Source: an uncultured Candidatus Saccharibacteria bacterium | Lineage (GTDB): Bacteria; Patescibacteriota; Saccharimonadia; Saccharimonadales; Saccharimonadaceae | Direction of reading: 5' to 3' | Assembly (NCBI GenBank): GCA_964536265.1 | Contig: CAZHVV010000003.1 | Location: 33,783-97,782 of the forward strand | Length of the DNA: 64,000 nucleotides | Shown: positions 1 to 64,000 of the stretch, piece by piece | Numbering within the stretch: the first letter of the stretch is position 1 | How the letters are laid out: each line of letters starts with the position of its first letter | Translations under genes and position numbers: made by a program | The notes under the pieces: generated by a model | Databases searched by the model: none | What the model was told of the DNA's origin: nothing | The model's input: the letters and a program-made list of their open reading frames with translations, nothing else

Positions 1-483
1 GCCTATAACGGTAAACTTCGGCAAGTCAAGCCGCACACTACGGGCTGCTGGCCCTTTACCGATGACGATATCAAGCTTAAAGTCTTCCATTGCGCTATAG
101 AGCACCTCTTCAACAGTTCTGCTAAGACGATGGATTTCATCAATAAACAAGATATCTCCATCACTCAAATTCGTCAGAATGCTTGCCAAATCTCCAGCTC
201 GCTCAATTGCAGGTCCAGCCGTAACCCGAAGACTAACCCCCATCTCGTTGGCTATGACCGTTGCCATTGTGGTCTTGCCAAGTCCCGGTGGACCGTAGAG
301 CAGCACGTGATCGATTGGTTCACCACGCTTTTTCGCTGCGTCGATACTGAGCTGAAGATTTTTCTTGAGTCGCTCCTGCCCAACATATTCCGAAAAACTT
401 TGTGGCCGTAAGCTCAGCTCAATAATCTGCTCATCGTCGTCAACATCATGAGCACTTGTATCAACAATTCGTTCAATAGCCAT
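1..483 (-). CDS. ruvB: Holliday junction branch-migration ATPase RuvB, N-terminal ~160 aa; the 3' end runs off the left edge
   Basis: Absent from the ORF track because there is no stop in the window. Reverse translation from ATG (complement of 481-483) reads [82 protein letters not shown]...[13 protein letters not shown]. Walker A (GPPGLGKT) and Walker B (FIDEIH) are present. Confidence 0.9.
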
Positions 484-589
484 ATACTACCTTTAATTTA
501 GTAATGCACAGTAAATAAGTATGTGAAATCACAAACCCATTATCGCATAGTTTATGAACAACACGCACTCGATGCAATATCCCATGGTA

Positions 590-1276
590 TTACAGTTTGT
601 CGACACGGAGTTCAGGCTGGAACATGTGAGGTGGTGATGTAATAGCACGAACAATCACATCGGCAAGATCAGATGGTTCAATAAAACCATCAGTTGAAAA
701 TTCTTCACCTGTCTTTTCGAACAAGTGCGTCTTTGTCCCGCCTTGATATACCGCTATAACATGTACGTTGCTTTCGGCGAGATCCTGTCTCAATACGTCG
801 CTAAATCCCCGAAGCCCCCATTTACTTGCCGAGTAAACACTTTGACCAGGCTGCGCAGTGATACCTGACCTTGAGGCAACATTTACAATCAATGCTTCGC
901 TCGCCTGTCTAAGTAGCGGAAGACCGTATTTCGTCATAGATATCGGCCCCAACAGATTCGTCCTCACAACACTATCAATAACCGTATCGTCAATATCTTC
1001 GAGTTGCGCAGTTTTTTGCCAAATACCCGCATTATTAACGAGTATATCGAGTCTACCAAACGTGCTGCGAATCCAGTCGAATAACCCCCGCACATTGTCT
1101 AGGTTCGTAACATCACCGTCATATTCATGAACGAGTTCATTGTGAAATGGCTTTGTGCTTGCATCGCGACTAAACGCAATGCAATGAACACCTCGTTCAA
1201 CTAGTTGTAACACGATTTCGCGGCCAATGCCTTCACTTGCGCCAGTTACGAGCGCTACTGTGTCTTGTACGTTCAC
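590..1276 (-). CDS. SDR-family short-chain dehydrogenase/reductase
   Basis: 228 aa with TGASEGIGREI (TGxxxGIG), NNAG and YSASK catalytic motifs. GTG start is preceded by AGAGGGGGG. It overlaps the ruvA stop by 1 nt. Confidence 0.8.
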   Translation of the reverse strand: MNVQDTVALVTGASEGIGREIVLQLVERGVHCIAFSRDASTKPFHNELVHEYDGDVTNLDNVRGLFDWIRSTFGRLDILVNNAGIWQKTAQLEDIDDTVIDSVVRTNLLGPISMTKYGLPLLRQASEALIVNVASRSGITAQPGQSVYSASKWGLRGFSDVLRQDLAESNVHVIAVYQGGTKTHLFEKTGEEFSTDGFIEPSDLADVIVRAITSPPHMFQPELRVDKL

Positions 1277-1854
1277 TATTTCCCCCCTCTTAATGCCTGT
1301 GTTACTCGCTGTGCCGTCGGCAAATCACGCGGCACATCTTTTAGGGCTTCATTTGCATCACCGAGCGTATAGCCCAGTGCAATTAATGCTTCGAGTGCTT
1401 CATCTGATGTATCTAGCTCAGTTTGCACCAGACCACCTGACTGATAGGCAGTTGGTAGACCAACTTTATCGTGAAGGTCGACAACAACTCGTTCAGCAGT
1501 TTTTTTACCTACTCCGCTCGCCCCTGTGATATAGGCTGAATCCGAATTCGCTACTGCGTTACGCACTTGTTCGCTTGTGCCCAGACTCAGAATTGCTAGC
1601 GCGGCTTTTGGCCCAACGCCCTGCACAGTGATAAGCATTTCAAACAGTTTCTTAGCAGCTAGTGTCGAAAAGCCATAGAGCTCTTCGGCTTGCTCACGAA
1701 CATGGTGGTGTGTGTAGAATTTTACATCTTCACCAAGTCGTGCCGCTTCATAATCACCAACTGCAGCCTGCACTTCATACCCAACACCAGCAACATCGAT
1801 AATCACTGCGCCGTTAAACTTCTCGGCTACTTTTCCAAAAACGTGTGCAATCAT
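1276..1854 (-). CDS. ruvA: Holliday junction DNA-binding protein RuvA
   Basis: MIAHVFGKVAEKF...VIIDVAGVGYEV plus HhH motifs (GVGPKAALAIL, GVGKKTAERVV). The track ORF begins at TTG 1863; the ATG at 1854 is preferred. Confidence 0.9.
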   Translation of the reverse strand: MIAHVFGKVAEKFNGAVIIDVAGVGYEVQAAVGDYEAARLGEDVKFYTHHHVREQAEELYGFSTLAAKKLFEMLITVQGVGPKAALAILSLGTSEQVRNAVANSDSAYITGASGVGKKTAERVVVDLHDKVGLPTAYQSGGLVQTELDTSDEALEALIALGYTLGDANEALKDVPRDLPTAQRVTQALRGGK

Positions 1855-1899
1855 ATATCTCAATTATCTCACAGTCGTCATGCAATACCACCCGTAAAT

Positions 1900-4098
1900 C
1901 TATGGATTCGCAGGGACAGTGGGTGTAACGGGTGTCACTGGGGTTAATGGATCAACTGGTGTCGTCGTATCGGTTTCATCTGTCGTGTCGCCATCACCTG
2001 GGCCCGACGAGGCATCTGGTGTATTTGTTTGCTCCGTAGTGTCGATATTTTCCACTGGTATTGTCTCTTGAGTCGTCGTCTCAACCGGACAAGCAGTTGC
2101 AAGTTTTGAGCCAACGAGGAAATAATCATTCACTCTTACGTTGTTCATACAGGCATCCTTTTTCGCAACTCCAGTGGGTTCTATGAATGCCGGTACACTT
2201 GAACCTATCGACGCCTTCATAGCTGCTTTCCATATTGGCCCTGCTGTATCGGCGCCGCCACTTCTCATTGCCGTGTTATCGTTGTTGCCAACCCATACCC
2301 CAACAGTTATCGACGGCGTGTAACCAATTGTCCAGCCATCGCGCGAATCATCCGTTGTCCCAGTCTTAACCGCAACCTGCTTTACCTTGTTATCTGTACC
2401 GTTCACTGTCAAGAGATTCCCGAATATCCCAGCGCGTGCAGCATTGTCCGATAACACGTCTGAGATTAAATACGCACCCTGTCGGGAAATGGCTCGTGTG
2501 CCTGTCGCTGCTTTTGAGGTAAAAATCTTGCTATTGTATTTATCTTGAATCGACGTAATCATTGTCATGTCGTTGTAGACGCCATTATTTGCAAATGTCG
2601 CATACGCGTTTGTCATCTCCGTCAGTGGCACTTCTCCAGCACCGAGTGCAAGTGAAAGTCCGTACTCACTTGCGTCACTCAGCGTGCTCACACCCATCGC
2701 CTTTGCTTGCTCGACTGCTGTCTCGACACCAACTTTCTGCATAACTTTCACAGCTGGAATATTGAGCGACCATGCCAATGCTTTTCTGACTGATACATCG
2801 CCATAAAAACGTCCTGAGGCATTTTTCGGCTTATAGCCATTGAAGTCTGTTGATTCGTCGCGGATGACAGTTGCTGGTGCGATAGTGTCGTCGGCCATTG
2901 CTCGAGCATAATATATCGGTTTAAAACTTGAGCCCGGCTGACGCTTTGTCGTCGTCATATTAACTTTACCGAAACTCTCATTGTTATAATCAATACTCCC
3001 GACCAAAGCGCGAATCTGCGCAGTTGTCGGGTCAATTGCAACGAGGCTGGCGTTCGAGCCGCCTTTTGCTTGTATGCGTGAGACGTTATCCGTAATCGCT
3101 TTATTTGCCGCCTGTTGTAAACCTGAATCAAGCGACGTCGTCACCTGATACCCTGAACGCTTCACTTTCTCTTCACCGTACTTCTCATACAACTCTTCCA
3201 GCACCATTTCTGTAAAATGTGGCGCTGTATTGTCAATTATTTTTGCAGGCAAATACGTCAACTCTTCGGCATATGCGGCTGTCTTTTCTGCTTCAGTAAT
3301 CACTTTGCCTTTTACCATTCTGCTGAGCACGGTGAGCTGTCGTTCTTTGGCATATTCCATATTGCCACCTACTGGCGAATAGGCGCTCGGCGCAGGTAGA
3401 ACTCCTATAAGCATTGCTGACTCCGCAAGAGTCAAATCATTCGGTTTTTTACCGAAGTAATTCTCAGCCGCTTCAGAAATACCAAATGAGTTGTTACCAA
3501 AATATACCGAGTCAAGATACATGCTTAGAATCTCATCCTTGCTGTAGCGCTGTTCAATTGCCATCGCTACTGTCAACTCCTGATATTTGCGCAAGTAGGT
3601 TTGATTGTTGCTAAGTAGTGTATTCTTTGCAAGCTGCTGCGTCAGGGTCGAACCACCATAGGCAGTTGCGTCACCGGCAACAACATTTGCATAGAGTGCA
3701 CCGACAATACTGATGAGTGAGAACCCTGAATGATTATAAAAATCTTTATCCTCGGACGCGAGCACTGCCTTTTCGGTGATATCAGCAATACTATCAAGGC
3801 CTGTGAATTCCCGGTGTTTCGCAGTGCCAAGACTATAAAATTCCTGACCGTCCTTATCCAGTAGTACGATACCAGTGTTGTTGCGGTTCATTAACCTGTC
3901 CTGATCGGCGATATCATTGTAGTAATACGCGTAAGTAAGGATTGGGGTAATAATCAAGAAAGCAGCAATCGGTACACTAACAAGCAACGTTTTCTTCCAC
4001 CACGGAAGATCACGAAACCAACGCCAACGACGACTCGCGGCAGAGCGTGCCTGATAAAATGGGGTACGCTTTTTTGTATATCGTCCCTGTCGAACCAT
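1900..4098 (-). CDS. Class A penicillin-binding protein (transglycosylase + transpeptidase)
   Basis: 732 aa with an N-terminal TM segment. GT51 motifs EDKDFYNHSGF and GGSTLTQQLAKN are present, as are transpeptidase motifs SSFKP (SxxK), SLN and KTGTT. The C-terminal tail is rich in T, P and D. Confidence 0.85.
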   Translation of the reverse strand: MVRQGRYTKKRTPFYQARSAASRRWRWFRDLPWWKKTLLVSVPIAAFLIITPILTYAYYYNDIADQDRLMNRNNTGIVLLDKDGQEFYSLGTAKHREFTGLDSIADITEKAVLASEDKDFYNHSGFSLISIVGALYANVVAGDATAYGGSTLTQQLAKNTLLSNNQTYLRKYQELTVAMAIEQRYSKDEILSMYLDSVYFGNNSFGISEAAENYFGKKPNDLTLAESAMLIGVLPAPSAYSPVGGNMEYAKERQLTVLSRMVKGKVITEAEKTAAYAEELTYLPAKIIDNTAPHFTEMVLEELYEKYGEEKVKRSGYQVTTSLDSGLQQAANKAITDNVSRIQAKGGSNASLVAIDPTTAQIRALVGSIDYNNESFGKVNMTTTKRQPGSSFKPIYYARAMADDTIAPATVIRDESTDFNGYKPKNASGRFYGDVSVRKALAWSLNIPAVKVMQKVGVETAVEQAKAMGVSTLSDASEYGLSLALGAGEVPLTEMTNAYATFANNGVYNDMTMITSIQDKYNSKIFTSKAATGTRAISRQGAYLISDVLSDNAARAGIFGNLLTVNGTDNKVKQVAVKTGTTDDSRDGWTIGYTPSITVGVWVGNNDNTAMRSGGADTAGPIWKAAMKASIGSSVPAFIEPTGVAKKDACMNNVRVNDYFLVGSKLATACPVETTTQETIPVENIDTTEQTNTPDASSGPGDGDTTDETDTTTPVDPLTPVTPVTPTVPANP

Positions 4099-4128
4099 AG
4101 TAGCTATTATACAATGATTTCTGTTAGA

Positions 4129-4614
4129 TTACTGAGAATGCTCACCGCGACTCATTAATGCGTACGTCATGGCTGCCGCGAGTGCGTCAGCACAATCATC
4201 GGGTTTTGGAACCTCGCTAAGCCCAAGTTGCACACGAACCATTTCTTGTACCTGTTTTTTGTCGGCCTTTCCATACCCGGTCAACGTCTGTTTTATCTGC
4301 AAAGGAGTATACTCGGCAATTGGTAATTGTGCTTTTCTACCAGTTAACATCGCTACTCCGCGCGCATGTGATACGCTCATTGCCGTCGTGACGTTTTGTG
4401 CAAAGAAAAGCTTCTCTATTGACATCACTTGTGGCTTTGTTTCGGCAATAATTTCGGTCAAACCATCATAGATTTCCTCGAGCCGTACGTCGAGTGGCGT
4501 ATGCGCCGGTGTTCGAATAACACCAGCCGTCACGAGCACCATCTTTGCCCCATGAACGTCTATCACACCAAAGCCCAGGATGCCCGTGCCAGGATCTATG
4601 CCAATAATTCTCAT
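4129..4614 (-). CDS. ruvC: Crossover junction endodeoxyribonuclease RuvC
   Basis: 161 aa: MRIIGIDPGT..., SIEKLFF, DDCADALAAA. Confidence 0.9.
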   Translation of the reverse strand: MRIIGIDPGTGILGFGVIDVHGAKMVLVTAGVIRTPAHTPLDVRLEEIYDGLTEIIAETKPQVMSIEKLFFAQNVTTAMSVSHARGVAMLTGRKAQLPIAEYTPLQIKQTLTGYGKADKKQVQEMVRVQLGLSEVPKPDDCADALAAAMTYALMSRGEHSQ

Positions 4615-4665
4615 ATGACTACTATAACACCCAGCTACAACGCAAATAGTTCCAGAACATAGTAC

Positions 4666-6243
4666 TTAACGACCGACCTTTGTGACAATCCAGCGCCAAC
4701 CCTTGATGAGTTCCGTTCGCCATTCGTATATACCATAACCAATCGCTCCCGTTGCGGCAACCGCTACTAAGACCCAACCCCATTGTTGCATCGCTGCGGG
4801 TTCTGTTGTTGTTGTATCTGGTAAATTTGTCGTTGCGGCTGTCGTGGTTATACCTGCAATTTTCCTGCAACGATTCGTCGCGGGATTGCGATCATACCCC
4901 TCATCACACGGAATAAGTTCCGCAACGGCGAGTGCTATACTACGACAACGGTTTGTAGCCGGGTTGCGTTCTTGACCTTCGCCACATGGCACAAGCGAAG
5001 AAGCTGTCGTAACAACTTGTCGACAGCGGTTGGTCGCAGGATTTCGAACCTGTCCCTCGGGGCACGAAGCCAGCGCATTGACTGCCTCCTCGATTGTCCG
5101 GCATCTTCCTGTATCTGGGTTCAGATATTTGCCAGCAGGACATACTGTCGTTTCCTCTGGCGGCACTGTGATGAGATTATGGGTATCAGGCTGTGGAGTT
5201 GACGTCCATTGCCATATGCCATTTTCTAACGCCCATGCCCACCCTTGATGCTCAGATGCCGCCGAAACATACCCTGTCATCGTAGTTGTATATAACGATA
5301 TTCCGTAGACGTCTTCTAACCATATATACCCGCCGGAATTTGTTAAGCTTACACGCGCATTATCATCGGTTAAGTGAACCGTGATATACCCATCACTATT
5401 TGGAGCATACGCACCTAGCCACATTGTGTTAGAAGTTGTCCGAGAAGATGAGTTACTGTCAGTTCTCAGCATATAGTTACTCAAATTCGTCGCCCCTTCA
5501 ACGCGCAACTTTACATAATCACCACACAGAATTGACGTATCGTCCGGAGCACAGTCACTACCATATGGATATATCTCGACGATTCGCAGTAAGGGTGCGC
5601 CTGGAGTAGTGTACAAACCATCGTCAAATAGTTGCGTTGGTGCTGCCGTGAGCGCTGAGAATGTAGTAGTATACCCCTCGCCCGTAGAACTAAAACTTCG
5701 CTGCCAATACGATGCTGTTGCGCTTATACTGTCAAGCTTCAGCCAGTAGTCTGCATCGCGGTATAATGACTCGGTAGTTGAGCGGACGGTGAGCTTCACT
5801 TTCGACGACGAACTCGTTGCGAGATTCGTTAGAATAACTTCGTTATCAATCGAAAAAGTTGCTGCTTGAACTGCAGCACCGTAGCTCATTGCAACATGTT
5901 CTGCAGGCGCAAGCCAGCCATTCGCTTCAGAATGCATCTCAATCGGTAGTTCAACAGGCGTACCTGATGATATATCAGAAAACACTATGCGCCAATCGCG
6001 TATATCAATCAGCTTGTCACTATCGTTATATAGCTGAACATACTCTAAAATACGTGGGTTATTGACTGCATCATATGCTGATGTAGTGTCATTCAGACGC
6101 CAACCATATGCAGATATCTGCAGAGGTATTTCCTGTAAAAAATCGGTTGGAATTGTAGAAACAGCTCCAGCAGACGTCCCGAACATTCCTGAACCCATCA
6201 GGCATAAAAACAATACAATGCGCGCCACTGCTGCTCGCTTCAT
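4666..6243 (-). CDS. Secreted, C-terminally anchored protein with two lamin-tail-domain-like regions and 4 tandem Cys repeats
   Basis: 525 aa with an N-terminal signal-like segment. LTD-like stretches are LEYVQLYNDSDKLIDIRDWRI and LLRIVEIYPYG...YVKLRVEGATNLSNYML. There are four copies of C-x-x-G-x-x-x-N-P-x-T-x-R-C-R. The C-terminus has a TM segment (WGWVLVAVAATGAIGYGIY). Confidence 0.55.
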   Translation of the reverse strand: MKRAAVARIVLFLCLMGSGMFGTSAGAVSTIPTDFLQEIPLQISAYGWRLNDTTSAYDAVNNPRILEYVQLYNDSDKLIDIRDWRIVFSDISSGTPVELPIEMHSEANGWLAPAEHVAMSYGAAVQAATFSIDNEVILTNLATSSSSKVKLTVRSTTESLYRDADYWLKLDSISATASYWQRSFSSTGEGYTTTFSALTAAPTQLFDDGLYTTPGAPLLRIVEIYPYGSDCAPDDTSILCGDYVKLRVEGATNLSNYMLRTDSNSSSRTTSNTMWLGAYAPNSDGYITVHLTDDNARVSLTNSGGYIWLEDVYGISLYTTTMTGYVSAASEHQGWAWALENGIWQWTSTPQPDTHNLITVPPEETTVCPAGKYLNPDTGRCRTIEEAVNALASCPEGQVRNPATNRCRQVVTTASSLVPCGEGQERNPATNRCRSIALAVAELIPCDEGYDRNPATNRCRKIAGITTTAATTNLPDTTTTEPAAMQQWGWVLVAVAATGAIGYGIYEWRTELIKGWRWIVTKVGR

Positions 6244-6282
6244 TGTTTTGATAATACTGAAAATAACCTGAAATGTAAACGC

Positions 6283-7011
6283 TTATTCTTCAGAGAATTC
6301 GACTTGAACATCGGCGTTCGAATGAACATTCGAAACATCATCAAGATCATCAAGCGCATCAAACAACCGCATTAACTTATTTGCAGTTTCGGTATCAGTT
6401 ATAGGCACTTCCGCATTTGGTACATAACTTAGACCAGCATCAATCACTGTCAGGCCTGCTACTTTTAGATTCTCACGAACCGCATGCAGCTCTTTTGATT
6501 CTGTGAAAACGACTAGCTCACCGTCTTCCTCACGCGCGTCTTCCGCTCCAGCATCAAGTGCTGCCAGCAGCGCATCATCGCCCAATTCTTTGACCGTAAT
6601 CACGCCTTTGCGAGCAAATTGGAAAATCACGCTACCAGCATCGGCAATTGTTCCGCCATGTTTCGTGACTGCTATCCGAACGTCCGGCAATGTCCGATTT
6701 TTATTGTCCGTCGCTGTCTCAATGACAATCGCTACACCACCTGGACCATATGCCTCGTATGTAATCTCTTCCAATGCCGCTTGTGACTTGTCGCTGACAC
6801 GGTCAATCGCGCGCTGAATATTGTTCAGCGGCATATTAGCACCCTTTGCTTTTTCAATCGCGAGAGCGAGCGTCGGGTTCATATCTGGGTCGGCACCACC
6901 GCGTGCCGCGATTGCAATTTGATTTCCAAGTTTCGTAAATACTGCGCCTCGCTTGGCGTCTTTGGCACCCTTCTCACGTTTGATGGTTGACCATTTGCTA
7001 TGACCGGACAT
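6283..7011 (-). CDS. YebC/PmpR-family transcriptional regulator / translation factor
   Basis: 242 aa starting MSGHSKWSTIKREKGAKDAKRG, which is typical of the YebC/TACO1 family. Confidence 0.9.
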   Translation of the reverse strand: MSGHSKWSTIKREKGAKDAKRGAVFTKLGNQIAIAARGGADPDMNPTLALAIEKAKGANMPLNNIQRAIDRVSDKSQAALEEITYEAYGPGGVAIVIETATDNKNRTLPDVRIAVTKHGGTIADAGSVIFQFARKGVITVKELGDDALLAALDAGAEDAREEDGELVVFTESKELHAVRENLKVAGLTVIDAGLSYVPNAEVPITDTETANKLMRLFDALDDLDDVSNVHSNADVQVEFSEE

Positions 7012-7054
7012 ATAGAAAAACCTCTCATTTTTTATCTGTTACTAGTATATCATT

Positions 7055-8518
7055 TTACTCAATAATGCTGCTAGCATGGAGATGTATCCGCTTCTTACGC
7101 CAGATGAATGTCAGCAGTATCGCGATAATACCATACCAAACTACTGCCCACCACACAGGCAATATAACGTCGATTTGCGCCCAAGATATATTTGCTAACC
7201 AATTCACGACCGAAACAATATAGCCGATGATAATACTAGCTGGCAGGGCAAGTATCCATAAATATGGTGTGACAATTCCAACGATTCCCGCAATAAATGT
7301 ACATAGCATCGCAAATGGGATTACGGGTGCAACCAACACATTTGCCAGCAGGGCAAACGTCGGCACGTAGCCAAATGCGACAATAAGTATTGGCAACGTC
7401 ATCATCTCCGCTGCCAATGTTTCAATCACAAGTTGCGAGGCGGCACCAGGTTCTTTCGTAACACCAAGTAGCCAGCGGGTAATAATCGGTGCGACGACAA
7501 GTACACCAGTAAAGGCACTAAAAGAGAGTAGCCAGCCCAGGTCACCCCACACATAAACAGGGTAAAGAAATGCGCTCAAACATGCCACATAGAGTATTAG
7601 CTGGACTGGATGAAATTTACGGCCATAGTACCATGCCAGCAAACTTAAGCCTGTCACCACGGCTGCTCGATTCATACTTGGGCTAAGACCAGAAACCGCC
7701 ACGAAGCCGGCCACAAGTGCCGATGAACCCATGAATGCCAAATATCTCGACCGCCGTGCCAATACCCGCCGAGCAAAACGCACAAGAATCGTAAGATTAT
7801 AGCCACTCGCAACCACGATATGTGTCAGACCAACAACTTTTAGTTGATCTTGTAGGTCAGTTGGAAGGGCGGACTTCTGACCCACTACAAACCCAAGCCC
7901 CAGGCTTGCTTCGGGCTCAGGCATGACGCGTCGAGTCCCTTCTGCAAATATATCTCTTGATGTAATAAATACATCTTTATTGCGTACATGGTCCAGTAAC
8001 TCTGCACGGTACATCGCCAGTTGAAAACTACCGAACCCTTCAGTCGCTTTACTTTGTATAGTCACTATATCGCCTCGCTGTAGTTTTTCGTCACTGACAA
8101 TCGTCGCATACACCTCACCCGAATACATCTTGTCCAAAATCTGAATATGATTGAGTTGCGTTTGCCACTGCGTAGTTCCCTCTTTCTGTAACGGATCCTG
8201 CGAAATACGTGCGACTAGAACTACATTACTGCCGACGTGATGTGAAAGTTGACTGAGAGACACTGCATAGCCCGTACCACGCGCCAACCCTATAACAATT
8301 CCAACAATCGCTATTAATACACACGCGTACCAACGACGTGAACGAATCGCTGAGACAGCGGTAAGTATAGCTGCCACAAGAAATATCCAGTGTATTGGAA
8401 ACGTGACGACTTTTGCTAGTACAAGTCCTAGTAACACCCCAACGCACCACCACGTAATAAGATACGAGATATGAAATTGTTTATAACGTAACGTTGATGG
8501 CAGTATTGCTGCGGTCAA
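7055..8518 (-). CDS. comEC: ComEC/Rec2-family DNA uptake channel, short form without a C-terminal MBL domain
   Basis: 487 aa polytopic membrane protein. It has an OB-like N-terminal part and the competence-domain motif GLTHIVVASGYNLTILV. The track ORF has a TTG start. Confidence 0.7.
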   Translation of the reverse strand: MTAAILPSTLRYKQFHISYLITWWCVGVLLGLVLAKVVTFPIHWIFLVAAILTAVSAIRSRRWYACVLIAIVGIVIGLARGTGYAVSLSQLSHHVGSNVVLVARISQDPLQKEGTTQWQTQLNHIQILDKMYSGEVYATIVSDEKLQRGDIVTIQSKATEGFGSFQLAMYRAELLDHVRNKDVFITSRDIFAEGTRRVMPEPEASLGLGFVVGQKSALPTDLQDQLKVVGLTHIVVASGYNLTILVRFARRVLARRSRYLAFMGSSALVAGFVAVSGLSPSMNRAAVVTGLSLLAWYYGRKFHPVQLILYVACLSAFLYPVYVWGDLGWLLSFSAFTGVLVVAPIITRWLLGVTKEPGAASQLVIETLAAEMMTLPILIVAFGYVPTFALLANVLVAPVIPFAMLCTFIAGIVGIVTPYLWILALPASIIIGYIVSVVNWLANISWAQIDVILPVWWAVVWYGIIAILLTFIWRKKRIHLHASSIIE

Positions 8519-8530
8519 TATATACGCTCC

Positions 8531-9364
8531 CTAAGCTAGCACGCGCAAGTTTTTATAGAGCCATGAATATCCGATAATTGCGAGTAGACAGCAGGCAGTG
8601 ACAAGTGTTGCTATAACCCATTGGTTAGCTTGAGAAGATGTAAACAGTCCCGCTGCATAGCTCACGCTGTACAATGCAAGCATTCCCATGGTTGTCACAT
8701 TCGCAGCAACCAGAAGGCTATGTTTCGAACCACGTTTCTTCTCAAGTATCCAGGTAAGTGCAAACAGTATCGCCACGACGCCATAACCAACAAAGGACGA
8801 GACGTACGCGCTGAGGTTTTGATTATCAGGGTATTGAGATATAGCAAAATATACGGTCTGCACGACATTTGTCACAAAGAAGACACACAACGCGACCATT
8901 AGCACGACAGCTACATAGCGTAGGGCTCGCTTCACATCAACATGACGCTTCAATAAAGCTGCTAGTACTACCACCGTAAGCATATAGAGTATGAAGGGCG
9001 TTCCATTTAGCACTATCATCGATGAAGCCTCGTTAACAAGAGTGAACACGAACGGCCACACCAACATCATAACAATTGTCATTAGTGTACTTGCAAGCAG
9101 TGTTGTAGCTATTGTTAGCATTGCGGCTTGGTACAGCCGTTCCCAACGTGAGCCACGAGATACATACCATATAATCGCAAATACAACACCCGGTAGCAAT
9201 TGACTAACCATATACCACACTGACCACGAATGTACATTACCCCCTGAAGCACGTATCGACAACGTAAACATAATCGCCTCGATACACGAGATAATAAAAA
9301 CAACTGCAGCGATACCTGTTACGATTTGATATGCTCTGTTTAGTGTTGGTTCTTTTTTCTTCAT
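8531..9364 (-). CDS. Hypothetical polytopic membrane protein
   Basis: 277 aa with about 8 hydrophobic segments and an ATG start. No recognisable family. Confidence 0.5.
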   Translation of the reverse strand: MKKKEPTLNRAYQIVTGIAAVVFIISCIEAIMFTLSIRASGGNVHSWSVWYMVSQLLPGVVFAIIWYVSRGSRWERLYQAAMLTIATTLLASTLMTIVMMLVWPFVFTLVNEASSMIVLNGTPFILYMLTVVVLAALLKRHVDVKRALRYVAVVLMVALCVFFVTNVVQTVYFAISQYPDNQNLSAYVSSFVGYGVVAILFALTWILEKKRGSKHSLLVAANVTTMGMLALYSVSYAAGLFTSSQANQWVIATLVTACCLLAIIGYSWLYKNLRVLA

Positions 9365-9437
9365 GATGTTTTAAGCATACGCGTTTTGGGATGTGTGTCA
9401 ACGTTGTCATGGGTTCAAAATCTCCGTAGGAGATTAT

Positions 9438-9480
9438 CCATAGAAAATACCCCTCCTAAAAGGAAGGGTATTTTCTATGG
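9438..9480 (-). terminator. Perfect 15-bp-stem hairpin that starts at the CCA end of tRNA-Lys
   Basis: ccatagaaaataccc / gggtattttctatgg flank a 13-nt loop. A second small hairpin (aatctcc-gta-ggagatt) followed by TTTT on the minus strand lies just downstream, near 9419-9435. Confidence 0.45.
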
Positions 9481-9554
9481 AGGGTCCGATGGGGCTTGAA
9501 CCCATGACACCCTGCTTAAAAGGCAGGTGCTCTAACCAGCTGAGCTACGGACCC
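9478..9554 (-). tRNA. tRNA-Lys (anticodon UUU), CCA encoded
   Basis: Reverse complement folds as a cloverleaf: GGGTCCG TA GCTC AGCTGGTTA GAGC A CCTGC CTTTTAA GCAGG GTGTC ATGGG TTCAAGC CCCAT CGGACCC T CCA. Confidence 0.9.
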
Positions 9555-9576
9555 ATGTCGCATGTGAACGTCAACA

Positions 9577-9605
9577 AATATATCAAAATACCCCTGTTTT
9601 GGCAA
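9577..9605 (-). promoter_or_regulatory. Candidate sigma70-type promoter for tRNA-Lys
   Basis: On the minus strand: TTGCCA, 17 nt, TATATT, about 22 nt upstream of the tRNA 5' end. Confidence 0.45.
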
Positions 9606-9615
9606 GTTTGAGAGC

Positions 9616-10104
9616 CTAGTACTCTTTGGAATGTTTTTTGCGTGACGACTTAAGATTATGTGTCAACCAACTATCAACAACAGCAGCAGTTACTGCACAT
9701 GCAAGTAACAGGCTCTGATTCGCAGCCACAAAATCGAGCATTGGTCGAACCGCCCCTTCTATCGGCAAACTTGTCGTTAGCGGACCAAGTACTAACAATG
9801 TGGCCATCAGCCCGAACGCCAATGCACCAAAGAAAGCCGTTCGCTTACTAGAATATGACGGCCCACTCATCAGTAAGACGATTGCCGGTAGTAATATGAG
9901 CACGACTCGTGCCGCAGTCAGTGAACTGAGCGGCTCAACTGGTACATCGAGTTTATCAAAATAACGCGCAACTTCACGGCTCAGCTGATCTGCTAACAGC
10001 GCACCTGCAGCAAGGGCCAACCCAAGCGTACCAAAGCGACGCTTGGACAGAAACGCAAGCGCAAACAAAGCAAGAAACAATACGATAATAACGACAAGCG
10101 TCAT
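9616..10104 (-). CDS. Hypothetical membrane protein
   Basis: 162 aa with about 4 TM segments and a basic C-terminus. Confidence 0.5.
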   Translation of the reverse strand: MTLVVIIVLFLALFALAFLSKRRFGTLGLALAAGALLADQLSREVARYFDKLDVPVEPLSSLTAARVVLILLPAIVLLMSGPSYSSKRTAFFGALAFGLMATLLVLGPLTTSLPIEGAVRPMLDFVAANQSLLLACAVTAAVVDSWLTHNLKSSRKKHSKEY

Positions 10105-10147
10105 GCCACTATCATATCACGCGATGAGTTGAGGTGAAACGTACGGA

Positions 10148-11056
10148 CTACGCGCCGATTTTATCTTTTTTCGGACGACGTTTCGCATTGATTTCGAGAT
10201 ATTCAATAACTTTCGTCGCAACGTCTCGCCCAGTTATGAGTTCAGGTGTTTTGAGACTTGCTGACGAGTTAACTTCAAGTACGAGAGGACCACGTTCTGA
10301 ACGCATCATATCAACACCACAGAACGTCGTTAGTCCCATAGCCTTTGCTGCTTTGATTGCAGTCTTGCGCTCTTCATCGGTCAACTTCACAGCACGACCT
10401 TCGCCGCCCTGGTGAGTATTGCTGCGAAAATCCCCATCTAAGCTTTGTCGCTTGACGCTGGCAACAACACGGCCACCAACGACGAGCGCCCGGATGTCTT
10501 CACCAGCCGATTCTTTCACAAATTCCTGTACCAGGAAGTTCACGCCTTCAACATAGAAGGCTTGCATAACAGCTTTAGCTGCCTTAGGTGTTTCGGCTAA
10601 TACGACACCGTTACCGTGTGTGCCTCGTGCGACTTTGATAATAAGCGGCGTACCACCAGCAAGTTCTATAACGTCTTCAAAGTTCGCCGTTTCACGAGCA
10701 AAAACCGTCTTTGGAATACCAACTCCAGCTTTTGCAAGCACTTGGTAGGCACGTAACTTATCGCGTGAACGGTTAATTGCAATCGAGCTCGCTGTTGTGA
10801 GTGATCCTTGCGCCTCAAACTGACGCACCATAGCTGTACCATATTTAGTATAGCTCTGAGCAATCCGTGGGATGATTGCATCGAAATGCTCGAGCGACTC
10901 ACCTTTATACCGAATTACAGGTTTATCTTTTTCAACCGAAACATAACATTTCGCATAATTAACTACTCGTACATCATGTCCGCGCGCTTTGGCGGCTTCC
11001 TTAAGACGCTTCGTTGTGTAGTTTATTGAACCTTTCGATAAAATAGCGATTTTCAT
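10148..11056 (-). CDS. rimK: RimK-family alpha-L-glutamate ligase (ATP-grasp)
   Basis: 302 aa: MKIAILSKGSINYTTKRLKEAAKARGHDVRVVNY..., GTPLIIKVARGTHGNGVVL, FVQEF, LEVNSS. Its ATG overlaps the upstream stop (ATGA). Confidence 0.85.
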   Translation of the reverse strand: MKIAILSKGSINYTTKRLKEAAKARGHDVRVVNYAKCYVSVEKDKPVIRYKGESLEHFDAIIPRIAQSYTKYGTAMVRQFEAQGSLTTASSIAINRSRDKLRAYQVLAKAGVGIPKTVFARETANFEDVIELAGGTPLIIKVARGTHGNGVVLAETPKAAKAVMQAFYVEGVNFLVQEFVKESAGEDIRALVVGGRVVASVKRQSLDGDFRSNTHQGGEGRAVKLTDEERKTAIKAAKAMGLTTFCGVDMMRSERGPLVLEVNSSASLKTPELITGRDVATKVIEYLEINAKRRPKKDKIGA

Positions 11057-11520
11057 ATATGCTCCTCCTTTAGGCCTGCTTGCAATATTTTTGAACGCTC
11101 GAGCTCTTTATCCCTTAACGGTGAACCGAGCGACACGTCTACAATAAATTTGCGTAGTAATGTATTTCGGCCGATTAGTACTGGGTATACTTGTTTGCTT
11201 CGATCAGCAAGGGTAAACGTGGCATAAATTCTACGTTTACGTATGATAATCGGTATCTTGATACGATATCTTACCTGTTCGTGGCCCATCGAACTAGCAA
11301 CCCTGACTCGGTCATAATGGGCAAATAATTGTTCCATAGGCTGTATCTTTTTGTTTCGATAACCGAATTGAACCTTCAGCCCACTTGGTGTCTCTTCGAT
11401 ATTTGTTGCCCATATCGAAGAGGTCTTTGCTCCTGTATCAATTCGAGCATGCAAAACCATACCCTGCAGCTCAGGAAATGTAACTTTTTCGACACGTCCG
11501 ATTATGGTTTTTTCTTTCAT
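11053..11520 (-). CDS. Retropepsin-like aspartic protease (DUF785 / RimB-like), partner of RimK
   Basis: IGRVEKVTFPELQGMVLHARIDTGAKTSSIWA contains a D-T-G-A active-site-like motif. It is translationally coupled to rimK. The ATG at 11520 is preferred over the track start at 11559. Confidence 0.65.
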   Translation of the reverse strand: MKEKTIIGRVEKVTFPELQGMVLHARIDTGAKTSSIWATNIEETPSGLKVQFGYRNKKIQPMEQLFAHYDRVRVASSMGHEQVRYRIKIPIIIRKRRIYATFTLADRSKQVYPVLIGRNTLLRKFIVDVSLGSPLRDKELERSKILQAGLKEEHI

Positions 11521-11539
11521 ATATTTTCTTATTATATCA

Positions 11540-12472
11540 TTATAATAATAAATAATCAACTAACGCCGTTACTGCACCCCTAGGTGTACCGAACTTTGGA
11601 TCATCGTGCATGTCAATTCCAGGATTGGCATTTATTTCTATTACCCATAGATTATCATCACCATCCCACATAAAGTCTACGCCACATACACCCATCCTAA
11701 GCTCCTTAGCAATGGTTGTAGCAATAGATTTCATCTGTTCCGGAACTGAGTCTGTCATGTCCTCGGCACGCCCCCCAGTACTAAGATTTGGAACGCCTAC
11801 TACCTGCACAGTCTCGCCGGCCATTGGTATAGTCTCGATATGCTCACCAAGATACATTTCAGAGATATCTAACGGGATATACTCCAGAGCTTTCGAATAA
11901 TTTGACCCACGCTCAGGATTCTTGTTTTCTTGCACTATGAGCTCACGGACTGAATGCGCACCGTCTCCCTTTACACACGCGGGTATTCGCTGAAGTGCGG
12001 CAACATACTTTCCATCGATACATAACACTCTGTAGTCATCGCCCGATACCATTTGCTGTAATAATATTTTTTTGCCAAATTTCTCTGCATGCTTAACCGC
12101 TGCTGCAAGTTGTTCACTCGACTCTACCCCGAGTGTAATACCGTTGCCATGAGCTCCGTTAAGCGGTTTGACTGCAATAGGACGATACTGCTCGAGGAAT
12201 TGTACAGCACTCGCTTCACTATATTGCTGTGATGCAGGATGAGGCCAACCCATCTTTTGGCTTACTACGCTCGTAAGTGTTTTGTTTTCTGCAATAGCAT
12301 ATGCAATTGCTGGTTCTTTATCTCCTAACGTACTATGCAGTAAGTGCTGCTGTCCTTGATATTCATATTCGACAAGTGATGGATCAGTGTTAAGAATTTT
12401 TACAGGAATACCGCGTCGCTGTAATTCATAGTACACAAGGCGCATCGTGATCTTTAAATCATTTGGTTGCAT
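11540..12472 (-). CDS. Stand-alone ATP-grasp ligase, cyanophycin-synthetase G-domain-like
   Basis: IAVKPLNGAHGNGITLGV, YRVLCIDGKYVAALQRIPACVKGDGAHSVRELI, NLSTGGRAEDMTD, GVDFM...VIEINANPG. The start is chosen at MQPNDL (ATG 12472) rather than 12559. Confidence 0.7.
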   Translation of the reverse strand: MQPNDLKITMRLVYYELQRRGIPVKILNTDPSLVEYEYQGQQHLLHSTLGDKEPAIAYAIAENKTLTSVVSQKMGWPHPASQQYSEASAVQFLEQYRPIAVKPLNGAHGNGITLGVESSEQLAAAVKHAEKFGKKILLQQMVSGDDYRVLCIDGKYVAALQRIPACVKGDGAHSVRELIVQENKNPERGSNYSKALEYIPLDISEMYLGEHIETIPMAGETVQVVGVPNLSTGGRAEDMTDSVPEQMKSIATTIAKELRMGVCGVDFMWDGDDNLWVIEINANPGIDMHDDPKFGTPRGAVTALVDYLLL

Positions 12473-13151
12473 GGATACTGTCCAGTAATTCTTGAATGCC
12501 TGCTGCGTATGCATCCATTTTTTCATCATTAAATGCGCCAGTCGCAACTTGTGGTGCACGGTTTACTTCAAGAATAAAATGCTCACCTGTTTGCTCGTTG
12601 ATGATTAAATCAACTCCAGCGACCTGCAAACGTTCAAGCTTAGCTGCAGTCTCTGCATCCTTAATCATCTGGTCGGAAAGGTCAGATAGATTAACCATAT
12701 GCGCGCTACCCCCCTTTGACGTATTATTGAGATAAGCGCCTGGAGCGGCTTGACGTAGAAAAGCGAGCTTCACTTTGCCATTCAGTGTCAAAAGTCGGTA
12801 ATCGCCATTATTAGGTATATACTCTTGAGCTATCATTGCTTTGTCACCGAGTGAGTTTAACTTCTCTTCGAACTCTTGCTGCGACTCTATCAAGTAGTTA
12901 TCGTCACCTTTTTTTGCGATGTCTGCCTTGAGCACTAATGGGAAGGTGAGCTTGACTCTGCGTATCGCTTCATCCATATTCTTCGACCCCTTCGTGTACA
13001 CAGCCGTTGGGACTGGTACAATACTTTGACGAGCGAATGAGCACGCCAGCTTGCCACGAGCTTCAGTCAATAGATATTCGTCGATAAACTTTACGCCTTT
13101 TTGCTTTAGGTAATGAGCCGCCGCCACACCCCACTCAAACCAATCTCCCAC
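12459..13151 (-). CDS. ATP-grasp ligase, central and C-terminal domains (RimK/GshB-like); probably the 3' part of an interrupted gene
   Basis: PLVLKADIAKKGDDNYL, AQEYIPNNGDYRLLTLNGK, SKGGSAHMVNL, GVDLII...ILEVNRAPQ. The GTG start has no RBS. It is in the same frame as 13206-13403, separated by a single TAA. Confidence 0.65.
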   Translation of the reverse strand: MGDWFEWGVAAAHYLKQKGVKFIDEYLLTEARGKLACSFARQSIVPVPTAVYTKGSKNMDEAIRRVKLTFPLVLKADIAKKGDDNYLIESQQEFEEKLNSLGDKAMIAQEYIPNNGDYRLLTLNGKVKLAFLRQAAPGAYLNNTSKGGSAHMVNLSDLSDQMIKDAETAAKLERLQVAGVDLIINEQTGEHFILEVNRAPQVATGAFNDEKMDAYAAGIQELLDSIHATK

Positions 13152-13205
13152 CGGTGGAAAAACGACCAGGTCAAATTCCGTAATTTCAAACCCTTGGGTA
13201 TTGTC

Positions 13206-13403
13206 TTAAAATGCTGTCATTTTATTGCCGGTAATATATGTCAATTCACTGAGCGCTGTAACACGTACCTGCGTATCCTTCAAGCGCTGTTCTGCGCCAT
13301 CAGTTAGCCCAAACCAATTGAATCCTTCGAGGTTTTCAGGCTTTTGGCTTACGATGATTAGTACTTTTTTCAATTTGCATGGTCCTTTCTGATACACTGT
13401 CAA
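13206..13403 (-). pseudogene. N-terminal (pre-ATP-grasp) fragment of the same ligase, ended by an in-frame TAA
   Basis: (M)KKVLIIVSQKPENLEGFNWFGL... looks like a Rossmann-like pre-ATP-grasp start. 13403-13151 = 252 nt, so the frame is identical. Only the TAA at 13206-13208 separates the two ORFs. Confidence 0.5.
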
Positions 13404-13437
13404 TTCTTAGTATAAAGTATGGCAAGCATAGGCGCTC

Positions 13438-14496
13438 TTATCTTTTCGAGAGTCGAGCTAGTAATTCGGCGAGCATATGGCGTTGAATACGTGCATCCTC
13501 TGCTCCTTCTTCGTCAGTCACCATCATGGGGTCGCGAGTATTTATTTCACGTATCAGCAAATCAGGTTCATTGTGTCCAGGAAGGACTGTTTGGATAAAA
13601 TCGATTGCAAAGTAACCACCATGCACCCCAGCTTCCTTCAATAATCTCTGACTAACTGTATCGGCAATGTCCCACACTCTTTGCGGTACACTATTTTGAT
13701 CAATCTCAGCCCATTTATCTTCCTTATCCCGAAAAGCACGTCCAGTTGCATAATATTTAGCTTGAAGTGGTAGATTGGCATCTTGGTCAGTAACGAAGCA
13801 GTAAGCCCTCAGTTCTTGAGAGTGAGATCTTTGGAGTAATCCCTCTGCATATTCGGTACGACCTACTAAACCTTGCCATTTATAACCAGGTGCAAAAGTC
13901 TGAACCAATACATCATGGTTTGCTCGATTTGGTCGTGCCTGCAGCTCTGTTCGCATAGCAGCGACAGTTGTTCCTACCTCAGCACGACTAACAATTTTGC
14001 AGTCGCGAGATAACTGTGACATATCGGCCTTCACGACAAAGGTACTGCCCTGCAATTTATTCATATCAGCCATGTGTGCGGTATCTCCTAAAATTGTCGG
14101 CGGCATAAACTCTCGCGCCAGTTTATATTGGCGCCACTTGCTTGCGCCAACTTCGCGTAGTCTTGGTCCGTTTAGCACATCAACCCCAGGGGTATCTTCA
14201 ACTTCCTGTGGTGTGTTGACGCGTGCTCGAATTACATTGACACCTCCGTCACCAAGTGGAAGTTCTATAGTAGTAGAACTATATTGGTTGTTGCTGCTAC
14301 CCGTAATAGTGTGGACATCAACTGTGCCGTTATCGGTATGATAAGCATCGATATTTGGAACTAACACTAATCCGATTCCTAGCTCACCCAGACGTTGTTG
14401 TACGAAGTTATTACCATAAGCACTCGGATCCGACTCAGACAAATTTCGGAAGTGCAGGGCTGTTTGTGTTTCATTATCACTGAGTGACGATGTCAT
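13438..14496 (-). CDS. Divergent ATP-grasp-like protein
   Basis: 352 aa with FVVKADMSQLSRDCKIV, VLVQTFAPGYKW, ELRAYCFV and GGYFAIDFIQ...LIREINTRDP, an order resembling the ATP-grasp core. The family assignment is tentative. Confidence 0.45.
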   Translation of the reverse strand: MTSSLSDNETQTALHFRNLSESDPSAYGNNFVQQRLGELGIGLVLVPNIDAYHTDNGTVDVHTITGSSNNQYSSTTIELPLGDGGVNVIRARVNTPQEVEDTPGVDVLNGPRLREVGASKWRQYKLAREFMPPTILGDTAHMADMNKLQGSTFVVKADMSQLSRDCKIVSRAEVGTTVAAMRTELQARPNRANHDVLVQTFAPGYKWQGLVGRTEYAEGLLQRSHSQELRAYCFVTDQDANLPLQAKYYATGRAFRDKEDKWAEIDQNSVPQRVWDIADTVSQRLLKEAGVHGGYFAIDFIQTVLPGHNEPDLLIREINTRDPMMVTDEEGAEDARIQRHMLAELLARLSKR

Positions 14497-14503
14497 ATTG
14501 CCT

Positions 14504-14532
14504 ATTATAGCAAATTTCTCTTATTTTGTCAA
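14504..14532 (-). promoter_or_regulatory. Consensus sigma70 promoter; leaderless start for the 13438-14496 gene
   Basis: On the minus strand: TTGACA, 17 nt, TATAAT, then 7 nt, then ATG (14496). There is no Shine-Dalgarno sequence. Confidence 0.6.
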
Positions 14533-14587
14533 TCGTCTCCAGACTCTCCCTGAACTTATGAGCTTAATCTAGAATTTACGCATGTAG

Positions 14588-15547
14588 TTAATCAGATAGT
14601 TTATCTAGCCAGTCACCGATATGCGCTAAGATAGGAATATTTTGACGGTTTCGAGTACTATAGTACATCGTCAACGCCGGACCTGCATTACACTCTAAGA
14701 AACAATAGTTCGTATCGTTTGCAGGATGAGTGATATTCTGGATTAACATATCAACGCACAGCACGCCAGTACGTAAAGACTCTGCCATAGATACTGCAAG
14801 TCGTGTGTAGCTTTCATCGATATCATCCTTTACCTCATACAGTGATGCGCCTTTTCCCACTAAACTTGAAGTATTAATAGTAAGTTGTTGGCCAAGGCCA
14901 AGCACTTTACTAGCCATATTTAGCATCATATTTGGGAGCGACACTGCTGGATACGTCAACATGCTTCCATTGTTCAGCTCCCTACGCTCTTCATTTTCAT
15001 GGTCAATTAGTTGCCGGAGCGTCTGCTCACCATCGCCAATAAGACTGAGTTTTCTTTTTTCTATCACCGACACTAACGTAGTGCCGATAAATGTAAAACG
15101 GAATTCACTTCCACTACACTGCTCCTGAACGAAAATGCTCGATGAGACCTTGTAAGCATTTTTCATAGCACTAGATAACTGCTGCTCATTATGTATACCT
15201 AGCGTCAACCCCCAGGAGCCCTGACTATCGGAGGGTTTTACGACGAGATATTCATACTTACGCAACAACGCAGTCACCTCTGAGAATTTATCACCCTGCC
15301 TTTGAAGCACGGTATGCGGAACATTAATCCCTAGACTCTTGGCCAGCCGATTGGTCAAGTCTTTATTCTTGATTAGTTTGAATTGTCGGTCATCTGTTTG
15401 TGGATAGTGAACTATCCCTCGTCTTGTAACCCATTCATAGCCAGAACGAACGAAATGCTCAAGTCTACGGTTATCTGAATCTGTGGACTGAAAGTTTTCC
15501 CAGCCTCTCTTTTCTAATTCTTGCCTAATGAGGTCAATTGAAAGCAT
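14588..15547 (-). CDS. Stand-alone ATP-grasp ligase, cyanophycin-synthetase G-domain-like
   Basis: 319 aa: NKDLTNRLAKSLGINVPHT, YLVVKPSDSQGSWGLTLGI, FRFTFIGTTLVSVIEKRKLSLIGDGEQTLRQLI, CVDMLI...FLECNAGP. It starts 13 nt after the dnaJ stop. Confidence 0.7.
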   Translation of the reverse strand: MLSIDLIRQELEKRGWENFQSTDSDNRRLEHFVRSGYEWVTRRGIVHYPQTDDRQFKLIKNKDLTNRLAKSLGINVPHTVLQRQGDKFSEVTALLRKYEYLVVKPSDSQGSWGLTLGIHNEQQLSSAMKNAYKVSSSIFVQEQCSGSEFRFTFIGTTLVSVIEKRKLSLIGDGEQTLRQLIDHENEERRELNNGSMLTYPAVSLPNMMLNMASKVLGLGQQLTINTSSLVGKGASLYEVKDDIDESYTRLAVSMAESLRTGVLCVDMLIQNITHPANDTNYCFLECNAGPALTMYYSTRNRQNIPILAHIGDWLDKLSD

Positions 15548-15560
15548 TTATGACAATTTC

Positions 15561-16658
15561 TTAGAAATAACTCTTCTTGGTTGATTTCCAGAAGTCTTCG
15601 AGCAGTTCTTTTTGCTTCTTTGAGAGTTTGGTTGGTGTGTCGACAACAACAGAGACAATATGAGCACCTCGAGAGCTTCCCTTTAGATGCGGAACACCGT
15701 GCCCAGACAGTTTGAAGTCGGTGCCACTCTGCGTACCAGATGGAATCTTCATGCGAACTTTTCCATCGACAGTTTCAACATCTATCTCCGTACCAAGTGA
15801 GGCTTCAACAATACCGATATGTTCTTCGCTCAAGATTAAGTCGCCCTCACGTGTGAACTTTTTGTGTGGTTTGACGCGCAGATGAACATAGAGGTCACCT
15901 TTCGGAGCATCGGCAGCAGCTTCACCACGTTCACGCAAGCGAATCGTCGCACCGTCATCAACGCCAGCAGGAACTTTCAGTGTGATTTCTTGACGCTTGC
16001 GTTCAGTGCCGCGCCCACTACAAACTGTACAAACTCTTTCCGGAATCTTCCCGCGACCATGACAGGTTTGACAGACAACACCCTGCTGAATAGCGCCAAA
16101 AATCGTATTCATAATACGAGTTTGCTGGCCGGAGCCTTTACAGGTCGCACATGTTTTCAGTTCATAACCCGGCTCAACAGTACTACCTTTACAATGCGAG
16201 CATTCGTCTTCCATTGTGAGTGAGAGTTGTTTCTCGACACCGAAAATAGCTTCTTCGAATGTCAAGTCAAGATTTGTCTCAACATCACGACCTCGCTCTG
16301 GACCACGGCGTGACTGTGAGCCACCAAAGAATGAACCAAATATGTCACCAAGGCCACCTTCGCCAAAGTCGAAATTAACATTCTGACCGCCAAAACCTTC
16401 AAATGGATTCCCGCTATAGCCTGCACTACCGCCAGCTGCACCGCCAACTCCGGCATGGCCGAATTGGTCGTAACGCTGACGCTTTTGCTTGTCTTTCAGG
16501 ACTTCATACGCTTCGCTTAGCTCTTTGAACTTCGTTTCGTCACCACCTTCTTTGTCGGGGTGATGTTTGACGGCAGCCTTGCGGTAGGCCTTTTTGATTT
16601 CATCGTCACTGGCGTTTTTGTCAACGCCAAGTACTTCGTAATAATCACGCTTATTCAT
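15561..16658 (-). CDS. dnaJ: Molecular chaperone DnaJ
   Basis: 365 aa with a J domain (DYYEVLGV...HPDK), a G/F-rich region and four CxxCxGxG zinc motifs. Confidence 0.95.
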
Positions 16659-16666
16659 CTGTTACT

Positions 16667-16695
16667 AGTATAAAAAATTAGCACTCAAAAGTAAA
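16667..16695 (-). promoter_or_regulatory. Candidate dnaJ promoter overlapping CIRCE
   Basis: On the minus strand: TTTACT, 17 nt, TATACT, then 8 nt, then ATG (16658). No SD is visible. Confidence 0.45.
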
Positions 16696-16704
16696 GAGTG
16701 CTAG
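16678..16704. promoter_or_regulatory. CIRCE operator (HrcA binding site) upstream of dnaJ
   Basis: TTAGCACTC-aaaagtaaa-GAGTGCTAg, compared with the consensus TTAGCACTC-N9-GAGTGCTAA. Confidence 0.75.
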
Positions 16705-16910
16705 TCCTTGCTAGTCGTATCATCACTTTGCGGCGTTGTGGTATCGTCTTGCGGGACACCACCCGACTGAGCTGCCTTTTTCTCGACAATAGCTGCCGCA
16801 TTCTCAACTTTCGCCGCTGCATCCTCAACGCTATCAATTGCGTTGTCGAGTAATTTCTCGACGTTGTCTATCTTTTCCGTAATTGAATCAAATATATCAA
16901 ATAATCCCAT
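16701..16910 (-). CDS. Small acidic hypothetical protein
   Basis: 69 aa with a predicted helical N-terminal part and a D/T-rich tail. No family recognised. Confidence 0.4.
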   Translation of the reverse strand: MGLFDIFDSITEKIDNVEKLLDNAIDSVEDAAAKVENAAAIVEKKAAQSGGVPQDDTTTPQSDDTTSKD

Positions 16911-16957
16911 AGTGTACTTATTATCTCATACTAAGATATGTGTTATATAATGACGCC

Positions 16958-17206
16958 ATGGATAAGCTAAGTGCTAATACTCGCAGGAAACTGTATTGGT
17001 TAGGAAGAATTGTTCGCGCTATCTGCGGTACCATTTTAGTGCTCACGATAATTTGGTCATTGTCCTTGGGTGGTTTTGGTGTAATATTTTTCCTATTTAT
17101 GTTCGGTGGGCTGAATTTAGTACTACTTGCCCTATTTTTTGTCGGGCACTACCTTGCGAGCAACAATAAGCTATATGCGCACTTCGATGGCCATTCTTTC
17201 AATTAA
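16958..17206 (+). CDS. Small membrane protein
   Basis: Two TM segments. ATG 16958 is preferred over the track GTG at 16940. TATAAT at 16946-16951 lies 6 nt upstream of the ATG. Confidence 0.45.
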   Translation: MDKLSANTRRKLYWLGRIVRAICGTILVLTIIWSLSLGGFGVIFFLFMFGGLNLVLLALFFVGHYLASNNKLYAHFDGHSFN

Positions 17207-17304
17207 CGTATCGAATAATCCCATAGTATACGTGTTATCTCGCACGTATTGTTAAAAGCTTTTGTTATTTCGCTATAACTATAATTTTCCTATAGACTAT
17301 ATAG

Positions 17305-18522
17305 ATGGGTTTATCAACGCGAAAATTTCAAAAGGCAAGTAGCCAGATGTACCACGGTACCAGTATTGGACCGATGGGATACCGGATAAGTGAAATGTTC
17401 GGGGGTGATGGCAACGGCTCCTGGATTAATACCCCACTGCCACCAACGGCTGCTATTCACCCTGATTCTGCGACAGCAGTCGCTGATATTGTTGAGAATG
17501 TACATAATTTCGCAACAGGAACATCCGTCATAGCTTGGCCAACACTAAACTATTCTACGTACACAGCGACGCTTAATGTCATCGATTCATCAAAAATAGC
17601 TTTGCAACCTGTCACGGTAAGCGGTGCCAACGCCTCAGCATCATGGGCCTTTCCAACGGCTGCGATGATGTACGCCGGCTTCCCGCTTCCTAGAGGGCTA
17701 CAACCAACAGATGACAGCGACGGCACAATTCACTTATATGATCCTGACTGGAAATGGCCGGGTCGCCCTAGCGATACCCAGTACTGGGGTCGAATATGGG
17801 AGCTGTGGGGCGCAAGAAGCCCTGAGCAGAACGTTGCAGCCGGCAACCCAGCCATATGGACTGCAAAAATTGGTGGTCGGCTAACAGGAGTCAATCAGCG
17901 CCTTAGTGCCCACCCTATCAACCGAACATTTCAAGCCGATGTCACAAGCCAGGCTTCGCCGAGCTACGGGGCACCAAAGGCACCGAACGACACAAGCGGC
18001 AACACAATATATTGGGGTTATGGGCCGGACGGCGTGTATGAATCCTCCGCCTGGATGGCATCAGCATCACATCTTCCCATGAGCCATCATATCTTGCGAA
18101 AAAGTGATATGGTCAATGCGACCATACCCCACCCAATGGGATTCTCACTATTTCCAATGTACCCAACTAATGAAGGAAGTAAGGGTAGCGTCTGGCCAGC
18201 AACTAGCTATGATGCCGCATCTCGTAACTGGCTCAAACACGGCAATCGTTTACGACTACCTGCAGGCTACGTCGCCTCATACCCTTCGGGTATGCCGGTC
18301 TCATGGCGACCGATGTTCGACATGTTCATAAATTGCTTTCGGGATTATGGGATAATTATGGTTGACACAACGGGCAATTCGTTCGCAATGCGCGCCGAGC
18401 CAGGGGTAGAAAGCTATTACCCAAGTGGTTTTAGCGGAAAAACGTTTATTCAATATCTACCTTGGGAAGACATGCAGATGATTGTAGTTGGTAGCGACGC
18501 CGATTTCTATCCAGGTGCATAA
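17305..18522 (+). CDS. Hypothetical protein, W/Y/P-rich, possibly carbohydrate-active
   Basis: 405 aa long ORF with coding-like composition. No family recognised and no obvious signal peptide. Confidence 0.55.
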   Translation: MGLSTRKFQKASSQMYHGTSIGPMGYRISEMFGGDGNGSWINTPLPPTAAIHPDSATAVADIVENVHNFATGTSVIAWPTLNYSTYTATLNVIDSSKIALQPVTVSGANASASWAFPTAAMMYAGFPLPRGLQPTDDSDGTIHLYDPDWKWPGRPSDTQYWGRIWELWGARSPEQNVAAGNPAIWTAKIGGRLTGVNQRLSAHPINRTFQADVTSQASPSYGAPKAPNDTSGNTIYWGYGPDGVYESSAWMASASHLPMSHHILRKSDMVNATIPHPMGFSLFPMYPTNEGSKGSVWPATSYDAASRNWLKHGNRLRLPAGYVASYPSGMPVSWRPMFDMFINCFRDYGIIMVDTTGNSFAMRAEPGVESYYPSGFSGKTFIQYLPWEDMQMIVVGSDADFYPGA

Positions 18523-18555
18523 ACCAAATATCGGCTCAAGGCCGATATTTGGTTT
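18521..18555. terminator. Bidirectional hairpin between convergent genes
   Basis: aaaccaaatatcggc-tcaag-gccgatatttggttt forms a perfect 15-bp stem with A/T runs on both sides. Confidence 0.65.
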
Positions 18556-18572
18556 ATGAAAAGTTTCTAATA

Positions 18573-20471
18573 TTACTTTTCGTCGACAACTTCACCTTCA
18601 ACAGGTTCGTCAGTCTTCTTGTCTGATTTTTCTTCTTTCTTCTTGCCTTCTTCTTTTTCAGATTCTTTTGCGGCTGCTTCGTACATCTTTGCACCGATAG
18701 GCATGATGACGTCGTTGAGTGCTTTGACTGCTGCTTCAAGTTCTTCCTTATCGTCAGAATCTTTCTTCTTTTCAGCTTCAGTAACGGCTTCTTCAATAAC
18801 TTTCTTGTCTTCGTCGCTTATCTTGTCTTTGTACTCATCAGGCATCTTTTTCGCCTGGTATATGGCATTTTCAAGCTGGTTCTTTGCATCGACTGCTTCA
18901 CGCTTTTTCCTGTCTTCATCGGCATGTGCTTCAGCTTCTTTTTGCGCTTTCTCGATATCCTCTTTACTCATATTGCCTGAATTCTGGATGGTAATCGACT
19001 GTTCTTTGCCAGTCCCCTTGTCTTTGGCTGTCACGTTTAAGATACCGTTAGCGTCAAGGTTAAATGTCACTTCAATCTGCGGGACACCGCGAGGTGACGG
19101 TGCAATACCGTCGAGGATAAACTTGCCAAGACTCTTGTTGTCGGCGGCAAATTCACGCTCACCCTGCAGAACATGGATTTCAACTTGTGGTTGATTGTCG
19201 GCAGCAGTTGAGAATGTTTCACTCTTGCTAGTTGGGATGGTCGTATTGCGTTCAATCAGCTTTGTTGAAACCGAACCCATGGTTTCAATGCCGAGTGACA
19301 GTGGCGTGACATCAAGCAGGAGTACGTCTTTGACATCGCCCTGTAAGACACCGGCCTGAATAGCGGCGCCAATGGCAACAACTTCGTCAGGATTTACGCC
19401 TTGCATTGGTTCTTTTCCAAAAATCTTCTTCACTTTTTCAATAACTGCCGGCATGCGTGTCATACCACCGACCAGCACAACTTCGTCTATCTCACTTGCC
19501 TTGAGGCCGGCGTCTTTGAGCGCTTTCTCGCATGGGTCAGCGGTTTTATTCACCAAATCAGCAACCAGTTCCTCAAGTTTTGAACGAGTCAGTGTGTATT
19601 CAAAGTGTTTTGGACCTTCTGCGTCTGCCGTCAGGAATGGCAGGTTAATTTCAACTTGAGGTGTTGAGCTGAGCTCTTTCTTTGCCTTTTCGGCTTCGTC
19701 TTTGAGGCGTTGCATAGCGGCGTTGTCACCTTTTAGGTCAATCCCCTGGCTCTTCTTAAACTCTTCAAGGAAGAAGTTAACAATACGGTTGTCAAAGTCC
19801 TCACCACCAAGGTGTGTATCGCCGTTGGTTGACTTCACTTCGAAGACACCATCACCAAGTTCAAGAATGGAAACGTCGAATGTTCCACCACCAAGGTCGA
19901 AGACAGCGATTTTCTCGTCTTTCTTCTTTTCAAGGCCATAGGCAAGTGCAGCAGCAGTTGGCTCATTGATGATACGCTTCACTTCTAGACCAGCTATTTT
20001 ACCGGCATCTTTGGTCGCTTGACGCTGTGAGTCGTCAAAGTATGCAGGTACAGTGATAATAGCCTCTGTAACAGGTTCACCCAAGAACGCTTCAGCGTCG
20101 GCCTTCAGCTTACTAAGAATCATTGCTGAGACTTCCTCTGGTGTGTAATCTTTGTCACCCATCTTTACTGCTACGCCACTGCTATGTTTGACTATTTCAA
20201 ACGGCATAATGTCGAGGTCTTTTTGGACTTCTTGGTCTGCAAATTTACGGCCAATCAAGCGTTTGACACTATAAATAGTGTTCTTGGCGTTCGTAACTCG
20301 CTGACGCTGGGCAATCTGCCCAACAATACGCTCGCCTTTTTTCGTGACCGCCACAACACTTGGTGTTGTACGGTTACCTTCTGCATTCGCGATAACCTCA
20401 GGCTTACCTGCGACCATGTAGGCCATGGCGCTGTTTGTAGTACCCAGGTCGATTCCGATAATTTTACCCAT
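18573..20471 (-). CDS. dnaK: Molecular chaperone DnaK (Hsp70)
   Basis: 632 aa: [27 protein letters not shown], and a K/E-rich C-terminal tail. Confidence 0.97.
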
Positions 20472-20519
20472 TGTTTATTCCCCTTTCGATTAGATATTCG
20501 GTAATTTCTTATTCCTATT

Positions 20520-20546
20520 TTAGCACTCTTCGTTTGAGACTGCCAA
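20520..20546. promoter_or_regulatory. Degenerate CIRCE element in the dnaK 5' leader
   Basis: TTAGCACTC-ttcgtttga-GAcTGCcAA; the right arm has two mismatches. Confidence 0.5.
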
Positions 20547-20553
20547 TATTTCT

Positions 20554-20582
20554 AGTGTAGAAAATATTAGCACTCGTGTCAA
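20554..20582 (-). promoter_or_regulatory. Candidate dnaK promoter
   Basis: On the minus strand: TTGACA (inside the distal CIRCE spacer), 17 nt, TACACT. The RBS AAAGGGGAA precedes ATG 20471. Confidence 0.55.
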
Positions 20583-20593
20583 TAGAGTGCCAA
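20567..20593. promoter_or_regulatory. CIRCE operator upstream of dnaK
   Basis: TTAGCACTC-gtgtcaata-GAGTGCcAA. Confidence 0.75.
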
Positions 20594-20638
20594 AAGATAG
20601 TTTGTTAATTAACCTGTTTAGATATACCGTACCACTGT

Positions 20639-22078
20639 TTAACGATACTGGCCTAAGACGTCGATTTGACCAGTTGTGCCACGAAGCGAAGAGAACCGGT
20701 AGTAGCCTGTATCTTGAGAGATATCGCTATTTCGTTGAGTAATAGATGAAGAAATAGTTGCGACAGTCTGAGTATTTCTCACTGCAGATGCAGACTGCAC
20801 ACCGAGCTGTGCAGGATATGCTGCAATACTCATACCAGCTGGTGCCGTGTACGTATAAGTACTACCACCACTAGTGATAGTAATATCAGCTGGAGCTACC
20901 AAAAACGTCAATGCCTCAACATAATTCCGTGCGGCCGACATAGAACCGCGTGGCCATTGGCTCATCGGCAGAGTGGTTGACCCCGTGATAGTGGCATCTA
21001 AAGTCTGCGGGCGATGAGAAAGGTAGATACAATCACGCAAGATTGTTGGATACTGACCTGTTTTCCACTTTGTTATGTAGTAGGCTGATATATCGAGATT
21101 TACCCACCCATTGCATGCCGATGGCGCCATAGGTGTCTCAGAAAAATCTGACCACGTCACCATCTGTACGTAGTCAGCGTTTTGTCCAATTGCCTTCTCC
21201 CACGCAGCACGTAAACTCCCTGTGTTGAGAGCTTCATCCCATAGCTGGGCTGGAGGACGGATATCTTGCGAGACTACTGGTGCCATGAATTTTTCCCCCC
21301 GAGCTAAGGCTGCGGGCTGGTAGTTACCTGCCGCATTTATCACACTCGGGTCTGCACCATATCCCCACACCGACGAAGCATAGCACAAACCAGTGTAGTT
21401 CGGAGCTTGATTCCAGTTAAGATAAACTGAGAAAAAGGCAATGTCAAGCCCCCAGGTCGTCAGCAGTTCATCAAATACCTGCTGCCACCACAAATATGTT
21501 TTGCCTTCTGTTAGGAAAGACCCAACAACGTAGCGCCCATCAGGCAAATAGTACGATCCGTTCTTGCCTGCATATTTTCTGATATGGTCCGCTGCCACTT
21601 GTGGAGTAGCAGCACCTGTGGCACCATTTGCGTCGACCATTGGCAGGACATAAAAACCAACATTCATATCATCAGCTGCCTGAACTAATTTCATATAGCG
21701 GTCGTAGTTAGAGCCTGATAATCCCAGAAGGTCACAGAAGAATCCATCAATCCCAGCCGCTTGTGCCTGTTCAATGTCCCAGACAGCATCTAAATACGTA
21801 TAGTCGCCGCCACGTTGCGGACGCCAAATGGGTCTATCGCGATACATACCACCATAATCTTGATACGTGGCATAATTAGGATTGTTGAATGCAGTCGTAT
21901 ACGAATCGGTTGCAAGCGTCACACTATCGTTCAACGAGCGAGGGTACGGTCCGAAATAGTGTGCGAAGACTTTTTTCGAGCTGCTATTCAGAACAGCATA
22001 ATCCATCGCGAACGGCAACCCTTCTGTCGCTTGCTGTCGAGTTCCTACCCTCTGCAACCTACGCGCACCTATACTCAT
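20639..22078 (-). CDS. Glycoside hydrolase family 71-like (alpha-1,3-glucanase / mutanase-like)
   Basis: 479 aa. The motif order matches my memory of GH71 mutanases: KKVFAHYF, AQAAGIDGFFCDLLG, FMAPVV, VQMVTWSDFSE, and the C-terminal ITITSGGSTYTYTAPAG block. No signal peptide was seen. Confidence 0.6.
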   Translation of the reverse strand: MSIGARRLQRVGTRQQATEGLPFAMDYAVLNSSSKKVFAHYFGPYPRSLNDSVTLATDSYTTAFNNPNYATYQDYGGMYRDRPIWRPQRGGDYTYLDAVWDIEQAQAAGIDGFFCDLLGLSGSNYDRYMKLVQAADDMNVGFYVLPMVDANGATGAATPQVAADHIRKYAGKNGSYYLPDGRYVVGSFLTEGKTYLWWQQVFDELLTTWGLDIAFFSVYLNWNQAPNYTGLCYASSVWGYGADPSVINAAGNYQPAALARGEKFMAPVVSQDIRPPAQLWDEALNTGSLRAAWEKAIGQNADYVQMVTWSDFSETPMAPSACNGWVNLDISAYYITKWKTGQYPTILRDCIYLSHRPQTLDATITGSTTLPMSQWPRGSMSAARNYVEALTFLVAPADITITSGGSTYTYTAPAGMSIAAYPAQLGVQSASAVRNTQTVATISSSITQRNSDISQDTGYYRFSSLRGTTGQIDVLGQYR

Positions 22079-22122
22079 AGCTATAAGTATAAACTAGATA
22101 TGATAAGTAAATATACCGTCTG

Positions 22123-22584
22123 TTATTGTCGGGTTACTTTCACCATACTGTGACGAATAACATCTTGACCCAGCATATAGCCTGCCTGAAGTTCTTCGGC
22201 AATAACTTCATGTTCACCATCGGTTTCATCAAATTGTACCGCCTCATGAAACTCAGGATTAAAGGGCGTACCTTTTTTTGCTTCGATTCGTGTCACACCA
22301 AGCTGTATCATTGATTTCTCGAGATGCTTTACGAGGTTTTTCACACCCTCTGCCCAAACATCGCCTTCAAGTTCTTTTGGCATATGAGAGATAGCGCGCT
22401 CAATATTGTCGATAACAGGTAGCAGTTGCTCGATAGCACTGACGCGACCATGCGCACGAGCCATCGCCTTCTCTGTCTCCATCCGTTTGCGATAGTTTTC
22501 GAAATCAGCGCGAGTTCGCTGTAAGTCGAGCGTCAATTCGCCGATTTTTTGTTGGTAGTCTTCTTCTTTCTTATTCTTCGCCAT
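22123..22584 (-). CDS. grpE: Nucleotide exchange factor GrpE (short)
   Basis: DLQRTRADFENYRKR and the C-terminal beta domain GYMLGQDVIRHSMVKV. ATG 22584 is preferred over the track GTG at 22593. Confidence 0.9.
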   Translation of the reverse strand: MAKNKKEEDYQQKIGELTLDLQRTRADFENYRKRMETEKAMARAHGRVSAIEQLLPVIDNIERAISHMPKELEGDVWAEGVKNLVKHLEKSMIQLGVTRIEAKKGTPFNPEFHEAVQFDETDGEHEVIAEELQAGYMLGQDVIRHSMVKVTRQ

Positions 22585-22614
22585 AGTTCCCACTTATTAC
22601 TTATGTATTGATTG

Positions 22615-23328
22615 TTATAGCACTTCTTCGAGCATTGCACCTGTATGGCGAACGAGTCGCATAACACGTGCATAGTCCTGCCGCGTTGGGCCGAGTACAC
22701 CTATGTAGCTACCGTCTGAATATGGTGAGCAAAAACGGCTAATGATAAGGCTTGCTTGTGAGCTTTTACCTATCGGATTCTCGGCACCAATAAAGACATT
22801 GAGTGGCTCGTTTGGCGCAGCTTCACGAAGCCATGGCTCAAGGTTATCTAACAGGCTGGCAATTTGCTGAACATTGTGCGGATTGGTTATGAACTCTGGC
22901 TGAGAAAATAAGTTACCCATACCACTGATATATAGCTGGTCGCCAATGGTTGCAAGACCAAGATTGTGTGTCACTTCAGCCAAACTGTCAACAGCGCTAC
23001 GAATCGCACGGTCAGTTCTATCACCAAAGGTCGCAACTCGCGCGTCAATCGCTCTCGTACTGCGATCGGCTAATTGCGGTTGCTCTGTACCTCGTAAGTC
23101 ACCGAGCTGGTTCACGTAGTACCGATACCCCTTGTCAGTAGGGACACGGCCAGCACTGGTGTGCGGCTGCATGATGAGGTCAAGTTCTTCTAGCTGGGCC
23201 ATCTCGCTACGAATCGTAGCACTCGAAACTCCAAACAGCTTCGCAAGCGTCACGCTGCCGACTGGCACCGCCACCTCTGCGTACTGTTCGATGATTGCCG
23301 CAAGAATTCTAACCTGGCGTTCTGTCAT
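22615..23328 (-). CDS. hrcA: Heat-inducible repressor HrcA (short, ~237 aa)
   Basis: MTERQVRILAAIIEQYAEVAVPVGSVTLAKLFGVSSATIRSEMAQLEELDLIMQPHTSAGRVPTDKGYRYYV is a winged helix of the HrcA type. The start is chosen at ATG 23328. Confidence 0.85.
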   Translation of the reverse strand: MTERQVRILAAIIEQYAEVAVPVGSVTLAKLFGVSSATIRSEMAQLEELDLIMQPHTSAGRVPTDKGYRYYVNQLGDLRGTEQPQLADRSTRAIDARVATFGDRTDRAIRSAVDSLAEVTHNLGLATIGDQLYISGMGNLFSQPEFITNPHNVQQIASLLDNLEPWLREAAPNEPLNVFIGAENPIGKSSQASLIISRFCSPYSDGSYIGVLGPTRQDYARVMRLVRHTGAMLEEVL

Positions 23329-23334
23329 ACTGGT

Positions 23335-23364
23335 AGTATACCGTAAATTGGCAGTCTCCGTCAA
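23335..23364 (-). promoter_or_regulatory. Candidate hrcA promoter, leaderless
   Basis: On the minus strand: TTGACG, 18 nt, TATACT, then 6 nt, then ATG 23328. Confidence 0.5.
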
Positions 23365-23374
23365 TGAGTGCCAG
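23348..23374. promoter_or_regulatory. CIRCE-like operator upstream of hrcA
   Basis: TTgGCAgTC-tccgtcaat-GAGTGCcAg is an inverted repeat with CIRCE spacing. It overlaps the -35 box. Confidence 0.55.
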
Positions 23375-23387
23375 ACTTCATGAAACG

Positions 23388-25634
23388 CTATGGGCCAAAT
23401 GGGTCTACAAGACTGACGCCCGAAACCATAAAACCTGTTGCGCCTTTGCCGCGCGCCGTGGACACGGCAGTCATATCAGGACAGATATGCCCTGTCATAC
23501 GCTGACCATTCGTGCGATAACCTGCAAGCGTATCCCAGTCTCCTTGAGAAGCGTTGTAATCCATACCTATAAGTGTCCACTGATTTACGTATCCAGAGGT
23601 AAGTGAAGCGATGTCACTTGCATAAAAATAACCCCAGCGTTGATACCCTCGGTTCGCAAATGAGGTAGCAAAGGAAGTACTACCAACACCGTATGCCTTA
23701 CCAATAAAACGTTCATTACCTCCGTAGGAATCAAGTATATCGAGCAGTTCCTCGCGATACGTATTTGCATACTTAACGTCAACAATAAATAGATGATGGG
23801 CATAAGCGTCCAGTATGTCCTCGAGACGCGCATATGGACGGTTTGGCTGTGTGGTATTGTTCGCAGCCATTGAACCAAGTACTTGATACCCCTGGACTGT
23901 CGCCCACGTCATCGTTGATGCCGCAGGAAGTCCAGATGTGCCGGACGTGCGATTGATATCAGCGTCGTGTAGACCAAACCACACACCATCGGAAGTGCGT
24001 GCAAGCGACAATTCAAGGCAGCCAAAGCTGAGTAGGCCCGACTGTCCATAGGCAAATGCTGTCATTTCTGGAAAATCACGGCTTCCACCACGGTGAGCCA
24101 TATAGAATTCTGGTAATGCAAGCATGTCAGAAACTGTCGGATATCGCGGCAACATCTCACGCATACCGCTAATCTGCGTTAATATTCCACCAGTATCACC
24201 AACGCGGACATAGGCGTCCGACAAGATACCGCCCGTATCACCGAGTTTCGCCGTATAATCAGGTGGTAGCGTCCCTGTCGGACGAAATGCGACCGACAAC
24301 GCAACGGGTGCGGAAGGCGTCCCCGTCCATGCAATGTCAGTTTCCGTCGACCCGACTGTCGAAGCTGAGCCGGTGAGAGTACGAGAGCCGAGCCACATAT
24401 ACGTACGCGACGTAGATGCAACTAATCCTGCAGTTGCTAGTTCCGCAACGTTAGTAAAATTATCCGGGTAATTGGAGGGAATATGGTCATTTGTAGCAGT
24501 AAACTCACTCGCTGAAAACTCGAGAACAAGCGCCGGATCATTGGCAGTATATGACGGAATTGTTCTTCCGTTTGTTATGCCATCACCAGTTATGGAATTA
24601 TAATAGCCAGTCCATGCCGGATCTGCACCTCGTACAAGAAATAACGCACCCACCATTCGTGCCGTCGCGCCGACTGTAAAAGTATATGATACTGGCTCTG
24701 TCCCGGTGATTTCGTGCGTAAAAAAGCCAGTCACGCGTGCGGCACTGGAACTAGGACTAAAAGCAGGTCCAACTCGTGTAAAGGCAGCGTTTGTCCAATC
24801 CGTCGCAGATCCAGTTGCTTGTGACCGAAGTGCTGCAACCAGCAAATCCCCCGTCTGATAACCACTCGGTACTGTCAATGTAATCGTCGTGCTACTAGCT
24901 GTGACAACAGCGGTCTGAGCGGCACCCACAATAGTTGGTGCACTTGATGGCGGCACTATAATCGGTTCTAGCCAAATATGCCCAGCAAGACCATTATTGG
25001 TCTGTGGGTTTGGGTATGTCCAAGTAGTATTCCCCGATGAACCCGTAGCGGCCAACGTGTTATCGGCGATGCTCACAATCTGATCACCACCCCCGACAAC
25101 ATAAAATCGCTTTGTCATGGAATTATCGACAACAATATCCGTATCAATTTCAGCTGCCACAGTACGTTCAGTTGAAATCGACACCACGACTGAGTTAGCG
25201 GCCGTTGTCGTTACCGATGGTGCGATATTGGTAGTTGTCGTTGCATGACCATTGCGATCCCAAAAAACCCCTGCATACGCAGCCGAAACGCCACTGTACC
25301 AAACTAGCCGCCAGAACACTGAATAACCCGTTCCATCAAGCGGCCATGTATAACTAGTTTCACCAATTTCACGCCGTTTCATCCATACACCAGTCTGAAA
25401 GGCTGTCGTACCAGTCATAGGTGCAAATGAACGCACAATTGTCCAACCACTCAAATCACCAGGATAGTTAGAATCCACAGGTGCAGCACCGCCTGTGAAA
25501 ATAAGAATCATCCAATCGCCAACATTACATGCTACACCACCGGACCCACTGCCTCCGAGATTGGGGTTAATATCTACACTTGCAGTATCTACGGTAGTTC
25601 CACCGTAGCGATATCCGCTAAATACTACTGCCAT
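23388..25634 (-). CDS. Large tail-protein-like protein with a C-terminal glycerophosphodiester phosphodiesterase (GDPD) domain
   Basis: 748 aa. The N-terminal part has two similar ~220-aa beta-rich regions. The C-terminal part has EFYMAHRGGSRDFPEMTAFAY...CLELSLARTSDGVWFGLHDADINRTSG, matching the GDPD HRG...E...HD pattern. Confidence 0.65.
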   Translation of the reverse strand: MAVVFSGYRYGGTTVDTASVDINPNLGGSGSGGVACNVGDWMILIFTGGAAPVDSNYPGDLSGWTIVRSFAPMTGTTAFQTGVWMKRREIGETSYTWPLDGTGYSVFWRLVWYSGVSAAYAGVFWDRNGHATTTTNIAPSVTTTAANSVVVSISTERTVAAEIDTDIVVDNSMTKRFYVVGGGDQIVSIADNTLAATGSSGNTTWTYPNPQTNNGLAGHIWLEPIIVPPSSAPTIVGAAQTAVVTASSTTITLTVPSGYQTGDLLVAALRSQATGSATDWTNAAFTRVGPAFSPSSSAARVTGFFTHEITGTEPVSYTFTVGATARMVGALFLVRGADPAWTGYYNSITGDGITNGRTIPSYTANDPALVLEFSASEFTATNDHIPSNYPDNFTNVAELATAGLVASTSRTYMWLGSRTLTGSASTVGSTETDIAWTGTPSAPVALSVAFRPTGTLPPDYTAKLGDTGGILSDAYVRVGDTGGILTQISGMREMLPRYPTVSDMLALPEFYMAHRGGSRDFPEMTAFAYGQSGLLSFGCLELSLARTSDGVWFGLHDADINRTSGTSGLPAASTMTWATVQGYQVLGSMAANNTTQPNRPYARLEDILDAYAHHLFIVDVKYANTYREELLDILDSYGGNERFIGKAYGVGSTSFATSFANRGYQRWGYFYASDIASLTSGYVNQWTLIGMDYNASQGDWDTLAGYRTNGQRMTGHICPDMTAVSTARGKGATGFMVSGVSLVDPFGP

Positions 25635-25638
25635 AGTA

Positions 25639-27183
25639 TTAGGCCCTCATGACGTATAACGTACCGTATAGTGGCGTTGTTACATCCGCAAAGTCATCGA
25701 CAACCTGCACAGTATTTGTAATGCCTAATGTTGTGCGTGCCGCAGTCGCATCCGCTGCGGTCAACACCGCCCTACCCGTTACCGAACTGTCACTTATATC
25801 CGTCGCAACATGTGTATGGGCTGAAGCTGCTTTGCCGTCAAGCGTTGTTTGGAGATTTGTCGTGTCAGCAATAGTATGGCTATGCACAGCGGCGGCATAT
25901 GAGCCAGCAACCTGTTTCCCATCAAGCGCTGTTTGAAGTCCAGTTACATCTGAAATGGTGTGGCCATGCACAGCGGCGGCATATGAACCAGCGGCTTGTT
26001 TGCCATCGAGGGCTGTTTGGAGGCCGGTTGTATCTGAGATAGCGTGAGCATGAGTAGTCGCCGCTTTACCGTCAAGCGTGGTCTGAAGATTTGTGACGGT
26101 TGAGATTGCCTGTACACCGGTATGGTTGGTGCGATCAAGCAAGGTAACATCGCTACTATTTGCAGTTGCACCGGTTGCAATACTATTCAGTTTGGTTTTA
26201 TCGGCGGCTGACATCACGCCAGCATCGGTTACCGTTGCACTCGCAACAATTGCATCATTGCCAGTACTACTGACAACTGTTACGTCAGTGCTAGTGGTCG
26301 TTACACTTAGGTCGGTCACACCAGCACCTGGCGTAGCCGCTACTGTAGTAGTACCTGCGTTATCGTCATATGTAAGCGTCACATTTGTGCCAGCGACTAA
26401 ACTTGTGCCTATAATATCTTGAGTTGCCTCAGTAAAGTCAGTGATATCGGTTGCAATATGGCCATGCACAGCGGCGGCATATGAACCAGCTGCTTGTTTG
26501 CCATCGAGGGCTGTTTGGAGGCCGGTTGTATCTGAGATAGCGTGGCCATGAACAGCTGCTGCATAGGAGCCGGCTGCCTGTTTGCCATCGAGTGTCGTTT
26601 GAAGGTTGGTGACATCGGCTATTGCGTGAGCGTGTGAGGTATTGGCTTTGCCACTAAGGCTGGTGTCTACTTCTGTCTTCGTATAGGTTGTGGATTGGTT
26701 TGCTTTGCTATCAAGTGTCGTTTGGAGATTTGTCGTGTCAGCAATAGCATGGCCATGCACAGCTGCGGCGTATGACCCGGCAGCTTGTTTGCCATCGAGG
26801 GCTGTTTGGAGGCCAGTTGTATCTGAGATAGCGTGAGTATGTGAGGTATTGGCTTTGCCAGCGAGACCAGGAACGGTTGGAGATGCAGCAGTACCGCCAA
26901 GGTCACCTGTGAGCTGAACGATACCTTTGGTTGAAGAGGTGGCATCGGCAACGGTGCCTCCACTACCAGCATTAAGTTTTGCTTGAACTGTACTATCCAG
27001 TTTAGCTTCTGTGATAGATGCGTCGGTAACGGCAGCACTATCTACCGCCCCAGGAGCAAGTGATGCAGAGGTTATAATACTATCCTTAAGAGTACCATCG
27101 GCATTATGAACCGCCGAGAGGTAGTCGTTGAGGATCTGTCCCCAAGTGCCCGAGTCTGATCCCGGTTGTGGTAATCGCGGCAT
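25639..27183 (-). CDS. Phage-tail-fibre-like repeat protein (9 HxH repeats)
   Basis: It starts MPRLPQPGSDSGTWGQILNDYL (ATG 27183, RBS GGGAAGGG). It has repeats of the type SHTHAISDTTGLQTALDGKQAAGSYAAAVHGH and a SAADKTKLNSI motif. Confidence 0.7.
   Translation of the reverse strand: MPRLPQPGSDSGTWGQILNDYLSAVHNADGTLKDSIITSASLAPGAVDSAAVTDASITEAKLDSTVQAKLNAGSGGTVADATSSTKGIVQLTGDLGGTAASPTVPGLAGKANTSHTHAISDTTGLQTALDGKQAAGSYAAAVHGHAIADTTNLQTTLDSKANQSTTYTKTEVDTSLSGKANTSHAHAIADVTNLQTTLDGKQAAGSYAAAVHGHAISDTTGLQTALDGKQAAGSYAAAVHGHIATDITDFTEATQDIIGTSLVAGTNVTLTYDDNAGTTTVAATPGAGVTDLSVTTTSTDVTVVSSTGNDAIVASATVTDAGVMSAADKTKLNSIATGATANSSDVTLLDRTNHTGVQAISTVTNLQTTLDGKAATTHAHAISDTTGLQTALDGKQAAGSYAAAVHGHTISDVTGLQTALDGKQVAGSYAAAVHSHTIADTTNLQTTLDGKAASAHTHVATDISDSSVTGRAVLTAADATAARTTLGITNTVQVVDDFADVTTPLYGTLYVMRA
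26761..26955. repeat. 195-bp segment identical to 28111-28305
   Basis: Base-by-base comparison by eye. Both copies lie inside paralogous fibre-like genes and encode ...ADATSSTKGIVQLTGDLGGTAASPTVPGLAGKANTSHTHAISDTTGLQTALDGKQAAGSYAAA. Confidence 0.9.
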
Positions 27184-27199
27184 AGTATAACCCTTCCCT

Positions 27200-27676
27200 T
27201 TACGTAAAGTTGAGGCCAACGAGCGAGCCGAACCAAGTCGTACCGCCGTCGAGCGTTTCGAACACTAGGATATCAACCGCGTTTGCAGCTGTAGAAAGTG
27301 CCGGTGCACCGCCTGACCACTTAACACTGGCTGGCCACGTAACAACTCTGCCCCCAGTCGCATCTTGTTTTAAATAGAGTGAGAACGAACAGGCTTTACC
27401 ACTGGTCGCTCCGCTGAGCACGAAAGTCGTTGTGCCTGTTAGTGTCATATTAAAAACATTAGCATTTGCAAGATTAAGTGTTGTCGTCCCAGTAGCATTG
27501 GCGGTTGAGACTGTCTCAAGACCACCACTGGTCGCCATCGCAACCATCCCAATCGGGTTCGAATTATTCCATTTGCTTGTTGTGCTATTGAATTTCAGCA
27601 AATCACCACTGGATTGGCCCGACATGAAAACGTCTGTTGCGCTAGATATCGTACTTCCTGTTCCGCTAAATGGCAT
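27200..27676 (-). CDS. Small tail-associated-like protein (module B N-terminus)
   Basis: 158 aa. MPFSGTGSTISSATDVFMSGQSSGDLLKFNSTTSKWNN is homologous to the start of the 152-aa proteins at 59907 and 62491. The C-terminal part has YLKQDATGGRVVTWPASVKWSGGAPALS. Confidence 0.6.
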   Translation of the reverse strand: MPFSGTGSTISSATDVFMSGQSSGDLLKFNSTTSKWNNSNPIGMVAMATSGGLETVSTANATGTTTLNLANANVFNMTLTGTTTFVLSGATSGKACSFSLYLKQDATGGRVVTWPASVKWSGGAPALSTAANAVDILVFETLDGGTTWFGSLVGLNFT

Positions 27677-27690
27677 ACTTTATGTCCTTT

Positions 27691-29181
27691 TTATCGATAC
27701 CAGTTGATTCCATCACTCCAATAATCGCGACTATCGTATTGGTTATTGAGTGTATCCGTACCAACGGCTACAGCATCGATGTATGAGCCACCTGGCGCTG
27801 CAACCTGCAATCCATTACCAGCTGCACTCAGCCGCTTGACTCTGACGAGACCGTTCGCAACTGGTGAAGGTAGAGTAATCGTTATACCAGTGCTCGTCGT
27901 GTCAACAAGCATACAGTCATTGTTCGCTGCAGTCGCTGAAGCAGTATTGATAGAGCGGAAGGTAAACGTATATCCTCCCCCGCCCCCACCTGCAGGTGTT
28001 GCCCATGTACCATCACCGCGTAGGTAGGTGGTGCCATTTGCCGTACCTGAACCAAGCCGGGCAGTCGCTACTGTGCCAGACGTGATATCTGCAGCAGCGT
28101 GAGTATGAGTAGCTGCGGCGTATGACCCGGCAGCTTGTTTGCCATCGAGGGCTGTTTGGAGGCCAGTTGTATCTGAGATAGCGTGAGTATGTGAGGTATT
28201 GGCTTTGCCAGCGAGACCAGGAACGGTTGGAGATGCAGCAGTACCGCCAAGGTCACCTGTGAGCTGAACGATACCTTTGGTTGAAGAGGTGGCATCGGCA
28301 ACGGTAGTAGTTGGTAGTTGAGCAGTAGGTACTTTACCTGTGCCGTCAAGTGTAGCCACACCATTTACAGCACCCTTCTGGGATGCATCAAGCTTCGCAC
28401 TCAAGCTTGTAGACAGGCCAGTGACACTTGCTTGAGGCAAAGAGCCACCCATATTCGCAAGGTTGAAGTTAGCTTCACTTACATCAAGTGCTATGCGGTC
28501 ATTCGCAACATCGTTCGTAACCGTCACTTTAGTTGAGGCGGCCCCTATACTGCGTAGCTCGAAATTAACGCCAGTTTTCTGTTTGTAAACTCCAACGCCA
28601 GTACCAATGTTGCTCGCTGTGTTTGCTTCGCCACCGCCACCAGCCGCAGGTGCCGTAATCCACTCGAAGCCCGTACCGTTGTAGCTAAGGAGTTCGCCTG
28701 TTGCAGGAGCATCAGAATTGAGCTGAGCAGGAATAAGACTACCGTTTGGCACTGTACCGGATGCATTGAGTTTTGCTTGCGCAGCAGCGTCAAGTTTTAT
28801 TTCTGTAATCGAACCGTCAACTATCTTTGTTGTCGTAACTGCGTTGTCGGCAAGCTTCGTATCAGTTACAGCAGAGCCAGCAAGCGCAGTCGTATCGACA
28901 GCACCCGCAACAAGTTGTGCATTTGGGATAGTACCCGACAAATCACCACCAAGCGCACCACTGACTGTATTGAGCTTTGCCTGCGCGGACGCATCAAGCT
29001 TCGCTTCGGATATACTGCCATCCGATACAATTGACGCGTCAACCGCACCAGGCGCAAGCACGCTTGTCGTGACAATATTATCTTTCAGTGAACCATCAGT
29101 CTTGTGTGATTGGGTAAGGAAGTCATTGAGGATTTGCCCCCAAGTGCCCGAGTCTGATCCTGGTTGTGGTAATCGCGGCAT
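27691..29181 (-). CDS. Phage-tail-fibre-like protein (module A N-terminus)
   Basis: 496 aa starting MPRLPQPGSDSGTWGQILNDFL. It has HxH repeats and TYLRGDGTWATP. The RBS is AAGAGGAGGAG. Confidence 0.7.
   Translation of the reverse strand: MPRLPQPGSDSGTWGQILNDFLTQSHKTDGSLKDNIVTTSVLAPGAVDASIVSDGSISEAKLDASAQAKLNTVSGALGGDLSGTIPNAQLVAGAVDTTALAGSAVTDTKLADNAVTTTKIVDGSITEIKLDAAAQAKLNASGTVPNGSLIPAQLNSDAPATGELLSYNGTGFEWITAPAAGGGGEANTASNIGTGVGVYKQKTGVNFELRSIGAASTKVTVTNDVANDRIALDVSEANFNLANMGGSLPQASVTGLSTSLSAKLDASQKGAVNGVATLDGTGKVPTAQLPTTTVADATSSTKGIVQLTGDLGGTAASPTVPGLAGKANTSHTHAISDTTGLQTALDGKQAAGSYAAATHTHAAADITSGTVATARLGSGTANGTTYLRGDGTWATPAGGGGGGYTFTFRSINTASATAANNDCMLVDTTSTGITITLPSPVANGLVRVKRLSAAGNGLQVAAPGGSYIDAVAVGTDTLNNQYDSRDYWSDGINWYR
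28111..28305. repeat. 195-bp segment identical to 26761-26955
   Basis: See the partner entry. Confidence 0.9.
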
Positions 29182-29267
29182 TAGTATTCTCCTCCTCTTA
29201 TAATTCTATGTTAGATCTCTTATAACGTATATCGGATTTATATAAAATCGGTGAAAAACGAAATTCA

Positions 29268-29480
29268 TCATGAATTTGTTGCTCGGCCACCATAGGTGCT
29301 GGCGCCATAACCCTGGTTACTGCTTTTTGATGTATCACTTAATTTCCCCAAATTACCGAAAGACTGCAATAAGAAGCCACCACCTGCAACAAATAGGGCC
29401 ATTGTTGCAACGTGTTGCAAGAACTCCTTACGGTTCATTTCCTTTTGTAGAAGTGTGTTGAGTGCTGCTGGTGTCTTCAT
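29268..29480 (-). CDS. Small protein with a Tat-like (RK) signal segment
   Basis: 70 aa. NRKEFLQHVATMALFVAGGG resembles S/T-R-R-x-F-L-K followed by an h-region. The tail is G/S/Y-rich. Confidence 0.45.
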   Translation of the reverse strand: MKTPAALNTLLQKEMNRKEFLQHVATMALFVAGGGFLLQSFGNLGKLSDTSKSSNQGYGASTYGGRATNS

Positions 29481-29568
29481 TTTTTTGTACTCTTTTTTTG
29501 GGTTTTTAATAGGTATACAGTTAGATTGTATCCAAGCCGGAATTAAAAAGCAATAGCTTTTTACAATT

Positions 29569-30615
29569 TTATGACATTATGATGAAACCATCGAGCGAAC
29601 GCGACATCGATAACTGAGGTGTGACGGACCGTGCTGACTGACGACGTGGCGCGACCGGCTGCTTCGGTCGATACGAAATAGAACGTTCCGGGTACCGTAT
29701 GTGGCGCTGCGCTACAAGCATACCGTCAACACTTCGAGGTTGCTGTGATATTACAGCAACAGGTAGTTGAGGCGCAACTTCTCGCAAGACAGGTATTGGG
29801 CGCGTACCTATCGCAGGTGCTGCCTGCTCTACGACAACTCGCGATTGTATGACACCATGTTTCTTACGACGATGCCTTACCCACAGAAGCACGATGCCAA
29901 TTTGGTACATAACTACCATTGGTGAGGCGAGCAGCGCTTGATTGAGTGCATCGGGCGTTGGTGAGATAAGAGCAGCAATAATGAATGAGCCTATCAGGAT
30001 ATGCCCCTGGTATCCCATCAACTTCTTTGGAGGCAATGGCGTAGCGGCATCGGCAATCATCATCACAAGCGGTATCTGGAACAATAGCGCACCTGCAAGC
30101 ATGTACGTCATAATGAACGCAAAGTATGAGTCAATCGTCAGCATTGGGTTGATATGGTACAGGTCAAAGCCAGTCAAGAAATACAGTGCGGCTGGCAAAC
30201 TAACGACATACGCGAAGGCAATCCCTGTTAGCGCCAACACGAACGATGCGACCGTGTAGAGCAATACGCGCTTGATATGTACCTGTTTCATAACTGGCAT
30301 AATGAATCGATAAAAATGATAGATAATAACAGGAAGTGAGGCAATGAAGCCAATATACATACAAACTTTTATAATGAAGCTGAACGCACCACCAGGCGTG
30401 AGATAGACGAGCTCGTTATCCTTGCCAAGGGGCGCAACTAACAGGTTGACGATTTTGTCAAAAAACGGATATGCTGCTGCCGAAAAAACAACAAATGTAA
30501 TTGCGACAGCAAAAAGTCGACCCTGCAACTCGCGGACGTGGTCCATAAAAGTTGGCAGGGTCGTCCGATTATCTATAGTCAGGTTATGACTTTTTTTCTG
30601 TTTCTTTCGTCTCAC
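29569..30615 (-). CDS. tatC: Twin-arginine translocase subunit TatC with a ~100-aa C-terminal extension
   Basis: MDHVRELQGRLF...six TM segments. The true start may be ATG 30546 (MDHV), since the longer form overlaps tatA. Confidence 0.85.
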   Translation of the reverse strand: MRRKKQKKSHNLTIDNRTTLPTFMDHVRELQGRLFAVAITFVVFSAAAYPFFDKIVNLLVAPLGKDNELVYLTPGGAFSFIIKVCMYIGFIASLPVIIYHFYRFIMPVMKQVHIKRVLLYTVASFVLALTGIAFAYVVSLPAALYFLTGFDLYHINPMLTIDSYFAFIMTYMLAGALLFQIPLVMMIADAATPLPPKKLMGYQGHILIGSFIIAALISPTPDALNQALLASPMVVMYQIGIVLLWVRHRRKKHGVIQSRVVVEQAAPAIGTRPIPVLREVAPQLPVAVISQQPRSVDGMLVAQRHIRYPERSISYRPKQPVAPRRQSARSVTPQLSMSRSLDGFIIMS

Positions 30616-30760
30616 TTGATTTGTCGTCCTTCATCGCTCCACGCAATTCTTTTGCAGATGAGCCGATGCTCTTCGCTAACTCTGGCAACTTCTTTGCTCC
30701 AAAGAGTAATAGCAGAATAACCAAGATGACAATTAGTTCTGGTGCGCCAATATTGGGCAT
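30584..30760 (-). CDS. tatA: Twin-arginine translocase subunit TatA/E (58 aa, below the track cut-off)
   Basis: My own translation reads MPNIGAPELIVILVILLLLFGAKKLPELAKSIGSSAKELRGAMKDDKSSETKETEKKS. The RBS is AAGGGAGAA. Confidence 0.8.
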   Translation of the reverse strand: MPNIGAPELIVILVILLLLFGAKKLPELAKSIGSSAKELRGAMKDDKSSETKETEKKS

Positions 30761-30796
30761 GCCGTTTCTCCCTTGCTTATTTATTCCTATTAGTAT

Positions 30797-30824
30797 AGTA
30801 TAATGCTAGTGTATAGAAAGTCAA
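30797..30824 (-). promoter_or_regulatory. Candidate tatA promoter
   Basis: On the minus strand: TTGACT, 16 nt, TATACT. Confidence 0.4.
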
Positions 30825-30834
30825 AGAGAAAAAT

Positions 30835-31053
30835 ATGTATTATAAACATCTATCACAATTCGCCGACACCTACGACTGCAGTACGTATGGGTCTGGCTCG
30901 TTCAACGTAGACGAAACGTGTACAACAACGACTGGTGTTGACCTTTCTGCTACTGGCACAAACATTGCCATTGGCGCAGGTATAGGTCTTATCTTGATTG
31001 TTGCCGCAATCGTAATGCTTGTTCGACTTCGCAAGAAGAGTGTAAAGAACTAA
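30835..31053 (+). CDS. Small protein with a sorting-signal-like C-terminus
   Basis: 72 aa ending ...DLSATGTNIAIGAGIGLILIVAAIVMLVRLRKKSVKN. That is an LxxTG-like motif, a hydrophobic span and a basic tail. Confidence 0.45.
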   Translation: MYYKHLSQFADTYDCSTYGSGSFNVDETCTTTTGVDLSATGTNIAIGAGIGLILIVAAIVMLVRLRKKSVKN

Positions 31054-32828
31054 TCGCGTTTCAACATGACTGCAAAGGCATCCGACGGGATGTCAACTTT
31101 GCCAAAGCGCTTCATGCGCTTTTTCCCTTTGGCTTGTTTTGCTAATACTTTCTTTTTTCGGCTTACATCACCCCCATACAGACCAGTTGTGACGTCTTTC
31201 CGATAGGCCGACAAGTCCTCGCGCGCAATAAATCGAGCACCAATTGCCGCCTGCAGTGATACTTGAAAATTCTGTCGCGGAATCACGTCTTTCAGCTTTT
31301 TGACAACGTCCCGACCTAAGCTCAGGCTCTCCGACCGATGCGTCATAATACTGAGTGCATCAACCATTTCTCCTGCCACATAAAAGTCAACTCGTACGAG
31401 ATCTTCTTCTCTGTACCCTGACAGCTCATAATTGAAACTGCCGTAGCCACTAGTAACACTTTTGAGTTGGTCGTAAAAATCGGTCAGAAGGTTGGCAAGT
31501 GGAGCCTCAAAGCTTACGAGCGTACGCTCATCGATATAACTTAGATTTTTCTGACGTCCTCGCTTATTAACAATCAACTGCAAGACACCACCAAGATAGT
31601 TTTTCGGCACAATAATTTCACCATTTACCCATGGCTCAGCAATTGTTGTAACCGTGCTCATGTCCGGTAAATCGGATGCGCTCTTGATATCGATAGTTTC
31701 ACCAGTTGTTTTCGTAACAACATAATCAGTTGAGGGATTGGTGATGACAAGATCAAGGTTATATTCTCGCTCAAGCCGTTCACGGACAATATCCAAATGC
31801 AGTAGTCCAAGAAAGCCAACTCTGACGCCAAAACCAAGGACTGGCGAATTTTCCGGTTCATACTGCAGAGCGCTGTCACTCAGTGTCAGTTTTTCAATAG
31901 CATCCTTGAGATCTTGATAGTGCTCGTTTGAAACAGGGAAAAAACCCGCGTAAACAAATGGTTGGACGTGTTTGTACCCCGATAGAGCGGACGTGGCGTG
32001 AGCACGGCGGACAGTGACGGTATCACCAACTCTTGCCTCACGTGTGCTTTTGAGATTCGTCACGATATAGCCGATTTCTCCAGTTGCAATATGCGCCTTC
32101 GCTTCCATCGCTGGACTAAGGGCACCTACTTCAAGAGCAGAGCCATGCGCACTTGTCGCGAGCATCTCAATCGTGTCACTCTTATTAATAGATCCGTCAA
32201 TAACTCGAACATACAGTATCACACCTCGGTAGTCATCATAATAGCTGTCAAATATCAGTGCCCTTGTTGGCTGGTCAGCCACACCACTTGGCGGTGTCAC
32301 TTGTGCGATAATCTCGTCGAGCAATTCAGCGACGCCCTGTCCCGTCTTGGCACTAATCTTCAAAATGGAGGCTGGGTCACAACCGAGTAAACTGACAATC
32401 TCAGCGCTCACACGTGTGACATCGGCGGCAGGTAAATCAATCTTGTTAAGAACCGGGATGATTGTCAAATCAGCCGCAAGTGCAAGATATACATTAGCAA
32501 GTGTTTGAGCCTGAATACCTTGCGACGCGTCAACCACCAGAACAGCCCCTTCACAGGCCTGCAAGCTTCGACTGACTTCATAACTGAAATCCACGTGTCC
32601 TGGCGTGTCAATTAAGTTCAGTTCATAGCCTTTATAGGCCATACGTACAGGGGCAAGTTTAATCGTAATCCCCTTCTCTCGCTCAAGGTCCATACTATCA
32701 AGCAGCTGGCTCTTCATGTCTCGCTTCTGCACCGTTCCCGTCAGCTCTAATAGCCTATCTGCGAGTGTACTTTTTCCGTGATCAATATGGGCAATGATAC
32801 AGAAATTTCTGATATGGTCTTGTTTCAT
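31050..32828 (-). CDS. lepA: Translation elongation factor 4 (LepA)
   Basis: 592 aa: IRNFCIIAHIDHGKSTLADRLL, DTPGHVDF, NKIDL, and the LepA C-terminal domain. Confidence 0.95.
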   Translation of the reverse strand: MKQDHIRNFCIIAHIDHGKSTLADRLLELTGTVQKRDMKSQLLDSMDLEREKGITIKLAPVRMAYKGYELNLIDTPGHVDFSYEVSRSLQACEGAVLVVDASQGIQAQTLANVYLALAADLTIIPVLNKIDLPAADVTRVSAEIVSLLGCDPASILKISAKTGQGVAELLDEIIAQVTPPSGVADQPTRALIFDSYYDDYRGVILYVRVIDGSINKSDTIEMLATSAHGSALEVGALSPAMEAKAHIATGEIGYIVTNLKSTREARVGDTVTVRRAHATSALSGYKHVQPFVYAGFFPVSNEHYQDLKDAIEKLTLSDSALQYEPENSPVLGFGVRVGFLGLLHLDIVRERLEREYNLDLVITNPSTDYVVTKTTGETIDIKSASDLPDMSTVTTIAEPWVNGEIIVPKNYLGGVLQLIVNKRGRQKNLSYIDERTLVSFEAPLANLLTDFYDQLKSVTSGYGSFNYELSGYREEDLVRVDFYVAGEMVDALSIMTHRSESLSLGRDVVKKLKDVIPRQNFQVSLQAAIGARFIAREDLSAYRKDVTTGLYGGDVSRKKKVLAKQAKGKKRMKRFGKVDIPSDAFAVMLKRD

Positions 32829-32834
32829 AGACGC

Positions 32835-34487
32835 TTATTCCTTTGGCTTCTCGGTATGGATTTGGCCAAATGCAATTTTTGTGACAATACTCTTCACACG
32901 CTCAACGACATGTTCAGCCTCAGATAGCTTAAGGAATCGACTAATGTAGACGTAGGCTATAAGACTCACGAGTGCAATCAGTACGAACTTAGGAAAGAGA
33001 ATGTAAAAACCTAGGTCATTATTCACTTGGCCAAGCATCACAATCATTAGAACCGTTACGATTCCCATCACCGATGTCGCAAGAACCATCCGCATCACAG
33101 TATTAAGGAAAACACGATCAAAGAGTTTTGGAATTCGCTTTGACATTACTCCAAAGAGAATCGAGACTTCGATAACAGACGTGATTGACTGTGCAAGTGC
33201 AAGACCATAAATACCCATATTGAATCTACGAGTGAAGGTGATGGCAAGAATAACATTGAGTGTGATGGCAAGAATTGAAATATAGAGCGGTGTTTTTGTA
33301 TCTTTCTGTGCATAAAAGCTACGTGATGCGATATGAAAAATCGATCGCGAGACTATTGCGACGCTAAGTATGCCTAGCGTTGTCGCTACAACGCTCTCTC
33401 CTTGAGTAAAGAGAAAACTTACGAGATAGTCCTGGCAAAACAATGTAATAACTGCAATAGGTAACGCAAGCCACGTAATCACCCGAAGAACCGACTGCAA
33501 CTCAAATCGAAATAAGTCTGGTCGGCCTTGACTGAGGCGTTCAGTCATCTGCGGGAAAGCAGCGGTCGAAATAGCCACGCCGACAAGCGTTACAGGCACC
33601 ATATATAGTGTTGTTGCTTGGTTATATGCACGTACTGACCCGTAGAACATTCCTGACGCGAGGTTTGTTTCGACGATGTTATTGAAATAATCAATCCCCT
33701 GATCGAACGAGCGCGCAGGAAGTAAGCGAAGTACTTGTCGGAATCCATGATTTTTCCAATAAATTTTAAATCGATAATCAAATCCGAGACCAATCAAACC
33801 AATTGCGCTGACGAGCAACTGCATCACTGAACCAAGCACAACTCCTAGTGCAACTCCCATGATGCCACCCTCAAACACTTGTACGCCAAAAATAGTGATA
33901 CCGTTTGTAAAGAATACTAGTCCAGTAATGATACCGAGGTTGTAAATAACTGGTGATAGCGCGTAGAACGTGAACCGACCAATCGCCTGTTGAATACTTG
34001 CGAAAACACTTGCGATAGCGAATAAGAACGGGTTAATGGCGATAATACGCATCATCGAAACAGCAAGCCCGCGACCAACCTCATCAAGACCTGGCCCGAC
34101 AACGTATCGTACGAGTGGTTCAGCGAAAATAATGATTAAGATGCTTGCAATGAATGTTGCGAGAGCAAGCAGGTTAATCAAACTTGTTGAGAGTTCCCAG
34201 GCTGATTTTTTATTGCCACTATGAAGGCGATCATTAAATACTGGGATAAACGTCACACTCAATGCACCAGAAACTAAAATAAAGAACATGAAGTCCGGAA
34301 TGATAAATGCTGACGTGTATGCATCCGCATAGTTCGGTAGCGTCGTGTAGTAATATGTATTCAGCAAGCGGTCACGAAATAGACCAAGCATACTCGAGAG
34401 TAGGCTGGCACTTGCGAGCAATGTCGCAGCTAACTGGACGCTTAGTCGGGCGTTTGCCCGGGCGACTATTCGTTGGACTCGTCCCAT
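32835..34487 (-). CDS. murJ: Lipid II flippase MurJ/MviN
   Basis: 550 aa, about 14 TM segments, with an N-terminus SSMLGLFRDRLL typical of MurJ. Confidence 0.8.
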   Translation of the reverse strand: MGRVQRIVARANARLSVQLAATLLASASLLSSMLGLFRDRLLNTYYYTTLPNYADAYTSAFIIPDFMFFILVSGALSVTFIPVFNDRLHSGNKKSAWELSTSLINLLALATFIASILIIIFAEPLVRYVVGPGLDEVGRGLAVSMMRIIAINPFLFAIASVFASIQQAIGRFTFYALSPVIYNLGIITGLVFFTNGITIFGVQVFEGGIMGVALGVVLGSVMQLLVSAIGLIGLGFDYRFKIYWKNHGFRQVLRLLPARSFDQGIDYFNNIVETNLASGMFYGSVRAYNQATTLYMVPVTLVGVAISTAAFPQMTERLSQGRPDLFRFELQSVLRVITWLALPIAVITLFCQDYLVSFLFTQGESVVATTLGILSVAIVSRSIFHIASRSFYAQKDTKTPLYISILAITLNVILAITFTRRFNMGIYGLALAQSITSVIEVSILFGVMSKRIPKLFDRVFLNTVMRMVLATSVMGIVTVLMIVMLGQVNNDLGFYILFPKFVLIALVSLIAYVYISRFLKLSEAEHVVERVKSIVTKIAFGQIHTEKPKE

Positions 34488-34527
34488 AGTCTATAAGTAT
34501 ACGCTGTTTTACAGGGAGAAAAAAGGC

Positions 34528-36405
34528 CTAGTACAGCTTGGCGGCTGCCGGCAAAACAGCTGTACCCAATACGTCTACGACAACTGTTTCATCAATCGTC
34601 TCGTCTTTTAGCAACCGTTCGGCTAATAGTCGTAGAGGCTCACGGTTTGCCGACAGAACAACACGCGCGCGCTCTGCAGCTTCATTCATGAGTTTGGCGA
34701 CTTCTTTATCAATCATCGAAGCTGTTTCGTTACTGTATGGCCGGTCATGTGTCATACGATCGAACATGAGACCGCCACCGTCTTCATGGAAAACTTGGTC
34801 TCGTAGACTCTCGCTCATACCTTGTTCTATCACCATATCGCGCGCAATCTCGGTTGCTTTTCGTAGGTCACTACCCGCACCAGTCGTTACCTTATTTGAT
34901 CCGTAGATAATCTCCTCAGCAATACGGCCACCAAGAGCCCGGGCCAATATGTCCTTGAACTCAACAATACTGGTATAATTCCTGTCTTCCGCGGGTAAGA
35001 ACCATGTCACACCACCTGTACCTCCGCGTGGAATAATCGTCACTTTGTGAACAGGGTCGCTGTCTGGCAATACGTGTCCAACGAGAGCATGCCCAGCTTC
35101 ATGATATGCCGTGACTTCTTTTTCATGGTCACTCATGACTTTCGTCTTGCGTTCCGGACCAATAGCCACTTTCTCGAATGCCTCTGTTACATCTGCATTT
35201 GAGATAACTTTCCGATTGTGACGCGCCGCGACGATAGCTGCTTCGTTGGCAATATTTGCAAGGTCAGCACCTGAACTACCGGCAGTTTTTGCTGCCAGAG
35301 CATCAATATTGACATGTTCATCAATCGGCTTGTCTTTGAAGTGAATTTTTAGAATAGCTTCGCGGTCTTTACGTTCCGGCAACCCAATGTTAACTCGTCG
35401 GTCGAAACGTCCTGGTCGCAAGAGCGCAGGGTCGAGCACATCAGAACGGTTTGTTGCTGCGAGCACAATAACATTTGTTCCGGTTTCGAATCCATCCATT
35501 TCAACCAATATCTGGTTCAGTGTCTGCTCACGTTCATCGTGGCCTCCACCCATACCTGAGCCGCGCCGGCGCCCGACGGCATCAATCTCATCAATGAAGA
35601 TAATGCATGGCGCATTTTTCTTGGCTTTTTCAAACAAATCACGAACACGGCTTGCACCAACACCAACAAACATCTCGACAAATTCAGAACCTGAGATGCT
35701 GAAAAATGGTACCTCTGCCTCGCCCGCAACTGCGCGAGCAAGCATGGTCTTACCTGTTCCTGGAGGGCCTATCAGCAGGACACCCTTCGGGATTTTCGCC
35801 CCAACGTCCTGGAACTTCTTCGGATGTTTCAGAAAATCGACAACTTCGACAAGATCTTGTTTTGCCTCGTTATTACCCGCAACTTCTTTGAATGTCACAC
35901 GGGTTTTTTCGTTGCCATACAGACGCGCTTTACTTTTTCCAAAGCCCATAGCTTGGTTATTCTGCCCTTGCGCCTGACGGAACATGAAGAAAATCAACCC
36001 ACCAATAATTAACATTGGAACAATAATACCCGCTAAGTTCAGTAGCATTGCGCCTGTCTCGGACGGCGGAGAATCATCAAGCGTTACTTTTGTCTGGTCA
36101 ACCATATTATCTTTGATAAGTGTGCTGATACCACCCTGGATAAACGATTTCTCAGTTGGCTTATCTTTACCACGAACAGTGACTGTCAAATCGTCACCAC
36201 TCCCAGCAATTTTACTCAACTCACCTTTGTTAGCACGTGTAATAATGTCAGAAATTGGTTTCTGTTCGAGAGAGTTCGTAGGCGTGAGAATCGCGATAAA
36301 TATCAGTACGAAAAATGCAATGATTGCGACGAATACACTAGTGCGCACATATTGCGCAATTGGTTTCTTCGGCGGTTTTGGTTGAGGTTTTGGCATAAAT
36401 GACAA
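34528..36405 (-). CDS. ftsH: ATP-dependent zinc metalloprotease FtsH
   Basis: 625 aa: [17 protein letters not shown], the SRH motif, and HEAGHAL as the zinc site. Confidence 0.97.
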
Positions 36406-36441
36406 TAATTCCTTCTTATGTTCAGTAGCTCTACTATCTTA

Positions 36442-37290
36442 TCACAGCTCGAGACGGACGTGCTGAGGGGTGAGGCTTGCATGGAGCTTATTGCCAACAT
36501 GTAGCTTCGTACCGCGTCGGCCAGTTTTTACAAAATGCAATAATTTACGTACCTGCGGCGGCGTCAACTGACAAGAACTTGCTTCACGCAGGACCTCGAG
36601 TGAAACAGTTTCTGGCAGCATGATGAGCTGATACCGTCGCACGCCATCTTTATCTATAAGCTCATGTGTTAATTTCTTCACATCACTATCTATGAGTGTA
36701 CGCAAGTCATGCTGAGTAACGACAAGCTTATGTAATGCTGCCCGCTGCTCTGCAGTGAGACGCGGTATAACTCCATGCCGTAACCAATTGCGCGTGTAGC
36801 GTACATCTTCATTCGTGCTATCTTCCCGCCACTCAAGCTGATGGTCGATTGCATACCGCAACAATTGTGCTTTTGAGAGACCAAGTAGCGGACGATAACG
36901 GTCATCACCTGAGCGCAGAGAGGCCAGCCCACGCCAGCCAGTCCCCCGTACAGTGTTAAGTGCCACAGTTTCAAAAACATCATCTTGATGATGCGCTGTC
37001 ACCACCGCATGTGCCCCGTGCTTTTGCTTAATGCCGTCGAGCCATTCGTATCGTGCTTGGCGAGCACTTGCCTCGCTCGCATTCGGGCCAAGGCCAAGCC
37101 GTACAAGTTCAAACTGTACGCCGTACTGGCGGGCCATCCATTCAACAAACCGTGCATCTTCGTGACTATTCTGGCGGATACCGTGATCAACATGAGCAAC
37201 AACAAGCTCATGAGTGGTTGATGTCGCTAGCATATGCAGTAGCGCCATTGAATCAACCCCACCCGACACCGCAACGATGTATTTCATCAT
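36442..37290 (-). CDS. tilS: tRNA(Ile)-lysidine synthase TilS (short form)
   Basis: 282 aa with the PP-loop VAVSGGVDSMALLHML and HHQDD. Confidence 0.85.
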   Translation of the reverse strand: MMKYIVAVSGGVDSMALLHMLATSTTHELVVAHVDHGIRQNSHEDARFVEWMARQYGVQFELVRLGLGPNASEASARQARYEWLDGIKQKHGAHAVVTAHHQDDVFETVALNTVRGTGWRGLASLRSGDDRYRPLLGLSKAQLLRYAIDHQLEWREDSTNEDVRYTRNWLRHGVIPRLTAEQRAALHKLVVTQHDLRTLIDSDVKKLTHELIDKDGVRRYQLIMLPETVSLEVLREASSCQLTPPQVRKLLHFVKTGRRGTKLHVGNKLHASLTPQHVRLEL

Positions 37291-37310
37291 TTCTAGTATA
37301 GCAAATGAGC

Positions 37311-38366
37311 TTATGAAGCCGTCGGCTTTTTCGCCTGCTCGTTACGAGGCAAACGGACGATGAAGTGAGCACCTGCGCCTGGTTCGCTTACAACGCGAAT
37401 TGATCCATCCATTTCCTCGACTAACACCTTCGCAAGTGACAGACCGAGGCCATGACCCTCAACATTGTCTTTGCTTCGTGACAAATCAGATCGATAAAAA
37501 CGTTCAAAAATCTTATCGTGTTCCTCTGAAGCGATTCCCTCACCCTCATCGCTAACGGCAACTTCAACATATGTATCGCCAAGTTTGCTCTGTAGCGTAA
37601 TCGTCGTCTTTGCTGGCGCATATTTAATTGCATTGTCAATCAAGATATCTAATATATTTACGACACTTTCACGATTTGCCAGCGCCATTACACTCGCCAC
37701 TTGGTTATCAATAGCAACATGTTTTGTCTGAGCGAGAGGAATTGCGTGCGTGATTGATTCGACCGAAGCATCCTCAATATCAACAGGTCCAAGTTCGACT
37801 TGCTGTTGACTAGCCAGGAGTAACAATCTATCCGTCAGTGTACGAAGTCGACCAACTTCGTCAAGTGCACTACGGAGCGTTGCTTCATAGTCTTGCTTCG
37901 TTGCCTTCTTGTCACGTAAACCGACTTCAATTTCGGTCTGCATGACAGATAAGGGTGTGCGAAGCTCGTGGGCTGCATCGGACGCAAACCGACTTTGAGC
38001 TTCGTGCGCTGCTTCAACTGGTTTCAGTGTTTGCCTTGCCAACAAATACGCGAGTGCGCTGCCGCCCATCAAAACTGCAATATTAAAAAATGCAAGGCTT
38101 CCGACAAGACGCGCATTACTGTCTGCCACACGCTGTCCTCGTAATTCACTCGCGACATCACTGTCGAGAAATAGACGGTAGTCGCCAGGTTGATTCGGTC
38201 CCAACGCACGACTAAACTCGTGCGAAGCGACAGTAAACAGCATAGTACTAAACAACAGACTCAACGCCATTAAAAGCAGCACATACCAGGCCGTCAGGCG
38301 TAGGGTTGCAGACTCAAACACATTTAAGTGCTTGAGTCGGCTACGTATTATTTCTAATCCGTTCAT
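37311..38366 (-). CDS. Sensor histidine kinase
   Basis: 351 aa with 2 TM segments, H-box FASDAAHELRTPL, N-box DNAIKY, and G-boxes DEGEGI and GHGLGL. Confidence 0.85.
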   Translation of the reverse strand: MNGLEIIRSRLKHLNVFESATLRLTAWYVLLLMALSLLFSTMLFTVASHEFSRALGPNQPGDYRLFLDSDVASELRGQRVADSNARLVGSLAFFNIAVLMGGSALAYLLARQTLKPVEAAHEAQSRFASDAAHELRTPLSVMQTEIEVGLRDKKATKQDYEATLRSALDEVGRLRTLTDRLLLLASQQQVELGPVDIEDASVESITHAIPLAQTKHVAIDNQVASVMALANRESVVNILDILIDNAIKYAPAKTTITLQSKLGDTYVEVAVSDEGEGIASEEHDKIFERFYRSDLSRSKDNVEGHGLGLSLAKVLVEEMDGSIRVVSEPGAGAHFIVRLPRNEQAKKPTAS

Positions 38367-39046
38367 CGTGGTGCCTCTATTTTATATCCAAACCCTCGCA
38401 CCGTCTGGATAAGCGTCGGTTCACTAGGAAATCTCTTGTCGATTTTGTTTCGCAAATACCCGATATATGCTTCGACTGTATTTGGCAGCACGTCAGCGTC
38501 AAAGTCCCATACATGATTAATGATGTTTGTCTTTGATAGTACTCGGCCATAATTGCGCATGAGGTATTCCAGCAAGGAAAACTCAGTCTGTGTTAGTTCA
38601 ATTTTTGTGCCGTTACGCTTAACCTCGTAACTAAGTGTATCGAGTTCAAGGTCACCAACTTGTAGAATATTACCGACGGTGTCTTGCGGACGACGCAGTA
38701 GCGCCCGAACACGCGCTAACAACTCTTCAAAACTAAACGGTTTCGTTAAATAATCGTCTGCACCAGAGTTGAGTCCTGCAACACGATCACGAATCTGCCC
38801 TTTGGCAGTTAACATGATGATAGGTGTTCGTACTCCTTTGCCTCGTAATTGAGCACAGATTTCGATGCCATCCATACCACCAGGGAGCATCCTATCGAGC
38901 ACAATCACATCGTAATTGTCACCCAGTGCTGCACTCAATCCCTCGGGACCATCGTGATATACTTCGACCACTGCACGCTCTTGCTCAAAACCAAGCTTCA
39001 GCGCACGAGCAATTTTCCTCTCATCTTCAATAATCAATATCTTCAT
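38363..39046 (-). CDS. OmpR-family response regulator
   Basis: 227 aa with a receiver domain (DVIVLDRMLPG) and a winged-helix output domain (VRGFGYK). It overlaps the kinase start by 4 nt. Confidence 0.9.
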   Translation of the reverse strand: MKILIIEDERKIARALKLGFEQERAVVEVYHDGPEGLSAALGDNYDVIVLDRMLPGGMDGIEICAQLRGKGVRTPIIMLTAKGQIRDRVAGLNSGADDYLTKPFSFEELLARVRALLRRPQDTVGNILQVGDLELDTLSYEVKRNGTKIELTQTEFSLLEYLMRNYGRVLSKTNIINHVWDFDADVLPNTVEAYIGYLRNKIDKRFPSEPTLIQTVRGFGYKIEAPR

Positions 39047-39149
39047 ACTGTCTAATACTATATGCCTAAACTGAGTTTTTACTGAGTAACTATACGTAAT
39101 ACAACCGCCTCACATAGAGACGGTTGTATACCAAAAGCATAAATTAGTG

Positions 39150-39668
39150 CTACTGGTCCGTAGAGGTGGTAGAGCTAGTAGGTCCACCGTAACCGCGACC
39201 ATGGCCTCCGCCACCAGAAAGCAAATATGTATATTGCTCATCAATACCATTGTCACTCAGCCACGTATCAAGTGTTGCTTTGTGATTTTCCATTTCAGCT
39301 TTTCGTTCAGCAGTAGTCTTTTTTTCATTGCTCGTGCGATTAGCCTCTCGTTCAGCTTCAACCTCAGTGCGTTTTGCTGTAATCTTGTCAGCCTGCGCCT
39401 GTGTCAATTTGCCGTCAGTTACTAACTGAGCAAGTCTGTCCTTTGCTTCTTGGTCACGTTCAGCCTCCATCGTTTCGCGTTGGGCATCGAATACAGCCTG
39501 TACCTCCGACTCGTTCAGGTTAAATTTACTCACCAACGCGTCAACAAGACCCGAGAACGGACCGTTATGAGTACCCGTTGTTGTGGCCGCATTCGCCACA
39601 CTGACGCCGGCAAGGCCAGCAGCCGAAAGTGCCGTAACAATTCCTGCGGTTATGATTGCTTTTTTCAT
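39150..39668 (-). CDS. Secreted hypothetical protein
   Basis: 172 aa with a signal peptide (...VANA), a charged helical middle and a G-rich C-terminus. Confidence 0.5.
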   Translation of the reverse strand: MKKAIITAGIVTALSAAGLAGVSVANAATTTGTHNGPFSGLVDALVSKFNLNESEVQAVFDAQRETMEAERDQEAKDRLAQLVTDGKLTQAQADKITAKRTEVEAEREANRTSNEKKTTAERKAEMENHKATLDTWLSDNGIDEQYTYLLSGGGGHGRGYGGPTSSTTSTDQ

Positions 39669-39691
39669 ATGGTTATGTGCTCCTTGTTATC

Positions 39692-39728
39692 TAGTATTGT
39701 CTACGCGTCCGTAGTGTCGACAATACTA
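39692..39728. promoter_or_regulatory. 10-bp inverted repeat between the rhodanese gene and the secreted-protein gene; operator or terminator
   Basis: tagtattgtc-N17-gacaatacta, with extra internal pairing (tctacg/cgtag). Confidence 0.3.
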
Positions 39729-39786
39729 ACAAGTGAACATGAGAATAACCTGAGACAACAAGTTATGATTGTTCTATATGAGGGTA

Positions 39787-40191
39787 CTATGGTCCTACAA
39801 GAAGAACACCGTACTGAGACAAATCAGCTAACGCGCCTATATCAGTCACATTCGTAAAGCCTGCCTGTTTCAGTAACACTGTCGCCTGTTTTGAGCGATT
39901 TCCACTACGACAATACACATACAGAGGTGTATCAAATGTAGCATTTGGCAATGTACCAATCTGGATATCTTCAAGTGGCACATTTACCGCGTCCACGCCG
40001 TGTTGTGCCGTAAATTCTTCTGGGGTTCGTACATCAACAAGCAGTGCGCCCGCTACAAGGCTTTTTTGTGTCGATTCGCCAGCAACTTTCGTCGTATCAT
40101 GTGGCCGATTTGCCGCCCAAATCCCTACTCCTATGAGTGCAAGTGCGATTAGTACCAGCACAACAACTTTCTTCATACTATTAGTATACAT
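39787..40191 (-). CDS. Rhodanese-domain sulfurtransferase with an N-terminal anchor
   Basis: 134 aa: LVDVRTPEEF and the active-site loop YCRSGNRS. Confidence 0.8.
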   Translation of the reverse strand: MYTNSMKKVVVLVLIALALIGVGIWAANRPHDTTKVAGESTQKSLVAGALLVDVRTPEEFTAQHGVDAVNVPLEDIQIGTLPNATFDTPLYVYCRSGNRSKQATVLLKQAGFTNVTDIGALADLSQYGVLLVGP

Positions 40192-40288
40192 GGAAGACGT
40201 GGTGAATAACGACGATTATATTTTAGGAATTCACATAGTGAAAATTTTTAGGAAGTTAACGCTAGAAAGTGGCAAAAATACCATTTAC

Positions 40289-41446
40289 TTAGTACCAGCG
40301 ACCGTAAGCAGATAGAGTAAAGGTGGTATTAGAACTAGTCGAACGATATAGGTGAAACCTTGCAATTGTCAGGAGATTCGCGCTATCAGTTACGGCCACG
40401 CTAATGTTTTGCGGAACAGTAGACCTAGCAATAGCCATAGGAACTGGATCGGTAATAAATGCATGTGGATATGTCCAGTTGTAGGTAACCGTTGTCGAAC
40501 TAATACTGATAGTTATTTCGTTCTTACATTCAAGGCGCCCGTCTGGGTACTTGTAGTACGTGCCGTCGGCGTTGGTCCCTGTCGTGTACGGAGCAGCCCC
40601 CCGGGGTACATAGACCCAACTAGACCACACGCTATTATACCTGTTTCGATATACAATGCAGTCGGTCGAAATATAAGGAATCCCAACTTGAGTAACGTTA
40701 CTACTATTATAGGTATATGTTTGTACGTAGTAGTATCCGCCGCCCGGACCTTGTGGCTGTGTGCCGAGCATTAAGTTCGTGTGCAGCCCCTCTGCCGTCA
40801 GTGTATCCCAGCTAACAGACGTTCCGGAGACGGCAGTGGTACGAAAATGCCTTTGATCCACTGCTACCGGAATGGCATTTAGCTGTGTCTGAATCGCACT
40901 CGTTACTCCATCAATGAAATTGATTTCAGCCACTGTTGCAGTAACACCAGTGATGTCAGCTGGCACGTGTGCGTGAGCGAAGTCGGTAATGTTGGCTTTG
41001 ACGTGGGTATGGCTTGAGGCGGCGTATGAACCTGCTACTTGCTTGCCGTTCAGCTGTGTCTGAATCGCACTCGTTACTCCATCGACATAGTTGAGTTCCG
41101 TTACTGTAGCGGTGACATCAGTAACATTTGCGAGAGTATGGGTGTGGCTTGTGTTAGCCTTGCCAGCCAGACCGGGAACGGTTGGCGCTGCGGCGGTACC
41201 ACCGAGATCGCCCGCAAGCTGGACAACACCTTTTGCAAGTGTTGTTGCATCCGGGGCACCAGCATTCAACTTCGTTTGAACTGCAAGAGCTAGCTTCGCT
41301 TCAGTTATGGCCGTGTCTGTAACACTAGTCGTGGTGACGGCATTGTTTTTGAGGCTTCCGTCAGTATTGTGGGCGACAGCCAAGAAGTCATTGAGGACAT
41401 TTCCCCATGTATCATCATCGCTACCTGGCGTTGGCAATCGTGCCAC
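40289..41446 (-). CDS. Phage-tail-fibre-like protein (module A N-terminus, third paralogue)
   Basis: 385 aa starting (GTG)ARLPTPGSDDDTWGNVLNDFLAVAHNTDGSLKNN. It has three HxH motifs and a distinct W/Y-rich C-terminal domain. The RBS is GGAGGGG. Confidence 0.7.
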   Translation of the reverse strand: MARLPTPGSDDDTWGNVLNDFLAVAHNTDGSLKNNAVTTTSVTDTAITEAKLALAVQTKLNAGAPDATTLAKGVVQLAGDLGGTAAAPTVPGLAGKANTSHTHTLANVTDVTATVTELNYVDGVTSAIQTQLNGKQVAGSYAASSHTHVKANITDFAHAHVPADITGVTATVAEINFIDGVTSAIQTQLNAIPVAVDQRHFRTTAVSGTSVSWDTLTAEGLHTNLMLGTQPQGPGGGYYYVQTYTYNSSNVTQVGIPYISTDCIVYRNRYNSVWSSWVYVPRGAAPYTTGTNADGTYYKYPDGRLECKNEITISISSTTVTYNWTYPHAFITDPVPMAIARSTVPQNISVAVTDSANLLTIARFHLYRSTSSNTTFTLSAYGRWY

Positions 41447-41530
41447 GTGCTAAACCCCTCCACATTTACGGTAATTCACTCTAAATTGTAGCATAAGTTG
41501 TATCTTGTAGACTAGTTCCTTGACGGAAAT

Positions 41531-42418
41531 TTAGTGGCGACGCTTCACGCGTATAACGGCGTACAGTGCTACCCCCGCAACCAATGCAATTAGGCCAATT
41601 AGCGCTATTGGTTGAGCAATGATAAGCCAGCGTGACGGCAATTGCTCAGTGCGGCCAAGGTACTGGGCAGATTGTTCGATTTTGTATATTCCAAGTATCT
41701 CTTTCGCGTGCCAATCAATATCAACTCGTCTCTCTGTTCGTGGTAATACATATCTCTCTTCAGATACACGATCGACTTCACTTCCCCATGCCGTTTTCAC
41801 TATGGCAGATAGTTTCACCATAAAGTGACTTCCACCAGTATTCTCTACGTCATACGGCAGCGTCAGCGTGCCGCCCCACAATACAGGCTTGAAGGAATTG
41901 GTACTCACTTCACCACTTTGCTCGACATCACCTTTAACTGTTATGTACTGTATGACAGCAACACGATTGTGTACTACCACCATATTTGATGTTGAGCCAG
42001 GAGTTGTTGTGGCAAATAACGCGACGTAGTATCCGCCAGGCTTCGCTTCTTTTGGCACCTGTACGATATAGCCTACTTCGCTCAGTTTCTCTGGCTCAAT
42101 TCTCACGTGCGCATCAGGATTAACGAACGCGACCCATTTACTAGCATCGACTGCACCCGGAGGTAATGTATATTTCGGACCATAATCTTCATCTCGCACG
42201 GAATACGGCACCGCACTCATATTGAGCACGAACGAATCTGTACCTTTGTTGACAACCGTCAATATCCTCTTCGCACTTTCACCTGGTTCTAACTCGAGTT
42301 CAACTGACGAGGGCGATACGACGACACGCTGATTTTGAGCCGCGACATCAGTGGCAGAAGGTAGCGCAACCAACATACTCACTCCCAGAACAACACAACA
42401 CCTGACAATGTTCTTCAT
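41531..42418 (-). CDS. Cell-surface protein, DUF916/DUF3324-like, with a C-terminal TM anchor
   Basis: 295 aa with a signal peptide and VSPSSVELELEPGESAKRILTVVNKGTDSFVLNM (Ig-like start). The C-terminus is a TM segment followed by KRRH. Confidence 0.45.
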   Translation of the reverse strand: MKNIVRCCVVLGVSMLVALPSATDVAAQNQRVVVSPSSVELELEPGESAKRILTVVNKGTDSFVLNMSAVPYSVRDEDYGPKYTLPPGAVDASKWVAFVNPDAHVRIEPEKLSEVGYIVQVPKEAKPGGYYVALFATTTPGSTSNMVVVHNRVAVIQYITVKGDVEQSGEVSTNSFKPVLWGGTLTLPYDVENTGGSHFMVKLSAIVKTAWGSEVDRVSEERYVLPRTERRVDIDWHAKEILGIYKIEQSAQYLGRTEQLPSRWLIIAQPIALIGLIALVAGVALYAVIRVKRRH

Positions 42419-43095
42419 CAGTTCACTGCTGCCGTATAAACCACGTCGTTTTCATACACGTCGGCAGCGACAGTATTGCCATCAATACATACGCCAAACC
42501 ACACATCTGTCATGGCATTTGTCGCAGCGCTATTCGACGAAACGACGTATGATGGTGTACTCGCAACTGGTACGCCAGCAAATGCCGGAGTAGGGATTGC
42601 CCCACCAGCTAAGGGAGTTGTTGGGCCGATACCAAAGGTACCAGCATCCACCCGATATCCCCATGTGTTCGCTGTTAGCAGTGCTGGAGACGCAACAGTC
42701 CCCGATGAAGCAGGAATCGTCGCACTGTAATTAACCCCCGTCAGATTCGTATCAGTCCCTGGCACGGACACCGTTACCGAATATCCAGTACTCGAGAGTG
42801 TCGACACCGTAAGTGTATCGCTCCCAACGCTACAAATAGTTGGGTATTGGGTCGATTCTGTCATCGCAAGACCAATCGAACCATTTGATGCAATTGAAAT
42901 ACTGCACGTATTGTATTGGCACGTGCCATAGCTTCCCTCGCTGTACGCCAGCGCAGATACTGTATGGGTTGTAGAACCGTACACCAGCAAACCCATACCA
43001 CATAGCACAAGACCGAACGCAAACAAAAGGCCACTGTCATATGCGTGGCGTAGTGAAGACATCACCTCGTTCATTCGTGTCCCTTTTATATTCAT
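42418..43095 (-). CDS. Secreted/anchored beta-rich protein, possibly WxL-like
   Basis: 225 aa with an N-terminal TM/signal segment and T/S/G-rich beta strands. It is coupled to the next gene (TGATG). Confidence 0.35.
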   Translation of the reverse strand: MNIKGTRMNEVMSSLRHAYDSGLLFAFGLVLCGMGLLVYGSTTHTVSALAYSEGSYGTCQYNTCSISIASNGSIGLAMTESTQYPTICSVGSDTLTVSTLSSTGYSVTVSVPGTDTNLTGVNYSATIPASSGTVASPALLTANTWGYRVDAGTFGIGPTTPLAGGAIPTPAFAGVPVASTPSYVVSSNSAATNAMTDVWFGVCIDGNTVAADVYENDVVYTAAVN

Positions 43096-43143
43096 GCTAT
43101 ACGTAGTATAGCGAAGTGTATGGTGGTAATGCTAGTGAACCAT

Positions 43144-43190
43144 CTACCAATAAAAAGCGACCACCGAAGGTGATCGATTTTTATTGGTAG
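43144..43190 (-). terminator. Long hairpin beginning in the ACCA end of tRNA-CAU
   Basis: ctaccaataaaaa...tttttattggtag forms the outer stem, with inner pairing gcgaccacc/ggtgatcg. Confidence 0.45.
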
Positions 43191-43261
43191 CACCGACAAG
43201 AATTGAACTTGTGACCTTAGGCTTATGAGTCCTACGCTCTAACCAACTGAGCTACGGTGCC
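43185..43261 (-). tRNA. tRNA with CAU anticodon, probably elongator Met
   Basis: GGCACCG TA GCTC AGTTGGTTA GAGC G TAGGA CTCATAA GCCTA AGGTC ACAAG TTCAATT CTTGT CGGTGCT A CCA. Confidence 0.85.
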
Positions 43262-43424
43262 TCGTCGGAATTTACTTCGCTGCTTGCATTTTACGCTACA
43301 GCGTAAAAATTCCATCGCTCTGTTATTCCTCCTCTCGATTCTCAATATAGCCTTCGGCGTATCTCGAATCGGAAAGTACAACGGGCACAGAAAATTGTAG
43401 CAAAGAACAGAGAAAATGGCTAGT

Positions 43425-43565
43425 TTACAGCTCTACTTCATCCAGTTCGTCGAGGCGACTGAACGCAACCCCCGCCATGAAGTTTTGAATGCGACGACTG
43501 TCGGGAGTACTCCAAGTATTTAGCACTTCTTCCGTCAATGCCTCTTCTGATTCGGTGGTGGACAT
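43425..43565 (-). CDS. Possible small acidic protein (46 aa, below the track cut-off)
   Basis: My own translation reads MSTTESEEALTEEVLNTWSTPDSRRIQNFMAGVAFSRLDELDEVEL. The RBS AAAGGAAA lies 6 nt upstream. Confidence 0.3.
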   Translation of the reverse strand: MSTTESEEALTEEVLNTWSTPDSRRIQNFMAGVAFSRLDELDEVEL

Positions 43566-43708
43566 ATTTGATTTCCTTTTGTTTTTAGTAACTTATACTA
43601 GTATCATAGCAAAAAGCTTATGTTTTGTCAAGTGTTTTTATGTTCACTTTGACTTCTCTGTAACGCTTGTGCTATAACCATAGGTGTAAATAGGAAAAAA
43701 TAAACAGT

Positions 43709-44437
43709 ATGAACGGCTTCGGACTAAACGGTGACAGCGCCTATCTCCTGCTGATAGTTGGCGCTCTGTTTGTTCATGCCTGTTATCAACTGAGCGTGAG
43801 CGTCCTTACCTATCTCAGTTCGCACAGCCTGAGCCGCCAAGTTTCAACTCGACGATTACTATGGCTTGGTTCACACTACACGCTCGGCGCTATCGTTACC
43901 ACTGCGCTGATATTACTCGGAATTGTATCACTTGCTTCCCTGTCGTCCTCTCTTTACAATACCCCAGCCGTCACGACATTTCTGTTGCTTACTGTCACGC
44001 TCGTTCCGTTTGTCGGGCTCACGACGGTATTGTTCTATTTTCGTCCCGGCCAAGGAACGCAGCTCTGGCTGCCTCGGCCAATCGCTCAGTACCTACTGGA
44101 ACGCTCTCGAAAAACTCGCTCAGGTGTTGAAGCAAGTATGCTCGGCGCAGCAACCGTTGTCGGGGAATTGCCGTTTATCATTGGGCCACTGTTGCTCATC
44201 GCACTCTTGCTCGTCGGTCAACCGAGCGGCTTGTGGCTTGGTGCGGCAACTGTCTATGCCCTTCTCGCGAGCCTCCCGCTCATGATCGTTACTCTGTATC
44301 TGACGAGTGGGCATTCGGTAGCGAGAGTGCAGCGATGGCGCGAGGAGAACAAGAAATTCCTGCAATGGACGAGTGGTATTGCGCTCGTACTTCTCACGCT
44401 GTATGTGACCGTGCTGCAGATAGGAACAACGCTATGA
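43709..44437 (+). CDS. Polytopic membrane protein
   Basis: 242 aa with about 6 TM segments. No family recognised. Confidence 0.55.
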   Translation: MNGFGLNGDSAYLLLIVGALFVHACYQLSVSVLTYLSSHSLSRQVSTRRLLWLGSHYTLGAIVTTALILLGIVSLASLSSSLYNTPAVTTFLLLTVTLVPFVGLTTVLFYFRPGQGTQLWLPRPIAQYLLERSRKTRSGVEASMLGAATVVGELPFIIGPLLLIALLLVGQPSGLWLGAATVYALLASLPLMIVTLYLTSGHSVARVQRWREENKKFLQWTSGIALVLLTLYVTVLQIGTTL

Positions 44438-44709
44438 AACAAACATACGTCCTCGACATGCACAAACACAGTTCGCCGTTTAACCCGCTGACGCTCCATG
44501 GCAGTATTGTTGCCGCCTGTCTTGCCGTACGTTCGTATGAGGGCGAGGCACACCTAACAGCTGAGCGCGTCTGCGAACAAGTAATTGACTGGCTCGCTTC
44601 AAAGGTTGAGGTGACAAGCCAGGACATTCGCCGAGTTGCCGCACAACAACTATCTACCTACCATCCTGAAGCAGCGTATATGTATCAAACAATGGAAATG
44701 ATGGTCTAA
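44434..44709 (+). CDS. Small protein, possibly ATP-cone-like
   Basis: 91 aa from an ATG that overlaps the upstream stop (ATGA). The track ORF 44233-44709 has an N-terminal extension lying inside the previous gene. Confidence 0.35.
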   Translation: MKQTYVLDMHKHSSPFNPLTLHGSIVAACLAVRSYEGEAHLTAERVCEQVIDWLASKVEVTSQDIRRVAAQQLSTYHPEAAYMYQTMEMMV

Positions 44710-44722
44710 AAAAGGAAACTGT

Positions 44723-46102
44723 ATGAAAAAAAATAACTATGACTACGACCTGATTGTAATCGGCAGTGGCGCGGGCGGAAGCGTTGCTGCGGAGATTGTT
44801 GCCGCAGCTAAATGGCGCGTCGCAATCATTGAGAATGACGAGCTTGGGGGCGAAGCCGCTAACTGGGGATGTGTCCCAACCAAAGCCCTCCTGCATGCTG
44901 CAGAGGTATATGATCTTGCAAAGAACGTCGGCCCGAGTCTTGGGCTACGCTCAGCAAGTATAGGCTATAATTATCCGTCAATCCGCGCCTTTAAAGACAG
45001 TGTCCTCGAACGCAGTGGTGTCAGCAGTAGAAAACCGTACTATCAGAGTAAAAAAATCAGCATATACCACGGTGCCGCTCACTTTATCAACTCACACGAG
45101 ATTACTGTTGAACGTCGTCATTTGAGCGCAAAGCATTTCCTGGTTGCGACGGGTTCTGTGCAAAGCGAGGCACATATAAAGGGACTAGACAAGACACCGT
45201 ATCTCACCTCACGAACAGCCCTCGACGTTAATCGTCCACCAAAAACATTATTTGTTATAGGTGGTGGCGCAACTGGCTGCGAATTTGCCGAACTATTCAG
45301 TGTATTTGGTAGTAAAGTCTACATTGCCGACGAAGCCAGCAGACTACTACCACGAGAAGACCAAGAAGTCAGTGAAGCCGTCGAAACAGTATTTCGCACA
45401 AAGCGTGGCATGAACATCATGACGCACACAAAGGTGATTCGTATTGCTCGCGAAGGCATCATGACCACTGTAACGTACCTACATGACAGCGAGGAACACA
45501 GCGTGAAAGTTGACCAAGTTCTGCTCGCAGCGGGACGTCTACCAGCTGTTGATCTCGGTCTCGAAAATGCTGGTGTCGAATACTCCGCACGAGGCGTTGA
45601 TATTGACGAACACCTACTGACGACTGCAAAGAATATTTATGCAGCCGGTGATGTTATAGGGCGGGCGTTCTACACGCATACTGGTGTCTACGAAAGTCGA
45701 GTCGTCGCAAATAATTTACTACATCCCCGCGCAAAGTTGGTACCTGATTATTCTGCGGTACCACGTATCACGTACGTGACTCCAGAGGTCGCCAGTGTCG
45801 GTATGAGCGAAGCTGATTGCCTCAAACGTGACCTCCCTATCAAAACTGCCATTGCCCCCTTAAATATTATTGCCCGAGCAAGTATTGACAACAGTCGCAC
45901 TGGTTTTGTAAAGGTTATTGCCACCAAAAAGGGTGAGTTGGTCGGTGCTACTGTCGTATCTCCTCACGCTGGAGAGATTATTCATGAACTCACATTGGCA
46001 ATTAAACACGGTATTCACGCTGAGGAAGTTGCAAATACTCTCCATGCCTTCCCAAGCTGGTCCGAAGCCGTCCGTGTCGCGTGCGCAAAACTGGCTCAGT
46101 AG
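44723..46102 (+). CDS. FAD/NAD(P)-binding pyridine nucleotide-disulfide oxidoreductase family protein (Lpd-like, degenerate active site)
   Basis: 459 aa: DLIVIGSGAGG, GGEAANWGCVPTK, VIGGGATGCEFA, AAGDV, and a C-terminal dimerisation domain. Confidence 0.8.
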   Translation: MKKNNYDYDLIVIGSGAGGSVAAEIVAAAKWRVAIIENDELGGEAANWGCVPTKALLHAAEVYDLAKNVGPSLGLRSASIGYNYPSIRAFKDSVLERSGVSSRKPYYQSKKISIYHGAAHFINSHEITVERRHLSAKHFLVATGSVQSEAHIKGLDKTPYLTSRTALDVNRPPKTLFVIGGGATGCEFAELFSVFGSKVYIADEASRLLPREDQEVSEAVETVFRTKRGMNIMTHTKVIRIAREGIMTTVTYLHDSEEHSVKVDQVLLAAGRLPAVDLGLENAGVEYSARGVDIDEHLLTTAKNIYAAGDVIGRAFYTHTGVYESRVVANNLLHPRAKLVPDYSAVPRITYVTPEVASVGMSEADCLKRDLPIKTAIAPLNIIARASIDNSRTGFVKVIATKKGELVGATVVSPHAGEIIHELTLAIKHGIHAEEVANTLHAFPSWSEAVRVACAKLAQ

Positions 46103-46303
46103 ATGATGTATGACGATTCAGTGAAATATCTGCTCCTACGACAAGTTGTCATGTTGTGGTTCACTGTTATTGCACTGTTGCTGCTCGCGAAATATAACAT
46201 CCCGAATCGGACCGTGCACAATGCTATCAACCTCAGCCTGGCGCTTGCCACGATTGTCGAGTTCATTGCAATTGTGGTTATCTCGGTACAGTTGGTGTTT
46301 TAA
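46103..46303 (+). CDS. Small membrane protein
   Basis: 66 aa with two TM segments. It starts immediately after the upstream stop. Confidence 0.4.
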   Translation: MMYDDSVKYLLLRQVVMLWFTVIALLLLAKYNIPNRTVHNAINLSLALATIVEFIAIVVISVQLVF

Positions 46304-46320
46304 CTACCTGACATAATTCG

Positions 46321-46521
46321 TTGTATAATTGGTATACGATGTACAACACAGAAGACGCCACACCTGTCGAAGAGAACCATGTTACTATCGGTTACCTGCT
46401 CAAGGTCAGCGAAGAGTATTGGCTCCCACTGACGGCAGACGGCAAACCTTGCGGGCCACCATCGTATCTCAAAGATGCTGAGAATACGGTTCATAGGTCT
46501 CACGACCAACCACTGACGTAA
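46321..46521 (+). CDS. Small hypothetical protein
   Basis: 66 aa ORF followed by a terminator hairpin. Confidence 0.35.
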   Translation: MYNWYTMYNTEDATPVEENHVTIGYLLKVSEEYWLPLTADGKPCGPPSYLKDAENTVHRSHDQPLT

Positions 46522-46535
46522 ATAAGTTCAACCAT

Positions 46536-46570
46536 AGAAAAAGGCCGGTCATAACGACCGGCTCTTTTCT
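46536..46570. terminator. Bidirectional intrinsic terminator
   Basis: gccggtc-ataac-gaccggc is flanked by an A-run on one side and a T-run on the other. Confidence 0.6.
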
Positions 46571-46647
46571 TGGTAGCGGGGGCAGGATTTGAACCTGCGA
46601 CCTTGTGGTTATGAGCCACACGAGCTACCGGACTGCTCTACCCCGCG
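46571..46647 (-). tRNA. tRNA with CAU anticodon, probably initiator fMet
   Basis: CGCGGGG TA GAGC AGTCCGGTA GCTC G TGTGG CTCATAA CCACA AGGTC GCAGG TTCAAAT CCTGC CCCCGCT A CCA. Positions 1 and 72 are unpaired (C/U). Confidence 0.8.
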
Positions 46648-46730
46648 GCATCAATGAGACAAATCGACGATTTTCTCATCTCGTTTATTCGTAAACGCGG
46701 TACTCATAGTACCCCAGTTTCATCTGTTAG

Positions 46731-47165
46731 TCAAGGCGAGCCGGCACGGCTCCCGAAAAAGAAACTCATCCATTTGCTCCAGTTGCTTTCATCGACTGCA
46801 GTGACTGTCGAAGTAGGCGTGACCGTCGTGACAGTATCTGTAATACCTTCAGACGAGGGCAGAATCACAAGATGTTCCCCTGGCTGCGCAAGCCCGAGCT
46901 TCTCCCGTGCACTCAGCTCAAGGAACTCATCACTCTTAAAATATGCCTGTTGATATTTGTAATTCTGGTTTTGTAACTTCGCAAGCTCAATCTTTTGGCT
47001 ATTAATATCAACATCTCGCTGATGCTGGTAATTCTTCTGCAGAGTCATAACAGCTCCCCATACCCAACTCAGTGCAACAATTAACGCAATCGCCAACCCA
47101 GCATTCTGAATCGTCACAAGGTGACGATAGCGGTTAACGAGATGCGACACACTGGGTAGCTTCAT
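46731..47165 (-). CDS. FtsB/DivIC-like septum formation initiator
   Basis: 144 aa with an N-terminal TM segment, a coiled coil (QKIELAKLQNQNYKYQQ) and EFLELSAREKLGLAQPGE. Confidence 0.6.
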   Translation of the reverse strand: MKLPSVSHLVNRYRHLVTIQNAGLAIALIVALSWVWGAVMTLQKNYQHQRDVDINSQKIELAKLQNQNYKYQQAYFKSDEFLELSAREKLGLAQPGEHLVILPSSEGITDTVTTVTPTSTVTAVDESNWSKWMSFFFGSRAGSP

Positions 47166-47285
47166 GTTTCTTTTTGAATAATTCCTTCGAAGATACTATA
47201 GCTTTTCTTGCACTATTTGACTAGCTCTTCATCTGTTATACTGAATTAGCGTTAACCAGTTATTTTATGATTTACTTCTGGTCAC

Positions 47286-47361
47286 GGGGCTGTAGCTCAG
47301 TGGTTAGAGCAGCGGGCTCATAACCTGTTGGTCGAAGGTTCAATCCCTTCCAGCCCCACCA
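47286..47361 (+). tRNA. tRNA with CAU anticodon, candidate tRNA-Ile2 (lysidine substrate)
   Basis: GGGGCTG TA GCTC AGTGGTTA GAGC A GCGGG CTCATAA CCTGT TGGTC GAAGG TTCAATC CCTTC CAGCCCC A CCA. Confidence 0.85.
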
Positions 47362-47387
47362 GAAGCAAGTTATAAAAGGTTTAATCA

Positions 47388-47422
47388 AAAACAGCGCCGA
47401 GCAGTAACTCAGCGCTGTTTTA
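47388..47422. terminator. Hairpin terminator shared by the tRNA (+) and the convergent membrane protein gene (-)
   Basis: acagcgc-N13-gcgctgt with flanking A and T runs. Confidence 0.5.
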
Positions 47423-47434
47423 TAGACATATATA

Positions 47435-47839
47435 CTATACGTCGCTACGAGCGCTACCAAGCGCGAAGAGCTTCGTAAGACCCCAGCCGACAAGTGCGTA
47501 AATCGCAATTGCTACAACTGAACTCACCTCGAACGTAAATTGGCCATATGTTGGCTGATAATTAAATAGCCCAAAGAATGGTGCTGCGAAGAATCCACCT
47601 ACACCATAAATCAGGTCAACGAAAGCATTGCCTTCATTTGCTGCAAGCATCAGTAGAACTATACGTAACACAATAAATGTCACGATAAACCCTACGATAT
47701 ACCAGATGATGCGTGCTGCCATCACTGAAGTTGGTGCTGTCACACCTTCACTAACCTTCTGTCGTTCGACAGTTGTATTACCAACCTGGTCAACACTTGT
47801 CTCGACGTCGCGCGTCACTTCCTGTCTATCTGCTACCAT
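47435..47839 (-). CDS. YggT-like small membrane protein
   Basis: 134 aa: LRIVLLMLAANEGNAFVDLIYGVGGFFAAPFFGLF...FEVSSVVAIAIYALV. Confidence 0.45.
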   Translation of the reverse strand: MVADRQEVTRDVETSVDQVGNTTVERQKVSEGVTAPTSVMAARIIWYIVGFIVTFIVLRIVLLMLAANEGNAFVDLIYGVGGFFAAPFFGLFNYQPTYGQFTFEVSSVVAIAIYALVGWGLTKLFALGSARSDV

Positions 47840-47926
47840 ATACTCCTCCTTCTGCCGTTACCTTGTGACTTTACTCTAGCACGTTGGCATGAAGAAAGAT
47901 GTGAGCTACATCACTTGTTATGATAT

Positions 47927-48373
47927 TTATTCATCATCACCACGTCGTCTCTCGCCCGCCGCATAGTCAGCAGCCCAGTTCCCACTGCCTGGTATCGTTG
48001 GGGCTGGACGAACTATACCCGTTGCAACAACTGCAAGATGTGACTGCATTTTACCTTTAATATGCTGTGTCACAAGATCATTTTGAGCATAGATAGTATC
48101 TTTTTCTTCCTCAGTCAATCCGAAGTCTTTGAGGTGAAGCAGAAACAGTCCAAGTCCTTTATAGTCACGTAATGTACCATCAGGAAGTTCAATATGCACA
48201 GGAGTATTCGACTTTCTATCGGCTACAAAATCATCAACAGTGTTCAATACTGCCTCAAGTACATAAGGGTAATTTGGCGAACACGTTTCAAAATCAAGTT
48301 TAATTTCTGATGCATCAGAAGGCATAACTAGTCGTTGTTTCTCGCTGAAAGATGAATCAGAAATTACATCCAT
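47927..48373 (-). CDS. Hypothetical protein
   Basis: ATG 48373 (MDVISD...) is preferred over the track TTG at 48391. No family recognised. Confidence 0.45.
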   Translation of the reverse strand: MDVISDSSFSEKQRLVMPSDASEIKLDFETCSPNYPYVLEAVLNTVDDFVADRKSNTPVHIELPDGTLRDYKGLGLFLLHLKDFGLTEEEKDTIYAQNDLVTQHIKGKMQSHLAVVATGIVRPAPTIPGSGNWAADYAAGERRRGDDE

Positions 48374-48423
48374 AAATTTATTATAACACAACCATTATAG
48401 TTTTGTCAATATCATCACCATCC

Positions 48424-48458
48424 CAAAAGCCCCCGCTATAGAGGCGGGGGCTTATTTT
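48424..48458 (-). terminator. Intrinsic terminator
   Basis: gcccccgc-tatagag-gcgggggc, with a T-run on the minus strand. Confidence 0.65.
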
Positions 48459-48510
48459 GGCACCTGTTTGTTTGCTACTAGCGTAGCACCAAACTGGTTA
48501 CGTTTGCAAA

Positions 48511-48729
48511 TTAGACTTCTTCTTTGCGAATCTTTCGGATTGTCAAGAAACCATTGCGTGGGTTCTCTGTAACTTCGTACCCTGCTGGTAGTTCTGTTGG
48601 TTCACCCTTGCCGCCTACTGCTTTTGCGAAAAAGTAGATGGTTTGGTTTTTGCCACCACGAAGTACGACATCTTTCTTGTGCAAGAAATATTCTACCCCT
48701 TTTGAGTTGGTGTGTGCGTAAGCTGCCAT
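48511..48729 (-). CDS. Small hypothetical protein
   Basis: 72 aa with RBS AAAGGAGGA. Confidence 0.5.
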   Translation of the reverse strand: MAAYAHTNSKGVEYFLHKKDVVLRGGKNQTIYFFAKAVGGKGEPTELPAGYEVTENPRNGFLTIRKIRKEEV

Positions 48730-48797
48730 AGACAGTTATCCTCCTTTAAACACTTAACAACTATTAAGATACCTCTGTTCACTAGGGGTGTCAACAC

Positions 48798-49439
48798 TTA
48801 TATATCAGAATAATGACGCTTTAAGAGAAGGCGAAGCACAATCACCCCTGTTATTCTGAAAAGAATCAGGAGTAAAATAATCGCGCAAAATGCAACGCTT
48901 ATACCGGCCGCATCGAGAGACCACAGCGGTGACATGAAATCAACCTTGTAGAGTTCAGGGCGTGGCAATTCAAGTTCCGAAACGAGATTTCCAGTCCCAC
49001 CAAGAGCGCTTACCTTGTCGAGAACACACTGGACATACCTACCTGACTGCGACTGGCACTCAAGGGCGGCCTGCTGATATATCTGACTATTTGGGTTTGA
49101 CGTATCTTGGGCGGCCTGCATGGCAGCCTCGCGAGCTCTTTCATACGAAGCAGAGAGGTAGAAACCGCCGTTTAGGCTCGTGTTCATATGATGCGTAACG
49201 TAGCGCTGTAGCTCACTGAGTTCTGATTTCAATACTTCGCTATCTCCTTGCTCATCTGCGGTCAGTACGGCCTCACGGCGCTCAAGCATAGCCAGGTTAT
49301 TTAGACGCAACAGCGTAGCCGAGATAATAAGGCTAAGGAGCAGTACTACAACTAACTGCCACGTTTTGACACGTTTCAACTGCTGCAAAGTGTGACGCAG
49401 CTTTTCCTGGTACGTGCGAGCCGATGTTCCCCACCTCAT
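48798..49439 (-). CDS. Membrane-anchored hypothetical protein
   Basis: 213 aa with one TM segment near each end. Confidence 0.5.
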   Translation of the reverse strand: MRWGTSARTYQEKLRHTLQQLKRVKTWQLVVVLLLSLIISATLLRLNNLAMLERREAVLTADEQGDSEVLKSELSELQRYVTHHMNTSLNGGFYLSASYERAREAAMQAAQDTSNPNSQIYQQAALECQSQSGRYVQCVLDKVSALGGTGNLVSELELPRPELYKVDFMSPLWSLDAAGISVAFCAIILLLILFRITGVIVLRLLLKRHYSDI

Positions 49440-49459
49440 ATTGTTCCTAGTATATACGG

Positions 49460-50683
49460 TTAGTTATCTGTTCGCAAAGTTGGGAAGCCGTTGCAGAGCA
49501 GAAGGAACGTGACGCCGCTCATCACCATGAAGCTTATTTGCATACCGAGTACTTCGCCAAATTGCCAAATCAACCACGCTGTTAGCAGAGCGAGGAGTGT
49601 TGCGCCAATACACGCAGCTATGCGCATGATGGCAATATATACTATCCGGTATCCCGGTAGATTATCGGCCATATCAAATTCGCTGCGAATATACGGCATC
49701 TGGTATGCGCTCGTGCCGACTTCATTGGCTGAATTTAACATCACAACCCCTATTGGTGTACCGATTAGCGAACGGCTAGCATGCACAAATGAATTAATCA
49801 CGACCCCAGTCTGGAATAACTCCCTACCGCGTCGTCGGTCAATTAAGACACCGTAGAGGCGAGTAACAATAAGTGAGACAACGAGCGAAATCGACAGCAC
49901 AATACCAAGTTTTGCATACACTGAGTCGCTTTCAGTGCCAAAAACAGCAATGGCAACAAATATTGACCAGGTAGCGCCCGAAACAAGCATGTCCGCACCG
50001 CTGGCACCAGCAGAAAAGAGCTGCAGACGAATCTTTTTCCACGGTAGACCATGGTAGATAACTTTTTGCTTCCGAGGGATGAGTTCTGGTGTTATAAACA
50101 GAGGCACTGCTGAGGCAATCGACAAAATTGCCGCCATCCACATGGTGTTCTCTGGACCAAAAATGTACGCGATGAACCCACCAACCATAGGCGCAATTCC
50201 AGTGCCAAATTTTTCAACTATGTGTAGCCAGCCAATCTCTTTCCCTTCGCGGTTGTCGTTCTTTATGCTCGAGAAGTGCATGTCTGATGCAATAGCGAAC
50301 AGTGAAATCGAAATAGCTTGAAAAATAAAGTATCCCAAGACGGCAAAGAGTGTATATTCCTCAATCATCGTCAGCGCGATGAGTGAAGGTACGGCAAATA
50401 TATTACTGGCAAGTGTTGCACGTTTTGGGCCAACCCATGCGATATAGAATGGCAAGAAGAAGGAAATGATTGTCCTAAGAAAGTAGTAGCCGGCAAGGAG
50501 TAACATGATTTCAACCAGACTGTATCCGTTCTGATAGAGGAAAATCGACACAAAAACACTCACCATGCTCTGAGACACGTTTCGCAAAAAGCGCGCAGCA
50601 TAGAGCTCGCCTAGCTCAGCAAAGGGCGCTGTACGCCAATATGCTCGTACCGGCATAATTGAGTGAAAAAAAGGAAATCTCAT
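49460..50683 (-). CDS. MFS-type transporter
   Basis: 407 aa with about 12 TM segments. Confidence 0.7.
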   Translation of the reverse strand: MRFPFFHSIMPVRAYWRTAPFAELGELYAARFLRNVSQSMVSVFVSIFLYQNGYSLVEIMLLLAGYYFLRTIISFFLPFYIAWVGPKRATLASNIFAVPSLIALTMIEEYTLFAVLGYFIFQAISISLFAIASDMHFSSIKNDNREGKEIGWLHIVEKFGTGIAPMVGGFIAYIFGPENTMWMAAILSIASAVPLFITPELIPRKQKVIYHGLPWKKIRLQLFSAGASGADMLVSGATWSIFVAIAVFGTESDSVYAKLGIVLSISLVVSLIVTRLYGVLIDRRRGRELFQTGVVINSFVHASRSLIGTPIGVVMLNSANEVGTSAYQMPYIRSEFDMADNLPGYRIVYIAIMRIAACIGATLLALLTAWLIWQFGEVLGMQISFMVMSGVTFLLLCNGFPTLRTDN

Positions 50684-50762
50684 GTTTGTTTTGTTGTTAA
50701 ATTGTTCACGTCTATTTAACCACGTATTCCCTCTTATGTTAAGGCAGATGTATACTTTACAT

Positions 50763-52034
50763 ATGAGAATATATTTTTCTGGCGTTGGCGGGGTCGGTAT
50801 TGGACCATTGATGGAGATTGCTCGTGATGCTGGTTACGACGTTGTGGGCTCTGACAGTACTGCAAGTCACATGACCGAACAGTTAGCTGAGACCGGTTTC
50901 AATATACAAATCGGCCAAGACGGCTCACAGATTTCAGCAGCCCATCTTAGCTCTCCTATTGAGTGGTTTTGTCACACGTCTGCTTTACCCGAGAATCATC
51001 CTGAACTAGTATTCGCACGCGAGCACGGCATCCGTACAAGTAAACGCGACGAACTATTGGCAGAAATCTTGCGAGAAAAGAACTTGAAGCTTATCGCTGT
51101 TGCAGGCACGCACGGGAAAACGAGCGTCACAAGTATGTTTATATGGGCGTTCAAACAGCTCGGTATCCTTGTCAGTTATTCAGTCGGGACAACGTTAAGC
51201 TTTGGGCCAAGTGGGCAGTACGTCAAAGACAGCGAGTACTTCATTTATGAATGTGACGAATTCGACCGCAATTTCCTGCACTTCTCGCCTTCGCTCTCAG
51301 TGCTACCGTCGATTGACTATGACCACGCCGACACGTACCCAACACCAGATGACTACCACCAAGCATTCGTACAGTTCATGCAGCAGTCTGAACTGAATCT
51401 TTTATGGGAAAAGGACCTCCAACATTTATTGCAACCTGACATTGCCGCCAATTACGAAGCGTATGACGAATTGATGGACCTCACAGTATTTACACTTGCC
51501 GGAAACCACGTGCGCCACAATGCATACCTCGTGAAACAAGCTATTGTAAAACTATTCCTTGACCTCGACGAGCAGGCCGTCATCAGTGCACTGAACTCGT
51601 TCCCTGGCTCTATGCGACGGTTTGAAAAACTCGCTGACAACCTATACAGCGACTATGGACATCATCCTGTGGAAATCGACGCGACGCTTGAGCTTGCGCG
51701 CGAGTTATCCGACCACGTCGTGCTTGTGTACCAACCGCACCAAAACCGACGCCAATACGAACTTCGCGATGCATACAGCAGTCAATTCACACGTGCGGAA
51801 AAAATATATTGGGTACCGACGTATTTGAGTCGTGAAGACCCAAATCAGCCAGTATTGAACCCTGAAGAGCTATCGAAAAACCTCACGAATCGTGAAGCAG
51901 TGGAAATAGCCGAACTTAACGACCGACTCTGGGATAAGCTACAAGATGCACGAACCAACGGCAAACTTGTCCTCTGTATGGGCGCCGGCGATATTGATGC
52001 CTGGGTACGACAACAATTGACAAAACAGGTATAA
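50763..52034 (+). CDS. murC: Mur ligase, MurC-like (UDP-N-acetylmuramate--L-alanine ligase)
   Basis: MRIYFSGVGGVGIGPLMEIARDAGYDVVGSD and the P-loop VAGTHGKTS. ATG 50763 is preferred over the track start at 50682. Confidence 0.75.
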   Translation: MRIYFSGVGGVGIGPLMEIARDAGYDVVGSDSTASHMTEQLAETGFNIQIGQDGSQISAAHLSSPIEWFCHTSALPENHPELVFAREHGIRTSKRDELLAEILREKNLKLIAVAGTHGKTSVTSMFIWAFKQLGILVSYSVGTTLSFGPSGQYVKDSEYFIYECDEFDRNFLHFSPSLSVLPSIDYDHADTYPTPDDYHQAFVQFMQQSELNLLWEKDLQHLLQPDIAANYEAYDELMDLTVFTLAGNHVRHNAYLVKQAIVKLFLDLDEQAVISALNSFPGSMRRFEKLADNLYSDYGHHPVEIDATLELARELSDHVVLVYQPHQNRRQYELRDAYSSQFTRAEKIYWVPTYLSREDPNQPVLNPEELSKNLTNREAVEIAELNDRLWDKLQDARTNGKLVLCMGAGDIDAWVRQQLTKQV

Positions 52035-52097
52035 TTTGTTATAATACATCTCGTTCTGTTCATAGGCTCATCGAGCCTCGACGAAAGTGAGATTGAA

Positions 52098-52493
52098 ATG
52101 GCCGACGAGGCCCGAAGGCCGGTGCCCATCACCGCGCTCAGCCAACTGGAAGTTGGCAAGGATTACATGATGATGGCGGATGAAACGAATTGCTCAATCC
52201 GCGTCATCACGCCCGGAGCATCGCCGTTGTGCGTCCTCTACGGTGATTTTCGCCACGACGGTCTCACCAGTCCGAGCATCAACCCCGCCCCAATGGTGGT
52301 GCAGCTCGTCGGCTGGATGGCCTTCACGCCTTCTCAGGGTCGAGCCGAGCACCCGTTGCGCCTCTCCGAATCGTTCATCTCGTTCGATCAGAAGCCCGAG
52401 GGTGGTGCGTACCTGGTAGCAGCCTGGATAACCCCTGGCATGGACTACCACGTCGAGCTCATCGCGTGCGAGCCACGAATCACTGAGATGTGA
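52098..52493 (+). CDS. Hypothetical protein encoded by a GC-rich insert
   Basis: 131 aa. Third codon positions in this frame are mostly G or C. Two other long ORFs overlap it on both strands, which is typical of high-GC DNA. Confidence 0.5.
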   Translation: MADEARRPVPITALSQLEVGKDYMMMADETNCSIRVITPGASPLCVLYGDFRHDGLTSPSINPAPMVVQLVGWMAFTPSQGRAEHPLRLSESFISFDQKPEGGAYLVAAWITPGMDYHVELIACEPRITEM

Positions 52494-52561
52494 CAGAACA
52501 TGCCGAGGTCGGAGCGTGGTCGGAAGACCCCTCCGCCTCGGCGGTTCCCAAAGTTCATGAA

Positions 52562-53236
52562 CTATTCGTGAATTTCGGAAGCCGACAGAAAGTACGTAGG
52601 TAAACCTTCGGACATAAACTTTGTTTCGTATGTCGTCATGATTTTATAATCATCGGATAGTGAAGAAGCATGAAGGTCGCGAGTCATCTCGTCTATATGC
52701 CATTTATTTGCTTTTAGTTCTTCGACTGACCAGTCAAACAGGGCTTCATTGTCAGTTTTCATATACAAATGTGCATGTTTAGCCACGTGCGCATTTTTGT
52801 ATATTTCTAAAAATCTCCTGTAGGTCAGGCGACGCTTTGCATCACGCTGGCGTGAAAATGGGTCGGAAAATGTTAGCCAAATATCGCTCACCGAGTGAGG
52901 CTTCACGACTTCAAGTAATTGGTCTGCTCGCGCACGCACGAAATATGTATTCGTCAGTCCCCGCTCCAGTGCCAACCGCGCTCCTCGTTGCAGACGGTCA
53001 GCTTTGACATCAAGTGCGACGAATTGCTTGTCAGGGTATCTGCTGGCAAGTTCAATAGTAAACAGCGCTGTACCTGCACCCACCTCAACCACAATTTCAC
53101 CGTTTGAGGTTTTGAGCGGTTTCCAGTCCTTAAGTTCGAAACAGTTTTCGGCATTTGAAAAAAGCGCGAAACGATACAATTTTCGTTTGCGCGTGATGAT
53201 AAACTTGTCTGGATTAAGTAGCGTTTTCTTTCCCAT
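52562..53236 (-). CDS. trmB: tRNA (guanine46-N7)-methyltransferase TrmB
   Basis: 224 aa: VEVGAGTALFTIELA, ALDVK, FSDPF...RR. Confidence 0.85.
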   Translation of the reverse strand: MGKKTLLNPDKFIITRKRKLYRFALFSNAENCFELKDWKPLKTSNGEIVVEVGAGTALFTIELASRYPDKQFVALDVKADRLQRGARLALERGLTNTYFVRARADQLLEVVKPHSVSDIWLTFSDPFSRQRDAKRRLTYRRFLEIYKNAHVAKHAHLYMKTDNEALFDWSVEELKANKWHIDEMTRDLHASSLSDDYKIMTTYETKFMSEGLPTYFLSASEIHE

Positions 53237-53241
53237 TGAAA

Positions 53242-53595
53242 CTATTCGGACGGCACTATCTTCAGTTGGTCGTCATTGAGCGCATCACCGTCAAACTTGC
53301 CGAGTGCGTTGAGTGCTTGTCGCTTTTTATCGTATAACTTTTGAAAATCTTCAATATCTTTTGAATTCAGTGTGCCGTTCGCGTCAAAAGTCGTTGCTTC
53401 ATCCTTCACGACGGATTTGCGTAATGACTCATAGCCTGGCCGGCTAATATCGAGACGTGACACGTCGCTATAGTTATAAATTGTCATACTTATAACTGTC
53501 AGGACGACGCAAACACTAATACTGATAAGCAAAGCGAGCAGCAAAAGGTGTGTCTCGAAGAAATGGCGAATACGCCTGAGGAGTCGTTGTATCAT
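53242..53595 (-). CDS. Membrane-anchored hypothetical protein
   Basis: 117 aa with an N-terminal TM segment. It overlaps the upstream gene by 4 nt. Confidence 0.45.
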   Translation of the reverse strand: MIQRLLRRIRHFFETHLLLLALLISISVCVVLTVISMTIYNYSDVSRLDISRPGYESLRKSVVKDEATTFDANGTLNSKDIEDFQKLYDKKRQALNALGKFDGDALNDDQLKIVPSE

Positions 53596-54104
53596 TGTTC
53601 GGCTACCCCTTGTTTGATGGAAGTAAGGCTCGTTTGGTAACGGTCAAGTAAGAGGTCGAGGTCGCGAACACGTTTGTTGAGGTCGGAACGTTTTTGGCGT
53701 GTCTGTACGAGGCTGTCATGGAACAAGGCTGGGTTTTGACGACAGTCGATATTGATAGTTGTGCTGATACTTTCGTCGTAATCAGTGTAGAGAGTACTAA
53801 ACGTTTTGAGGCTCTCTTTGTATTCGTTTGTGATAGTGGTAAGTTCTGGCGCATCGATTTTATTCGTCGAGGCGCGGGTGTTGAAGTTTTCTAGTAGTTT
53901 CAAAGTTGACTCGTAAAGATACCCGCGGTTTATACGCGTTGGTTTTTCATTCTGCTGAATTTGTTGCAAGACAATCTGCGCATTGACACAGTTTGTACGT
54001 ATGGCGTCGAGCTGTACGTCATTCAACGTCTCAGCATCGACACGAGCAACAGGTGCGACTAGTACAAGCGCAGCTACGGCAAAAATAAAGAGAGGTCGTC
54101 TCAT
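53592..54104 (-). CDS. Secreted hypothetical protein
   Basis: 170 aa with a signal peptide. Confidence 0.45.
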   Translation of the reverse strand: MRRPLFIFAVAALVLVAPVARVDAETLNDVQLDAIRTNCVNAQIVLQQIQQNEKPTRINRGYLYESTLKLLENFNTRASTNKIDAPELTTITNEYKESLKTFSTLYTDYDESISTTINIDCRQNPALFHDSLVQTRQKRSDLNKRVRDLDLLLDRYQTSLTSIKQGVAEQ

Positions 54105-54136
54105 GCGTATAATTATCGTCTATCGGAGTCTCTGGG

Positions 54137-54382
54137 TCAAACAAATAGCTCGTCTATGGCCTTCGCAAGTGCATAGTGGCGGCCAGACGCGTCATCTGGG
54201 ATAGTCACGGTGAGTTTGTGAGCTGTCAGCATAACTTCTGGTTCATAGCCGACTTGTTCGGCAACATCTGCGAGCATTGAGACAAGCGCGAGACCTGCGC
54301 GAAAGCCATTTGGCGTAAATACTCGCACCAATCCGCTCCCATCAACGTCTGACCATTCAATATCTATTTCGTTTTCTTTCAT
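54137..54382 (-). CDS. Possible pterin-4a-carbinolamine dehydratase (PCD/DCoH)-like protein
   Basis: 81 aa: W...LVRVFTPNGFRAGLALVSMLADVAEQVGYEPEVMLTAHKLTVTI. The canonical HHP is replaced by YEP. Confidence 0.4.
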   Translation of the reverse strand: MKENEIDIEWSDVDGSGLVRVFTPNGFRAGLALVSMLADVAEQVGYEPEVMLTAHKLTVTIPDDASGRHYALAKAIDELFV

Positions 54383-54479
54383 AAGTTTATTATAGCGGGT
54401 TGTATATTAATATTGGAATACGTATTAACCCGCCCCTTGGTGGACGTAGTTCAAATTTACGAACCGGTATCAGACAAAA

Positions 54480-55673
54480 TTATTCTGCCAGTTTTAGAGC
54501 AGGCAGATCTAGGTTAATCTGTTTTTGCTTGCCTTTCTTACTGACAATTAGCGCAAAGTCCTGAGAATCCTTCGGCACAGTTAGCGTGAAATTGCTATAG
54601 CGTGATTGTCTTGCGAGCAAGTCATTAATTTGGGTGTTAGGGGTAACGCTTTCTTGTATTTCTGAGCCGTCAATCCTAAAAGAGTAGTCTCTGATAGACA
54701 TAGGCCTATTTGTCATATTCTCTATGAAGTAATGGACTATCACATTTTTCATATCCGCGAATCGTGCGGCAGTCTGGGCACACAGGTTCCAAGCATTAAA
54801 ATTACTTATAGGGTGGTTGTAGGATATTGATATTGGTGGAATATCCTTGATGTCTATTTTGTCACAGTCACTTGCAAGTCGCTTTGGGGATATCTCTTTA
54901 TTCTGGACTTCACTTACAGTAACTTTTATATCGTCAAAATATAGAGATTGACTCTGTTTGTAAACGTCCTTGCTGCCAAACAGGCTGGACTGTTTGAAAT
55001 TATTGTATTGATAATAGTCAAGCCCAACATACCCAATGGTTAACACTAACAGCGAGGCCAGCACAACGAGGACTGGGAAAATATACTTTCTTGACTTATG
55101 CTTCACATGGCTTGATACGTGAGTGCTTTGCTGAGGCTCTGAGGCCGGAGCTTTTTGAACATCTTTCCATGTTTTGGCCTCTGATTTTGTTGTTGGTTTT
55201 GTCCCAAAAACAACCCGAACCCTCTTAGAGAAAATCCAATAGAATAGCCAAATAAAGCTGCCGACTGAGATTACGGTGTCATTAACGGAGTATGTGCCGC
55301 TTAGTCGAGCAATATCTGATAATTGCGTCGCGAGGGCCATCCCGCCGACAATCACCCAGCTCTGCGTTATTATTGCAAACAACCTTGTCTGATAATGCTT
55401 CTTAAAAATCAGAGTAAACAGCACGAAATTGAGAATAATAAGTGAACCAAGGTATAAACGTCCATAAACAATATGTGATTGTATACTGTCAAAAACTAAT
55501 GGGTCATAGTCTGAGGAGTTTATTAATAGATATTGTACAAAGTTATATATTATTATTATTTGTGATAATGCTAGAAGCACTATATAAAGTGCCAGGGCAC
55601 CCTCTATTTTGCGGCTAAAAGTCTTAGTAGTTGTTTTACCTTTGTTCCTGGGAGCGTCATCAGTAGAAAACAT
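54480..55673 (-). CDS. Membrane protein with a C-terminal extracytoplasmic beta domain
   Basis: 397 aa, AT-rich coding, with about 5 TM segments and a DUF4352-like C-terminal style. Confidence 0.45.
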   Translation of the reverse strand: MFSTDDAPRNKGKTTTKTFSRKIEGALALYIVLLALSQIIIIYNFVQYLLINSSDYDPLVFDSIQSHIVYGRLYLGSLIILNFVLFTLIFKKHYQTRLFAIITQSWVIVGGMALATQLSDIARLSGTYSVNDTVISVGSFIWLFYWIFSKRVRVVFGTKPTTKSEAKTWKDVQKAPASEPQQSTHVSSHVKHKSRKYIFPVLVVLASLLVLTIGYVGLDYYQYNNFKQSSLFGSKDVYKQSQSLYFDDIKVTVSEVQNKEISPKRLASDCDKIDIKDIPPISISYNHPISNFNAWNLCAQTAARFADMKNVIVHYFIENMTNRPMSIRDYSFRIDGSEIQESVTPNTQINDLLARQSRYSNFTLTVPKDSQDFALIVSKKGKQKQINLDLPALKLAE

Positions 55674-55755
55674 TATGTCTTAAATATAGCACTATTATGT
55701 CAATAAAAATAACTGATGACTATCCCATTACAGTAAGGAGGTATAAGATCATAGT

Positions 55756-56007
55756 ATGAATCAGTCAAAGATCAAAGAGCTTGCAGCTAGTCTTGAAAAT
55801 ATTAGGCAGCAAAACCCTTCACGAGACCCACCGACCGTTCTGACGAAAGAACTCGGGATAATACAGGGAGAAATCCTCATAGAACTTATCACTACACTAA
55901 CCGAACTAGATGCCTCAAACAAGAAGTTAGCCAGATCCAATCTTTGGCTTCAACTGTTTGTTGCTATCTTGACCCTCGTAACGGTGTTCATCACATTTGT
56001 AAGATAA
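55756..56007 (+). CDS. Small protein with a C-terminal TM segment
   Basis: 83 aa. Confidence 0.4.
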   Translation: MNQSKIKELAASLENIRQQNPSRDPPTVLTKELGIIQGEILIELITTLTELDASNKKLARSNLWLQLFVAILTLVTVFITFVR

Positions 56008-56149
56008 AAGGTTACTTGCTACAAGGGGATAGTTACCAAATAACCCAGAAACCCGAGTAGTTGTATGGAAAAACGCCGTCCATAAAATGACAGTGTTTTT
56101 TCATGGTACCCCTTAATAGACGAACTTCGAACCATATCCGTAAAAATCT

Positions 56150-56938
56150 CTAGAGATTAACTTTTATATCCGTTTGTCTATTCGTGGTAGGCAGTTTATC
56201 ATCAAGAGCATCCCGATGGCTGATATATTGTTCGTTCAATGTTTCAAGTATCGCATCAACTGCCACTATAAGCTGTTTATTGTTTTCTCTAATTTCTTTT
56301 AGCTTTTTGGGTCGATATTCTTGGCGCATAAAATATTTCGCTATTGATGAGAATTCCTTTTTTTGGTCTTCATCACCGAGACTATTTCTCGCAACAAAAT
56401 TATATGTTGCAATATTGCCAAGCTCCTCGTCTGTGTATATGTACCTGTGAAAAACGCTATTTTTTAGTCCTTGTAATTTACTCAGCGCCCCGTGAACTTT
56501 TTTTAATACGGCTAGGGTTTTAGTACCATCTAGGCCTGGGTGTGACGAAATTGTTGTGTATGTAACTTCTCGGTGGTCAACCTCCAACCAGTACACGCTG
56601 TCTATCAATATTAGTGCACGTTCATACAGTCTAACCGCGTTCAGAATCCACATTTCGTAGTGATAAGTGAAATAATGATTCTCATCAAATGTTTTTTTCC
56701 GTGTACGAGACACAGTGTATGAGCTTAGGAATATTTCAACCATATTTAGATGGTCTACTATCGCCTGGAGCTCAGCAAATGAGTCTAGTACTTGATGAAT
56801 ATATGCAATCCGCGCAGTTGGAGATATAGTCTTCCCTTTGGGCAATTTAATTTTGCTCACTTTTTTAACATAACTCGACGAATCATCTAACAATGACTTT
56901 GTAAATTGCTGTTTATTCAATGCGTCTTGTTCAATCAT
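56150..56938 (-). CDS. Hypothetical alpha-helical protein, possibly HEPN-like
   Basis: 262 aa, AT-rich. It contains LKNSVFHRY, a [RK]-N-x3-H arrangement. Confidence 0.45.
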   Translation of the reverse strand: MIEQDALNKQQFTKSLLDDSSSYVKKVSKIKLPKGKTISPTARIAYIHQVLDSFAELQAIVDHLNMVEIFLSSYTVSRTRKKTFDENHYFTYHYEMWILNAVRLYERALILIDSVYWLEVDHREVTYTTISSHPGLDGTKTLAVLKKVHGALSKLQGLKNSVFHRYIYTDEELGNIATYNFVARNSLGDEDQKKEFSSIAKYFMRQEYRPKKLKEIRENNKQLIVAVDAILETLNEQYISHRDALDDKLPTTNRQTDIKVNL

Positions 56939-56990
56939 ATTTCTTCATTCTCGCTTCAACAATAAATCCAATTAGCACGAAATAGTTTAT

Positions 56991-57569
56991 TTATCTATAA
57001 CTTTCACAACCATATCCATCGTGGTCTGCGTCGAATCTATGCTTATCGCTACCCAGCACACGTACCATAAATCCGATATCGCTACAATCTAAATCATATT
57101 CAACAACTGGTACGCAGCCAGAATAATTAGAATCACAATTACTCCGAGTTACTGGCTTTGGTGCAACATATGTGCCCACATATGTCACCTCATCAACTGG
57201 AGCCTGGGTCATCTCATCTTTAATGAGTTCTTTATTAGTTTCTTTACGATCATTATACGTAACTCTATAGGTGAGTGTCCTCACTCCCTTTATGCCACTT
57301 GTTTTAAGTTGTGTCTGCCCACTAGCAATTGAGCCGTTATCTTCTGTTTTCTGCGTAAAGTTAACTTCTTGAGTTTCAGTGACCTCTTTCAAAGTAACTA
57401 CGGGAATAACTACTTGTTCTGCATTTGTCGCAGGTTGATTGGTCTGCATAGTAGTAGGTGGTTGAGCAGCTGTAGCTACTATCCCCACGGTACCTATAGT
57501 TGCAACTCCAGCCGATACTCTACCTATTACAGACAAGCCCCGCAACCACGATAATAATCCTCCCAACAT
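56991..57569 (-). CDS. G5-domain plus Excalibur calcium-binding domain surface protein
   Basis: 192 aa with an N-terminal anchor, a G5-like region (TQKTEDNGSIASGQTQLKTSGIKGVRTLTYRVTY) and the C-terminal motif DADHDGYGCE. Confidence 0.65.
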   Translation of the reverse strand: MLGGLLSWLRGLSVIGRVSAGVATIGTVGIVATAAQPPTTMQTNQPATNAEQVVIPVVTLKEVTETQEVNFTQKTEDNGSIASGQTQLKTSGIKGVRTLTYRVTYNDRKETNKELIKDEMTQAPVDEVTYVGTYVAPKPVTRSNCDSNYSGCVPVVEYDLDCSDIGFMVRVLGSDKHRFDADHDGYGCESYR

Positions 57570-57701
57570 CTAGTCTCCTTTCGGGTAATTCTCACTATGG
57601 TATACAGCAAATCATCGATATATTCAATCAACTCTTAAGTTTATAAATACCTGAATAATAACTCGGAAAGAGTTGGTGGGTTAATAAGCCCATATATTGC
57701 G

Positions 57702-57728
57702 AAAGGCCCAGTGTGACACTGGGCCTTT
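57702..57728 (-). terminator. GC-rich hairpin after the GC-rich gene
   Basis: aaaggcccagtg-tga-cactgggccttt. Confidence 0.6.
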
Positions 57729-57744
57729 GCGACCTGCTATAAAG

Positions 57745-58251
57745 CTATGAAGTTGTGGAGGGCATGAACCCCGCGGGCGGGAGCCAGATGTTGATGGTCT
57801 GCTCCGGGTACTTCTTGTCTGGCACGGTGCCATGTGCGTCGCGGACGACGGCATCGAAGACGAGCGAACACCCGGGCCGTTTGGCCCAATAATGTCCGAA
57901 CCAGTCGACGATACCCTGAAGGCCACAATCGATGGTCAGCAGCTCATCATGTTCTCCCCAAAGGCCACGCATTCGCTCGGACGAGAAAAGCGTACCCTCG
58001 ATATGGAAGAAGATTGTGTAGAAAGTGTTGGCGTGGCCCCGGTCGACGTTCGTCCAGCTGAGGTCAAGGGCCTCCCATGGTCGAACAGCGACATACATGA
58101 GCTGCTGCTCAACCCAAGACTGCATGGAAGCGAAGTCTCGATGACTCCCATTCCAACGCAATGAAGGCGGACCGACAATTTCGTTAAGACACCTAGCGAC
58201 GACAGGTCCAGAGTTCCTGAGGCGCTCGTACTTACTCCACTGCATTGTCAA
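57745..58251 (-). CDS. Hypothetical protein encoded by a second GC-rich insert
   Basis: 168 aa. It is the longest of five overlapping track ORFs in this stretch. No family recognised. Confidence 0.5.
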   Translation of the reverse strand: MTMQWSKYERLRNSGPVVARCLNEIVGPPSLRWNGSHRDFASMQSWVEQQLMYVAVRPWEALDLSWTNVDRGHANTFYTIFFHIEGTLFSSERMRGLWGEHDELLTIDCGLQGIVDWFGHYWAKRPGCSLVFDAVVRDAHGTVPDKKYPEQTINIWLPPAGFMPSTTS

Positions 58252-58367
58252 ACTCCGATCTTATAGATGGGATAGGTCGCTTGTGGGTTATACCCACAGT
58301 AGTACTATTATAGCAAATTTGACTGTTATTGTCAATATTTAACACTGAGGAAACACGTTACCGTTGT

Positions 58368-59168
58368 TTAGTCGGGCAATTCGTATTTCTGGTTATGAAC
58401 AATGACGAGCGATTCATTTTGCAACTGGCTGAGAGCTAGTGGAAAACGTTCATCTGCCCCAACCTCTCGTTTCAGCTCACTCAAGCTACGCGGACCATTA
58501 GCAAGTGTGCGAAGTATCGCGCCACGAACTTGACGAACACTTCCCTCAAACTTTGACTGCGGTGTGTGGTGTTTGCTTTGGCGAACATTGCGCACGCCTT
58601 GGCTTTTCAACCATGCACCATAGTCCATGAGCGCCCAATACCACTCGCGCGGATGTTCGTGGTCAAGTGTCTGTTCGACGAGTACTGTTAGCTCAGCATC
58701 GCTCACGCTATCAACATCTTCAAAGAAATGATGAAAATACACGGTGCGAATGTTAGTCTCAATAAACACAACTGGTTGGTCAAACGCATAGGCCAGAATT
58801 GCCCCGGCAGTATTTGGCCCAACACCCGGCAAACTCATGAGGCTTTCCCTGTCTTCTGGCCAGACGCCACCAAAATCATTCACGAGTTTCTTTGCTGCTT
58901 TATGGAGGTATTTGGCTCGACGGTTATAGCCAAGCCCTTGCCACTTGCGTAGGACATCGCCCAACTGAGCTTTCGCAAGTGCTTGTTCGTCCGGAAATGC
59001 TGCGACAAACTCAAGGAACTTCGGCACGACTCGCGCAACCTGCGTTTGTTGCAACATGAGTTCGCTGACTAGAACATAGTACGGCCGCGTATCGTCACGC
59101 CACGGCATAGGACGGTACAGTTTTCGACCCTGTTCCCAGACGGTTTCCTGAAATGTCTCGAAAGTCAT
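58368..59168 (-). CDS. HhH-GPD DNA glycosylase, MutY-like, cysteine-free
   Basis: LVSELMLQQTQV, LGYNRRAKYL, and the HhH motif LPGVGPNTAGAILAYAF. ATG 59168 is preferred, because the track extension to 59399 overlaps the divergent MBL gene. Confidence 0.75.
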   Translation of the reverse strand: MTFETFQETVWEQGRKLYRPMPWRDDTRPYYVLVSELMLQQTQVARVVPKFLEFVAAFPDEQALAKAQLGDVLRKWQGLGYNRRAKYLHKAAKKLVNDFGGVWPEDRESLMSLPGVGPNTAGAILAYAFDQPVVFIETNIRTVYFHHFFEDVDSVSDAELTVLVEQTLDHEHPREWYWALMDYGAWLKSQGVRNVRQSKHHTPQSKFEGSVRQVRGAILRTLANGPRSLSELKREVGADERFPLALSQLQNESLVIVHNQKYELPD

Positions 59169-59189
59169 GTGTTCTAGTATAATAAGTTT

Positions 59190-59804
59190 ATGGATATCAC
59201 AAAATACAAGCACGCCTGCCTGATGCTCGAGAAAAACGGGCAAAAACTCATCATAGACCCAGGCTGTTGGAACGAAGATGTTGGCACACCGGAGGGTGTA
59301 GTCGGAATTATCGTCACCCATGATCATGCTGACCACTTCGACAAAGGTCGTCTTGCAGCCATCATCGCCGTAAACCCGGACGCGAAAGTATACGCCCAAG
59401 AATCACTGACACGCGAAATACTTGAGCTGCCTACCCGACCAGTCGCCCCAAGCGAGAGTCTGCAGATAGGTGACTTTGTCGTGCGTTTTACAGGCGGAAC
59501 ACACGCAGTTATTCACCACGACGTTCCTGCTGTCGATAATATTGGTGTCGTTGTTGACGAAGGCGAGCTGTACTACCCTGGCGATTCATTCACCTTACCA
59601 GACTGTGTGGTCACAACACTTGCGCTACCCATAAGCGCACCATGGATGAAAGTTGCTGAAGCAATGGACTTCCTCGTCAATGTCAGCCCAAGAACTGTCA
59701 TGGCAACTCATGACCTGTTACTCTCACGCGAAGGCCACGCCGTCACGGACAACTGGATTCAACGAGCCGCCGATAGTTGCGGTGCATACTATCAACGAGA
59801 CTAG
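59190..59804 (+). CDS. MBL-fold metallo-hydrolase
   Basis: 204 aa with the HxHxDH-type motif THDHADHF. Confidence 0.8.
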   Translation: MDITKYKHACLMLEKNGQKLIIDPGCWNEDVGTPEGVVGIIVTHDHADHFDKGRLAAIIAVNPDAKVYAQESLTREILELPTRPVAPSESLQIGDFVVRFTGGTHAVIHHDVPAVDNIGVVVDEGELYYPGDSFTLPDCVVTTLALPISAPWMKVAEAMDFLVNVSPRTVMATHDLLLSREGHAVTDNWIQRAADSCGAYYQRD

Positions 59805-59834
59805 CAATTGCACGATTTATACAGGCAAAAAAAT

Positions 59835-60364
59835 CATTGCTATTGTGACTAACAGATACATTCTGTATACTAGCCATAAGAAATTTGTTCGAAAGAGGGG
59901 TATAGTATGCCATTCACGGGAGCAGGAACCGGAATACAGAACGCTGATGACGTATTTTTCAGCGGGACAACCAATGGAGAACTACTAAAGTACAATGGCG
60001 GCACTGCCAAATGGAATAATGCCGGACTGGCCAAAGCTGATATTGGCCTCGGGAATGTCGACAATACTTCAGATGCAAATAAGCCTATTTCCAGTGCAAC
60101 TCAGACGGCACTCAATGCAAAAGCTAGTACCTCTCATACGCACACTGCAGCAGACGTAGGTGTTCTCACACTTACTCAAGCTGCTCCAGGCGCACGATTT
60201 ACATGCCTATGGAATTCTGGCACAAGTAAATGGGCCTACAATGGAACAGACTTAAATGCTCGCCCTAGCGGTCGTACCGACATCTTCTTCGACCTGATAG
60301 GAGCTCCAGCCGCAACCGCCGATCCAGTGTGGGCAATTGCGGGCGACATGCGCAAGGATGTGTA
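59835..60364 (+). repeat. 530-bp perfect direct repeat, copy 1 (promoter + 152-aa gene)
   Basis: Identical by eye to 62419-62948 (offset 2584 nt). Identity ends inside the stop codon (TAG versus TAA). Confidence 0.95.
59843..59871 (+). promoter_or_regulatory. Candidate promoter of cassette 1
   Basis: TTGTGA, 17 nt, TATACT, with TG just upstream of the -10 box. The SD GAGGGG precedes ATG 59907. Confidence 0.45.
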
Positions 60365-60365
60365 G
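59907..60365 (+). CDS. Tail-fibre-like small protein (module B N-terminus), copy 1
   Basis: 152 aa: MPFTGAGTGIQNADDVFFSGTTNGELLKYNGGTAKWNN, GLGNVDNTSDANKPISSATQTALNAK, SHTH. Confidence 0.7.
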   Translation: MPFTGAGTGIQNADDVFFSGTTNGELLKYNGGTAKWNNAGLAKADIGLGNVDNTSDANKPISSATQTALNAKASTSHTHTAADVGVLTLTQAAPGARFTCLWNSGTSKWAYNGTDLNARPSGRTDIFFDLIGAPAATADPVWAIAGDMRKDV

Positions 60366-60373
60366 TGAGTAGT

Positions 60374-61414
60374 ATGTCAGTCCAAGAGTGGTTGCGAACG
60401 TCAAACGGTTGGGAGTCGCGCGGCAGGCTCATTCGTACTGTAAATAGCCGCTCAAGTCTCGTGTATGGTACCTATCTTCCTGACTCTAGCACCACAGGTA
60501 TTATGTCTGCTCCAACGACAACAATCACGACCAATTCGACCTATAGCGATACCAGCGGCACGATAAAACTAATAGAGGATACTGAGTTTCAAGGCCACGT
60601 GTACGTGACTGGCAAAAACTACACATTCCGAAATTGCTTTTTCTCAGGACCCGTAGCCGGAATAACCGACTCTATAGTGCAATTACGCTACGCCTCAAGT
60701 TCAGGAAACCGGTTCGAGGATTGCACCTTCTGCCCACAAACTGCCACCAATGGCGTGAACTGTCTCCAGGGCCGTGGCTTTGTGGCATTGCGCTGCAATG
60801 TATACGGTTCAATCGATGGCATTGACCCAGCCCCTGCCGATACAGATACCCGCGTAGACGTTGAAATCCAACAATGTTACATCCACGACCTAGTACGATA
60901 CTGCCCGTATGCCGGGCAGAGCGACAACCAGACACATACCGACGCGATTCAGTGGATGGGTGGCCTCGGACTAACACTACGTGGCAACCGAATCGAGAAT
61001 CTGCTCGATACGGTAAAGGGTACGGGTTGGTCGGCGCCTACATACGATGGTAACTCCGTTCTAACTGGAGGACACTCTTTTTATCCGAGTCACCCTGTCG
61101 GTACTGCAGCTGTGATGATTAATGCCCTCAATAACGTGATTCAACCCGGTGAACTTATCATGCAAAAAAACTGGATTCGAGGTGGCGCAGTCGGCATCAA
61201 TAGTCTTGGTGTGGCGCTGGCTTGGAACAGTAACGACGGAATCACCGATATATCGGATAATTGGATTCTCAATGACCAAGGTTTCGGTACCAATAATCGA
61301 TGGGTTGGTAAAGCCTCGCAGACCGGACTCAGCTTTGGCACTAACTACCTTTGGAATACCAGCAGTCCACTTGATACCTCTACTATTCTATCTACTTTTA
61401 AGGTGAATGCATGA
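60374..61414 (+). CDS. Right-handed beta-helix (pectate-lyase-fold) depolymerase-like protein
   Basis: The N-terminus MSVQEWLRTSNGWESRGR parallels the 62955 gene. It has repetitive N/G/C-containing turns (FRNCFFSG, FEDCTF, LRCNVYG, QQCYIHD, LRGNRIEN). ATG 60374 is preferred over the track start at 60329. Confidence 0.6.
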   Translation: MSVQEWLRTSNGWESRGRLIRTVNSRSSLVYGTYLPDSSTTGIMSAPTTTITTNSTYSDTSGTIKLIEDTEFQGHVYVTGKNYTFRNCFFSGPVAGITDSIVQLRYASSSGNRFEDCTFCPQTATNGVNCLQGRGFVALRCNVYGSIDGIDPAPADTDTRVDVEIQQCYIHDLVRYCPYAGQSDNQTHTDAIQWMGGLGLTLRGNRIENLLDTVKGTGWSAPTYDGNSVLTGGHSFYPSHPVGTAAVMINALNNVIQPGELIMQKNWIRGGAVGINSLGVALAWNSNDGITDISDNWILNDQGFGTNNRWVGKASQTGLSFGTNYLWNTSSPLDTSTILSTFKVNA

Positions 61415-62370
61415 GCCAGATTCGCAATACCTTTTCCGGTAACAATGGTGATGCCTGTACTATCACAAATACCCAGATGGACGTAGTTGCCACTGGTGGT
61501 ACCGCTACTATTTCTACTGCTCAAGCGTGGATTGGCTCACTGTCAGCTCTCATGACCGCCACTACCACTAGTGGTATCTTAGCCCTATCGAAGAACATTA
61601 GCTCAACTACACTTGCAGCCGATTTGTACGTATATGTAACTGCTGCCCCCTCTGCAGCAGTACCAATCATCGCATTCTTTGGTGCCTCGAGGAGCATATC
61701 AGTCGAACTCAATGCGAACCGTACCCTCAGCATTAAAGACCGACCATTTACCACCATATGGACCTCCGCTGCAGCAATCCCACTCAACACATGGTACAGA
61801 GTGGGGCTATACGCAACCCAGGACAGTACAAACGGTACAGTTCGCGCCGCCATGTGGTCTGGTAACAACAGCACTCCAGAGGTAAACGGAGATTCTGGCT
61901 TATTGACTGGTCGTAATACCGGCCCTGAGGCGTACGCTTCACTCCGAGTTGGGCCAAAATCCTCCACAGGCACACAAACCGCGACTATGTATGTTGGCTC
62001 AACATCATACGATACCGCCGCAACTGATCTTCCTGCCCCATATGGAATGCCAGTCCTCACTCTCACCCCATCACCCTCAATTATTTTTCCTGGTGATACC
62101 TGTACCCTCACTGCGACAGCCACAGATAGCGACGGCATAGCATCAACCAACTGGTCGACGACTATTGGAACCTTAGTGGGTAGTGGTACTACCCGCACAC
62201 TCACCGCCCCTGCTAACCTCAATGACCAGACAGCGACCGTTACGTTCAGTGCTACCGATACTCTTGGCAATACAAGCAATATTACCGCAGACGTCACAAT
62301 GAAAGCATCAATGTCTAAGTTTTACGATGGGACAACTTGGATACCCTTAATCGAAAACTTGATTACGTAA
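61411..62370 (+). CDS. LamG/ConA-like jelly-roll plus Ig-like domain protein
   Basis: 319 aa, coupled to the upstream gene by ATGA. It contains LNTWYRVGLYATQDSTNGTVRAAMWSG and the C-terminal TLTATATDSDG...TVTFSATDTLGN. Confidence 0.55.
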   Translation: MSQIRNTFSGNNGDACTITNTQMDVVATGGTATISTAQAWIGSLSALMTATTTSGILALSKNISSTTLAADLYVYVTAAPSAAVPIIAFFGASRSISVELNANRTLSIKDRPFTTIWTSAAAIPLNTWYRVGLYATQDSTNGTVRAAMWSGNNSTPEVNGDSGLLTGRNTGPEAYASLRVGPKSSTGTQTATMYVGSTSYDTAATDLPAPYGMPVLTLTPSPSIIFPGDTCTLTATATDSDGIASTNWSTTIGTLVGSGTTRTLTAPANLNDQTATVTFSATDTLGNTSNITADVTMKASMSKFYDGTTWIPLIENLIT

Positions 62371-62418
62371 CTTCACGGATTCCCGTAAACTCAGCTTGCT
62401 CATACCACACGGACAGAG

Positions 62419-62948
62419 CATTGCTATTGTGACTAACAGATACATTCTGTATACTAGCCATAAGAAATTTGTTCGAAAGAGGGGTATAGTATGCCATTCA
62501 CGGGAGCAGGAACCGGAATACAGAACGCTGATGACGTATTTTTCAGCGGGACAACCAATGGAGAACTACTAAAGTACAATGGCGGCACTGCCAAATGGAA
62601 TAATGCCGGACTGGCCAAAGCTGATATTGGCCTCGGGAATGTCGACAATACTTCAGATGCAAATAAGCCTATTTCCAGTGCAACTCAGACGGCACTCAAT
62701 GCAAAAGCTAGTACCTCTCATACGCACACTGCAGCAGACGTAGGTGTTCTCACACTTACTCAAGCTGCTCCAGGCGCACGATTTACATGCCTATGGAATT
62801 CTGGCACAAGTAAATGGGCCTACAATGGAACAGACTTAAATGCTCGCCCTAGCGGTCGTACCGACATCTTCTTCGACCTGATAGGAGCTCCAGCCGCAAC
62901 CGCCGATCCAGTGTGGGCAATTGCGGGCGACATGCGCAAGGATGTGTA
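62419..62948 (+). repeat. 530-bp perfect direct repeat, copy 2
   Basis: See copy 1. Confidence 0.95.
62427..62455 (+). promoter_or_regulatory. Candidate promoter of cassette 2 (identical sequence)
   Basis: Same TTGTGA, 17 nt, TATACT as in copy 1. Confidence 0.45.
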
Positions 62949-62949
62949 A
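62491..62949 (+). CDS. Tail-fibre-like small protein, copy 2 (identical 152 aa)
   Basis: The track translation is identical to 59907-60365. Confidence 0.7.
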   Translation: MPFTGAGTGIQNADDVFFSGTTNGELLKYNGGTAKWNNAGLAKADIGLGNVDNTSDANKPISSATQTALNAKASTSHTHTAADVGVLTLTQAAPGARFTCLWNSGTSKWAYNGTDLNARPSGRTDIFFDLIGAPAATADPVWAIAGDMRKDV

Positions 62950-62954
62950 GGGAT

Positions 62955-64000
62955 ATGCCAAAGCAACTCATCCAACAATGGATACGAAAGCCCAATGGAT
63001 GGTACTCGAGAGGGCGAACTCCTCGGTCTGGGGACGACAGGTCGCTCCTCGTACGAGGCGCATATATTCCAGATGACACAACAACAGGACCAGTATTGGG
63101 CTCAACTTTTAGTGACCAGGCAGCAAATGGTGTCGGGATTATTAGTTTAACAACGACAAATTTGATTTGCGAGAATATGACGCACTGGGGAGAGGTTCGC
63201 CACCAAGCTCCCGGTATCAGCCACAACAACTGCCGCTTCGCAGGAGCAGACTTCAATCTCATGTACGGTGGGACCTACGGTGCCACTGGTGCGGGATACC
63301 TTGTAAAATCATACGGTGGATCATCATATTACCACTGGACAGCAGAGAATTGTCTTTTCGACCCATGGCTATGGGTTACTGAAAGAGGCAGGACTGCAAT
63401 GACAGACGCCACCTATGTCCACATTGATGGAATTGAGGGTGGAGACTGCGAACTACGCTGGTGTCGTATTCGTAATGTCGTCGACGGCGTACACTTCCTT
63501 CATCAAGAAAACATCACTGACGCTGGAAATAGCGGGTATTCTGAAGCTGGATTTAGCGCACCTGCGGGACAACGCTTCTGTGTTGTCGACCGTTGCCTTC
63601 TTGAAAAGTCTTCGTACGTTGCTGGTGAAACATATCGCGCACGCCCCGGTGCGCAGATCCAAGATGCTCGACCTCACTCTGATGGCATTCAGATTATGCA
63701 GGGAAAGAATCTGCTAGTCGCTGGTAGCATGATTGGTGGAGTACGAGACAGTGTCGGTTACACGACGTGGCCAAATACTGGTGATCCAGGCAACACGGGA
63801 ACTGACTTTTCGAATGCCGCCCTTATGATTAAGCAGGAAGGAACCTTCACTTCAGGTGATGTTGCATGGATTAATAACATTGTCGTCGACAAGAGCTTCT
63901 TGGGCGGTGGAGGAACGTTCTGCGTTAACTTCTTCGTCGGTAGTGGTAATACTCTTACAGGTGTTACAATCAAGGACACTAAGATTCTAGAACGCAAATA
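62955..64000 (+). CDS. Second beta-helix depolymerase-like protein; partial, runs off the right edge
   Basis: Absent from the track because there is no stop in the window. My own translation is open for 348 codons: MPKQLIQQWIRKPNGWYSRGRTPRSGDDRSLLVRGAYIPDDTTTGPV...HNNCRFAG...ENCLFDP...LRWCRIRNVVDG... Confidence 0.6.
   Translation, partial: MPKQLIQQWIRKPNGWYSRGRTPRSGDDRSLLVRGAYIPDDTTTGPVLGSTFSDQAANGVGIISLTTTNLICENMTHWGEVRHQAPGISHNNCRFAGADFNLMYGGTYGATGAGYLVKSYGGSSYYHWTAENCLFDPWLWVTERGRTAMTDATYVHIDGIEGGDCELRWCRIRNVVDGVHFLHQENITDAGNSGYSEAGFSAPAGQRFCVVDRCLLEKSSYVAGETYRARPGAQIQDARPHSDGIQIMQGKNLLVAGSMIGGVRDSVGYTTWPNTGDPGNTGTDFSNAALMIKQEGTFTSGDVAWINNIVVDKSFLGGGGTFCVNFFVGSGNTLTGVTIKDTKILERK

What the first reader, a model, noticed from the sequence alone, without database searches (positions are those of the whole stretch)
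10148..15547. Five ATP-grasp ligase genes in tandem plus a retropepsin-like protease
Reading the minus strand, dnaJ is followed after only 13 nt by a chain of ligase genes. The order is a CphA-G-domain-like ligase (15547-14588), a divergent ATP-grasp-like protein (14496-13438) and a RimK/GshB-like ligase (13403-12459, interrupted). Then come a second CphA-G-domain-like ligase (12472-11540), a DUF785 retropepsin-like protease (11520-11053) and RimK (11056-10148). The protease and RimK are coupled by an ATGA overlap. RimK plus a DUF785 protease is a known pairing. Three or four additional stand-alone amino-acid ligases in the same string is unusual for what looks like a reduced genome. It suggests a multi-step, non-ribosomal addition of amino acids to a protein, peptide or cell-wall precursor. 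I see no precursor-peptide-like small ORF between the ligase genes.
Basis: partly seen in the sequence, partly recalled or inferred. Interest (0 to 1): 0.7.

Follow-up and report, generated by a model that had tools for sequence, protein, structure and literature searches.

The report
Peptide-ligase gene island in a Saccharibacterium
A tiny-genome Saccharibacterium carries five tandem amino-acid-ligase genes and a RimB-type protease gene right after the heat-shock gene dnaJ, and related species carry a different mix of ligases and peptidases at this same site, probably to add and trim amino-acid tails or polymers.

Summary
On the minus strand, dnaJ is followed by five ATP-grasp genes (A, B, C, D, F) and a RimB-like retropepsin protease gene (E).

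- **F** is a true RimK orthologue.
- **E** has the DTG catalytic motif and overlaps F by ATGA.
- **D** is a stand-alone CphA1 G-domain-like ligase that keeps the catalytic and Asp-recognition residues.
- **A** is a divergent GshF/CphA-like ligase.
- **C** is a divergent RimK-superfamily ligase with one in-frame TAA where relatives have Tyr.
- **B** has no Pfam or NCBIfam hit, but a confident model is an ATP-grasp fold and the Mg-binding motifs are invariant.

The organism is a Saccharibacterium. In 68 related species, dnaJ…rimB-rimK is conserved. The space between them is hypervariable and holds 0–4 extra ATP-grasp genes, plus Mur-ligase-like, S51, MATCAP and DUF3541 genes. So several ligases at this site are normal for the class, and the window sits at the top of the range.

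Storage polymers and small peptides remain rivals. I rate this a new variant of the RimBK system with an unmodelled ATP-grasp clade. Interest is moderate to high.

The parts
16678..16704 (.). CIRCE (HrcA operator) inverted repeat directly upstream of dnaJ
   Evidence: TTAGCACTC-N9-GAGTGCTAG, 1 mismatch to the consensus. There are 3 matches in the window against 0.06 expected by chance.
15561..16658 (-). dnaJ, the conserved upstream anchor of the island
   Evidence: TIGR02349 DnaJ_bact 404.9 bits, above its cutoff. It lies upstream of rimB-rimK in nearly all related loci.
14588..15547 (-). Ligase A: stand-alone GshF/CphA-G-like ATP-grasp with a divergent substrate pocket, 13 nt after dnaJ
   Evidence: NCBIfam cyanophycin-synthetase model 4e-32, partial match. 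PDB hits GshF 3ln7 at 1.4e-17 and CphA1 at 1e-13. It keeps K220, K261, R309, D431, E450 and N452 (TeCphA1 numbering) but has H267G, R323K, N394L and R458T.
14504..14532 (-). Consensus sigma-70 promoter (TTGACA-17-TATAAT with TG) ending 7 nt before the ATG of B
   Evidence: 12 of 12 positions match, the best site in the region. The spacing to the ATG was read.
13438..14496 (-). Ligase B: member of an unmodelled ATP-grasp clade
   Evidence: No Pfam, NCBIfam or PDB sequence hit. AlphaFold pLDDT 90. Foldseek matches Ddl, ArgX, RimK and GshB at E about 1e-11. VVKAD, ELR, AID and REINTRDPMM are invariant or nearly so; in the QEF hinge only the Q is invariant. Only 147 representatives among 1.84 billion proteins.
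12459..13373 (-). Ligase C: divergent RimK-superfamily ATP-grasp with an in-frame TAA at 13206-13208
   Evidence: PF08443 3e-21. TIGR00768 scores 77.5 bits against a cutoff of 143. The stop replaces Tyr, which is intact in L013 and L015. The poly-Glu-binding R64 and S68 of RimK are P and D here.
11540..12472 (-). Ligase D: stand-alone cyanophycin-synthetase G-domain-like ATP-grasp
   Evidence: TIGR02068 2.6e-68 over model positions 139-470 only. PDB CphA1 7lgn at 2e-40. It keeps K220, K261, H267, R309, R323, N394, D431, E450, N452 and G456, and lacks E215 and R458. Relatives are 300-330 aa stand-alone proteins; the few that carry an organism name are from Saccharibacteria.
11053..11520 (-). 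E: RimB-like retropepsin-type aspartic endopeptidase, translationally coupled to F
   Evidence: PF05618 at 62.6 bits against a cutoff of 27. NF052261 RimB at 55 bits against a cutoff of 200. D28-T29-G30 motif is in the sequence. ATGA overlap with F.
10148..11056 (-). F: RimK (alpha-L-glutamate ligase) orthologue
   Evidence: Rimk_N plus RimK domains. PRK10446 at 323 bits (cutoff 331) and TIGR00768 at 242 bits (cutoff 143). P. aeruginosa RimK 7qyr at 2e-90 over the full length. Poly-Glu-binding S7, K8, T14, R64, S68, R189 and N262 are retained.
9616..10104 (-). Conserved 162-aa membrane protein always downstream of rimK (context, function unknown)
   Evidence: tblastn finds it after rimK in most related loci. 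It has no family hit.

Best explanation
This is the Saccharibacteria version of the RimB-RimK system, enlarged by accessory peptide ligases.

**Core.** The conserved core is rimB-rimK (E-F), translationally coupled. RimK adds alpha-linked glutamates, using ATP, to a C-terminal carboxylate. By analogy that carboxylate belongs to ribosomal protein S6 or to a free poly-alpha-glutamate chain. RimB, a retropepsin-like endopeptidase, trims such tails.

**Variable slot.** Between the HrcA/CIRCE-controlled dnaJ and rimB lies a slot that differs between species of the class. It collects further ATP-grasp amidoligases and, in other species, peptidases and Mur-type ligases. The window holds one of the fullest sets:
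- A, GshF/CphA-like, apparently transcribed with dnaJ.
- B, from a new ATP-grasp clade, behind its own consensus promoter.
- C, RimK-like, here carrying a nonsense codon.
- D, CphA-G-like, with the residues that bind an incoming aspartate.

**Chemistry.** All of these families do the same chemistry. They activate a carboxylate as an acyl phosphate, and the amino group of an incoming amino acid then attacks it. The most likely function is therefore template-independent addition of different amino acids to peptide or protein C-termini. Their acceptor and donor pockets differ from one another, and proteolytic trimming balances the additions.

**Shown:** gene content, folds, catalytic residues, synteny and variability.
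**Inferred:** substrates, the order of action, and the link to heat shock.
For: - **Gene identities:**
- **B is an ATP-grasp:**
- **Catalytic residues:** the Lys, hinge, Arg and Asp-Glu-Asn residues are present in all five ligases.
- **D against CphA1:** D keeps the CphA1 catalytic residues H267 and R309 and the Asp-binding residues R323 and N394 (residue roles from PMC9427784).
- **F against RimK:** F keeps the poly-Glu-binding residues of RimK (PMC10092738).
- **E:** it has the DTG motif and an ATGA overlap with F.
- **RimB biochemistry:** RimB cleaves runs of at least 5-6 Glu and stimulates RimK (PMC11957791).
- **Synteny:** dnaJ-[variable]-rimB-rimK-membrane protein-comEC is found in about 70 Saccharibacteria species.
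- **Slot contents in relatives:** several ATP-grasp clades, Mur-ligase-like, S51, MATCAP and DUF3541 genes.
- **Tie of B to the slot:** even a distant B-like protein (E 1.6e-16) sits in the same slot.
- **Regulatory sites:** CIRCE at dnaJ and a perfect promoter before B.
Against: - No substrate is identified. rpsF is neither in the window nor in any fetched locus, so the S6 C-terminus could not be checked.
- F falls 8 bits short of the NCBIfam S6-ligase equivalog cutoff, and E is far below the RimB equivalog cutoff.
- C carries a stop codon, and B is deleted in the nearest relatives. Some members are therefore dispensable and may be decaying.
- The accessory ligases vary independently between species. 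That argues against an obligatory multi-step pathway on one substrate.
- Promoter and CIRCE matches are consensus scans, not evidence of expression.
Confidence: 0.55

Rival explanations
1. Amino-acid storage polymers. The ligases act independently and build free homo- or co-polymers, such as poly-alpha-glutamate by RimK with RimB and an Asp-rich, cyanophycin-like chain by D. The peptidases remobilise these polymers. This would give an amino-acid-auxotrophic epibiont a buffer of host-derived amino acids.
For: - RimK with RimB makes free poly-alpha-Glu in vitro and in vivo (PMC11957791).
- D keeps the Asp-recognition residues of CphA1.
- Sister islands combine A- or D-like ligases with Mur-ligase-like genes (a split CphA layout) or with S51 peptidases, the cyanophycinase/dipeptidase E family.
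- A preprint reports 'cyanophycin synthetase' and S51 genes in Saccharimonadia MAGs (10.64898/2026.09.16.751625).
Against: - The window has no Mur-type ligase, no CphA N domain and no S51 gene.
- D lacks E215, which binds the Arg side chain of the cyanophycin primer, and R458.
- NCBIfam scores are 231 (D) and 106 (A) bits against a cutoff of 850 for true cyanophycin synthetase.
Confidence: 0.2
2. Small-peptide biosynthesis. The ligases are L-amino-acid ligases or GshB-like enzymes. They would assemble a di- to tetrapeptide, such as a thiol, a compatible solute, or an antimetabolite aimed at the host bacterium, without any protein acceptor.
For: - The best structural relative of A is the glutathione-forming ATP-grasp domain of GshF.
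- Fifteen related islands carry an ATP-grasp_4 protein with a weak match to the L-amino-acid-ligase C2 domain.
- The slot is hypervariable, as is common for secondary-metabolite or conflict loci.
Against: - The window cluster has no exporter, tailoring enzyme or GshA-like partner.
- There are no PADLOC defence hits.
- The invariant partners are RimK and RimB, which act on poly-Glu tails.
- MATCAP-type protein carboxypeptidases in sister islands point to protein or peptide C-termini.
Confidence: 0.15
3. Cell-wall precursor modification. The extra ligases would add or exchange amino acids on the peptidoglycan stem peptide or another envelope polymer.
For: - The top Foldseek hits of B include D-Ala-D-Ala ligases.
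- A and D have weak Ddl family hits.
- Mur-ligase-like genes occur in 8 related islands.
Against: - The Ddl hits are far weaker than the RimK, CphA and GshF hits.
- No mur, fem or other cell-wall genes lie in the neighbourhood.
- The locus is anchored to rimBK and the chaperone operon.
Confidence: 0.05
4. Decaying paralogue remnants. Apart from rimB-rimK, the extra ligases are relics of past duplications or transfers with no current function.
For: - C has an in-frame TAA.
- B is reduced to N- or C-terminal remnants in L015 and L013.
- Eleven of 68 species have no extra ligase.
Against: - A, B and D are full length with all catalytic residues.
- B has 57 invariant columns, including every ATP-grasp motif, across homologues that are 40-78% identical.
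- B sits behind a 12/12 consensus promoter.
- 57 of 68 species keep at least one extra ligase.
- The TAA could be an assembly error. It could not be verified independently.
Confidence: 0.05

Closest known systems
RimK-RimB(-RimA) ribosomal protein S6 polyglutamylation system of Pseudomonas (PMC4741518, PMC7343187, PMC11957791)
   Same: - F is a full-length RimK orthologue (2e-90 to P. aeruginosa RimK) and keeps the poly-Glu-binding residues.
- E is a PF05618 retropepsin-like protein with the DTG motif.
- The two genes are adjacent and translationally coupled.
   Different: - There is no RimA or cyclic-di-GMP component.
- E is well below the RimB equivalog score.
- Four further ATP-grasp genes sit in the same string.
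- The module is fixed next to dnaJ across a whole class.
- In relatives, RimB is fused to the C-terminus of a C-type ligase (L004, L096). The published RimBK hybrid has RimB at the N-terminus of RimK.
Cyanophycin synthetase CphA1, G domain (PDB 7lgn, 7wac; PMC9427784)
   Same: - D aligns over the whole G domain, including the Glid and G-omega inserts.
- D keeps K220, K261, H267, R309, R323, N394, D431, E450 and G456.
- The chemistry is the same: adding an amino acid to a backbone C-terminal carboxylate.
   Different: - D and A are stand-alone proteins of about 310 aa, without the N domain or the Mur-like M domain.
- E215 and R458 are replaced.
- A has also lost H267, N394 and G456.
- They cannot make cyanophycin on their own.
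GshF (GshAB) C-terminal ATP-grasp domain (PDB 3ln7)
   Same: It is the best solved relative of A (1.4e-17). It adds one amino acid to the C-terminal carboxylate of a short peptide.
   Different: No GshA (gamma-glutamylcysteine ligase) domain or gene accompanies A. Identity is low.
Tubulin tail code: TTL/TTLL ATP-grasp ligases with MATCAP/CCP carboxypeptidases (analogy only)
   Same: Several ATP-grasp 'writer' enzymes are paired with peptidase 'erasers'. MATCAP-family genes occur in about 11 related islands.
   Different: No MATCAP gene is in the window. TTL Pfam hits are only faint. There is no evidence of a shared substrate. The resemblance is one of system logic, not of membership.
LysX/ArgX-LysW amino-group carrier systems and graspetide (RiPP) ATP-grasp maturases
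   Same: The model of B superposes well on ArgX/LysX (TM-score normalised to the target up to 0.72). These are ATP-grasp enzymes that act on a peptide or protein carboxylate.
   Different: No LysW-like carrier gene and no precursor-peptide ORF lies in or beside the cluster.

Membership tests
RimK, ribosomal protein S6--L-glutamate ligase (gene F) | Rimk_N pre-ATP-grasp domain plus RimK ATP-grasp domain over the full length | tested here: met
   PF18030 at 1.3e-35 and PF08443 at 4.6e-55. TIGR00768 at 241.9 bits against a cutoff of 143.4.
RimK, ribosomal protein S6--L-glutamate ligase (gene F) | Score above the NCBIfam equivalog cutoff (NF007764) | tested here: not met
   323.2 bits against a cutoff of 331, a narrow miss. 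The PDB RimK match at 2e-90 over the full length argues for orthology.
RimK, ribosomal protein S6--L-glutamate ligase (gene F) | Poly-alpha-Glu-binding residues S7, R8, S14, R64, S68, R189 and N262 of P. aeruginosa RimK | tested here: met
   F has S7, K8, T14, R64, S68, R189 and N262 in the gap-free alignment. The residue list is from PMC10092738.
RimK, ribosomal protein S6--L-glutamate ligase (gene F) | S6 with a Glu-ending C-terminus as acceptor, and glutamylation activity | not testable with these tools
   rpsF is absent from the window and all fetched loci.
RimB retropepsin-like aspartic endopeptidase (gene E) | PF05618 domain with the catalytic DTG motif | tested here: met
   62.6 bits against a cutoff of 27. 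D28-T29-G30 is in the sequence. The essential catalytic Asp of this motif is described in PMC11957791.
RimB retropepsin-like aspartic endopeptidase (gene E) | Score above the NCBIfam RimB equivalog cutoff (NF052261) | tested here: not met
   55.3 bits against a cutoff of 200. It is RimB-like, not a demonstrated equivalog.
RimB retropepsin-like aspartic endopeptidase (gene E) | Encoded next to, and co-expressed with, rimK | tested here: met
   ATGA overlap with F. The adjacency is conserved in nearly all related loci.
Cyanophycin synthetase CphA1 (genes D and A) | Three-domain architecture: N domain, G (ATP-grasp) domain and M (Mur-ligase) domain | tested here: not met
   D matches only model positions 139-470 of 862 and scores 231 bits against a cutoff of 850. 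A scores 106 bits. No Mur-ligase gene is in the cluster.
Cyanophycin synthetase CphA1 (genes D and A) | G-domain catalytic and substrate residues (K220, K261, H267, R309, R323, N394, D431, E450, G456, E215, R458) | tested here: inconclusive
   D keeps all of them except E215 (Ala) and R458 (Asp). A keeps only K220, K261, R309, D431 and E450.
ATP-grasp superfamily (gene B) | ATP-grasp three-domain fold | tested here: met
   AlphaFold pLDDT 90 and pTM 0.89. Foldseek probability 1.00 to Ddl, ArgX, RimK and GshB.
ATP-grasp superfamily (gene B) | ATP-binding Lys, hinge, Arg, and the Asp...Glu-x-Asn Mg-binding triad | tested here: met
   K156 (VVKAD), Q199, R230 (ELR), D299 (AID) and E317-I-N319 are invariant in 13 homologues.
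ATP-grasp superfamily (gene B) | Membership of an existing curated family model | tested here: not met
   No Pfam, NCBIfam or PDB sequence hit. Distant relatives also have none above cutoff.
RimK family alpha-L-glutamate ligase, TIGR00768 (gene C) | Score above the subfamily cutoff, and an intact reading frame | tested here: not met
   77.5 bits against a cutoff of 143.4 even with the stop repaired. In-frame TAA at 13206-13208. R64 and S68 are replaced by P and D.
Graspetide / RiPP ATP-grasp system | Adjacent small precursor-peptide gene | tested here: not met
   No co-directional ORF of at least 12 aa lies in any intergenic gap of the cluster.

The most novel reading that the evidence does not exclude
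Saccharibacteria may run a combinatorial tail code on protein C-termini, which could include ribosomal protein S6. The 'writers' would be several ATP-grasp clades with different specificities: RimK, C, A/D, the new B clade and LAL-like enzymes. The 'erasers' would be RimB, MATCAP-like and S51 peptidases. The system sits next to the HrcA-controlled chaperone operon and is reshuffled between species. That would let an ultra-small epibiont retune its ribosome or proteome after translation instead of through transcription factors.
Probability: 0.2. Interest if true: 0.85.

Novelty: new variant of a known kind. Interest (0 to 1): 0.6.

Why it matters
Saccharibacteria have genomes of about 1 Mb and few regulators and biosynthetic pathways. 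Yet this organism spends about 5.4 kb on five peptide-bond-forming ligases and a protease, and most species of the class keep at least two such ligases at the same site beside dnaJ.

If these enzymes tail proteins or ribosomes, this would be a compact post-translational control layer in a lineage with few other known regulatory options. If they make storage polymers or small peptides, they bear on how an amino-acid-dependent epibiont buffers or exploits host supplies.

Either way, the locus supplies a new ATP-grasp clade (B) and stand-alone CphA-G-like ligases with altered pockets. These are attractive for enzymology and for peptide-polymer biotechnology. The held literature contains no description of this island.

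Tried and rejected
- **B in species genomes:** a scan of the GTDB species genomes with the B profile found nothing. The window's genome and B's close relatives are not among the species representatives. I used the second scan with RimK instead.
- **B against solved structures:** a sequence-profile search of B against PDB found nothing. Only fold comparison placed it.
- **rpsF:** tblastn with E. coli and B. subtilis S6 gave weak hits that turned out to be GrpE. S18, SSB and L9 probes found nothing. The RimK acceptor could therefore not be examined.
- **The TAA in C:** an exact-protein look-up of the C fragment found nothing, and the look-up of F returned only a 1.3-kb contig. Pseudogene and assembly error cannot be separated.
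- **Defence system:** no PADLOC hits.
- **Graspetide or LysW-type carrier:** no small ORFs. The acidic 69-aa ORF upstream of dnaJ is only weakly conserved, in 2 loci, so I dropped it as a candidate substrate.
- **Complete cyanophycin synthetase:** rejected because the N and M domains are absent.
- **Context of distant B-like proteins:** two of the three look-ups gave contigs too short to be informative.

Full report
**1. The observation**

The minus strand carries these genes in order:

| Gene | Coordinates | Length |
|---|---|---|
| dnaJ | 15561-16658 | 365 aa |
| A | 14588-15547 | 319 aa |
| B | 13438-14496 | 352 aa |
| C | 12459-13403 | two ORFs |
| D | 11540-12472 | 310 aa |
| E | 11053-11520 | 155 aa |
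| F | 10148-11056 | 302 aa |

- The gap from dnaJ to A is 13 nt, and E and F overlap by ATGA.
- The two C ORFs are in the same frame. A single TAA at 13206-13208 separates them.
- No co-directional ORF of at least 12 codons fits in any intergenic gap.
C most likely starts at the TTG at 13373, which gives MKKVLIIVSQ behind GAAAGGA.

**2. What each gene is**

- **F** has the Rimk_N and RimK domains.
  - It scores 323 bits on the S6-glutamate-ligase equivalog (cutoff 331) and 242 bits on the RimK family model (cutoff 143).
  - It aligns end to end with P. aeruginosa RimK at 2e-90.
  - The residues that hold the poly-Glu chain in that structure are S7, R8, S14, R64, S68, R189 and N262 (PMC10092738). 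F has S7, K8, T14, R64, S68, R189 and N262.
- **E** is a PF05618 protein (62.6 bits) with D28-T29-G30.
  - This is the motif whose Asp is essential in RimB (PMC11957791).
  - E is far below the RimB equivalog cutoff (55 against 200 bits), so I call it RimB-like.
- **D** matches only the G (ATP-grasp) domain of cyanophycin synthetase (2.6e-68; PDB 7lgn at 2e-40).
- **A** is a more divergent member of the same branch. Its best solved relative is the glutathione-forming ATP-grasp domain of GshF (1.4e-17).
- **C** is a RimK-superfamily protein below every curated cutoff, even with the stop repaired (77.5 against 143 bits).
- **B** hits nothing in Pfam, NCBIfam or PDB sequences.
  - An AlphaFold model built on 13 homologues has pLDDT 90 and pTM 0.89.
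  - It superposes on D-Ala-D-Ala ligases, ArgX/LysX, RimK and GshB with Foldseek probability 1.00 at 12-14% identity.

**3. Catalytic competence**

- The B family alignment has 57 invariant columns. They include K156 in VVKAD, the hinge residue Q199, R230 in ELR, and D299...E317-I-N319. This is the classical ATP-grasp set.
- A five-way alignment shows the same Lys, Arg and Asp-Glu-Asn positions in F, C, D, A and B. B's hinge does not align there and was read from its own sequence (VLVQTF).
- I mapped the functionally tested residues of Trichodesmium CphA1 (PMC9427784) onto A and D.

| TeCphA1 residue | D | A |
|---|---|---|
| E215 | A | K |
| K220 | K | K |
| K261 | K | K |
| H267 | H | G |
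| R309 | R | R |
| R323 | R | K |
| N394 | N | L |
| D431 | D | D |
| E450 | E | E |
| N452 | N | N |
| G456 | G | A |
| R458 | D | T |

- D therefore keeps the catalytic residues and the two residues that bind the beta-carboxylate of incoming Asp (R323, N394).
- D lacks E215, which binds the Arg side chain of the cyanophycin primer, and R458.
- A keeps the ATP and Mg residues but has a different substrate pocket.
- C has lost the Arg and Ser that bind acidic acceptor side chains in RimK (R64 to P, S68 to D).
The pockets are clearly non-equivalent.

**4. Organism and comparative genomics**

- F belongs to a 90%-identity cluster that contains a protein named from Candidatus Saccharibacteria.
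- A scan of species-representative genomes with F returned 80 loci, nearly all from Saccharibacteria/Saccharimonadia MAGs, with 78-94% RimK identity.
- Mapping the window proteins onto these loci shows a conserved frame: hrcA-grpE-dnaK ... dnaJ - [variable segment] - rimB - rimK - 160-aa membrane protein - comEC.
- In 68 species with dnaJ and rimK on one contig, the distance from dnaJ to rimK runs from 0.6 to 9.2 kb, with a median of 3.4 kb. In the window it is 4.5 kb.
- The number of ATP-grasp genes at the site, counting rimK, is distributed as follows:

| ATP-grasp genes | Species |
|---|---|
| 1 | 11 |
| 2 | 33 |
| 3 | 17 |
| 4 | 5 |
| 5 | 2 |

- The contents of the variable segment are as follows:

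| Content | Species (of 68) |
|---|---|
| C-type ligases, sometimes duplicated or fused to RimB | 33 |
| A/D-type ligases | 20 |
| B-superfamily proteins | about 13 |
| ATP-grasp_4 proteins with a weak match to the L-amino-acid-ligase C2 domain | 15 |
| Mur-ligase-like proteins | 8 |
| S51 peptidases | 5 |
| MATCAP-family carboxypeptidases | about 11 |
| DUF3541 | 7 |
| Further proteins without Pfam hits, and one GT4-type glycosyltransferase family | several |

- The window combines A, B, C and D, a set not seen in any other locus.
- The nearest relatives have C-D-rimB-rimK with an intact C. They retain only an N-terminal remnant of B (L015) or a C-terminal remnant (L013). B was therefore lost recently in those lineages.
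- B itself is rare.
  - It has 14 clusters among 5.8 billion proteins by word-seeded search.
  - It has 147 representatives among 1.84 billion by full HMM search.
  - Even a distant member (E 1.6e-16) sits in the same dnaJ-rimK slot, next to a GNAT and a 755-aa ligase-RimB fusion.
- D-type proteins are likewise a small group of 300-330-aa stand-alone proteins. The few that carry an organism name are from Saccharibacteria, and sources label them 'hypothetical', 'ATP-grasp domain-containing' or 'cyanophycin synthetase'.

**5. Regulation (inferred)**

- A CIRCE operator with one mismatch lies at 16678-16704, between the -35 region and the dnaJ start codon. Two more precede dnaK. Chance expectation is 0.06 matches.
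- A follows dnaJ by 13 nt with no promoter-like site between them, so it is probably part of the HrcA-controlled transcript.
- A 12/12 sigma-70 consensus with an extended -10 TG ends 7 nt before the ATG of B. This suggests a strong, possibly leaderless B-C-D transcript.
- A 10/12 site precedes E, and F has an AAGGAGG ribosome-binding site.

**6. Mechanism**

- All the families involved activate a carboxylate as an acyl phosphate and join it to the amino group of an amino acid.
- RimK, the CphA1 G domain and GshF all work on a backbone C-terminal carboxylate.
- RimB cuts runs of at least 5-6 glutamates. It also stimulates RimK to make free poly-alpha-Glu.
- I therefore read the locus as a RimK/RimB tailing-and-trimming core. 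Accessory ligases add other residues, or act on other acceptors, in a template-independent way.
- D is the best candidate for adding Asp or a similar acidic residue.
- A, B and C have unknown donors and acceptors.
- The rivals are in the Rival explanations section: storage polymers, small free peptides, cell-wall modification and gene decay. The present data do not exclude the first two.
- Independent presence and absence of the accessory genes across species argues against one obligatory multi-step pathway. It favours a toolkit of separable modules.
- Recurrent pairings in relatives point the same way:
  - C with DUF3541.
  - S51 with the LAL-like ligase.
  - A-like with B-like and a Mur ligase.

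**7. Comparison with known systems and novelty**

- The RimB-RimK pairing is known and widespread (PMC11957791).
- A class-wide placement beside dnaJ is not described in the held literature. Neither is a hypervariable slot that accumulates up to four further ATP-grasp genes with several peptidase families, nor the B clade.
- One preprint notes 'cyanophycin synthetase' and S51 annotations in some Saccharimonadia MAGs, without locus analysis.
- The stand-alone D and A proteins fail the architectural definition of cyanophycin synthetase.
- I classify the finding as a new variant of a known kind.

**8. Limits**

- The stop codon in C could not be checked in an independent assembly.
- Promoter, CIRCE and operon statements rest on sequence patterns only.
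- Island family counts come from ORF clustering with fixed thresholds. They undercount fused or divergent members.

Noticed in passing
window 16678-16704, 20520-20546, 20567-20593: Three CIRCE (HrcA operator) inverted repeats: one directly upstream of dnaJ and two upstream of dnaK. Chance expectation is 0.06. The hrcA gene itself is at 22615-23364.
   Followed up: partly
window 14504-14532 (-); also 16667-16695 (-) and 10111-10138 (-): The -10 boxes end only 6-8 nt before the ATG of B, dnaJ and the 162-aa membrane protein gene, and none has a Shine-Dalgarno sequence. This suggests leaderless transcripts. rimK, in contrast, has a strong AAGGAGG.
   Followed up: no
window 16701-16910 (-): A 69-aa acidic ORF (MGLFDIFDS...DDTTSKD) lies just upstream of dnaJ, and its stop codon falls inside the CIRCE element. 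It is weakly conserved at the same position in L013 and L086 only, and has no family hit.
   Followed up: partly
window 17305-18522 (+) and 20639-22078 (-): The heat-shock operon is interrupted. A 405-aa plus-strand gene with no family hit lies between dnaK and dnaJ. A glycoside hydrolase family 71 (alpha-1,3-glucanase-like) gene lies between grpE and dnaK.
   Followed up: no
L013:7485-7595 and L015:2200-2320: Remnants of gene B sit directly before an intact C in the two closest relatives: the C-terminal 37 codons in L013 and the N-terminal ~30 codons in L015. This indicates recent deletion of B.
   Followed up: yes
L018:6155-9513, L024, L026: These islands run dnaJ, A-like ligase, B-like ATP-grasp (354 aa), Mur-ligase-like protein (Mur_ligase_M plus C), rimB, rimK. 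The layout resembles a cyanophycin synthetase split into separate genes.
   Followed up: partly
L019, L044, L046, L069, L077 (islands between dnaJ and rimB): All five islands with an S51 peptidase (the cyanophycinase/dipeptidase E family) also carry the ATP-grasp_4, L-amino-acid-ligase-like gene on the opposite strand. This looks like a recurrent ligase-peptidase module.
   Followed up: no
L043:2916-4265, L050:7292-8674, L044:6982-8190 and about 8 further loci: MATCAP-family (microtubule-associated tyrosine carboxypeptidase-like, PF08014) genes occur in the same slot in about 11 species.
   Followed up: no
L004:3517-4881 and L096:9144-11411: These are fusion proteins with a C-type ATP-grasp at the N-terminus (two ATP-grasp units in L096, 755 aa) and a RimB-like domain at the C-terminus. 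This is the reverse of the published RimBK hybrid order. L096 also has a GNAT acetyltransferase between dnaJ and the B-like gene.
   Followed up: partly
L007:8499-9479 (-) and 7 other species: A DUF3541 gene on the opposite strand always follows a C-type ligase and precedes rimB. Its function is unknown.
   Followed up: no
L013 record title: The closest species-representative genome (RimK 94% identical) is deposited as 'Candidatus Parcubacteria bacterium'. Other loci are labelled Chloroflexi or Acidobacteriota. Their synteny and RimK identity place them with Saccharibacteria, so these are probably binning or labelling errors.
   Followed up: no

Follow-up and report, generated by a model that had tools for sequence, protein, structure and literature searches.

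A putative domesticated phage receptor-binding module between tatAC and hrcA in a Saccharibacterium

Introduction

In the receptor-binding protein (RBP) complexes of phages such as T4 and CBA120, domains of the gp9, gp10 and TSP4 type dock other fibres or spikes. GlpQ of Bacillus subtilis, a glycerophosphodiester phosphodiesterase (GDPD), is a teichoic-acid exo-hydrolase that serves in phosphate scavenging. Twin-arginine translocation (Tat) can also export hitch-hiking partner proteins, as in HybO–HybC and DmsA–DmsB of Escherichia coli; the known hitch-hikers are redox enzymes, not fibres. Phage GDPDs are baseplate-associated enzymes that act on the host wall during adsorption (PMC13578794). 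In Saccharibacteria, host-wall glycans matter for binding, and the close-range adhesins are still unidentified (PMC11623550). A host prophage with a baseplate GDPD binds and infects TM7x (PMC13578794), and such infection therefore offers a route for gene flow.

Here we compare these systems with a block of phage-like genes found behind tatAC in a 64-kb stretch of DNA, called the window below. With slightly better than even confidence, we read the block as a domesticated, vertically inherited phage RBP module for host-envelope contact in an epibiotic Saccharibacterium, not as a prophage.

Organization of the locus

Judged from its sequence, the source organism of the window is a Saccharibacterium (TM7); the relatives of its TatC and LepA belong to Saccharibacterial MAGs. 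The locus contains the following features.

31050–32828: lepA, upstream of tatA
30584..30760, minus strand: tatA, 58 aa (Pfam TatA_B_E, E 2.4e-17)
29569..30615, minus strand: tatC, 348 aa (Pfam TatC, E 7.9e-47; TIGR00945, 139 bits, above cut-off)
29268..29480, minus strand: p70, small Tat-associated protein, 70 aa (NCBIfam NF038009)
27691..29181, minus strand: p496, fibre-like protein (Pfam PTR, 28.7 bits, cut-off 27)
27200..27676, minus strand: p158, small tail-fibre-tip-like protein (phrog_9017 tail fibre protein, E 1e-20, full length)
25639..27183, minus strand: p526, fibre-like protein with the same head-piece as p496 (Pfam PTR, 144 bits, E 1.3e-42)
26761..26955, minus strand: 195-nt tract in p526, identical to 28111–28305 in p496
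23388..25634, minus strand: p748, tandem beta-sandwiches (residues ~1–230 and ~234–455) and a C-terminal GDPD TIM barrel
22615–23364: hrcA, after p748

The first-pass annotation had described a co-directional minus-strand string running from tatA to p748, flanked by lepA and hrcA, and the order, the direction and the coordinates of all ORFs in the block are borne out. The four large genes are spaced by 4–16 nt as it had said, with gaps of 14 nt (p496–p158), 16 nt (p158–p526) and 4 nt (p526–p748). The 16-nt value requires p526 to start at the internal ATG at 27183, which yields the N-terminus MPRLPQPGSDSGTWG, the same as in p496; an alternative TTG start further upstream (ORF 25639–27219) would overlap p158. 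The motifs it had quoted were all located in the block proteins: HxH with DxTxLQTxLDGK in p526 and p496, SAADKTKLNSI in p526, TYLRGDGTWATP in p496 and QDATGGRVVTWPASVKWSGG in p158. A sigma-70-like site lies just upstream of tatA (30797–30824; promoter-like match 10/12), and p496 has a strong GGAGG ribosome-binding site. GC3 and codon usage of the block genes fall inside the range of the housekeeping genes, and flanking direct repeats, att repeats and a nearby tRNA are all lacking around the block. In the same window, a GH71 gene is inserted between grpE and dnaK.

Predicted architecture of the fibre-like proteins

In profile searches several PHROG tail-fibre families match p158, p496 and p526. 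Between a conserved head-piece at its N-terminus, MPRLPQPGSDSGTWGQILNDFL, and a beta-sandwich at its C-terminus (residues ~405–496), p496 carries both beta-helix-type 'xxAxIxxxKLxxxAV' and HxH/PTR repeats. The beta-sandwich is modelled by AF2 with a pLDDT of ~95, and Foldseek aligns it with T4 gp10 and gp9, the N-terminal fragment of CBA120 TSP4 and KP1 baseplate proteins; the fibre shafts, modelled as monomers, are of low confidence (mean pLDDT 63). The N-terminal 60 residues of p496 recur at the head of proteins in at least 4,500 clusters (4,512 cluster representatives match). In the best 150 of these 4,512 the head-piece is strictly N-terminal, in proteins of 87–1250 aa, and the domains found in 90 head-piece proteins from that set include pectate-lyase beta-helix, SGNH esterase, collagen, BppL_N, deacetylase, GDPD, BNR and Mtd_N. 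The same head-piece also begins proteins in six Streptomyces phage records.

The p526 protein carries seven PTR repeats. Its C-terminal tail, …GRAVLTAADATAARTTLGITNTVQVVDDFADVTTPLYGTLYVMRA, is conserved and is in every case followed by a GDPD gene; it recurs in L008, L009 and L010, again upstream of GDPD genes. Mismatches around the 195-nt tract shared with p496 cluster only outside it and show no adenine bias, and the identity therefore points to recent gene conversion between both fibre genes. Regarding p158, its relatives are annotated as PF26209 (Phage_phiTE_241_C), its C-terminal half matches 457 phage records, and the protein ends in a widespread tail-fibre tip domain. The gene is paired with a p496-type gene in the window, L001, L007, L008, L092 and L128; in L010 the p496 gene beside p158 is fragmented.

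The GDPD protein p748

The GDPD barrel of p748 occupies residues ~500–748 (nt 23388–24137) and scores 34.9 bits against Pfam GDPD (cut-off 23.6), and full-length phrog_17803 matches the protein (6e-55). In the AF2 model (mean pLDDT 76.8), the top Foldseek match in the PDB is B. subtilis GlpQ (5t9b, TM 0.77); the central spike of phage phi812 (9eul) and gp155 of phage K (9f5m) are also matched, and the top BFVD matches are Microbacterium and Clavibacter phage GDPDs. The phages that p748 matches are solely actinophages, the 64 records being distributed over Microbacterium (56), Clavibacter (5), Streptomyces (1) and Actinomyces (1), with one record bearing no genus name. Its nearest relatives outside Saccharibacteria are thus structural proteins of Microbacterium, Clavibacter and other high-GC phages, and the family lies inside genuine high-GC phages, beside terminase and portal genes in L011 and with a tape measure and an integrase in L172. 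This likeness is no proof of an actinobacterial host, because such phages can infect Saccharibacteria. His514, Arg515, Glu523, Glu541, His556, Asp619 and Lys621 are invariant in the family. However, GlpQ has three Ca2+ ligands, and in place of one of them, the E-x-D Asp, the family has an invariant Ser, so the predicted activity and its substrate are uncertain.

These features also fit a self-directed envelope role, in which the fibres would form a surface coat and the GDPD would recycle the cell's own glycerol-phosphate polymers or scavenge glycerophosphodiesters from the environment as a source of phosphate or lipid precursors, with no host recognition. GlpQ is the closest solved structure, p748 changes as slowly as a housekeeping gene (see below), and scavenging enzymes are plausible because Saccharibacterial metabolism is reduced. 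Against this, the enzyme is fused to two phage-type beta-sandwiches and always follows a fibre gene with the matching tail; its relatives are structural phage proteins and not metabolic GlpQ or UgpQ, with an identity to GlpQ of only ~20%. Members of the fibre family bear depolymerase-type domains typical of RBPs, and the swapping of cassettes together with the 38%-identical allele described below suggests diversifying pressure from a partner surface. We regard a self-directed role as unlikely.

Other fibre-family genes and the search for a phage

The first-pass annotation had seen no other phage genes in the window, which proved incorrect, as two further fibre-family loci are present besides the tatAC block.

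40289..41446, minus strand: 385-aa protein with the same head-piece and HxH repeats (Pfam DUF5907, 28.8 bits; PHROG minor tail protein families)
59907..60365, plus strand: 152-aa protein with a p158-type N-terminus MPFTGAGTGIQNADDVFFSG…KWNN (identical copy at 62491–62949)

The tatAC block is thus no isolated oddity but belongs to an expanded fibre family whose sites are dispersed. The remark of the first-pass annotation that capsid, portal, terminase, tape-measure and integrase genes are missing does stand for the 64 kb: none was found when all ORF translations were read and targeted family scans were run, the PHROG scan covering part of the ORFs. Tube, sheath, baseplate and lysis genes were likewise not recognised among the window's ORF translations.

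These results bear on the possibility that the block supplies the RBP parts of a phage-like particle (a tailocin, a GTA-like element or another kind) whose remaining genes lie elsewhere in the genome, or that its fibres and enzymes are released by lysis. Fibres that carry no export signal would fold in the cytoplasm like phage fibres, in phages the head-piece and a docking domain of the gp10/TSP4 type serve to connect with the baseplate or with other RBPs, and the contig, at least 105 kb long, extends beyond the 64 kb of the window. However, tube, sheath, baseplate, tape-measure, capsid and lysis genes appear neither in the window nor in the ~20-kb contexts of the relatives, and a PHROG scan of the fibre island of L007 detected none of them either. 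The family is moreover dispersed over several loci per genome beside housekeeping genes, and the Saccharibacteria literature that we searched does not mention such a particle. A particle or a lysis-released product is therefore an improbable explanation in our judgement.

Conservation and cassette variation in relatives

The block lies between tatAC–p70 and hrcA in at least six other Saccharibacterial lineages (L001, L006, L008/L147, L010, L171 and others), whose LepA proteins are only 76–85% identical. At this site the relatives have no integrase, att repeats or particle genes. Identity to the syntenic orthologs is 73–74% for p748, 70–84% for hrcA and 49–56% for TatC, and residues 1–367 of p496 share 78% identity with the syntenic gene of L006. 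Full-length orthologs of p748 form 29 clusters with 65–82% identity. The p748 gene and the N-terminal part of p496 show the same slow change as hrcA and lepA, with dN/dS below 0.1 (dN 0.19–0.28, dS saturated). Purifying selection acts on the genes, and apart from the fragmented p496 of L010 they are not pseudogenised.

This conservation favours domestication over the alternative raised by the first-pass annotation, a decayed prophage tail module in which the fibre genes of an old integrated phage drift without function. Each of the four proteins has homologs among phage tail-fibre or structural proteins, secretion signals are lacking as in phage proteins, and the broken p496 and the variable content among relatives would suit decay. 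The shared chromosomal site, the full-length orthologs, the housekeeping-like dN and dN/dS, the codon usage and GC3 that match the genome, and the lack of an integrase, att repeats, an adjacent tRNA or other phage modules at the locus and in relatives all argue against it. The decayed-prophage reading is largely refuted, and we consider it highly improbable. The earlier proposal of domesticated adhesins thus gains in its first part, from predicted phage RBP, docking-domain and baseplate-enzyme folds together with synteny and selection; surface location and host contact would be its inferred part.

Although the site is conserved, its content is not. The genes for p158, p526, p748, p396 and a PKD protein are present or absent depending on the relative, and elsewhere the same site holds a collagen-like fibre and a GDPD allele that is only 38% identical. 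In L171, fibre-family genes also follow dnaK and occupy the grpE–dnaK interval, and in L007 they adjoin truB; fibre and GDPD genes occur away from tatAC in L007, L009 and the window (at ~40 kb and ~60 kb).

Relationship to the Tat genes

The TatC domain covers residues 25–232 of tatC and is followed by a C-terminal extension of ~110 residues. The small p70 protein contains an LLQKEM-N-R-K-E-F-L motif, a mildly hydrophobic Gly/Ala-rich segment and a conserved C-terminal GYGASTYGG. Its N-R-K-E-F-L is an RK variant of the twin-arginine consensus, and its relatives carry D-R-R-x-F-L-K or D-R-K-x-F-L-K. We found 78 related metagenome loci in 31 sequence clusters, nearly all adjoining tatA or tatC. 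Since p70 matches NF038009, curated by NCBI as 'twin-arginine translocation system-associated protein' (53 bits, below the 100-bit family cut-off), it may be a Tat component rather than a carrier. The four large proteins have no Sec or Tat signal, as noted earlier: over their first 60 residues (15-residue window), the Kyte–Doolittle maximum is at most 1.41 with no hydrophobic N-terminal segment, while p70 has one hydrophobic segment (2.05). Because these signals are absent, the four proteins may have a cytoplasmic or lysis-released fate.

One speculative route is that the fibres leave through TatAC in the folded state, either as hitch-hikers on the Tat-motif protein p70 or tethered by it; we hold this to be doubtful. 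There is an even chance that the adjacency is positional only, with a permissive insertion site in the lepA–dnaK region and an export, if any, unrelated to Tat or p70. Fibre-family genes make up at least 5% of the window genes, so chance adjacency to tatAC is not negligible. Among the lineages compared, which are not independent of one another, about half of those with tatAC–p70 have no adjacent fibre gene, and in L002 tatAC–p70 is followed by different, unannotated genes. The fibre loci outside tatAC, the GH71 insertion and the resemblance of p70 to a curated Tat-associated family point the same way, and Tat is reported to be rare in Saccharibacteria (PMC6031116), compared with a very large head-piece family. 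On the other hand, roughly half of the lineages with p70 have a fibre or GDPD gene beside it, and the two genes may be co-directional, divergent or convergent. The tatAC–p70–fibre unit stays contiguous where hrcA–grpE lie upstream of tatA (the L093–L127 group), the p70-to-fibre gap is 0–30 nt in several relatives, and in L151 a p70-like ORF overlaps the fibre start with no tatAC within 10 kb. To our knowledge, Tat is also the sole pathway that exports folded, oligomeric, signal-less partner proteins. The link between Tat/p70 and fibres thus recurs across lineages, with a putative functional role.

Proposed mechanism

In our preferred reading, that of a domesticated RBP module, the block proteins are strong candidates for recognising and gripping a bacterial host. 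Gene adjacency and domain analogy suggest the following arrangement. First, p496 and p526 would form elongated, probably trimeric fibres, with the shared head-piece as a common attachment or targeting end. The gp10/TSP4-type docking domain of p496 probably carries the p158 fibre tip, and the conserved tail of p526 may pair with p748, a lectin-like double beta-sandwich fused to a predicted GlpQ-type GDPD. Displayed on the surface or released there, the assembly would most likely bind envelope glycopolymers of a Gram-positive (actinobacterial) host and then cut glycerol-phosphate polymers, e.g. teichoic or lipoteichoic acid, with the possible effects of exposing the wall, strengthening contact or setting glycerol-phosphate free. 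The locus is a cassette site with conserved anchor ends and swapped distal parts, as expected for a host-specificity determinant. If this is true, virus-type fibres and a wall-cutting enzyme serve a tiny bacterium-attached bacterium in host recognition.

Comparison with known systems

The closest counterparts of p748 are the GDPD or 'phosphoesterase' proteins of actinobacteriophages (Microbacterium RubyRalph gp32 and ValentiniPuff, Clavibacter CN1A/CMP1; PHROG 17803), which combine a beta-sandwich with a GDPD barrel and are encoded among virion structural genes. Residues 256–745 of p748 share 30–36% identity with them, and its family lies in the tail modules of the high-GC phages L172 and L011. 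Unlike these proteins, p748 has an additional N-terminal beta-sandwich and is chromosomal, between tatAC and hrcA with no surrounding phage, as an ortholog conserved across Saccharibacterial lineages and always behind the fibre with the conserved tail. The phi812 spike, phage K gp155 and GlpQ share its predicted TIM barrel (TM 0.75–0.78 on target) and the catalytic His-Arg, Glu, Glu and His positions; however, the identity is only ~20%, and the E-x-D Asp metal ligand is Ser throughout the p748 family.

Regarding the CBA120 TSP1–4 and T4 gp9/gp10 complexes, the modelled C-terminal domain of p496 resembles gp10, gp9 and the TSP4 N-terminal fragment, and the block likewise strings several RBP genes tightly together with N-terminal anchor sequences in common. 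In contrast to these branched complexes, the docking-type domain sits at the C-terminus of the fibre, no baseplate is encoded nearby and the complex is putative. With Tat hitch-hikers and the NF038009 family, p70 shares a mildly hydrophobic segment behind an R-R/R-K-x-F-L motif and a position almost always beside tatAC, and its neighbours are signal-less proteins that would need folding before export; unlike hitch-hiker carriers, p70 has a minimal mature part of ~30 residues ending in GYGxSxYGG, and its binding to fibres is putative. Lastly, in tailocins and domesticated tails, too, a bacterium retains chromosomal genes for phage-derived RBPs that are selected for its own use. The block differs from tailocins in having no sheath, tube, baseplate or lysis cassette and in the scattering of its genes among housekeeping operons, and its presumed use is attachment to a host rather than the killing of competitors.

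Gene organization

The phage-type genes lie on the minus strand between tatA–tatC and hrcA, and their products are labelled by length in amino acids. The ORF map agrees with the gene order, strand and tight spacing of the first-pass annotation, and every sequence motif quoted there was found in the window proteins.

Block genes from the ORF map
30584–30760, minus strand, tatA
29569–30615, minus strand, tatC
29268–29480, minus strand, p70, a 70-aa ORF
27691–29181, minus strand, p496
27200–27676, minus strand, p158
25639–27219 (start probably 27183), minus strand, p526
23388–25634, minus strand, p748

According to the same map, p748 is followed by hrcA, grpE, a GH71 gene and dnaK, and lepA and murJ lie upstream of the block. 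p526 most probably begins at the ATG at 27183, which gives it the N-terminus of p496 (MPRLPQPGSDSGTWG…) and leaves a 16-nt gap behind p158; the remaining gaps in the four-gene string are 14 nt and 4 nt. A promoter-like site is located directly upstream of tatA in the window, and no terminator-like hairpin was found in the intergenic gaps from tatA down to hrcA. The spacers flanking p70 (86–88 nt) are AT-rich and could still hold promoters.

The GH71 gene (alpha-1,3-glucanase-type; 20639–22078, minus strand) has no signal peptide and is inserted between grpE and dnaK, a position that in relatives holds a CDP-alcohol phosphatidyltransferase gene or others. Its N-terminus (MSIGARRLQRVGT) resembles those of two unrelated proteins of a relative's locus, L001 (MFTRRLQRVSY and MSIASRRLFRTQY), and that of window ORF 17305–18522 (MGLSTRKFQKASS). 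These N-termini may form a common short N-terminal tag.

Fibre proteins p496, p526 and p158

The phage-like character proposed for these proteins stands, since the PTR, GDPD and PHROG matches are statistically solid. p526 consists for the most part of PTR repeats (Pfam PF12789; 144 bits, E 1e-42, seven copies, cut-off 27), and p496 also exceeds the PTR cut-off of 27 with 28.7 bits; its match to DUF5907 (PF19264) stays under the cut-off (24.6 bits, cut-off 27). Several tail-fibre PHROG families match block proteins, and small tail-fibre PHROGs match p158 over its full length. The C-terminal half of p158 is present in 457 phage records from many hosts and matches tail-fibre PHROGs.

The structure comparison proposed in the first-pass annotation gave folds of phage receptor-binding and baseplate-enzyme type, namely a gp10/TSP4-like domain at the C-terminus of p496 and a GlpQ-like barrel in p748. 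In the AF2 monomer model of p496, the C-terminal β-sandwich (residues about 405–496) has a pLDDT of about 95 and the shaft is mostly below 60, as a fibre shaft is expected to model poorly as a monomer. Foldseek matched residues 405–496 to KP1 proteins, which are Klebsiella phage baseplate proteins (E 1.6e-5), to the N-terminal fragment of CBA120 TSP4 (3e-5) and to gp10 in 5iv5 (8e-4), with weaker matches to T4 gp9 (1qex) and separate gp10 (2fl8) at E about 0.02–0.03. Domains of the gp10, gp9, TSP4 and KP1 type dock other fibres or spikes. A sequence search against the PDB gave nothing useful for p496, p158 or p526.

The N-terminal 75 residues of p496 and p526 are 69% identical, and the two genes have in common an identical 195-nt tract, which points to recent gene conversion between them. 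Outside this tract, the mismatches show no adenine bias. A diversity-generating retroelement target was rejected because a reverse transcriptase was not seen among the window ORFs, the repeat core is identical and the mismatches are not adenine-specific; an anti-phage defence system was rejected as well, since PADLOC profiles gave no significant matches.

Two gene pairs recur among the loci of relatives. A p496-type fibre is paired with p158 in the window, L001, L007, L008, L092 and L128, and L010 keeps p158 next to a fragmented p496. The GDPD gene is paired with a fibre carrying a conserved tail (…GRAVLTA.DA…NTVQVVD.FADVTTPVYGTLYV.RA) in the window, L008, L009 and L010.

The GDPD protein p748

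The AF2 model of p748 (mean pLDDT 77) shows two β-sandwich domains and a C-terminal TIM barrel. The Pfam GDPD profile (PF03009) scores 34.9 bits against a cut-off of 23.6, and the best Foldseek match in the PDB is Bacillus subtilis GlpQ (5t9b; E 9e-14, TM 0.77). Foldseek also matches p748 to the GDPD domains of the staphylococcal phi812 central spike and phage K gp155. H514, R515, E523, E541, H556, D619 and K621, which are catalytic or ligand positions, do not vary among 25 homologs; at the E-x-D motif, whose Asp is a metal ligand in GlpQ, the p748 family has an invariant Ser543. p748 is a candidate phosphodiesterase, predicted to be aimed at glycerol-phosphate polymers.

The closest viral counterparts come from actinophages. 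phrog_17803 covers p748 over its full length (6e-55), and among viral structures the Microbacterium and Clavibacter phage GDPDs rank best, followed by Gordonia and Mycobacterium phage minor tail proteins that match the sandwiches. Of 64 matching records in the phage collection, all but one, which bears no genus name, belong to Microbacterium, Clavibacter, Streptomyces or Actinomyces phages; identity is 30–36% across residues 256–745. In phage RubyRalph, the related gene has virion structural genes as its neighbours. The tail module of a temperate siphophage with 63% GC (L172) ends with a p748-family gene, and in a viral contig (L011) such a gene lies beside terminase and portal genes. The GDPD gene region of L011 (9926–12001) has a GC of 0.47, near Saccharibacterial values, compared with 0.54–0.57 for the contig, and the barrel it encodes shares 49% identity with the p748 barrel; these two features hint at transfer between phage and Saccharibacteria in either direction. 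TM7x is bound and infected by a host prophage carrying a baseplate GDPD (PMC13578794), so actinophage genes have physical access to Saccharibacteria, and similarity to actinophage proteins alone does not identify the host.

Conservation of the block at a cellular site

The relatives of TatC and LepA are Saccharibacterial MAGs, and among those with a name the closest is labelled Ca. Saccharimonas aalborgensis (LepA 76% and TatC 50% identical). An exact-protein look-up of p748 and p496 returned no encoding contig on record, and gene context was drawn from homologs. The block is retained at the tatAC–hrcA site in several Saccharibacterial relatives, as a synteny check of the first-pass proposal showed. 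Some of these carry extra genes there, encoding p396 and a PKD protein.

Gene content of loci in relatives
L008/L147 (492-kb contig): lepA-gmk-tatA-tatC-p73-p442-p151-p489-p760(GDPD)-p216-p396-p565(PKD)-hrcA-grpE-dnaK
L006: p70 and p496 ortholog, thereafter only p396 and the PKD protein
L001: p70, p496 homolog and p158 homolog
L010: p496 fragmented; intact p158, short fibre and GDPD
L171: the site holds p70, a collagen-like fibre of 198 aa that bears the head-piece (the N-terminus common to p496 and p526) and a GDPD only 38% identical to p748
L009 (Nanoperiomorbaceae MAG): fibre and GDPD pair (65% identical), distant from any tat gene

Further head-piece genes of L171 lie between grpE and dnaK (13612–14466) and right behind dnaK (18716–18868), which suggests that the whole lepA–dnaK region is a landing zone for the family.

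Syntenic orthologs of p748 are 73–74% identical, compared with 70–84% for hrcA, 71–74% for grpE and 49–56% for TatC. The dN of p748 (0.19–0.28) equals that of hrcA and lepA, dN/dS lies below 0.1 as dS is saturated, and the N-terminal 367 residues of p496 have a dN of 0.14. Full-length p748 orthologs form 29 clusters at 65–82% identity. The conserved site, the slow rates and these clusters exclude a drifting remnant. In the window, no direct or inverted repeats flank the block (the only repeats are internal to the fibres), and the nearest tRNA is about 13 kb or more away. A decayed prophage, which the first-pass annotation had kept as its alternative, is thus very improbable given the conserved site, the slow change of p748 and the lack of att repeats and integrase. 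Elsewhere in the window, a 4.2-kb stretch contains three tRNA-Met(CAT) genes (43185–43261, 46571–46647 and 47286–47361).

Foreign composition was also rejected. The GC of the block is slightly raised, as its proteins are Ala/Gly/Thr-rich, yet GC3 (0.40–0.46) and synonymous codon usage fall inside the housekeeping-gene range of the genome. Elsewhere in the window, ORFs 52098–52493 (plus strand) and 57745–58251 (minus strand) have GC of 0.61 and 0.56 and GC3 of 0.75 and 0.68, respectively; both values far exceed those of the remaining window, and the two ORFs may have been acquired recently from a foreign source. The region at 54.4–57.6 kb has an unusually low GC (0.37–0.43).

The first-pass annotation had also stated that no other phage genes are present. 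This is correct for integrase, capsid, terminase and portal genes, none of which was recognised among the ORF translations of the 64-kb window; it does not extend to the fibre family, which has further members there. No virion tail module (tape measure, baseplate or distal tail) occurs in the window or the relatives' contexts, and tailocin sheath, tube or baseplate genes were not recognised in the window ORF translations or the relatives' Pfam-annotated flanks. PHROG scans of selected ORFs in the window and L007 gave only fibre-type matches, and the fibre island of L007 showed no tube, sheath, baseplate or capsid. We therefore consider it improbable that the fibres belong to a phage-like particle with unseen parts; the same low likelihood applies to their being set free by lysis.

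The head-piece family

Three further proteins of the window are members of the fibre family.

Further window members
40289–41446, minus strand, 385-aa protein with the p496/p526 head-piece and HxH repeats
59907 and 62491, plus strand, two identical 152-aa proteins with a p158-type N-terminus

Co-directional with the 385-aa gene and upstream of it are two genes for envelope-type proteins (41531–42418 and 42418–43095). The 295-aa protein combines a signal peptide with a membrane anchor at its C-terminus, and the 225-aa protein has an N-terminal hydrophobic segment. The former is weakly similar (23% identity, E 4e-7) to a 360-aa protein that precedes a p70-like/fibre pair in L151. The exact duplication of the 152-aa gene spans 59835–60365 and 62419–62949 (plus strand), including about 70 nt upstream, and could be genuine or an assembly artefact. 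The copies bracket two genes, 60329–61414 and 61411–62370 (weak K319L-like PKD match).

An exhaustive search with residues 1–60 of p496 returned 4,512 representative clusters at E ≤1e-3, a total that pools all taxa. In the best 150 of these 4,512 clusters, the match is always at residues 1–60, in proteins of 87–1250 aa. Pfam domains were surveyed in 90 of the best 150: DUF5907 (11), pectate-lyase-like β-helix (10), PTR (8), GDSL/SGNH esterase (8), collagen repeats (7) and lactococcal-phage BppL_N (6), with polysaccharide deacetylase, GDPD, BNR and Mtd_N at 1–2 each. Such a set of domains is that of phage receptor-binding proteins and depolymerases.

Six Streptomyces phage records have proteins that start with the head-piece. 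A viral-contig scan with p496 gave no match over the head-piece and no close full-length viral relative; the matches begin at about residue 107 and cover mostly the repeats (about 220–400), a few reaching into the C-terminal domain. Cyanopodovirus tail-fibre matches were rejected as head-piece relatives, as they are located in the xxAxIxxxKIAD repeats instead.

p70 and the Tat neighbourhood

A hydrophobic segment is absent from the N-termini of all four large proteins, in agreement with the earlier remark that they carry no visible export signal. The small protein p70 is the candidate carrier. Its family shows LLxKxMDR[KR]xFLKH, a Gly/Ala-rich segment and a C-terminal GYGxSxYGG. The motif reads N-R-K-E-F-L-Q in the window and D-R-R-x-F-L-K or D-R-K-x-F-L-K in relatives (consensus S/T-R-R-x-F-L-K), and a mildly hydrophobic segment (KD 2.05) is present; p70 has no obvious A-x-A cleavage site. 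TIGR01409 scores 15.6 bits against a p70 relative (cut-off 16.7), and NCBIfam NF038009, a twin-arginine translocation system-associated protein, scores 53 bits against p70 (cut-off 100; positions 5–67 of 70).

A metagenome pattern scan gathered 78 p70 loci in 31 sequence clusters; a word-indexed search gave only three matches. Nearly all adjoin tatA/tatC where the flanks suffice, with p70 behind tatC or ahead of tatA. In about half of the lineages, p70 directly adjoins a fibre-family or GDPD gene, mostly in the same direction (L131 and L135 have the two divergent, L153 convergent). In L151, which has no tatAC within 10 kb, the fibre gene overlaps the stop of the p70-like ORF. The order hrcA-grpE-tatA-tatC-p70-fibre-dnaK in the L093–L127 group indicates that the tatAC–p70–fibre unit has been held together through rearrangement. 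However, several points speak against a functional Tat–fibre link: half of the tatAC–p70 loci lack a neighbouring fibre gene, fibre genes are also located elsewhere, this genome is rich in fibre-family genes and the compared lineages are related.

A 2018 survey found Tat to be rare in Saccharibacteria (PMC6031116). Export of the fibres through Tat by hitch-hiking on p70 would fit the missing signals, the need for cytoplasmic folding, the gene neighbourhood and the retention of Tat; we regard it as possible, if doubtful, and the export route is the weakest step of the interpretation.

Other envelope-related features were observed. Upstream of tatA, on the opposite strand, lies a gene for a small protein of about 70–80 aa (window 30835–31053, plus strand; L001 9567–9791; L002 9076–9324; L010 5880–6086). 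Its versions in L001, L002 and the window contain two Cys residues, YG-rich motifs, a membrane segment, a basic tail and an LSATG/LAGTG-type sorting motif; the protein weakly matches NCBIfam families of LAVTG/LAXTG sortase-dependent small surface proteins. The C-terminal extension of TatC, about 110 residues long (about 233–348; 29569–29920, minus strand), ends in a conserved R-S-x-D-G-[FIM] motif, which was also found in L001 and twice in L002. Another probable surface protein is a 525-aa product (4666–6243, minus strand) that combines a signal peptide and a C-terminal membrane anchor with a lamin-tail-domain match and four CP.G..RNPATNRCR repeats.

Interpretation

The reading with the best support, in line with a hypothesis of the first-pass annotation, takes the block as a domesticated receptor-binding module of phage type that the cell retains for its own purposes. 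In an epibiont, such a module would most likely bind and enzymatically process the host envelope; a self-directed envelope or scavenging role appears unlikely. In Saccharibacterial binding, type IV pili make the first contact with the host and host wall glycans matter, and no close-range adhesins or host receptors are known so far (PMC11623550). A more specific scheme, to which we give little credence, is that Saccharibacteria turned the receptor-binding fibres and a wall-degrading baseplate enzyme of host phages into a host-docking organ, exported folded via TatAC with p70 as carrier and then membrane tether. If true, this would explain the retention of Tat in a reduced genome and the strictly N-terminal head-piece on thousands of proteins with depolymerase-type domains.

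The locus bears on how ultrasmall epibiotic CPR/Patescibacteria choose and hold their hosts. It provides conserved candidates for an anchor end, a shaft, a docking domain, a tip and a predicted glycerol-phosphate-polymer phosphodiesterase, and its cassette pattern could account for host range. It also ties three partners together, with what appear to be host-phage proteins as working genes in an epibiont, which agrees with the recent finding that host prophages are able to infect Saccharibacteria (PMC13578794), and raises the question of how a monoderm-like cell exports a large signal-less family of phage-type fibres and enzymes, perhaps by Tat and p70.

We found no description of the locus or the family in Saccharibacteria or Patescibacteria in the literature consulted. 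Phage-derived fibres kept by bacteria, as in tailocins, and GDPD-bearing phage baseplate proteins are already known. New here are free-standing receptor-binding-type genes without particle genes at a fixed housekeeping site in a CPR epibiont, their conservation at the ortholog level combined with cassette variation, the very large head-piece family and the recurrent tatAC–p70 neighbourhood.

Follow-up and report, generated by a model that had tools for sequence, protein, structure and literature searches.

Described systems with conserved heads and exchangeable tips

Phage tail fibres and tailspikes combine a conserved N-terminal anchor with interchangeable receptor-binding or depolymerase parts, as in the multi-tailspike adaptors of K1-5/SP6, CBA120 and G7C. 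Folded proteins without a signal of their own can cross the membrane through the twin-arginine translocase (Tat) as hitchhikers, bound to a partner with the twin-arginine signal, as in the co-export of hydrogenase-2 (HybO/HybC) and DMSO reductase (DmsA/DmsB) of E. coli. In Bdellovibrio bacteriovorus the MAT fibres have an invariant N-terminal domain and swappable tips, the domain being thought to bind an unidentified element on the predator's own surface (PMC10769870). MAT proteins carry a Sec signal peptide ahead of a beta-rich domain of ~130 aa, and an S74 chaperone-protease forms the C-terminus in 13 of the 21 (PMC10769870). Saccharibacteria and other ultra-small epibionts depend on recognising particular host bacteria and keeping hold of them. 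The only players known in this are type IV pili and a few adhesins (PMC10633639, PMC11623550).

The window analysed here, a stretch of 64,000 nt from the 0.88-Mb genome of an uncultured Candidatus Saccharibacteria bacterium, encodes fibre-like proteins with a common N-terminal head termed module A. As with the 21 MAT genes, these belong to a chromosomal multigene family of phage-tail-fibre-like proteins in a bacterium attacking bacteria (PMC10769870), and an invariant N-terminus with mosaic C-terminal tips is found in both. Unlike the MAT head with its Sec signal and beta-rich domain of ~130 aa, the head of the module-A family is 35-45 residues long with a helix and no hydrophobic stretch, no S74 domain was found in the family, and it co-occurs with Tat and with a mini-protein ending in a Tyr/Gly-rich (YG) peptide. 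Like the tailspike anchors, module A is a conserved N-terminal part with interchangeable parts behind it, and it is found in genuine phage tail modules, following the tape measure gene; unlike them it is covered by no model in Pfam, PHROG or PDB, and this genome has no virion to which it could attach. The likeness to Tat hitchhikers proposed here is that signal-less cargo would travel on a signal-bearing partner, with the genes adjoining the translocase or each other. Whereas the known hitchhiker carriers are full enzyme subunits with one fixed partner, the putative carrier here is a signal-anchor of 58-75 residues with a peptide tail, which would serve a multigene family through the common head with phage-type fibres as cargo. 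The nearest described family of small proteins, NF038009 (TatB_1), has ~70 residues like the mini-proteins, and its name records a Tat association and no link to fibres.

Module A and its distribution

Module A has the consensus M-x-RLP-x-PGSD-x-G-x-WG-x-ILND-x-L..H..DG-x-LK and heads five genes of the genome. The original prediction that it heads the genes starting at 27183, 29181 and 41446 was confirmed, all three being on the minus strand, and two further copies lie outside the window (C6:46853, with a small product of 272 aa, and C6:61369). The fibre genes of the window with module A, and the gene that ends the fibre string, are as follows.

25639..27183, minus strand: A1, fibre-like protein of 514 aa, module A at 27049-27183, seven PTR repeat stretches (144 bits)
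27691..29181, minus strand: A2, fibre-like protein of 496 aa, module A at 29047-29181; tail of DUF5907 and PTR repeats, then a small C-terminal tip
40289..41446, minus strand: A3, fibre-like protein of 385 aa, module A head, GTG start, alone between housekeeping genes
23388..25634, minus strand: head-less protein of 748 aa with a C-terminal GDPD phosphodiesterase domain, final gene of the fibre string

The mechanical reading frame of A1 starts at TTG 27219, with homology placing the true start at ATG 27183. The five module-A genes occupy five sites in three contig regions with phage structural neighbours at none of them, and together with the four loci of a second head (module B, see below) they lie among housekeeping or enzyme genes, which is not the setting of a virion tail fibre. 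A single prophage was likewise rejected as their source, since the copies are scattered over separate sites among housekeeping genes and lack phage structural neighbours.

Compared over 45 residues, the five paralogues and ten relatives from databases show identities of 59-80%, and 14 positions do not vary; W14, G15 and N19 of the module are invariant. Conservation is highest at the very N-terminus, the mean frequency of the commonest residue in an alignment of 76 sequences falling from 0.84 through 0.76 and 0.71 to 0.60 over the first four ten-residue blocks and being 0.26-0.51 in later blocks. In a search of 1.84 billion proteins the module A profile matched 6279 clusters at E<=1e-3, with the match starting at residue 1 in ~146 of the top 150 clusters and by residue 7 in all but one. 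The module therefore recurs far beyond chance and is strictly N-terminal, in keeping with the prediction of a conserved head. Its distribution is patchy, with 0 to 16 copies per genome. Module A was also seen in metagenome-assembled contigs labelled Chloroflexi, Acidobacteriota, Sulfuriferula and Parcubacteria, but these are probably mis-binned since their G+C (0.47-0.54) and gene content are Saccharibacteria-like.

The first 45-90 residues gave no match in Pfam at E up to 10, in PHROGs v4 at E up to 1 or among PDB sequences at E up to 10, and searches of the literature on DUF5907, on Saccharibacteria tail fibres and on the Saccharibacteria twin-arginine system turned up neither the module-A family nor a Tat link. 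As a classical Sec, Tat or sortase signal module A was rejected, having one Arg, no hydrophobic stretch and an LPxPG that is N-terminal. In an AlphaFold monomer model of a module-A protein (130 residues, single chain, pTM 0.32) the confident part spans residues 11-70 (block means 78-93) and includes a helix at 13-25, while residues 1-10 score only 57 though they are the most conserved, as expected of an arm that would depend on a partner.

Fibre tails

Behind the heads, Pfam repeat models matched above their gathering thresholds with PTR (PF12789) at 144.2 bits in A1 (cut-off 27) and 28.7 bits in A2, and DUF5907 (PF19264) at 28.8 bits in A3, these being repeats of phage tail fibres. Blocks of PTR and DUF5907 repeats are common to all three proteins, and A1 and A2 have in common a block of 218 nt that is 95% identical (26738-26955 and 28088-28305). 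The fibre tails are mosaic. As such the claim that sequence downstream of each head differs completely holds for the C-terminal tips only, given these common blocks and the identity of two of the module-B genes (see below). Across the family the tails include GDSL esterase, pectate-lyase-like, collagen, deacetylase, GDPD, BNR and fibre-repeat domains, which is a receptor-binding repertoire of the phage type. The tips match tail proteins of actinophages and therefore could hint at the hosts of each lineage. No hydrophobic N-terminal signal was found in the sequences of the A, B and enzyme proteins of the window, nor a signal peptide in the 748-aa GDPD protein.

The Tat island upstream of the fibre genes

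The genes upstream of A2 are as follows.

29268..29480, minus strand: mini-protein of 70 aa, NRKEFLQ motif resembling a Tat signal, hydrophobic stretch and polar linker, C-terminus GYGASTYGG
29569..30615, minus strand: tatC (Pfam TatC, 161.8 bits)
30584..30760, minus strand: tatA, 58 aa, with a promoter-like site at 30824-30797
30835..31053, plus strand: mini-protein of 72 aa, Cys/YG motif (TYDCSTYGSGSF), sortase-like sorting signal LSATG

An interval of 86 nt separates A2, the first module-A gene, from the gene for the 70-aa mini-protein upstream of it, which has tatA-tatC on its other side. The gene for the 72-aa mini-protein is divergent from tatA and part of the same presence/absence block. 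The original prediction held that the scaffold itself is not evident in the window, which is probably wrong, as the Tat mini-protein, tatC and tatA lie directly upstream of A2 and show a near-perfect co-occurrence with module A in 201 genomes. What a hitchhiker route requires, TatA, TatC and a partner with a twin-arginine-type signal (NRKEFLQ), is encoded here. The window TatC keeps E15 and F94 (E. coli numbering) and has no acidic residue at or near E103, which is absent in 10 of 10 Saccharibacteria TatC sequences. Elsewhere in the genome there is at least one other canonical Tat substrate, a 333-aa hydrolase with SRRGFFK (C7:29023), so Tat is not private to the fibres.

Relatives of the 70-aa mini-protein have a [DN]R[KR]xFL[KQR] motif, with RR versions in L027 and L040, followed by a hydrophobic stretch and an invariant Y..YG end. 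All eight mini-proteins searched match NCBIfam NF038009 ("Tat system-associated protein") almost end-to-end with E values of 3e-14 to 3e-17, none of them being shown above the cut-off of 100 bits; three of the eight have weak matches to TIGR01409, and matches to Rieske Tat-anchors are also weak. With 53 bits, the window mini-protein stays below the curated cut-off of 100 and so falls outside the curated family. It is a candidate docking or escort partner of module A, and because NCBI calls the nearest family Tat-associated ("TatB_1") it may instead be a subunit of the translocase.

Co-occurrence across genomes

Of 201 genomes of the order, 74 have both module A and TatC and 119 have neither, and the remaining eight are discordant, two with module A alone and six with TatC alone (Fisher 5e-45). 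Module A, TatC and the mini-protein are found together in 72 of the 201. In the set of 41 relatives, 19 have all three, 21 have none and one, whose genome is 82% complete, has module A only. Single genera include more than one of these states, and many copies of module A are distant from tatC. Two genomes of the same genus (G005 and G007) are without module A, TatC and the mini-protein, with lepA abutting hrcA in G005 across a gap of 66 nt, and the block from tatA to the GDPD gene is a single presence/absence unit between lepA and hrcA. Of 79 other loci, about 10 have tatC adjoining a module-A gene and about 10 have hrcA in this position. Physical linkage could account for part of the co-occurrence, as a single indel block holds tatAC, the mini-protein and the first fibres. 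Module A is almost confined to genomes with the Tat island, which is therefore probably the common partner for docking and export.

Phage relatives and the YG terminus

In phages, module A heads a tail-tip protein adjoining the tape measure gene. Viral contig L016 has the order terminase, portal, capsid, major tail, tape measure and then the module-A protein, and module A was found in 27 IMG/VR loci, a number obtained with phage-type heads while the Saccharibacteria-type profile gave two, with tape measure proteins confirmed upstream in L111 and L125. Six Streptomyces phages also have the module at the N-terminus of a gene.

The terminus facing the module-A gene is rich in Tyr and Gly in 10 of 31 adjacent phage genes compared with 4 of 493 other termini (Fisher 1e-10), a count in which related phages partly recur and which reduces to about six or seven independent lineages. 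In the whole Saccharibacteria genome the YG motif is found on 2 of 1956 termini, one of them being that of the mini-protein directly upstream of A2. The pairing of module A with a YG peptide may define an undescribed tail-fibre joint in actinophages.

Proposed role of module A and alternatives

These observations suggest a reading, to which we would give an even chance, that module A is a phage tail joint on a YG peptide that has been reused for the Tat-linked export or anchoring of signal-less, host-binding fibres. Module A would be the N-terminal joint of a large phage-derived family of fibres and receptor-binding proteins kept chromosomally by Saccharibacteria. In phages it most likely plugs onto the short YG peptide at the facing end of the neighbouring tail protein, and in the bacterium a similar peptide is carried by a 70-aa protein that would be little beyond an uncleaved Tat signal-anchor. 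From the comparative evidence we infer that the heads physically bind the peptide, that export depends on Tat and that the fibres are displayed on the surface and target the host, in an order in which signal-less fibres would fold and trimerise in the cytoplasm, dock via module A on the YG tail of the mini-protein, cross the membrane piggy-back through the TatAC translocase and remain tethered at the cell surface. Polymers of the host's envelope would then be bound or cleaved by the variable tips and by the head-less enzymes encoded alongside (GDPD, beta-helix, BNR). Long trimeric fibres are an unusual Tat cargo, which is a point against this scheme.

An unlikely alternative is that module A is the fibre's own cap or trimerisation starter, or docks elsewhere, with Tat and the mini-protein merely co-travelling as part of a shared accessory island or because some other component that is needed leaves through Tat, and with the fibres leaving by lysis, vesicles or an unrecognised system. 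The single presence/absence unit between lepA and hrcA and the canonical Tat substrate at C7:29023 are consistent with co-travel, as is the invariant N-terminal domain of the MAT fibres, whose surface partner has likewise not been identified (PMC10769870). Against this, dispersed module-A copies far from tatC vanish together with Tat in 119 of 201 genomes with module A occurring without TatC in two only, the YG terminus adjoins module A in phages and cell alike, and residues 1-10, the most conserved, are not confidently ordered in the monomer model.

Improbable, too, is that module A acts as a non-canonical targeting signal read by a divergent TatAC, with the mini-protein serving the translocase as an accessory or receptor subunit rather than as an escort. 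In being strictly N-terminal the module is signal-like, its co-occurrence with TatC is as strong as that with the mini-protein, the acidic residue of the E103 region is missing from TatC in 10 of 10 Saccharibacteria sequences, and the mini-protein matches NF038009 "Tat system-associated protein TatB_1". However, that match is 53 bits against a family cut-off of 100 and it is the mini-protein that carries the substrate-typical RK/RR-x-FLK motif, whereas module A has a single Arg and lacks both an F-L-K motif and a hydrophobic stretch, and the same module is found in phage virions with no Tat context.

That the genes are prophage remnants or phage cargo, with module A docking on phage tails only and no cellular role, would fit the PHROG tail-fibre matches of the proteins, the presence of the module in phage tail modules and its patchy 0-16 copies per genome, but is very improbable given that capsid, portal, terminase, tape measure and integrase genes adjoin none of the window's loci, that only housekeeping genes and pilins recur as neighbours at 79 related loci, that the site between hrcA and tatC is kept across families, that reading frames are intact in 76 of 201 genomes and that the Tat link would be left unexplained.

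Returning to the docking of module A on a YG peptide, a more specific version can be offered tentatively, as possible though on balance doubtful. A signal peptide acting in trans, made of a free-standing Tat signal-anchor of ~70 residues and a phage-derived YG docking peptide, would receive each pre-folded fibre of the family through its module A and would with a re-tuned TatAC (lacking E103 and accepting R-K) export and tether a whole set of interchangeable fibres for host recognition and their enzyme partners, the sortase-type YG mini-protein fixing some of them to the cell wall. Were the Tat link causal, an entire protein family would be secreted via one common detachable signal, which would be new as a mode of secretion and would explain the patchy occurrence of Tat in the phylum. 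A large and fast-evolving family of phage-type receptor-binding fibres would be a second candidate system for host recognition in these bacteria.

Module B

The second head, module B, is found on three short genes of the window and on a fourth copy at C2:57288.

27200..27676, minus strand: B1, 158 aa, module B head (about 27563-27676)
59907..60365, plus strand: B2, 152 aa, module B head, in repeat copy 59835-60364
62491..62949, plus strand: B3, identical to B2, in repeat copy 62419-62948, with a diverged beta-helix-like paralogue next

Module B was predicted to head the genes at 27676, 59907 and 62491, and it is a real head, weaker than module A and with two of these copies representing one duplicated gene. 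B2 and B3 lie in a perfect direct repeat of 530 bp (59835-60364 and 62419-62948) and are 100% identical, and therefore count as one observation. B1 and B2 are identical at 22 of the first 38 residues with little in common beyond. Module B is present in 6 of 201 related genomes and resembles a generic fibre-shaft motif, a B-like motif being internal to A-headed fibres elsewhere. The PTR score of B2 (17.2 bits) is under the Pfam cut-off. The wider claim of the original prediction, that conserved heads dock onto a common scaffold and present variable tips, fits module A, which is strictly N-terminal, has many tails and is found at phage tail tips. It does not extend to module B as an equivalent second docking module, because this is rare, shaft-like and internal in other fibres, and duplicated in two of its copies. 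Module B would be a rarer alternative start derived from the fibre-shaft motif, heading short fibre-tip proteins directly behind A-headed fibres or ahead of depolymerase-like genes. Tat-linked export would leave the exit of the module-B proteins and the head-less enzymes unaccounted for, which counts against that model. Residues 74-158 of B1 are a widespread phage tail-fibre tip and the full protein matches phrog_9017, while the genes 3′ of B2 encode a beta-helix-like protein and then an Ig/PKD protein.

Module A as a highly probable N-terminal joint

Module A almost certainly serves as the phage-type N-terminal joint in a family of cellular fibres. Its consensus (M-x-RLP-x-PGSD-x-G-x-WG-x-ILND-x-L..H..DG-x-LK) was borne out at the head of the genes at 27183, 29181 and 41446, encoding the fibre-like proteins A1, A2 and A3, with the true start of A1 being ATG 27183 rather than the TTG at 27219 chosen by the ORF caller. 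A genome-wide scan added two copies, at C6:46853 (272 aa) and C6:61369 (301 aa). Fifteen module-A sequences share 14 invariant columns across 45 residues, while among 76 sequences conservation by ten-residue block runs 0.84, 0.76, 0.71, 0.60 and then 0.26-0.51, with a second, lower peak over residues 61-70. A profile search of 1.84 billion proteins returned 6279 clusters (50% identity) at E<=1e-3, of which 4270 still pass E<=1e-10, in proteins of 49 to 1316 aa; the match began at residue 1 for about 146 of the 150 best hits and by residue 7 for all but one. The head alone found no match in Pfam, in PHROGs or among PDB sequences. In an AlphaFold monomer of A2 residues 1-130 the model was confident for 11-70 (helix 13-25), with a score of only 57 at residues 1-10, the most conserved stretch.

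Among species-representative genomes, the best 80 of 357 module-A loci were almost all from Saccharibacteria, often with several copies per genome. Module-A contigs carrying other labels look mis-binned. The closest described system is the MAT fibre family of Bdellovibrio, which differs in having signal peptides and a different N-terminal domain (PMC10769870). Papers on Saccharibacteria adhesion name type IV pili, T4SS and adhesins, with no mention of module-A-type fibres (PMC10633639, PMC11623550).

The lepA-hrcA locus

By its gene content and relatives the source genome (879 kb, 16 contigs; the window being C3:33783-97782) is a Saccharibacterium, and housekeeping genes surround all of the window loci discussed. 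The minus-strand order at the main locus is as follows, with one plus-strand gene preceding tatA.

lepA, minus
30835-31053, plus: 72-aa mini-protein with two Cys, a YG motif (TYDCSTYGSGSF), an LSATG sorting signal, then a hydrophobic stretch and RK-rich tail
30584-30760, minus: tatA, promoter-like site just upstream
29569-30615, minus: tatC
29268-29480, minus: 70-aa ORF, directly upstream of A2
27691-29181, minus: A2
27200-27676, minus: B1, headed by module B
25639-27183, minus: A1
23388-25634, minus: GDPD protein
hrcA, grpE and, further on, dnaK, minus

Site prediction over the tatA-to-GDPD stretch found no minus-strand terminator-like site before 24001, and the promoter and terminator pattern is consistent with a single transcript from tatA to the GDPD gene. 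Two genomes of the same genus (G005 and G007) lack module A, TatC and the mini-protein, the lepA-hrcA distance in G005 being 66 nt; compared with these, the approximately 7.7 kb from the 72-aa ORF to the GDPD gene forms a single presence/absence unit. Besides pilin-like genes, the neighbours that recur among 79 related module-A loci are all housekeeping genes (tatC 10, hrcA 9, grpE 9, dnaK 7, lepA 6), so one chromosomal site is used across families. The pilin-like genes, of type IV and with an N-terminus reading GFTIVELLIV, fall into two clusters that recur within 6 kb of module-A genes, one in 6 and the other in 5 of the 79 loci (L036 and L044 among them). A GH71-like gene (20639-22078) between dnaK and grpE is, like the Tat-fibre block, missing in G005 and may be another accessory insert at the heat-shock locus.

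Fibre tails and module B

All of the A- and B-headed proteins match phage tail-fibre families, with A1 scoring 144 bits against PTR, and B1 matching phrog_9017 ("tail fiber protein") over nearly its full length and the tail-fibre tips of 457 phage records over its last 85 residues. None has an N-terminal hydrophobic signal. The proteins are mosaics with unrelated tips. The claim that sequence downstream of the heads differs completely did not hold, PTR and DUF5907 blocks being common to A1, A2 and A3. A1 (26738-26955) and A2 (28088-28305) share a 218-nt block at 95% identity, which suggests recent recombination or gene conversion between the fibre genes. The tails of other module-A proteins carry a range of domains.

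Pfam domains in the tails of 83 module-A proteins
DUF5907: 14
GDSL lipase/esterase: 13
Pectate-lyase-like: 10
Collagen: 9
Beta-helix: 4
BppL_N: 4
Polysaccharide deacetylase: 3
PTR: 3
DUF2961: 2
Mtd_N, GDPD, BNR, Phage_tail_C: 1 each

Head-less enzymes adjoin the fibre genes, comprising a GDPD phosphodiesterase, beta-helix-like proteins with Ig/PKD partners and a BNR protein. The start of the head-less GDPD protein (MAVVFSGYRYGG) is Tyr/Gly-rich, loosely resembling YG peptides, and might offer a fibre a place to dock.

Module B (MPF-x-G-x-G..DVF-x-SG..LLK-x-N..KWNN) does head the genes at 27676, 59907 and 62491, but these are not three separate genes, since the last two (B2 and B3) are the same gene in a 530-bp perfect direct repeat. 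B1 and B2 have 22 of their first 38 residues in common and little else. The fourth B-headed gene is:

C2:57288: B4, 141 aa, within C2:54261-57710

B4 diverges there from two genes, one beta-helix-like (396 aa) and one for a 567-aa protein that combines a PKD domain with two lectin-like repeats, the same three-part set as at 59907-64000. The tip of B4 is common to A-headed proteins of other genomes. A profile search for module B reached only 6 of 201 genomes, all six also having module A. In four other Saccharibacteria loci B-headed genes, a conserved 158-aa B1 orthologue among them, lie directly behind an A-headed one; in G118 a B-like motif occurs inside A-headed fibres about 90 residues past the head, and the motif matches internal positions in PHROG families. 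Module B is best seen as a shaft segment sometimes used as a start and not as a second general docking module.

Phage loci and the proposed YG joint

The module stands at the gene start in six Streptomyces phages. Viral contig L016 reads terminase, portal, capsid, major tail protein and tape measure, which a 207-aa module-A protein follows without a gap, and in several of the 27 module-A loci from a second IMG/VR scan a confirmed tape measure protein directly precedes the module-A gene. As module-A genes follow the tape measure, the head belongs to tail-tip fibres. Adjoining phage genes often have a Tyr/Gly-rich terminus on the side facing the module-A gene (for example MRAYGDDLYGGGTYGD, MPSVYAVGPYGSSLYG, ...AYGSGTYGSGTYGGT and ...TYGSGLYGEGLYSK). 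This held for 10 of the 31 termini that face the module-A gene and for 4 of the 493 others in the same loci (Fisher 1e-10, inflated by related phages, with about six or seven independent lineages). In phages the module-A head would join tail proteins ending in YG peptides.

In the whole source genome a YG motif occurs in only 2 of 1956 ORF termini, one being that of the 70-aa mini-protein. Relatives of this ORF occupy the same place in other genomes, and the family combines a [DN]R[KR]xFL[KQR] motif, a hydrophobic stretch of about 17 residues, a polar linker and an invariant Y..YG end (GYGxSxYGG). Eight of eight mini-proteins match NCBIfam NF038009 ("twin-arginine translocation system-associated protein") below its curated cut-off and some weakly match a generic Tat-signal model, most having R-K rather than R-R. 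The 72-aa mini-protein looks like a sortase substrate; strong full-length relatives were found in about 27 of 201 genomes, those compared by position adjoining tatC or the gene of the 70-aa mini-protein.

In Mycolicibacterium agri (NZ_PDCP01000104.1, 508-1353) the TAG stop of a gene for an RR-type Tat mini-protein directly precedes the ATG of a module-A gene, which is degenerate past about 140 residues. AT-rich sequence lies on both sides of this piece in a contig of 61% G+C. Either transfer from a Saccharibacterium to a possible host or a chimera of assembly could account for it.

Co-occurrence with Tat and the docking model

Tat has been described as rare among Saccharibacteria in one paper. 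Among 41 relatives, 19 had module A, TatC and the mini-protein, 21 had none and one (82% complete) had module A alone. An order-wide survey of 201 genomes at least 90% complete found module A in 76, TatC in 80, the mini-protein in 81 and all three in 72.

Co-occurrence with module A in 201 genomes (Fisher values take no account of shared ancestry, overstating independence)
TatC: both 74; module A only 2; TatC only 6; neither 119; p 5e-45
Mini-protein: both 74; module A only 2; mini-protein only 7; neither 118; p 6e-44

Across dozens of families the pattern is still strong. Presence states are mixed inside four genera (g1, g21, g52 and g55), so the parts have been gained or lost many times. Numerous module-A copies sit at a distance from tatC or on a different contig, yet are missing where Tat is missing (exceptions 2 of 201).

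The reasoning that shared heads with variable tips dock on a common scaffold stands for module A, with its strictly N-terminal head and mosaic tails. The original prediction saw no scaffold in the window, which is probably wrong: a YG-tailed Tat signal-anchor and TatAC are encoded beside the fibres and together are the best candidate. Fibres docked on the signal-anchor would be exported and tethered through TatAC, a model of docking, export and tethering that, taken whole, we consider equally liable to prove right or wrong.

Ten Saccharibacteria TatC proteins, including that of the window, keep E15 and F94 when aligned to E. coli TatC, and all ten lack an acidic residue at E103 or close to it (E. 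coli numbering). E15 and E103 form the twin-arginine binding site. The source genome also encodes a likely second Tat substrate, judged by its signal:

C7:29023, plus: 333-aa hydrolase-like protein with a GLSFGG motif and a canonical twin-arginine signal, SRRGFFK (SRRGFFKQVGTVGLVAAAAVA)

Given this canonical signal, Tat would therefore have other work too.
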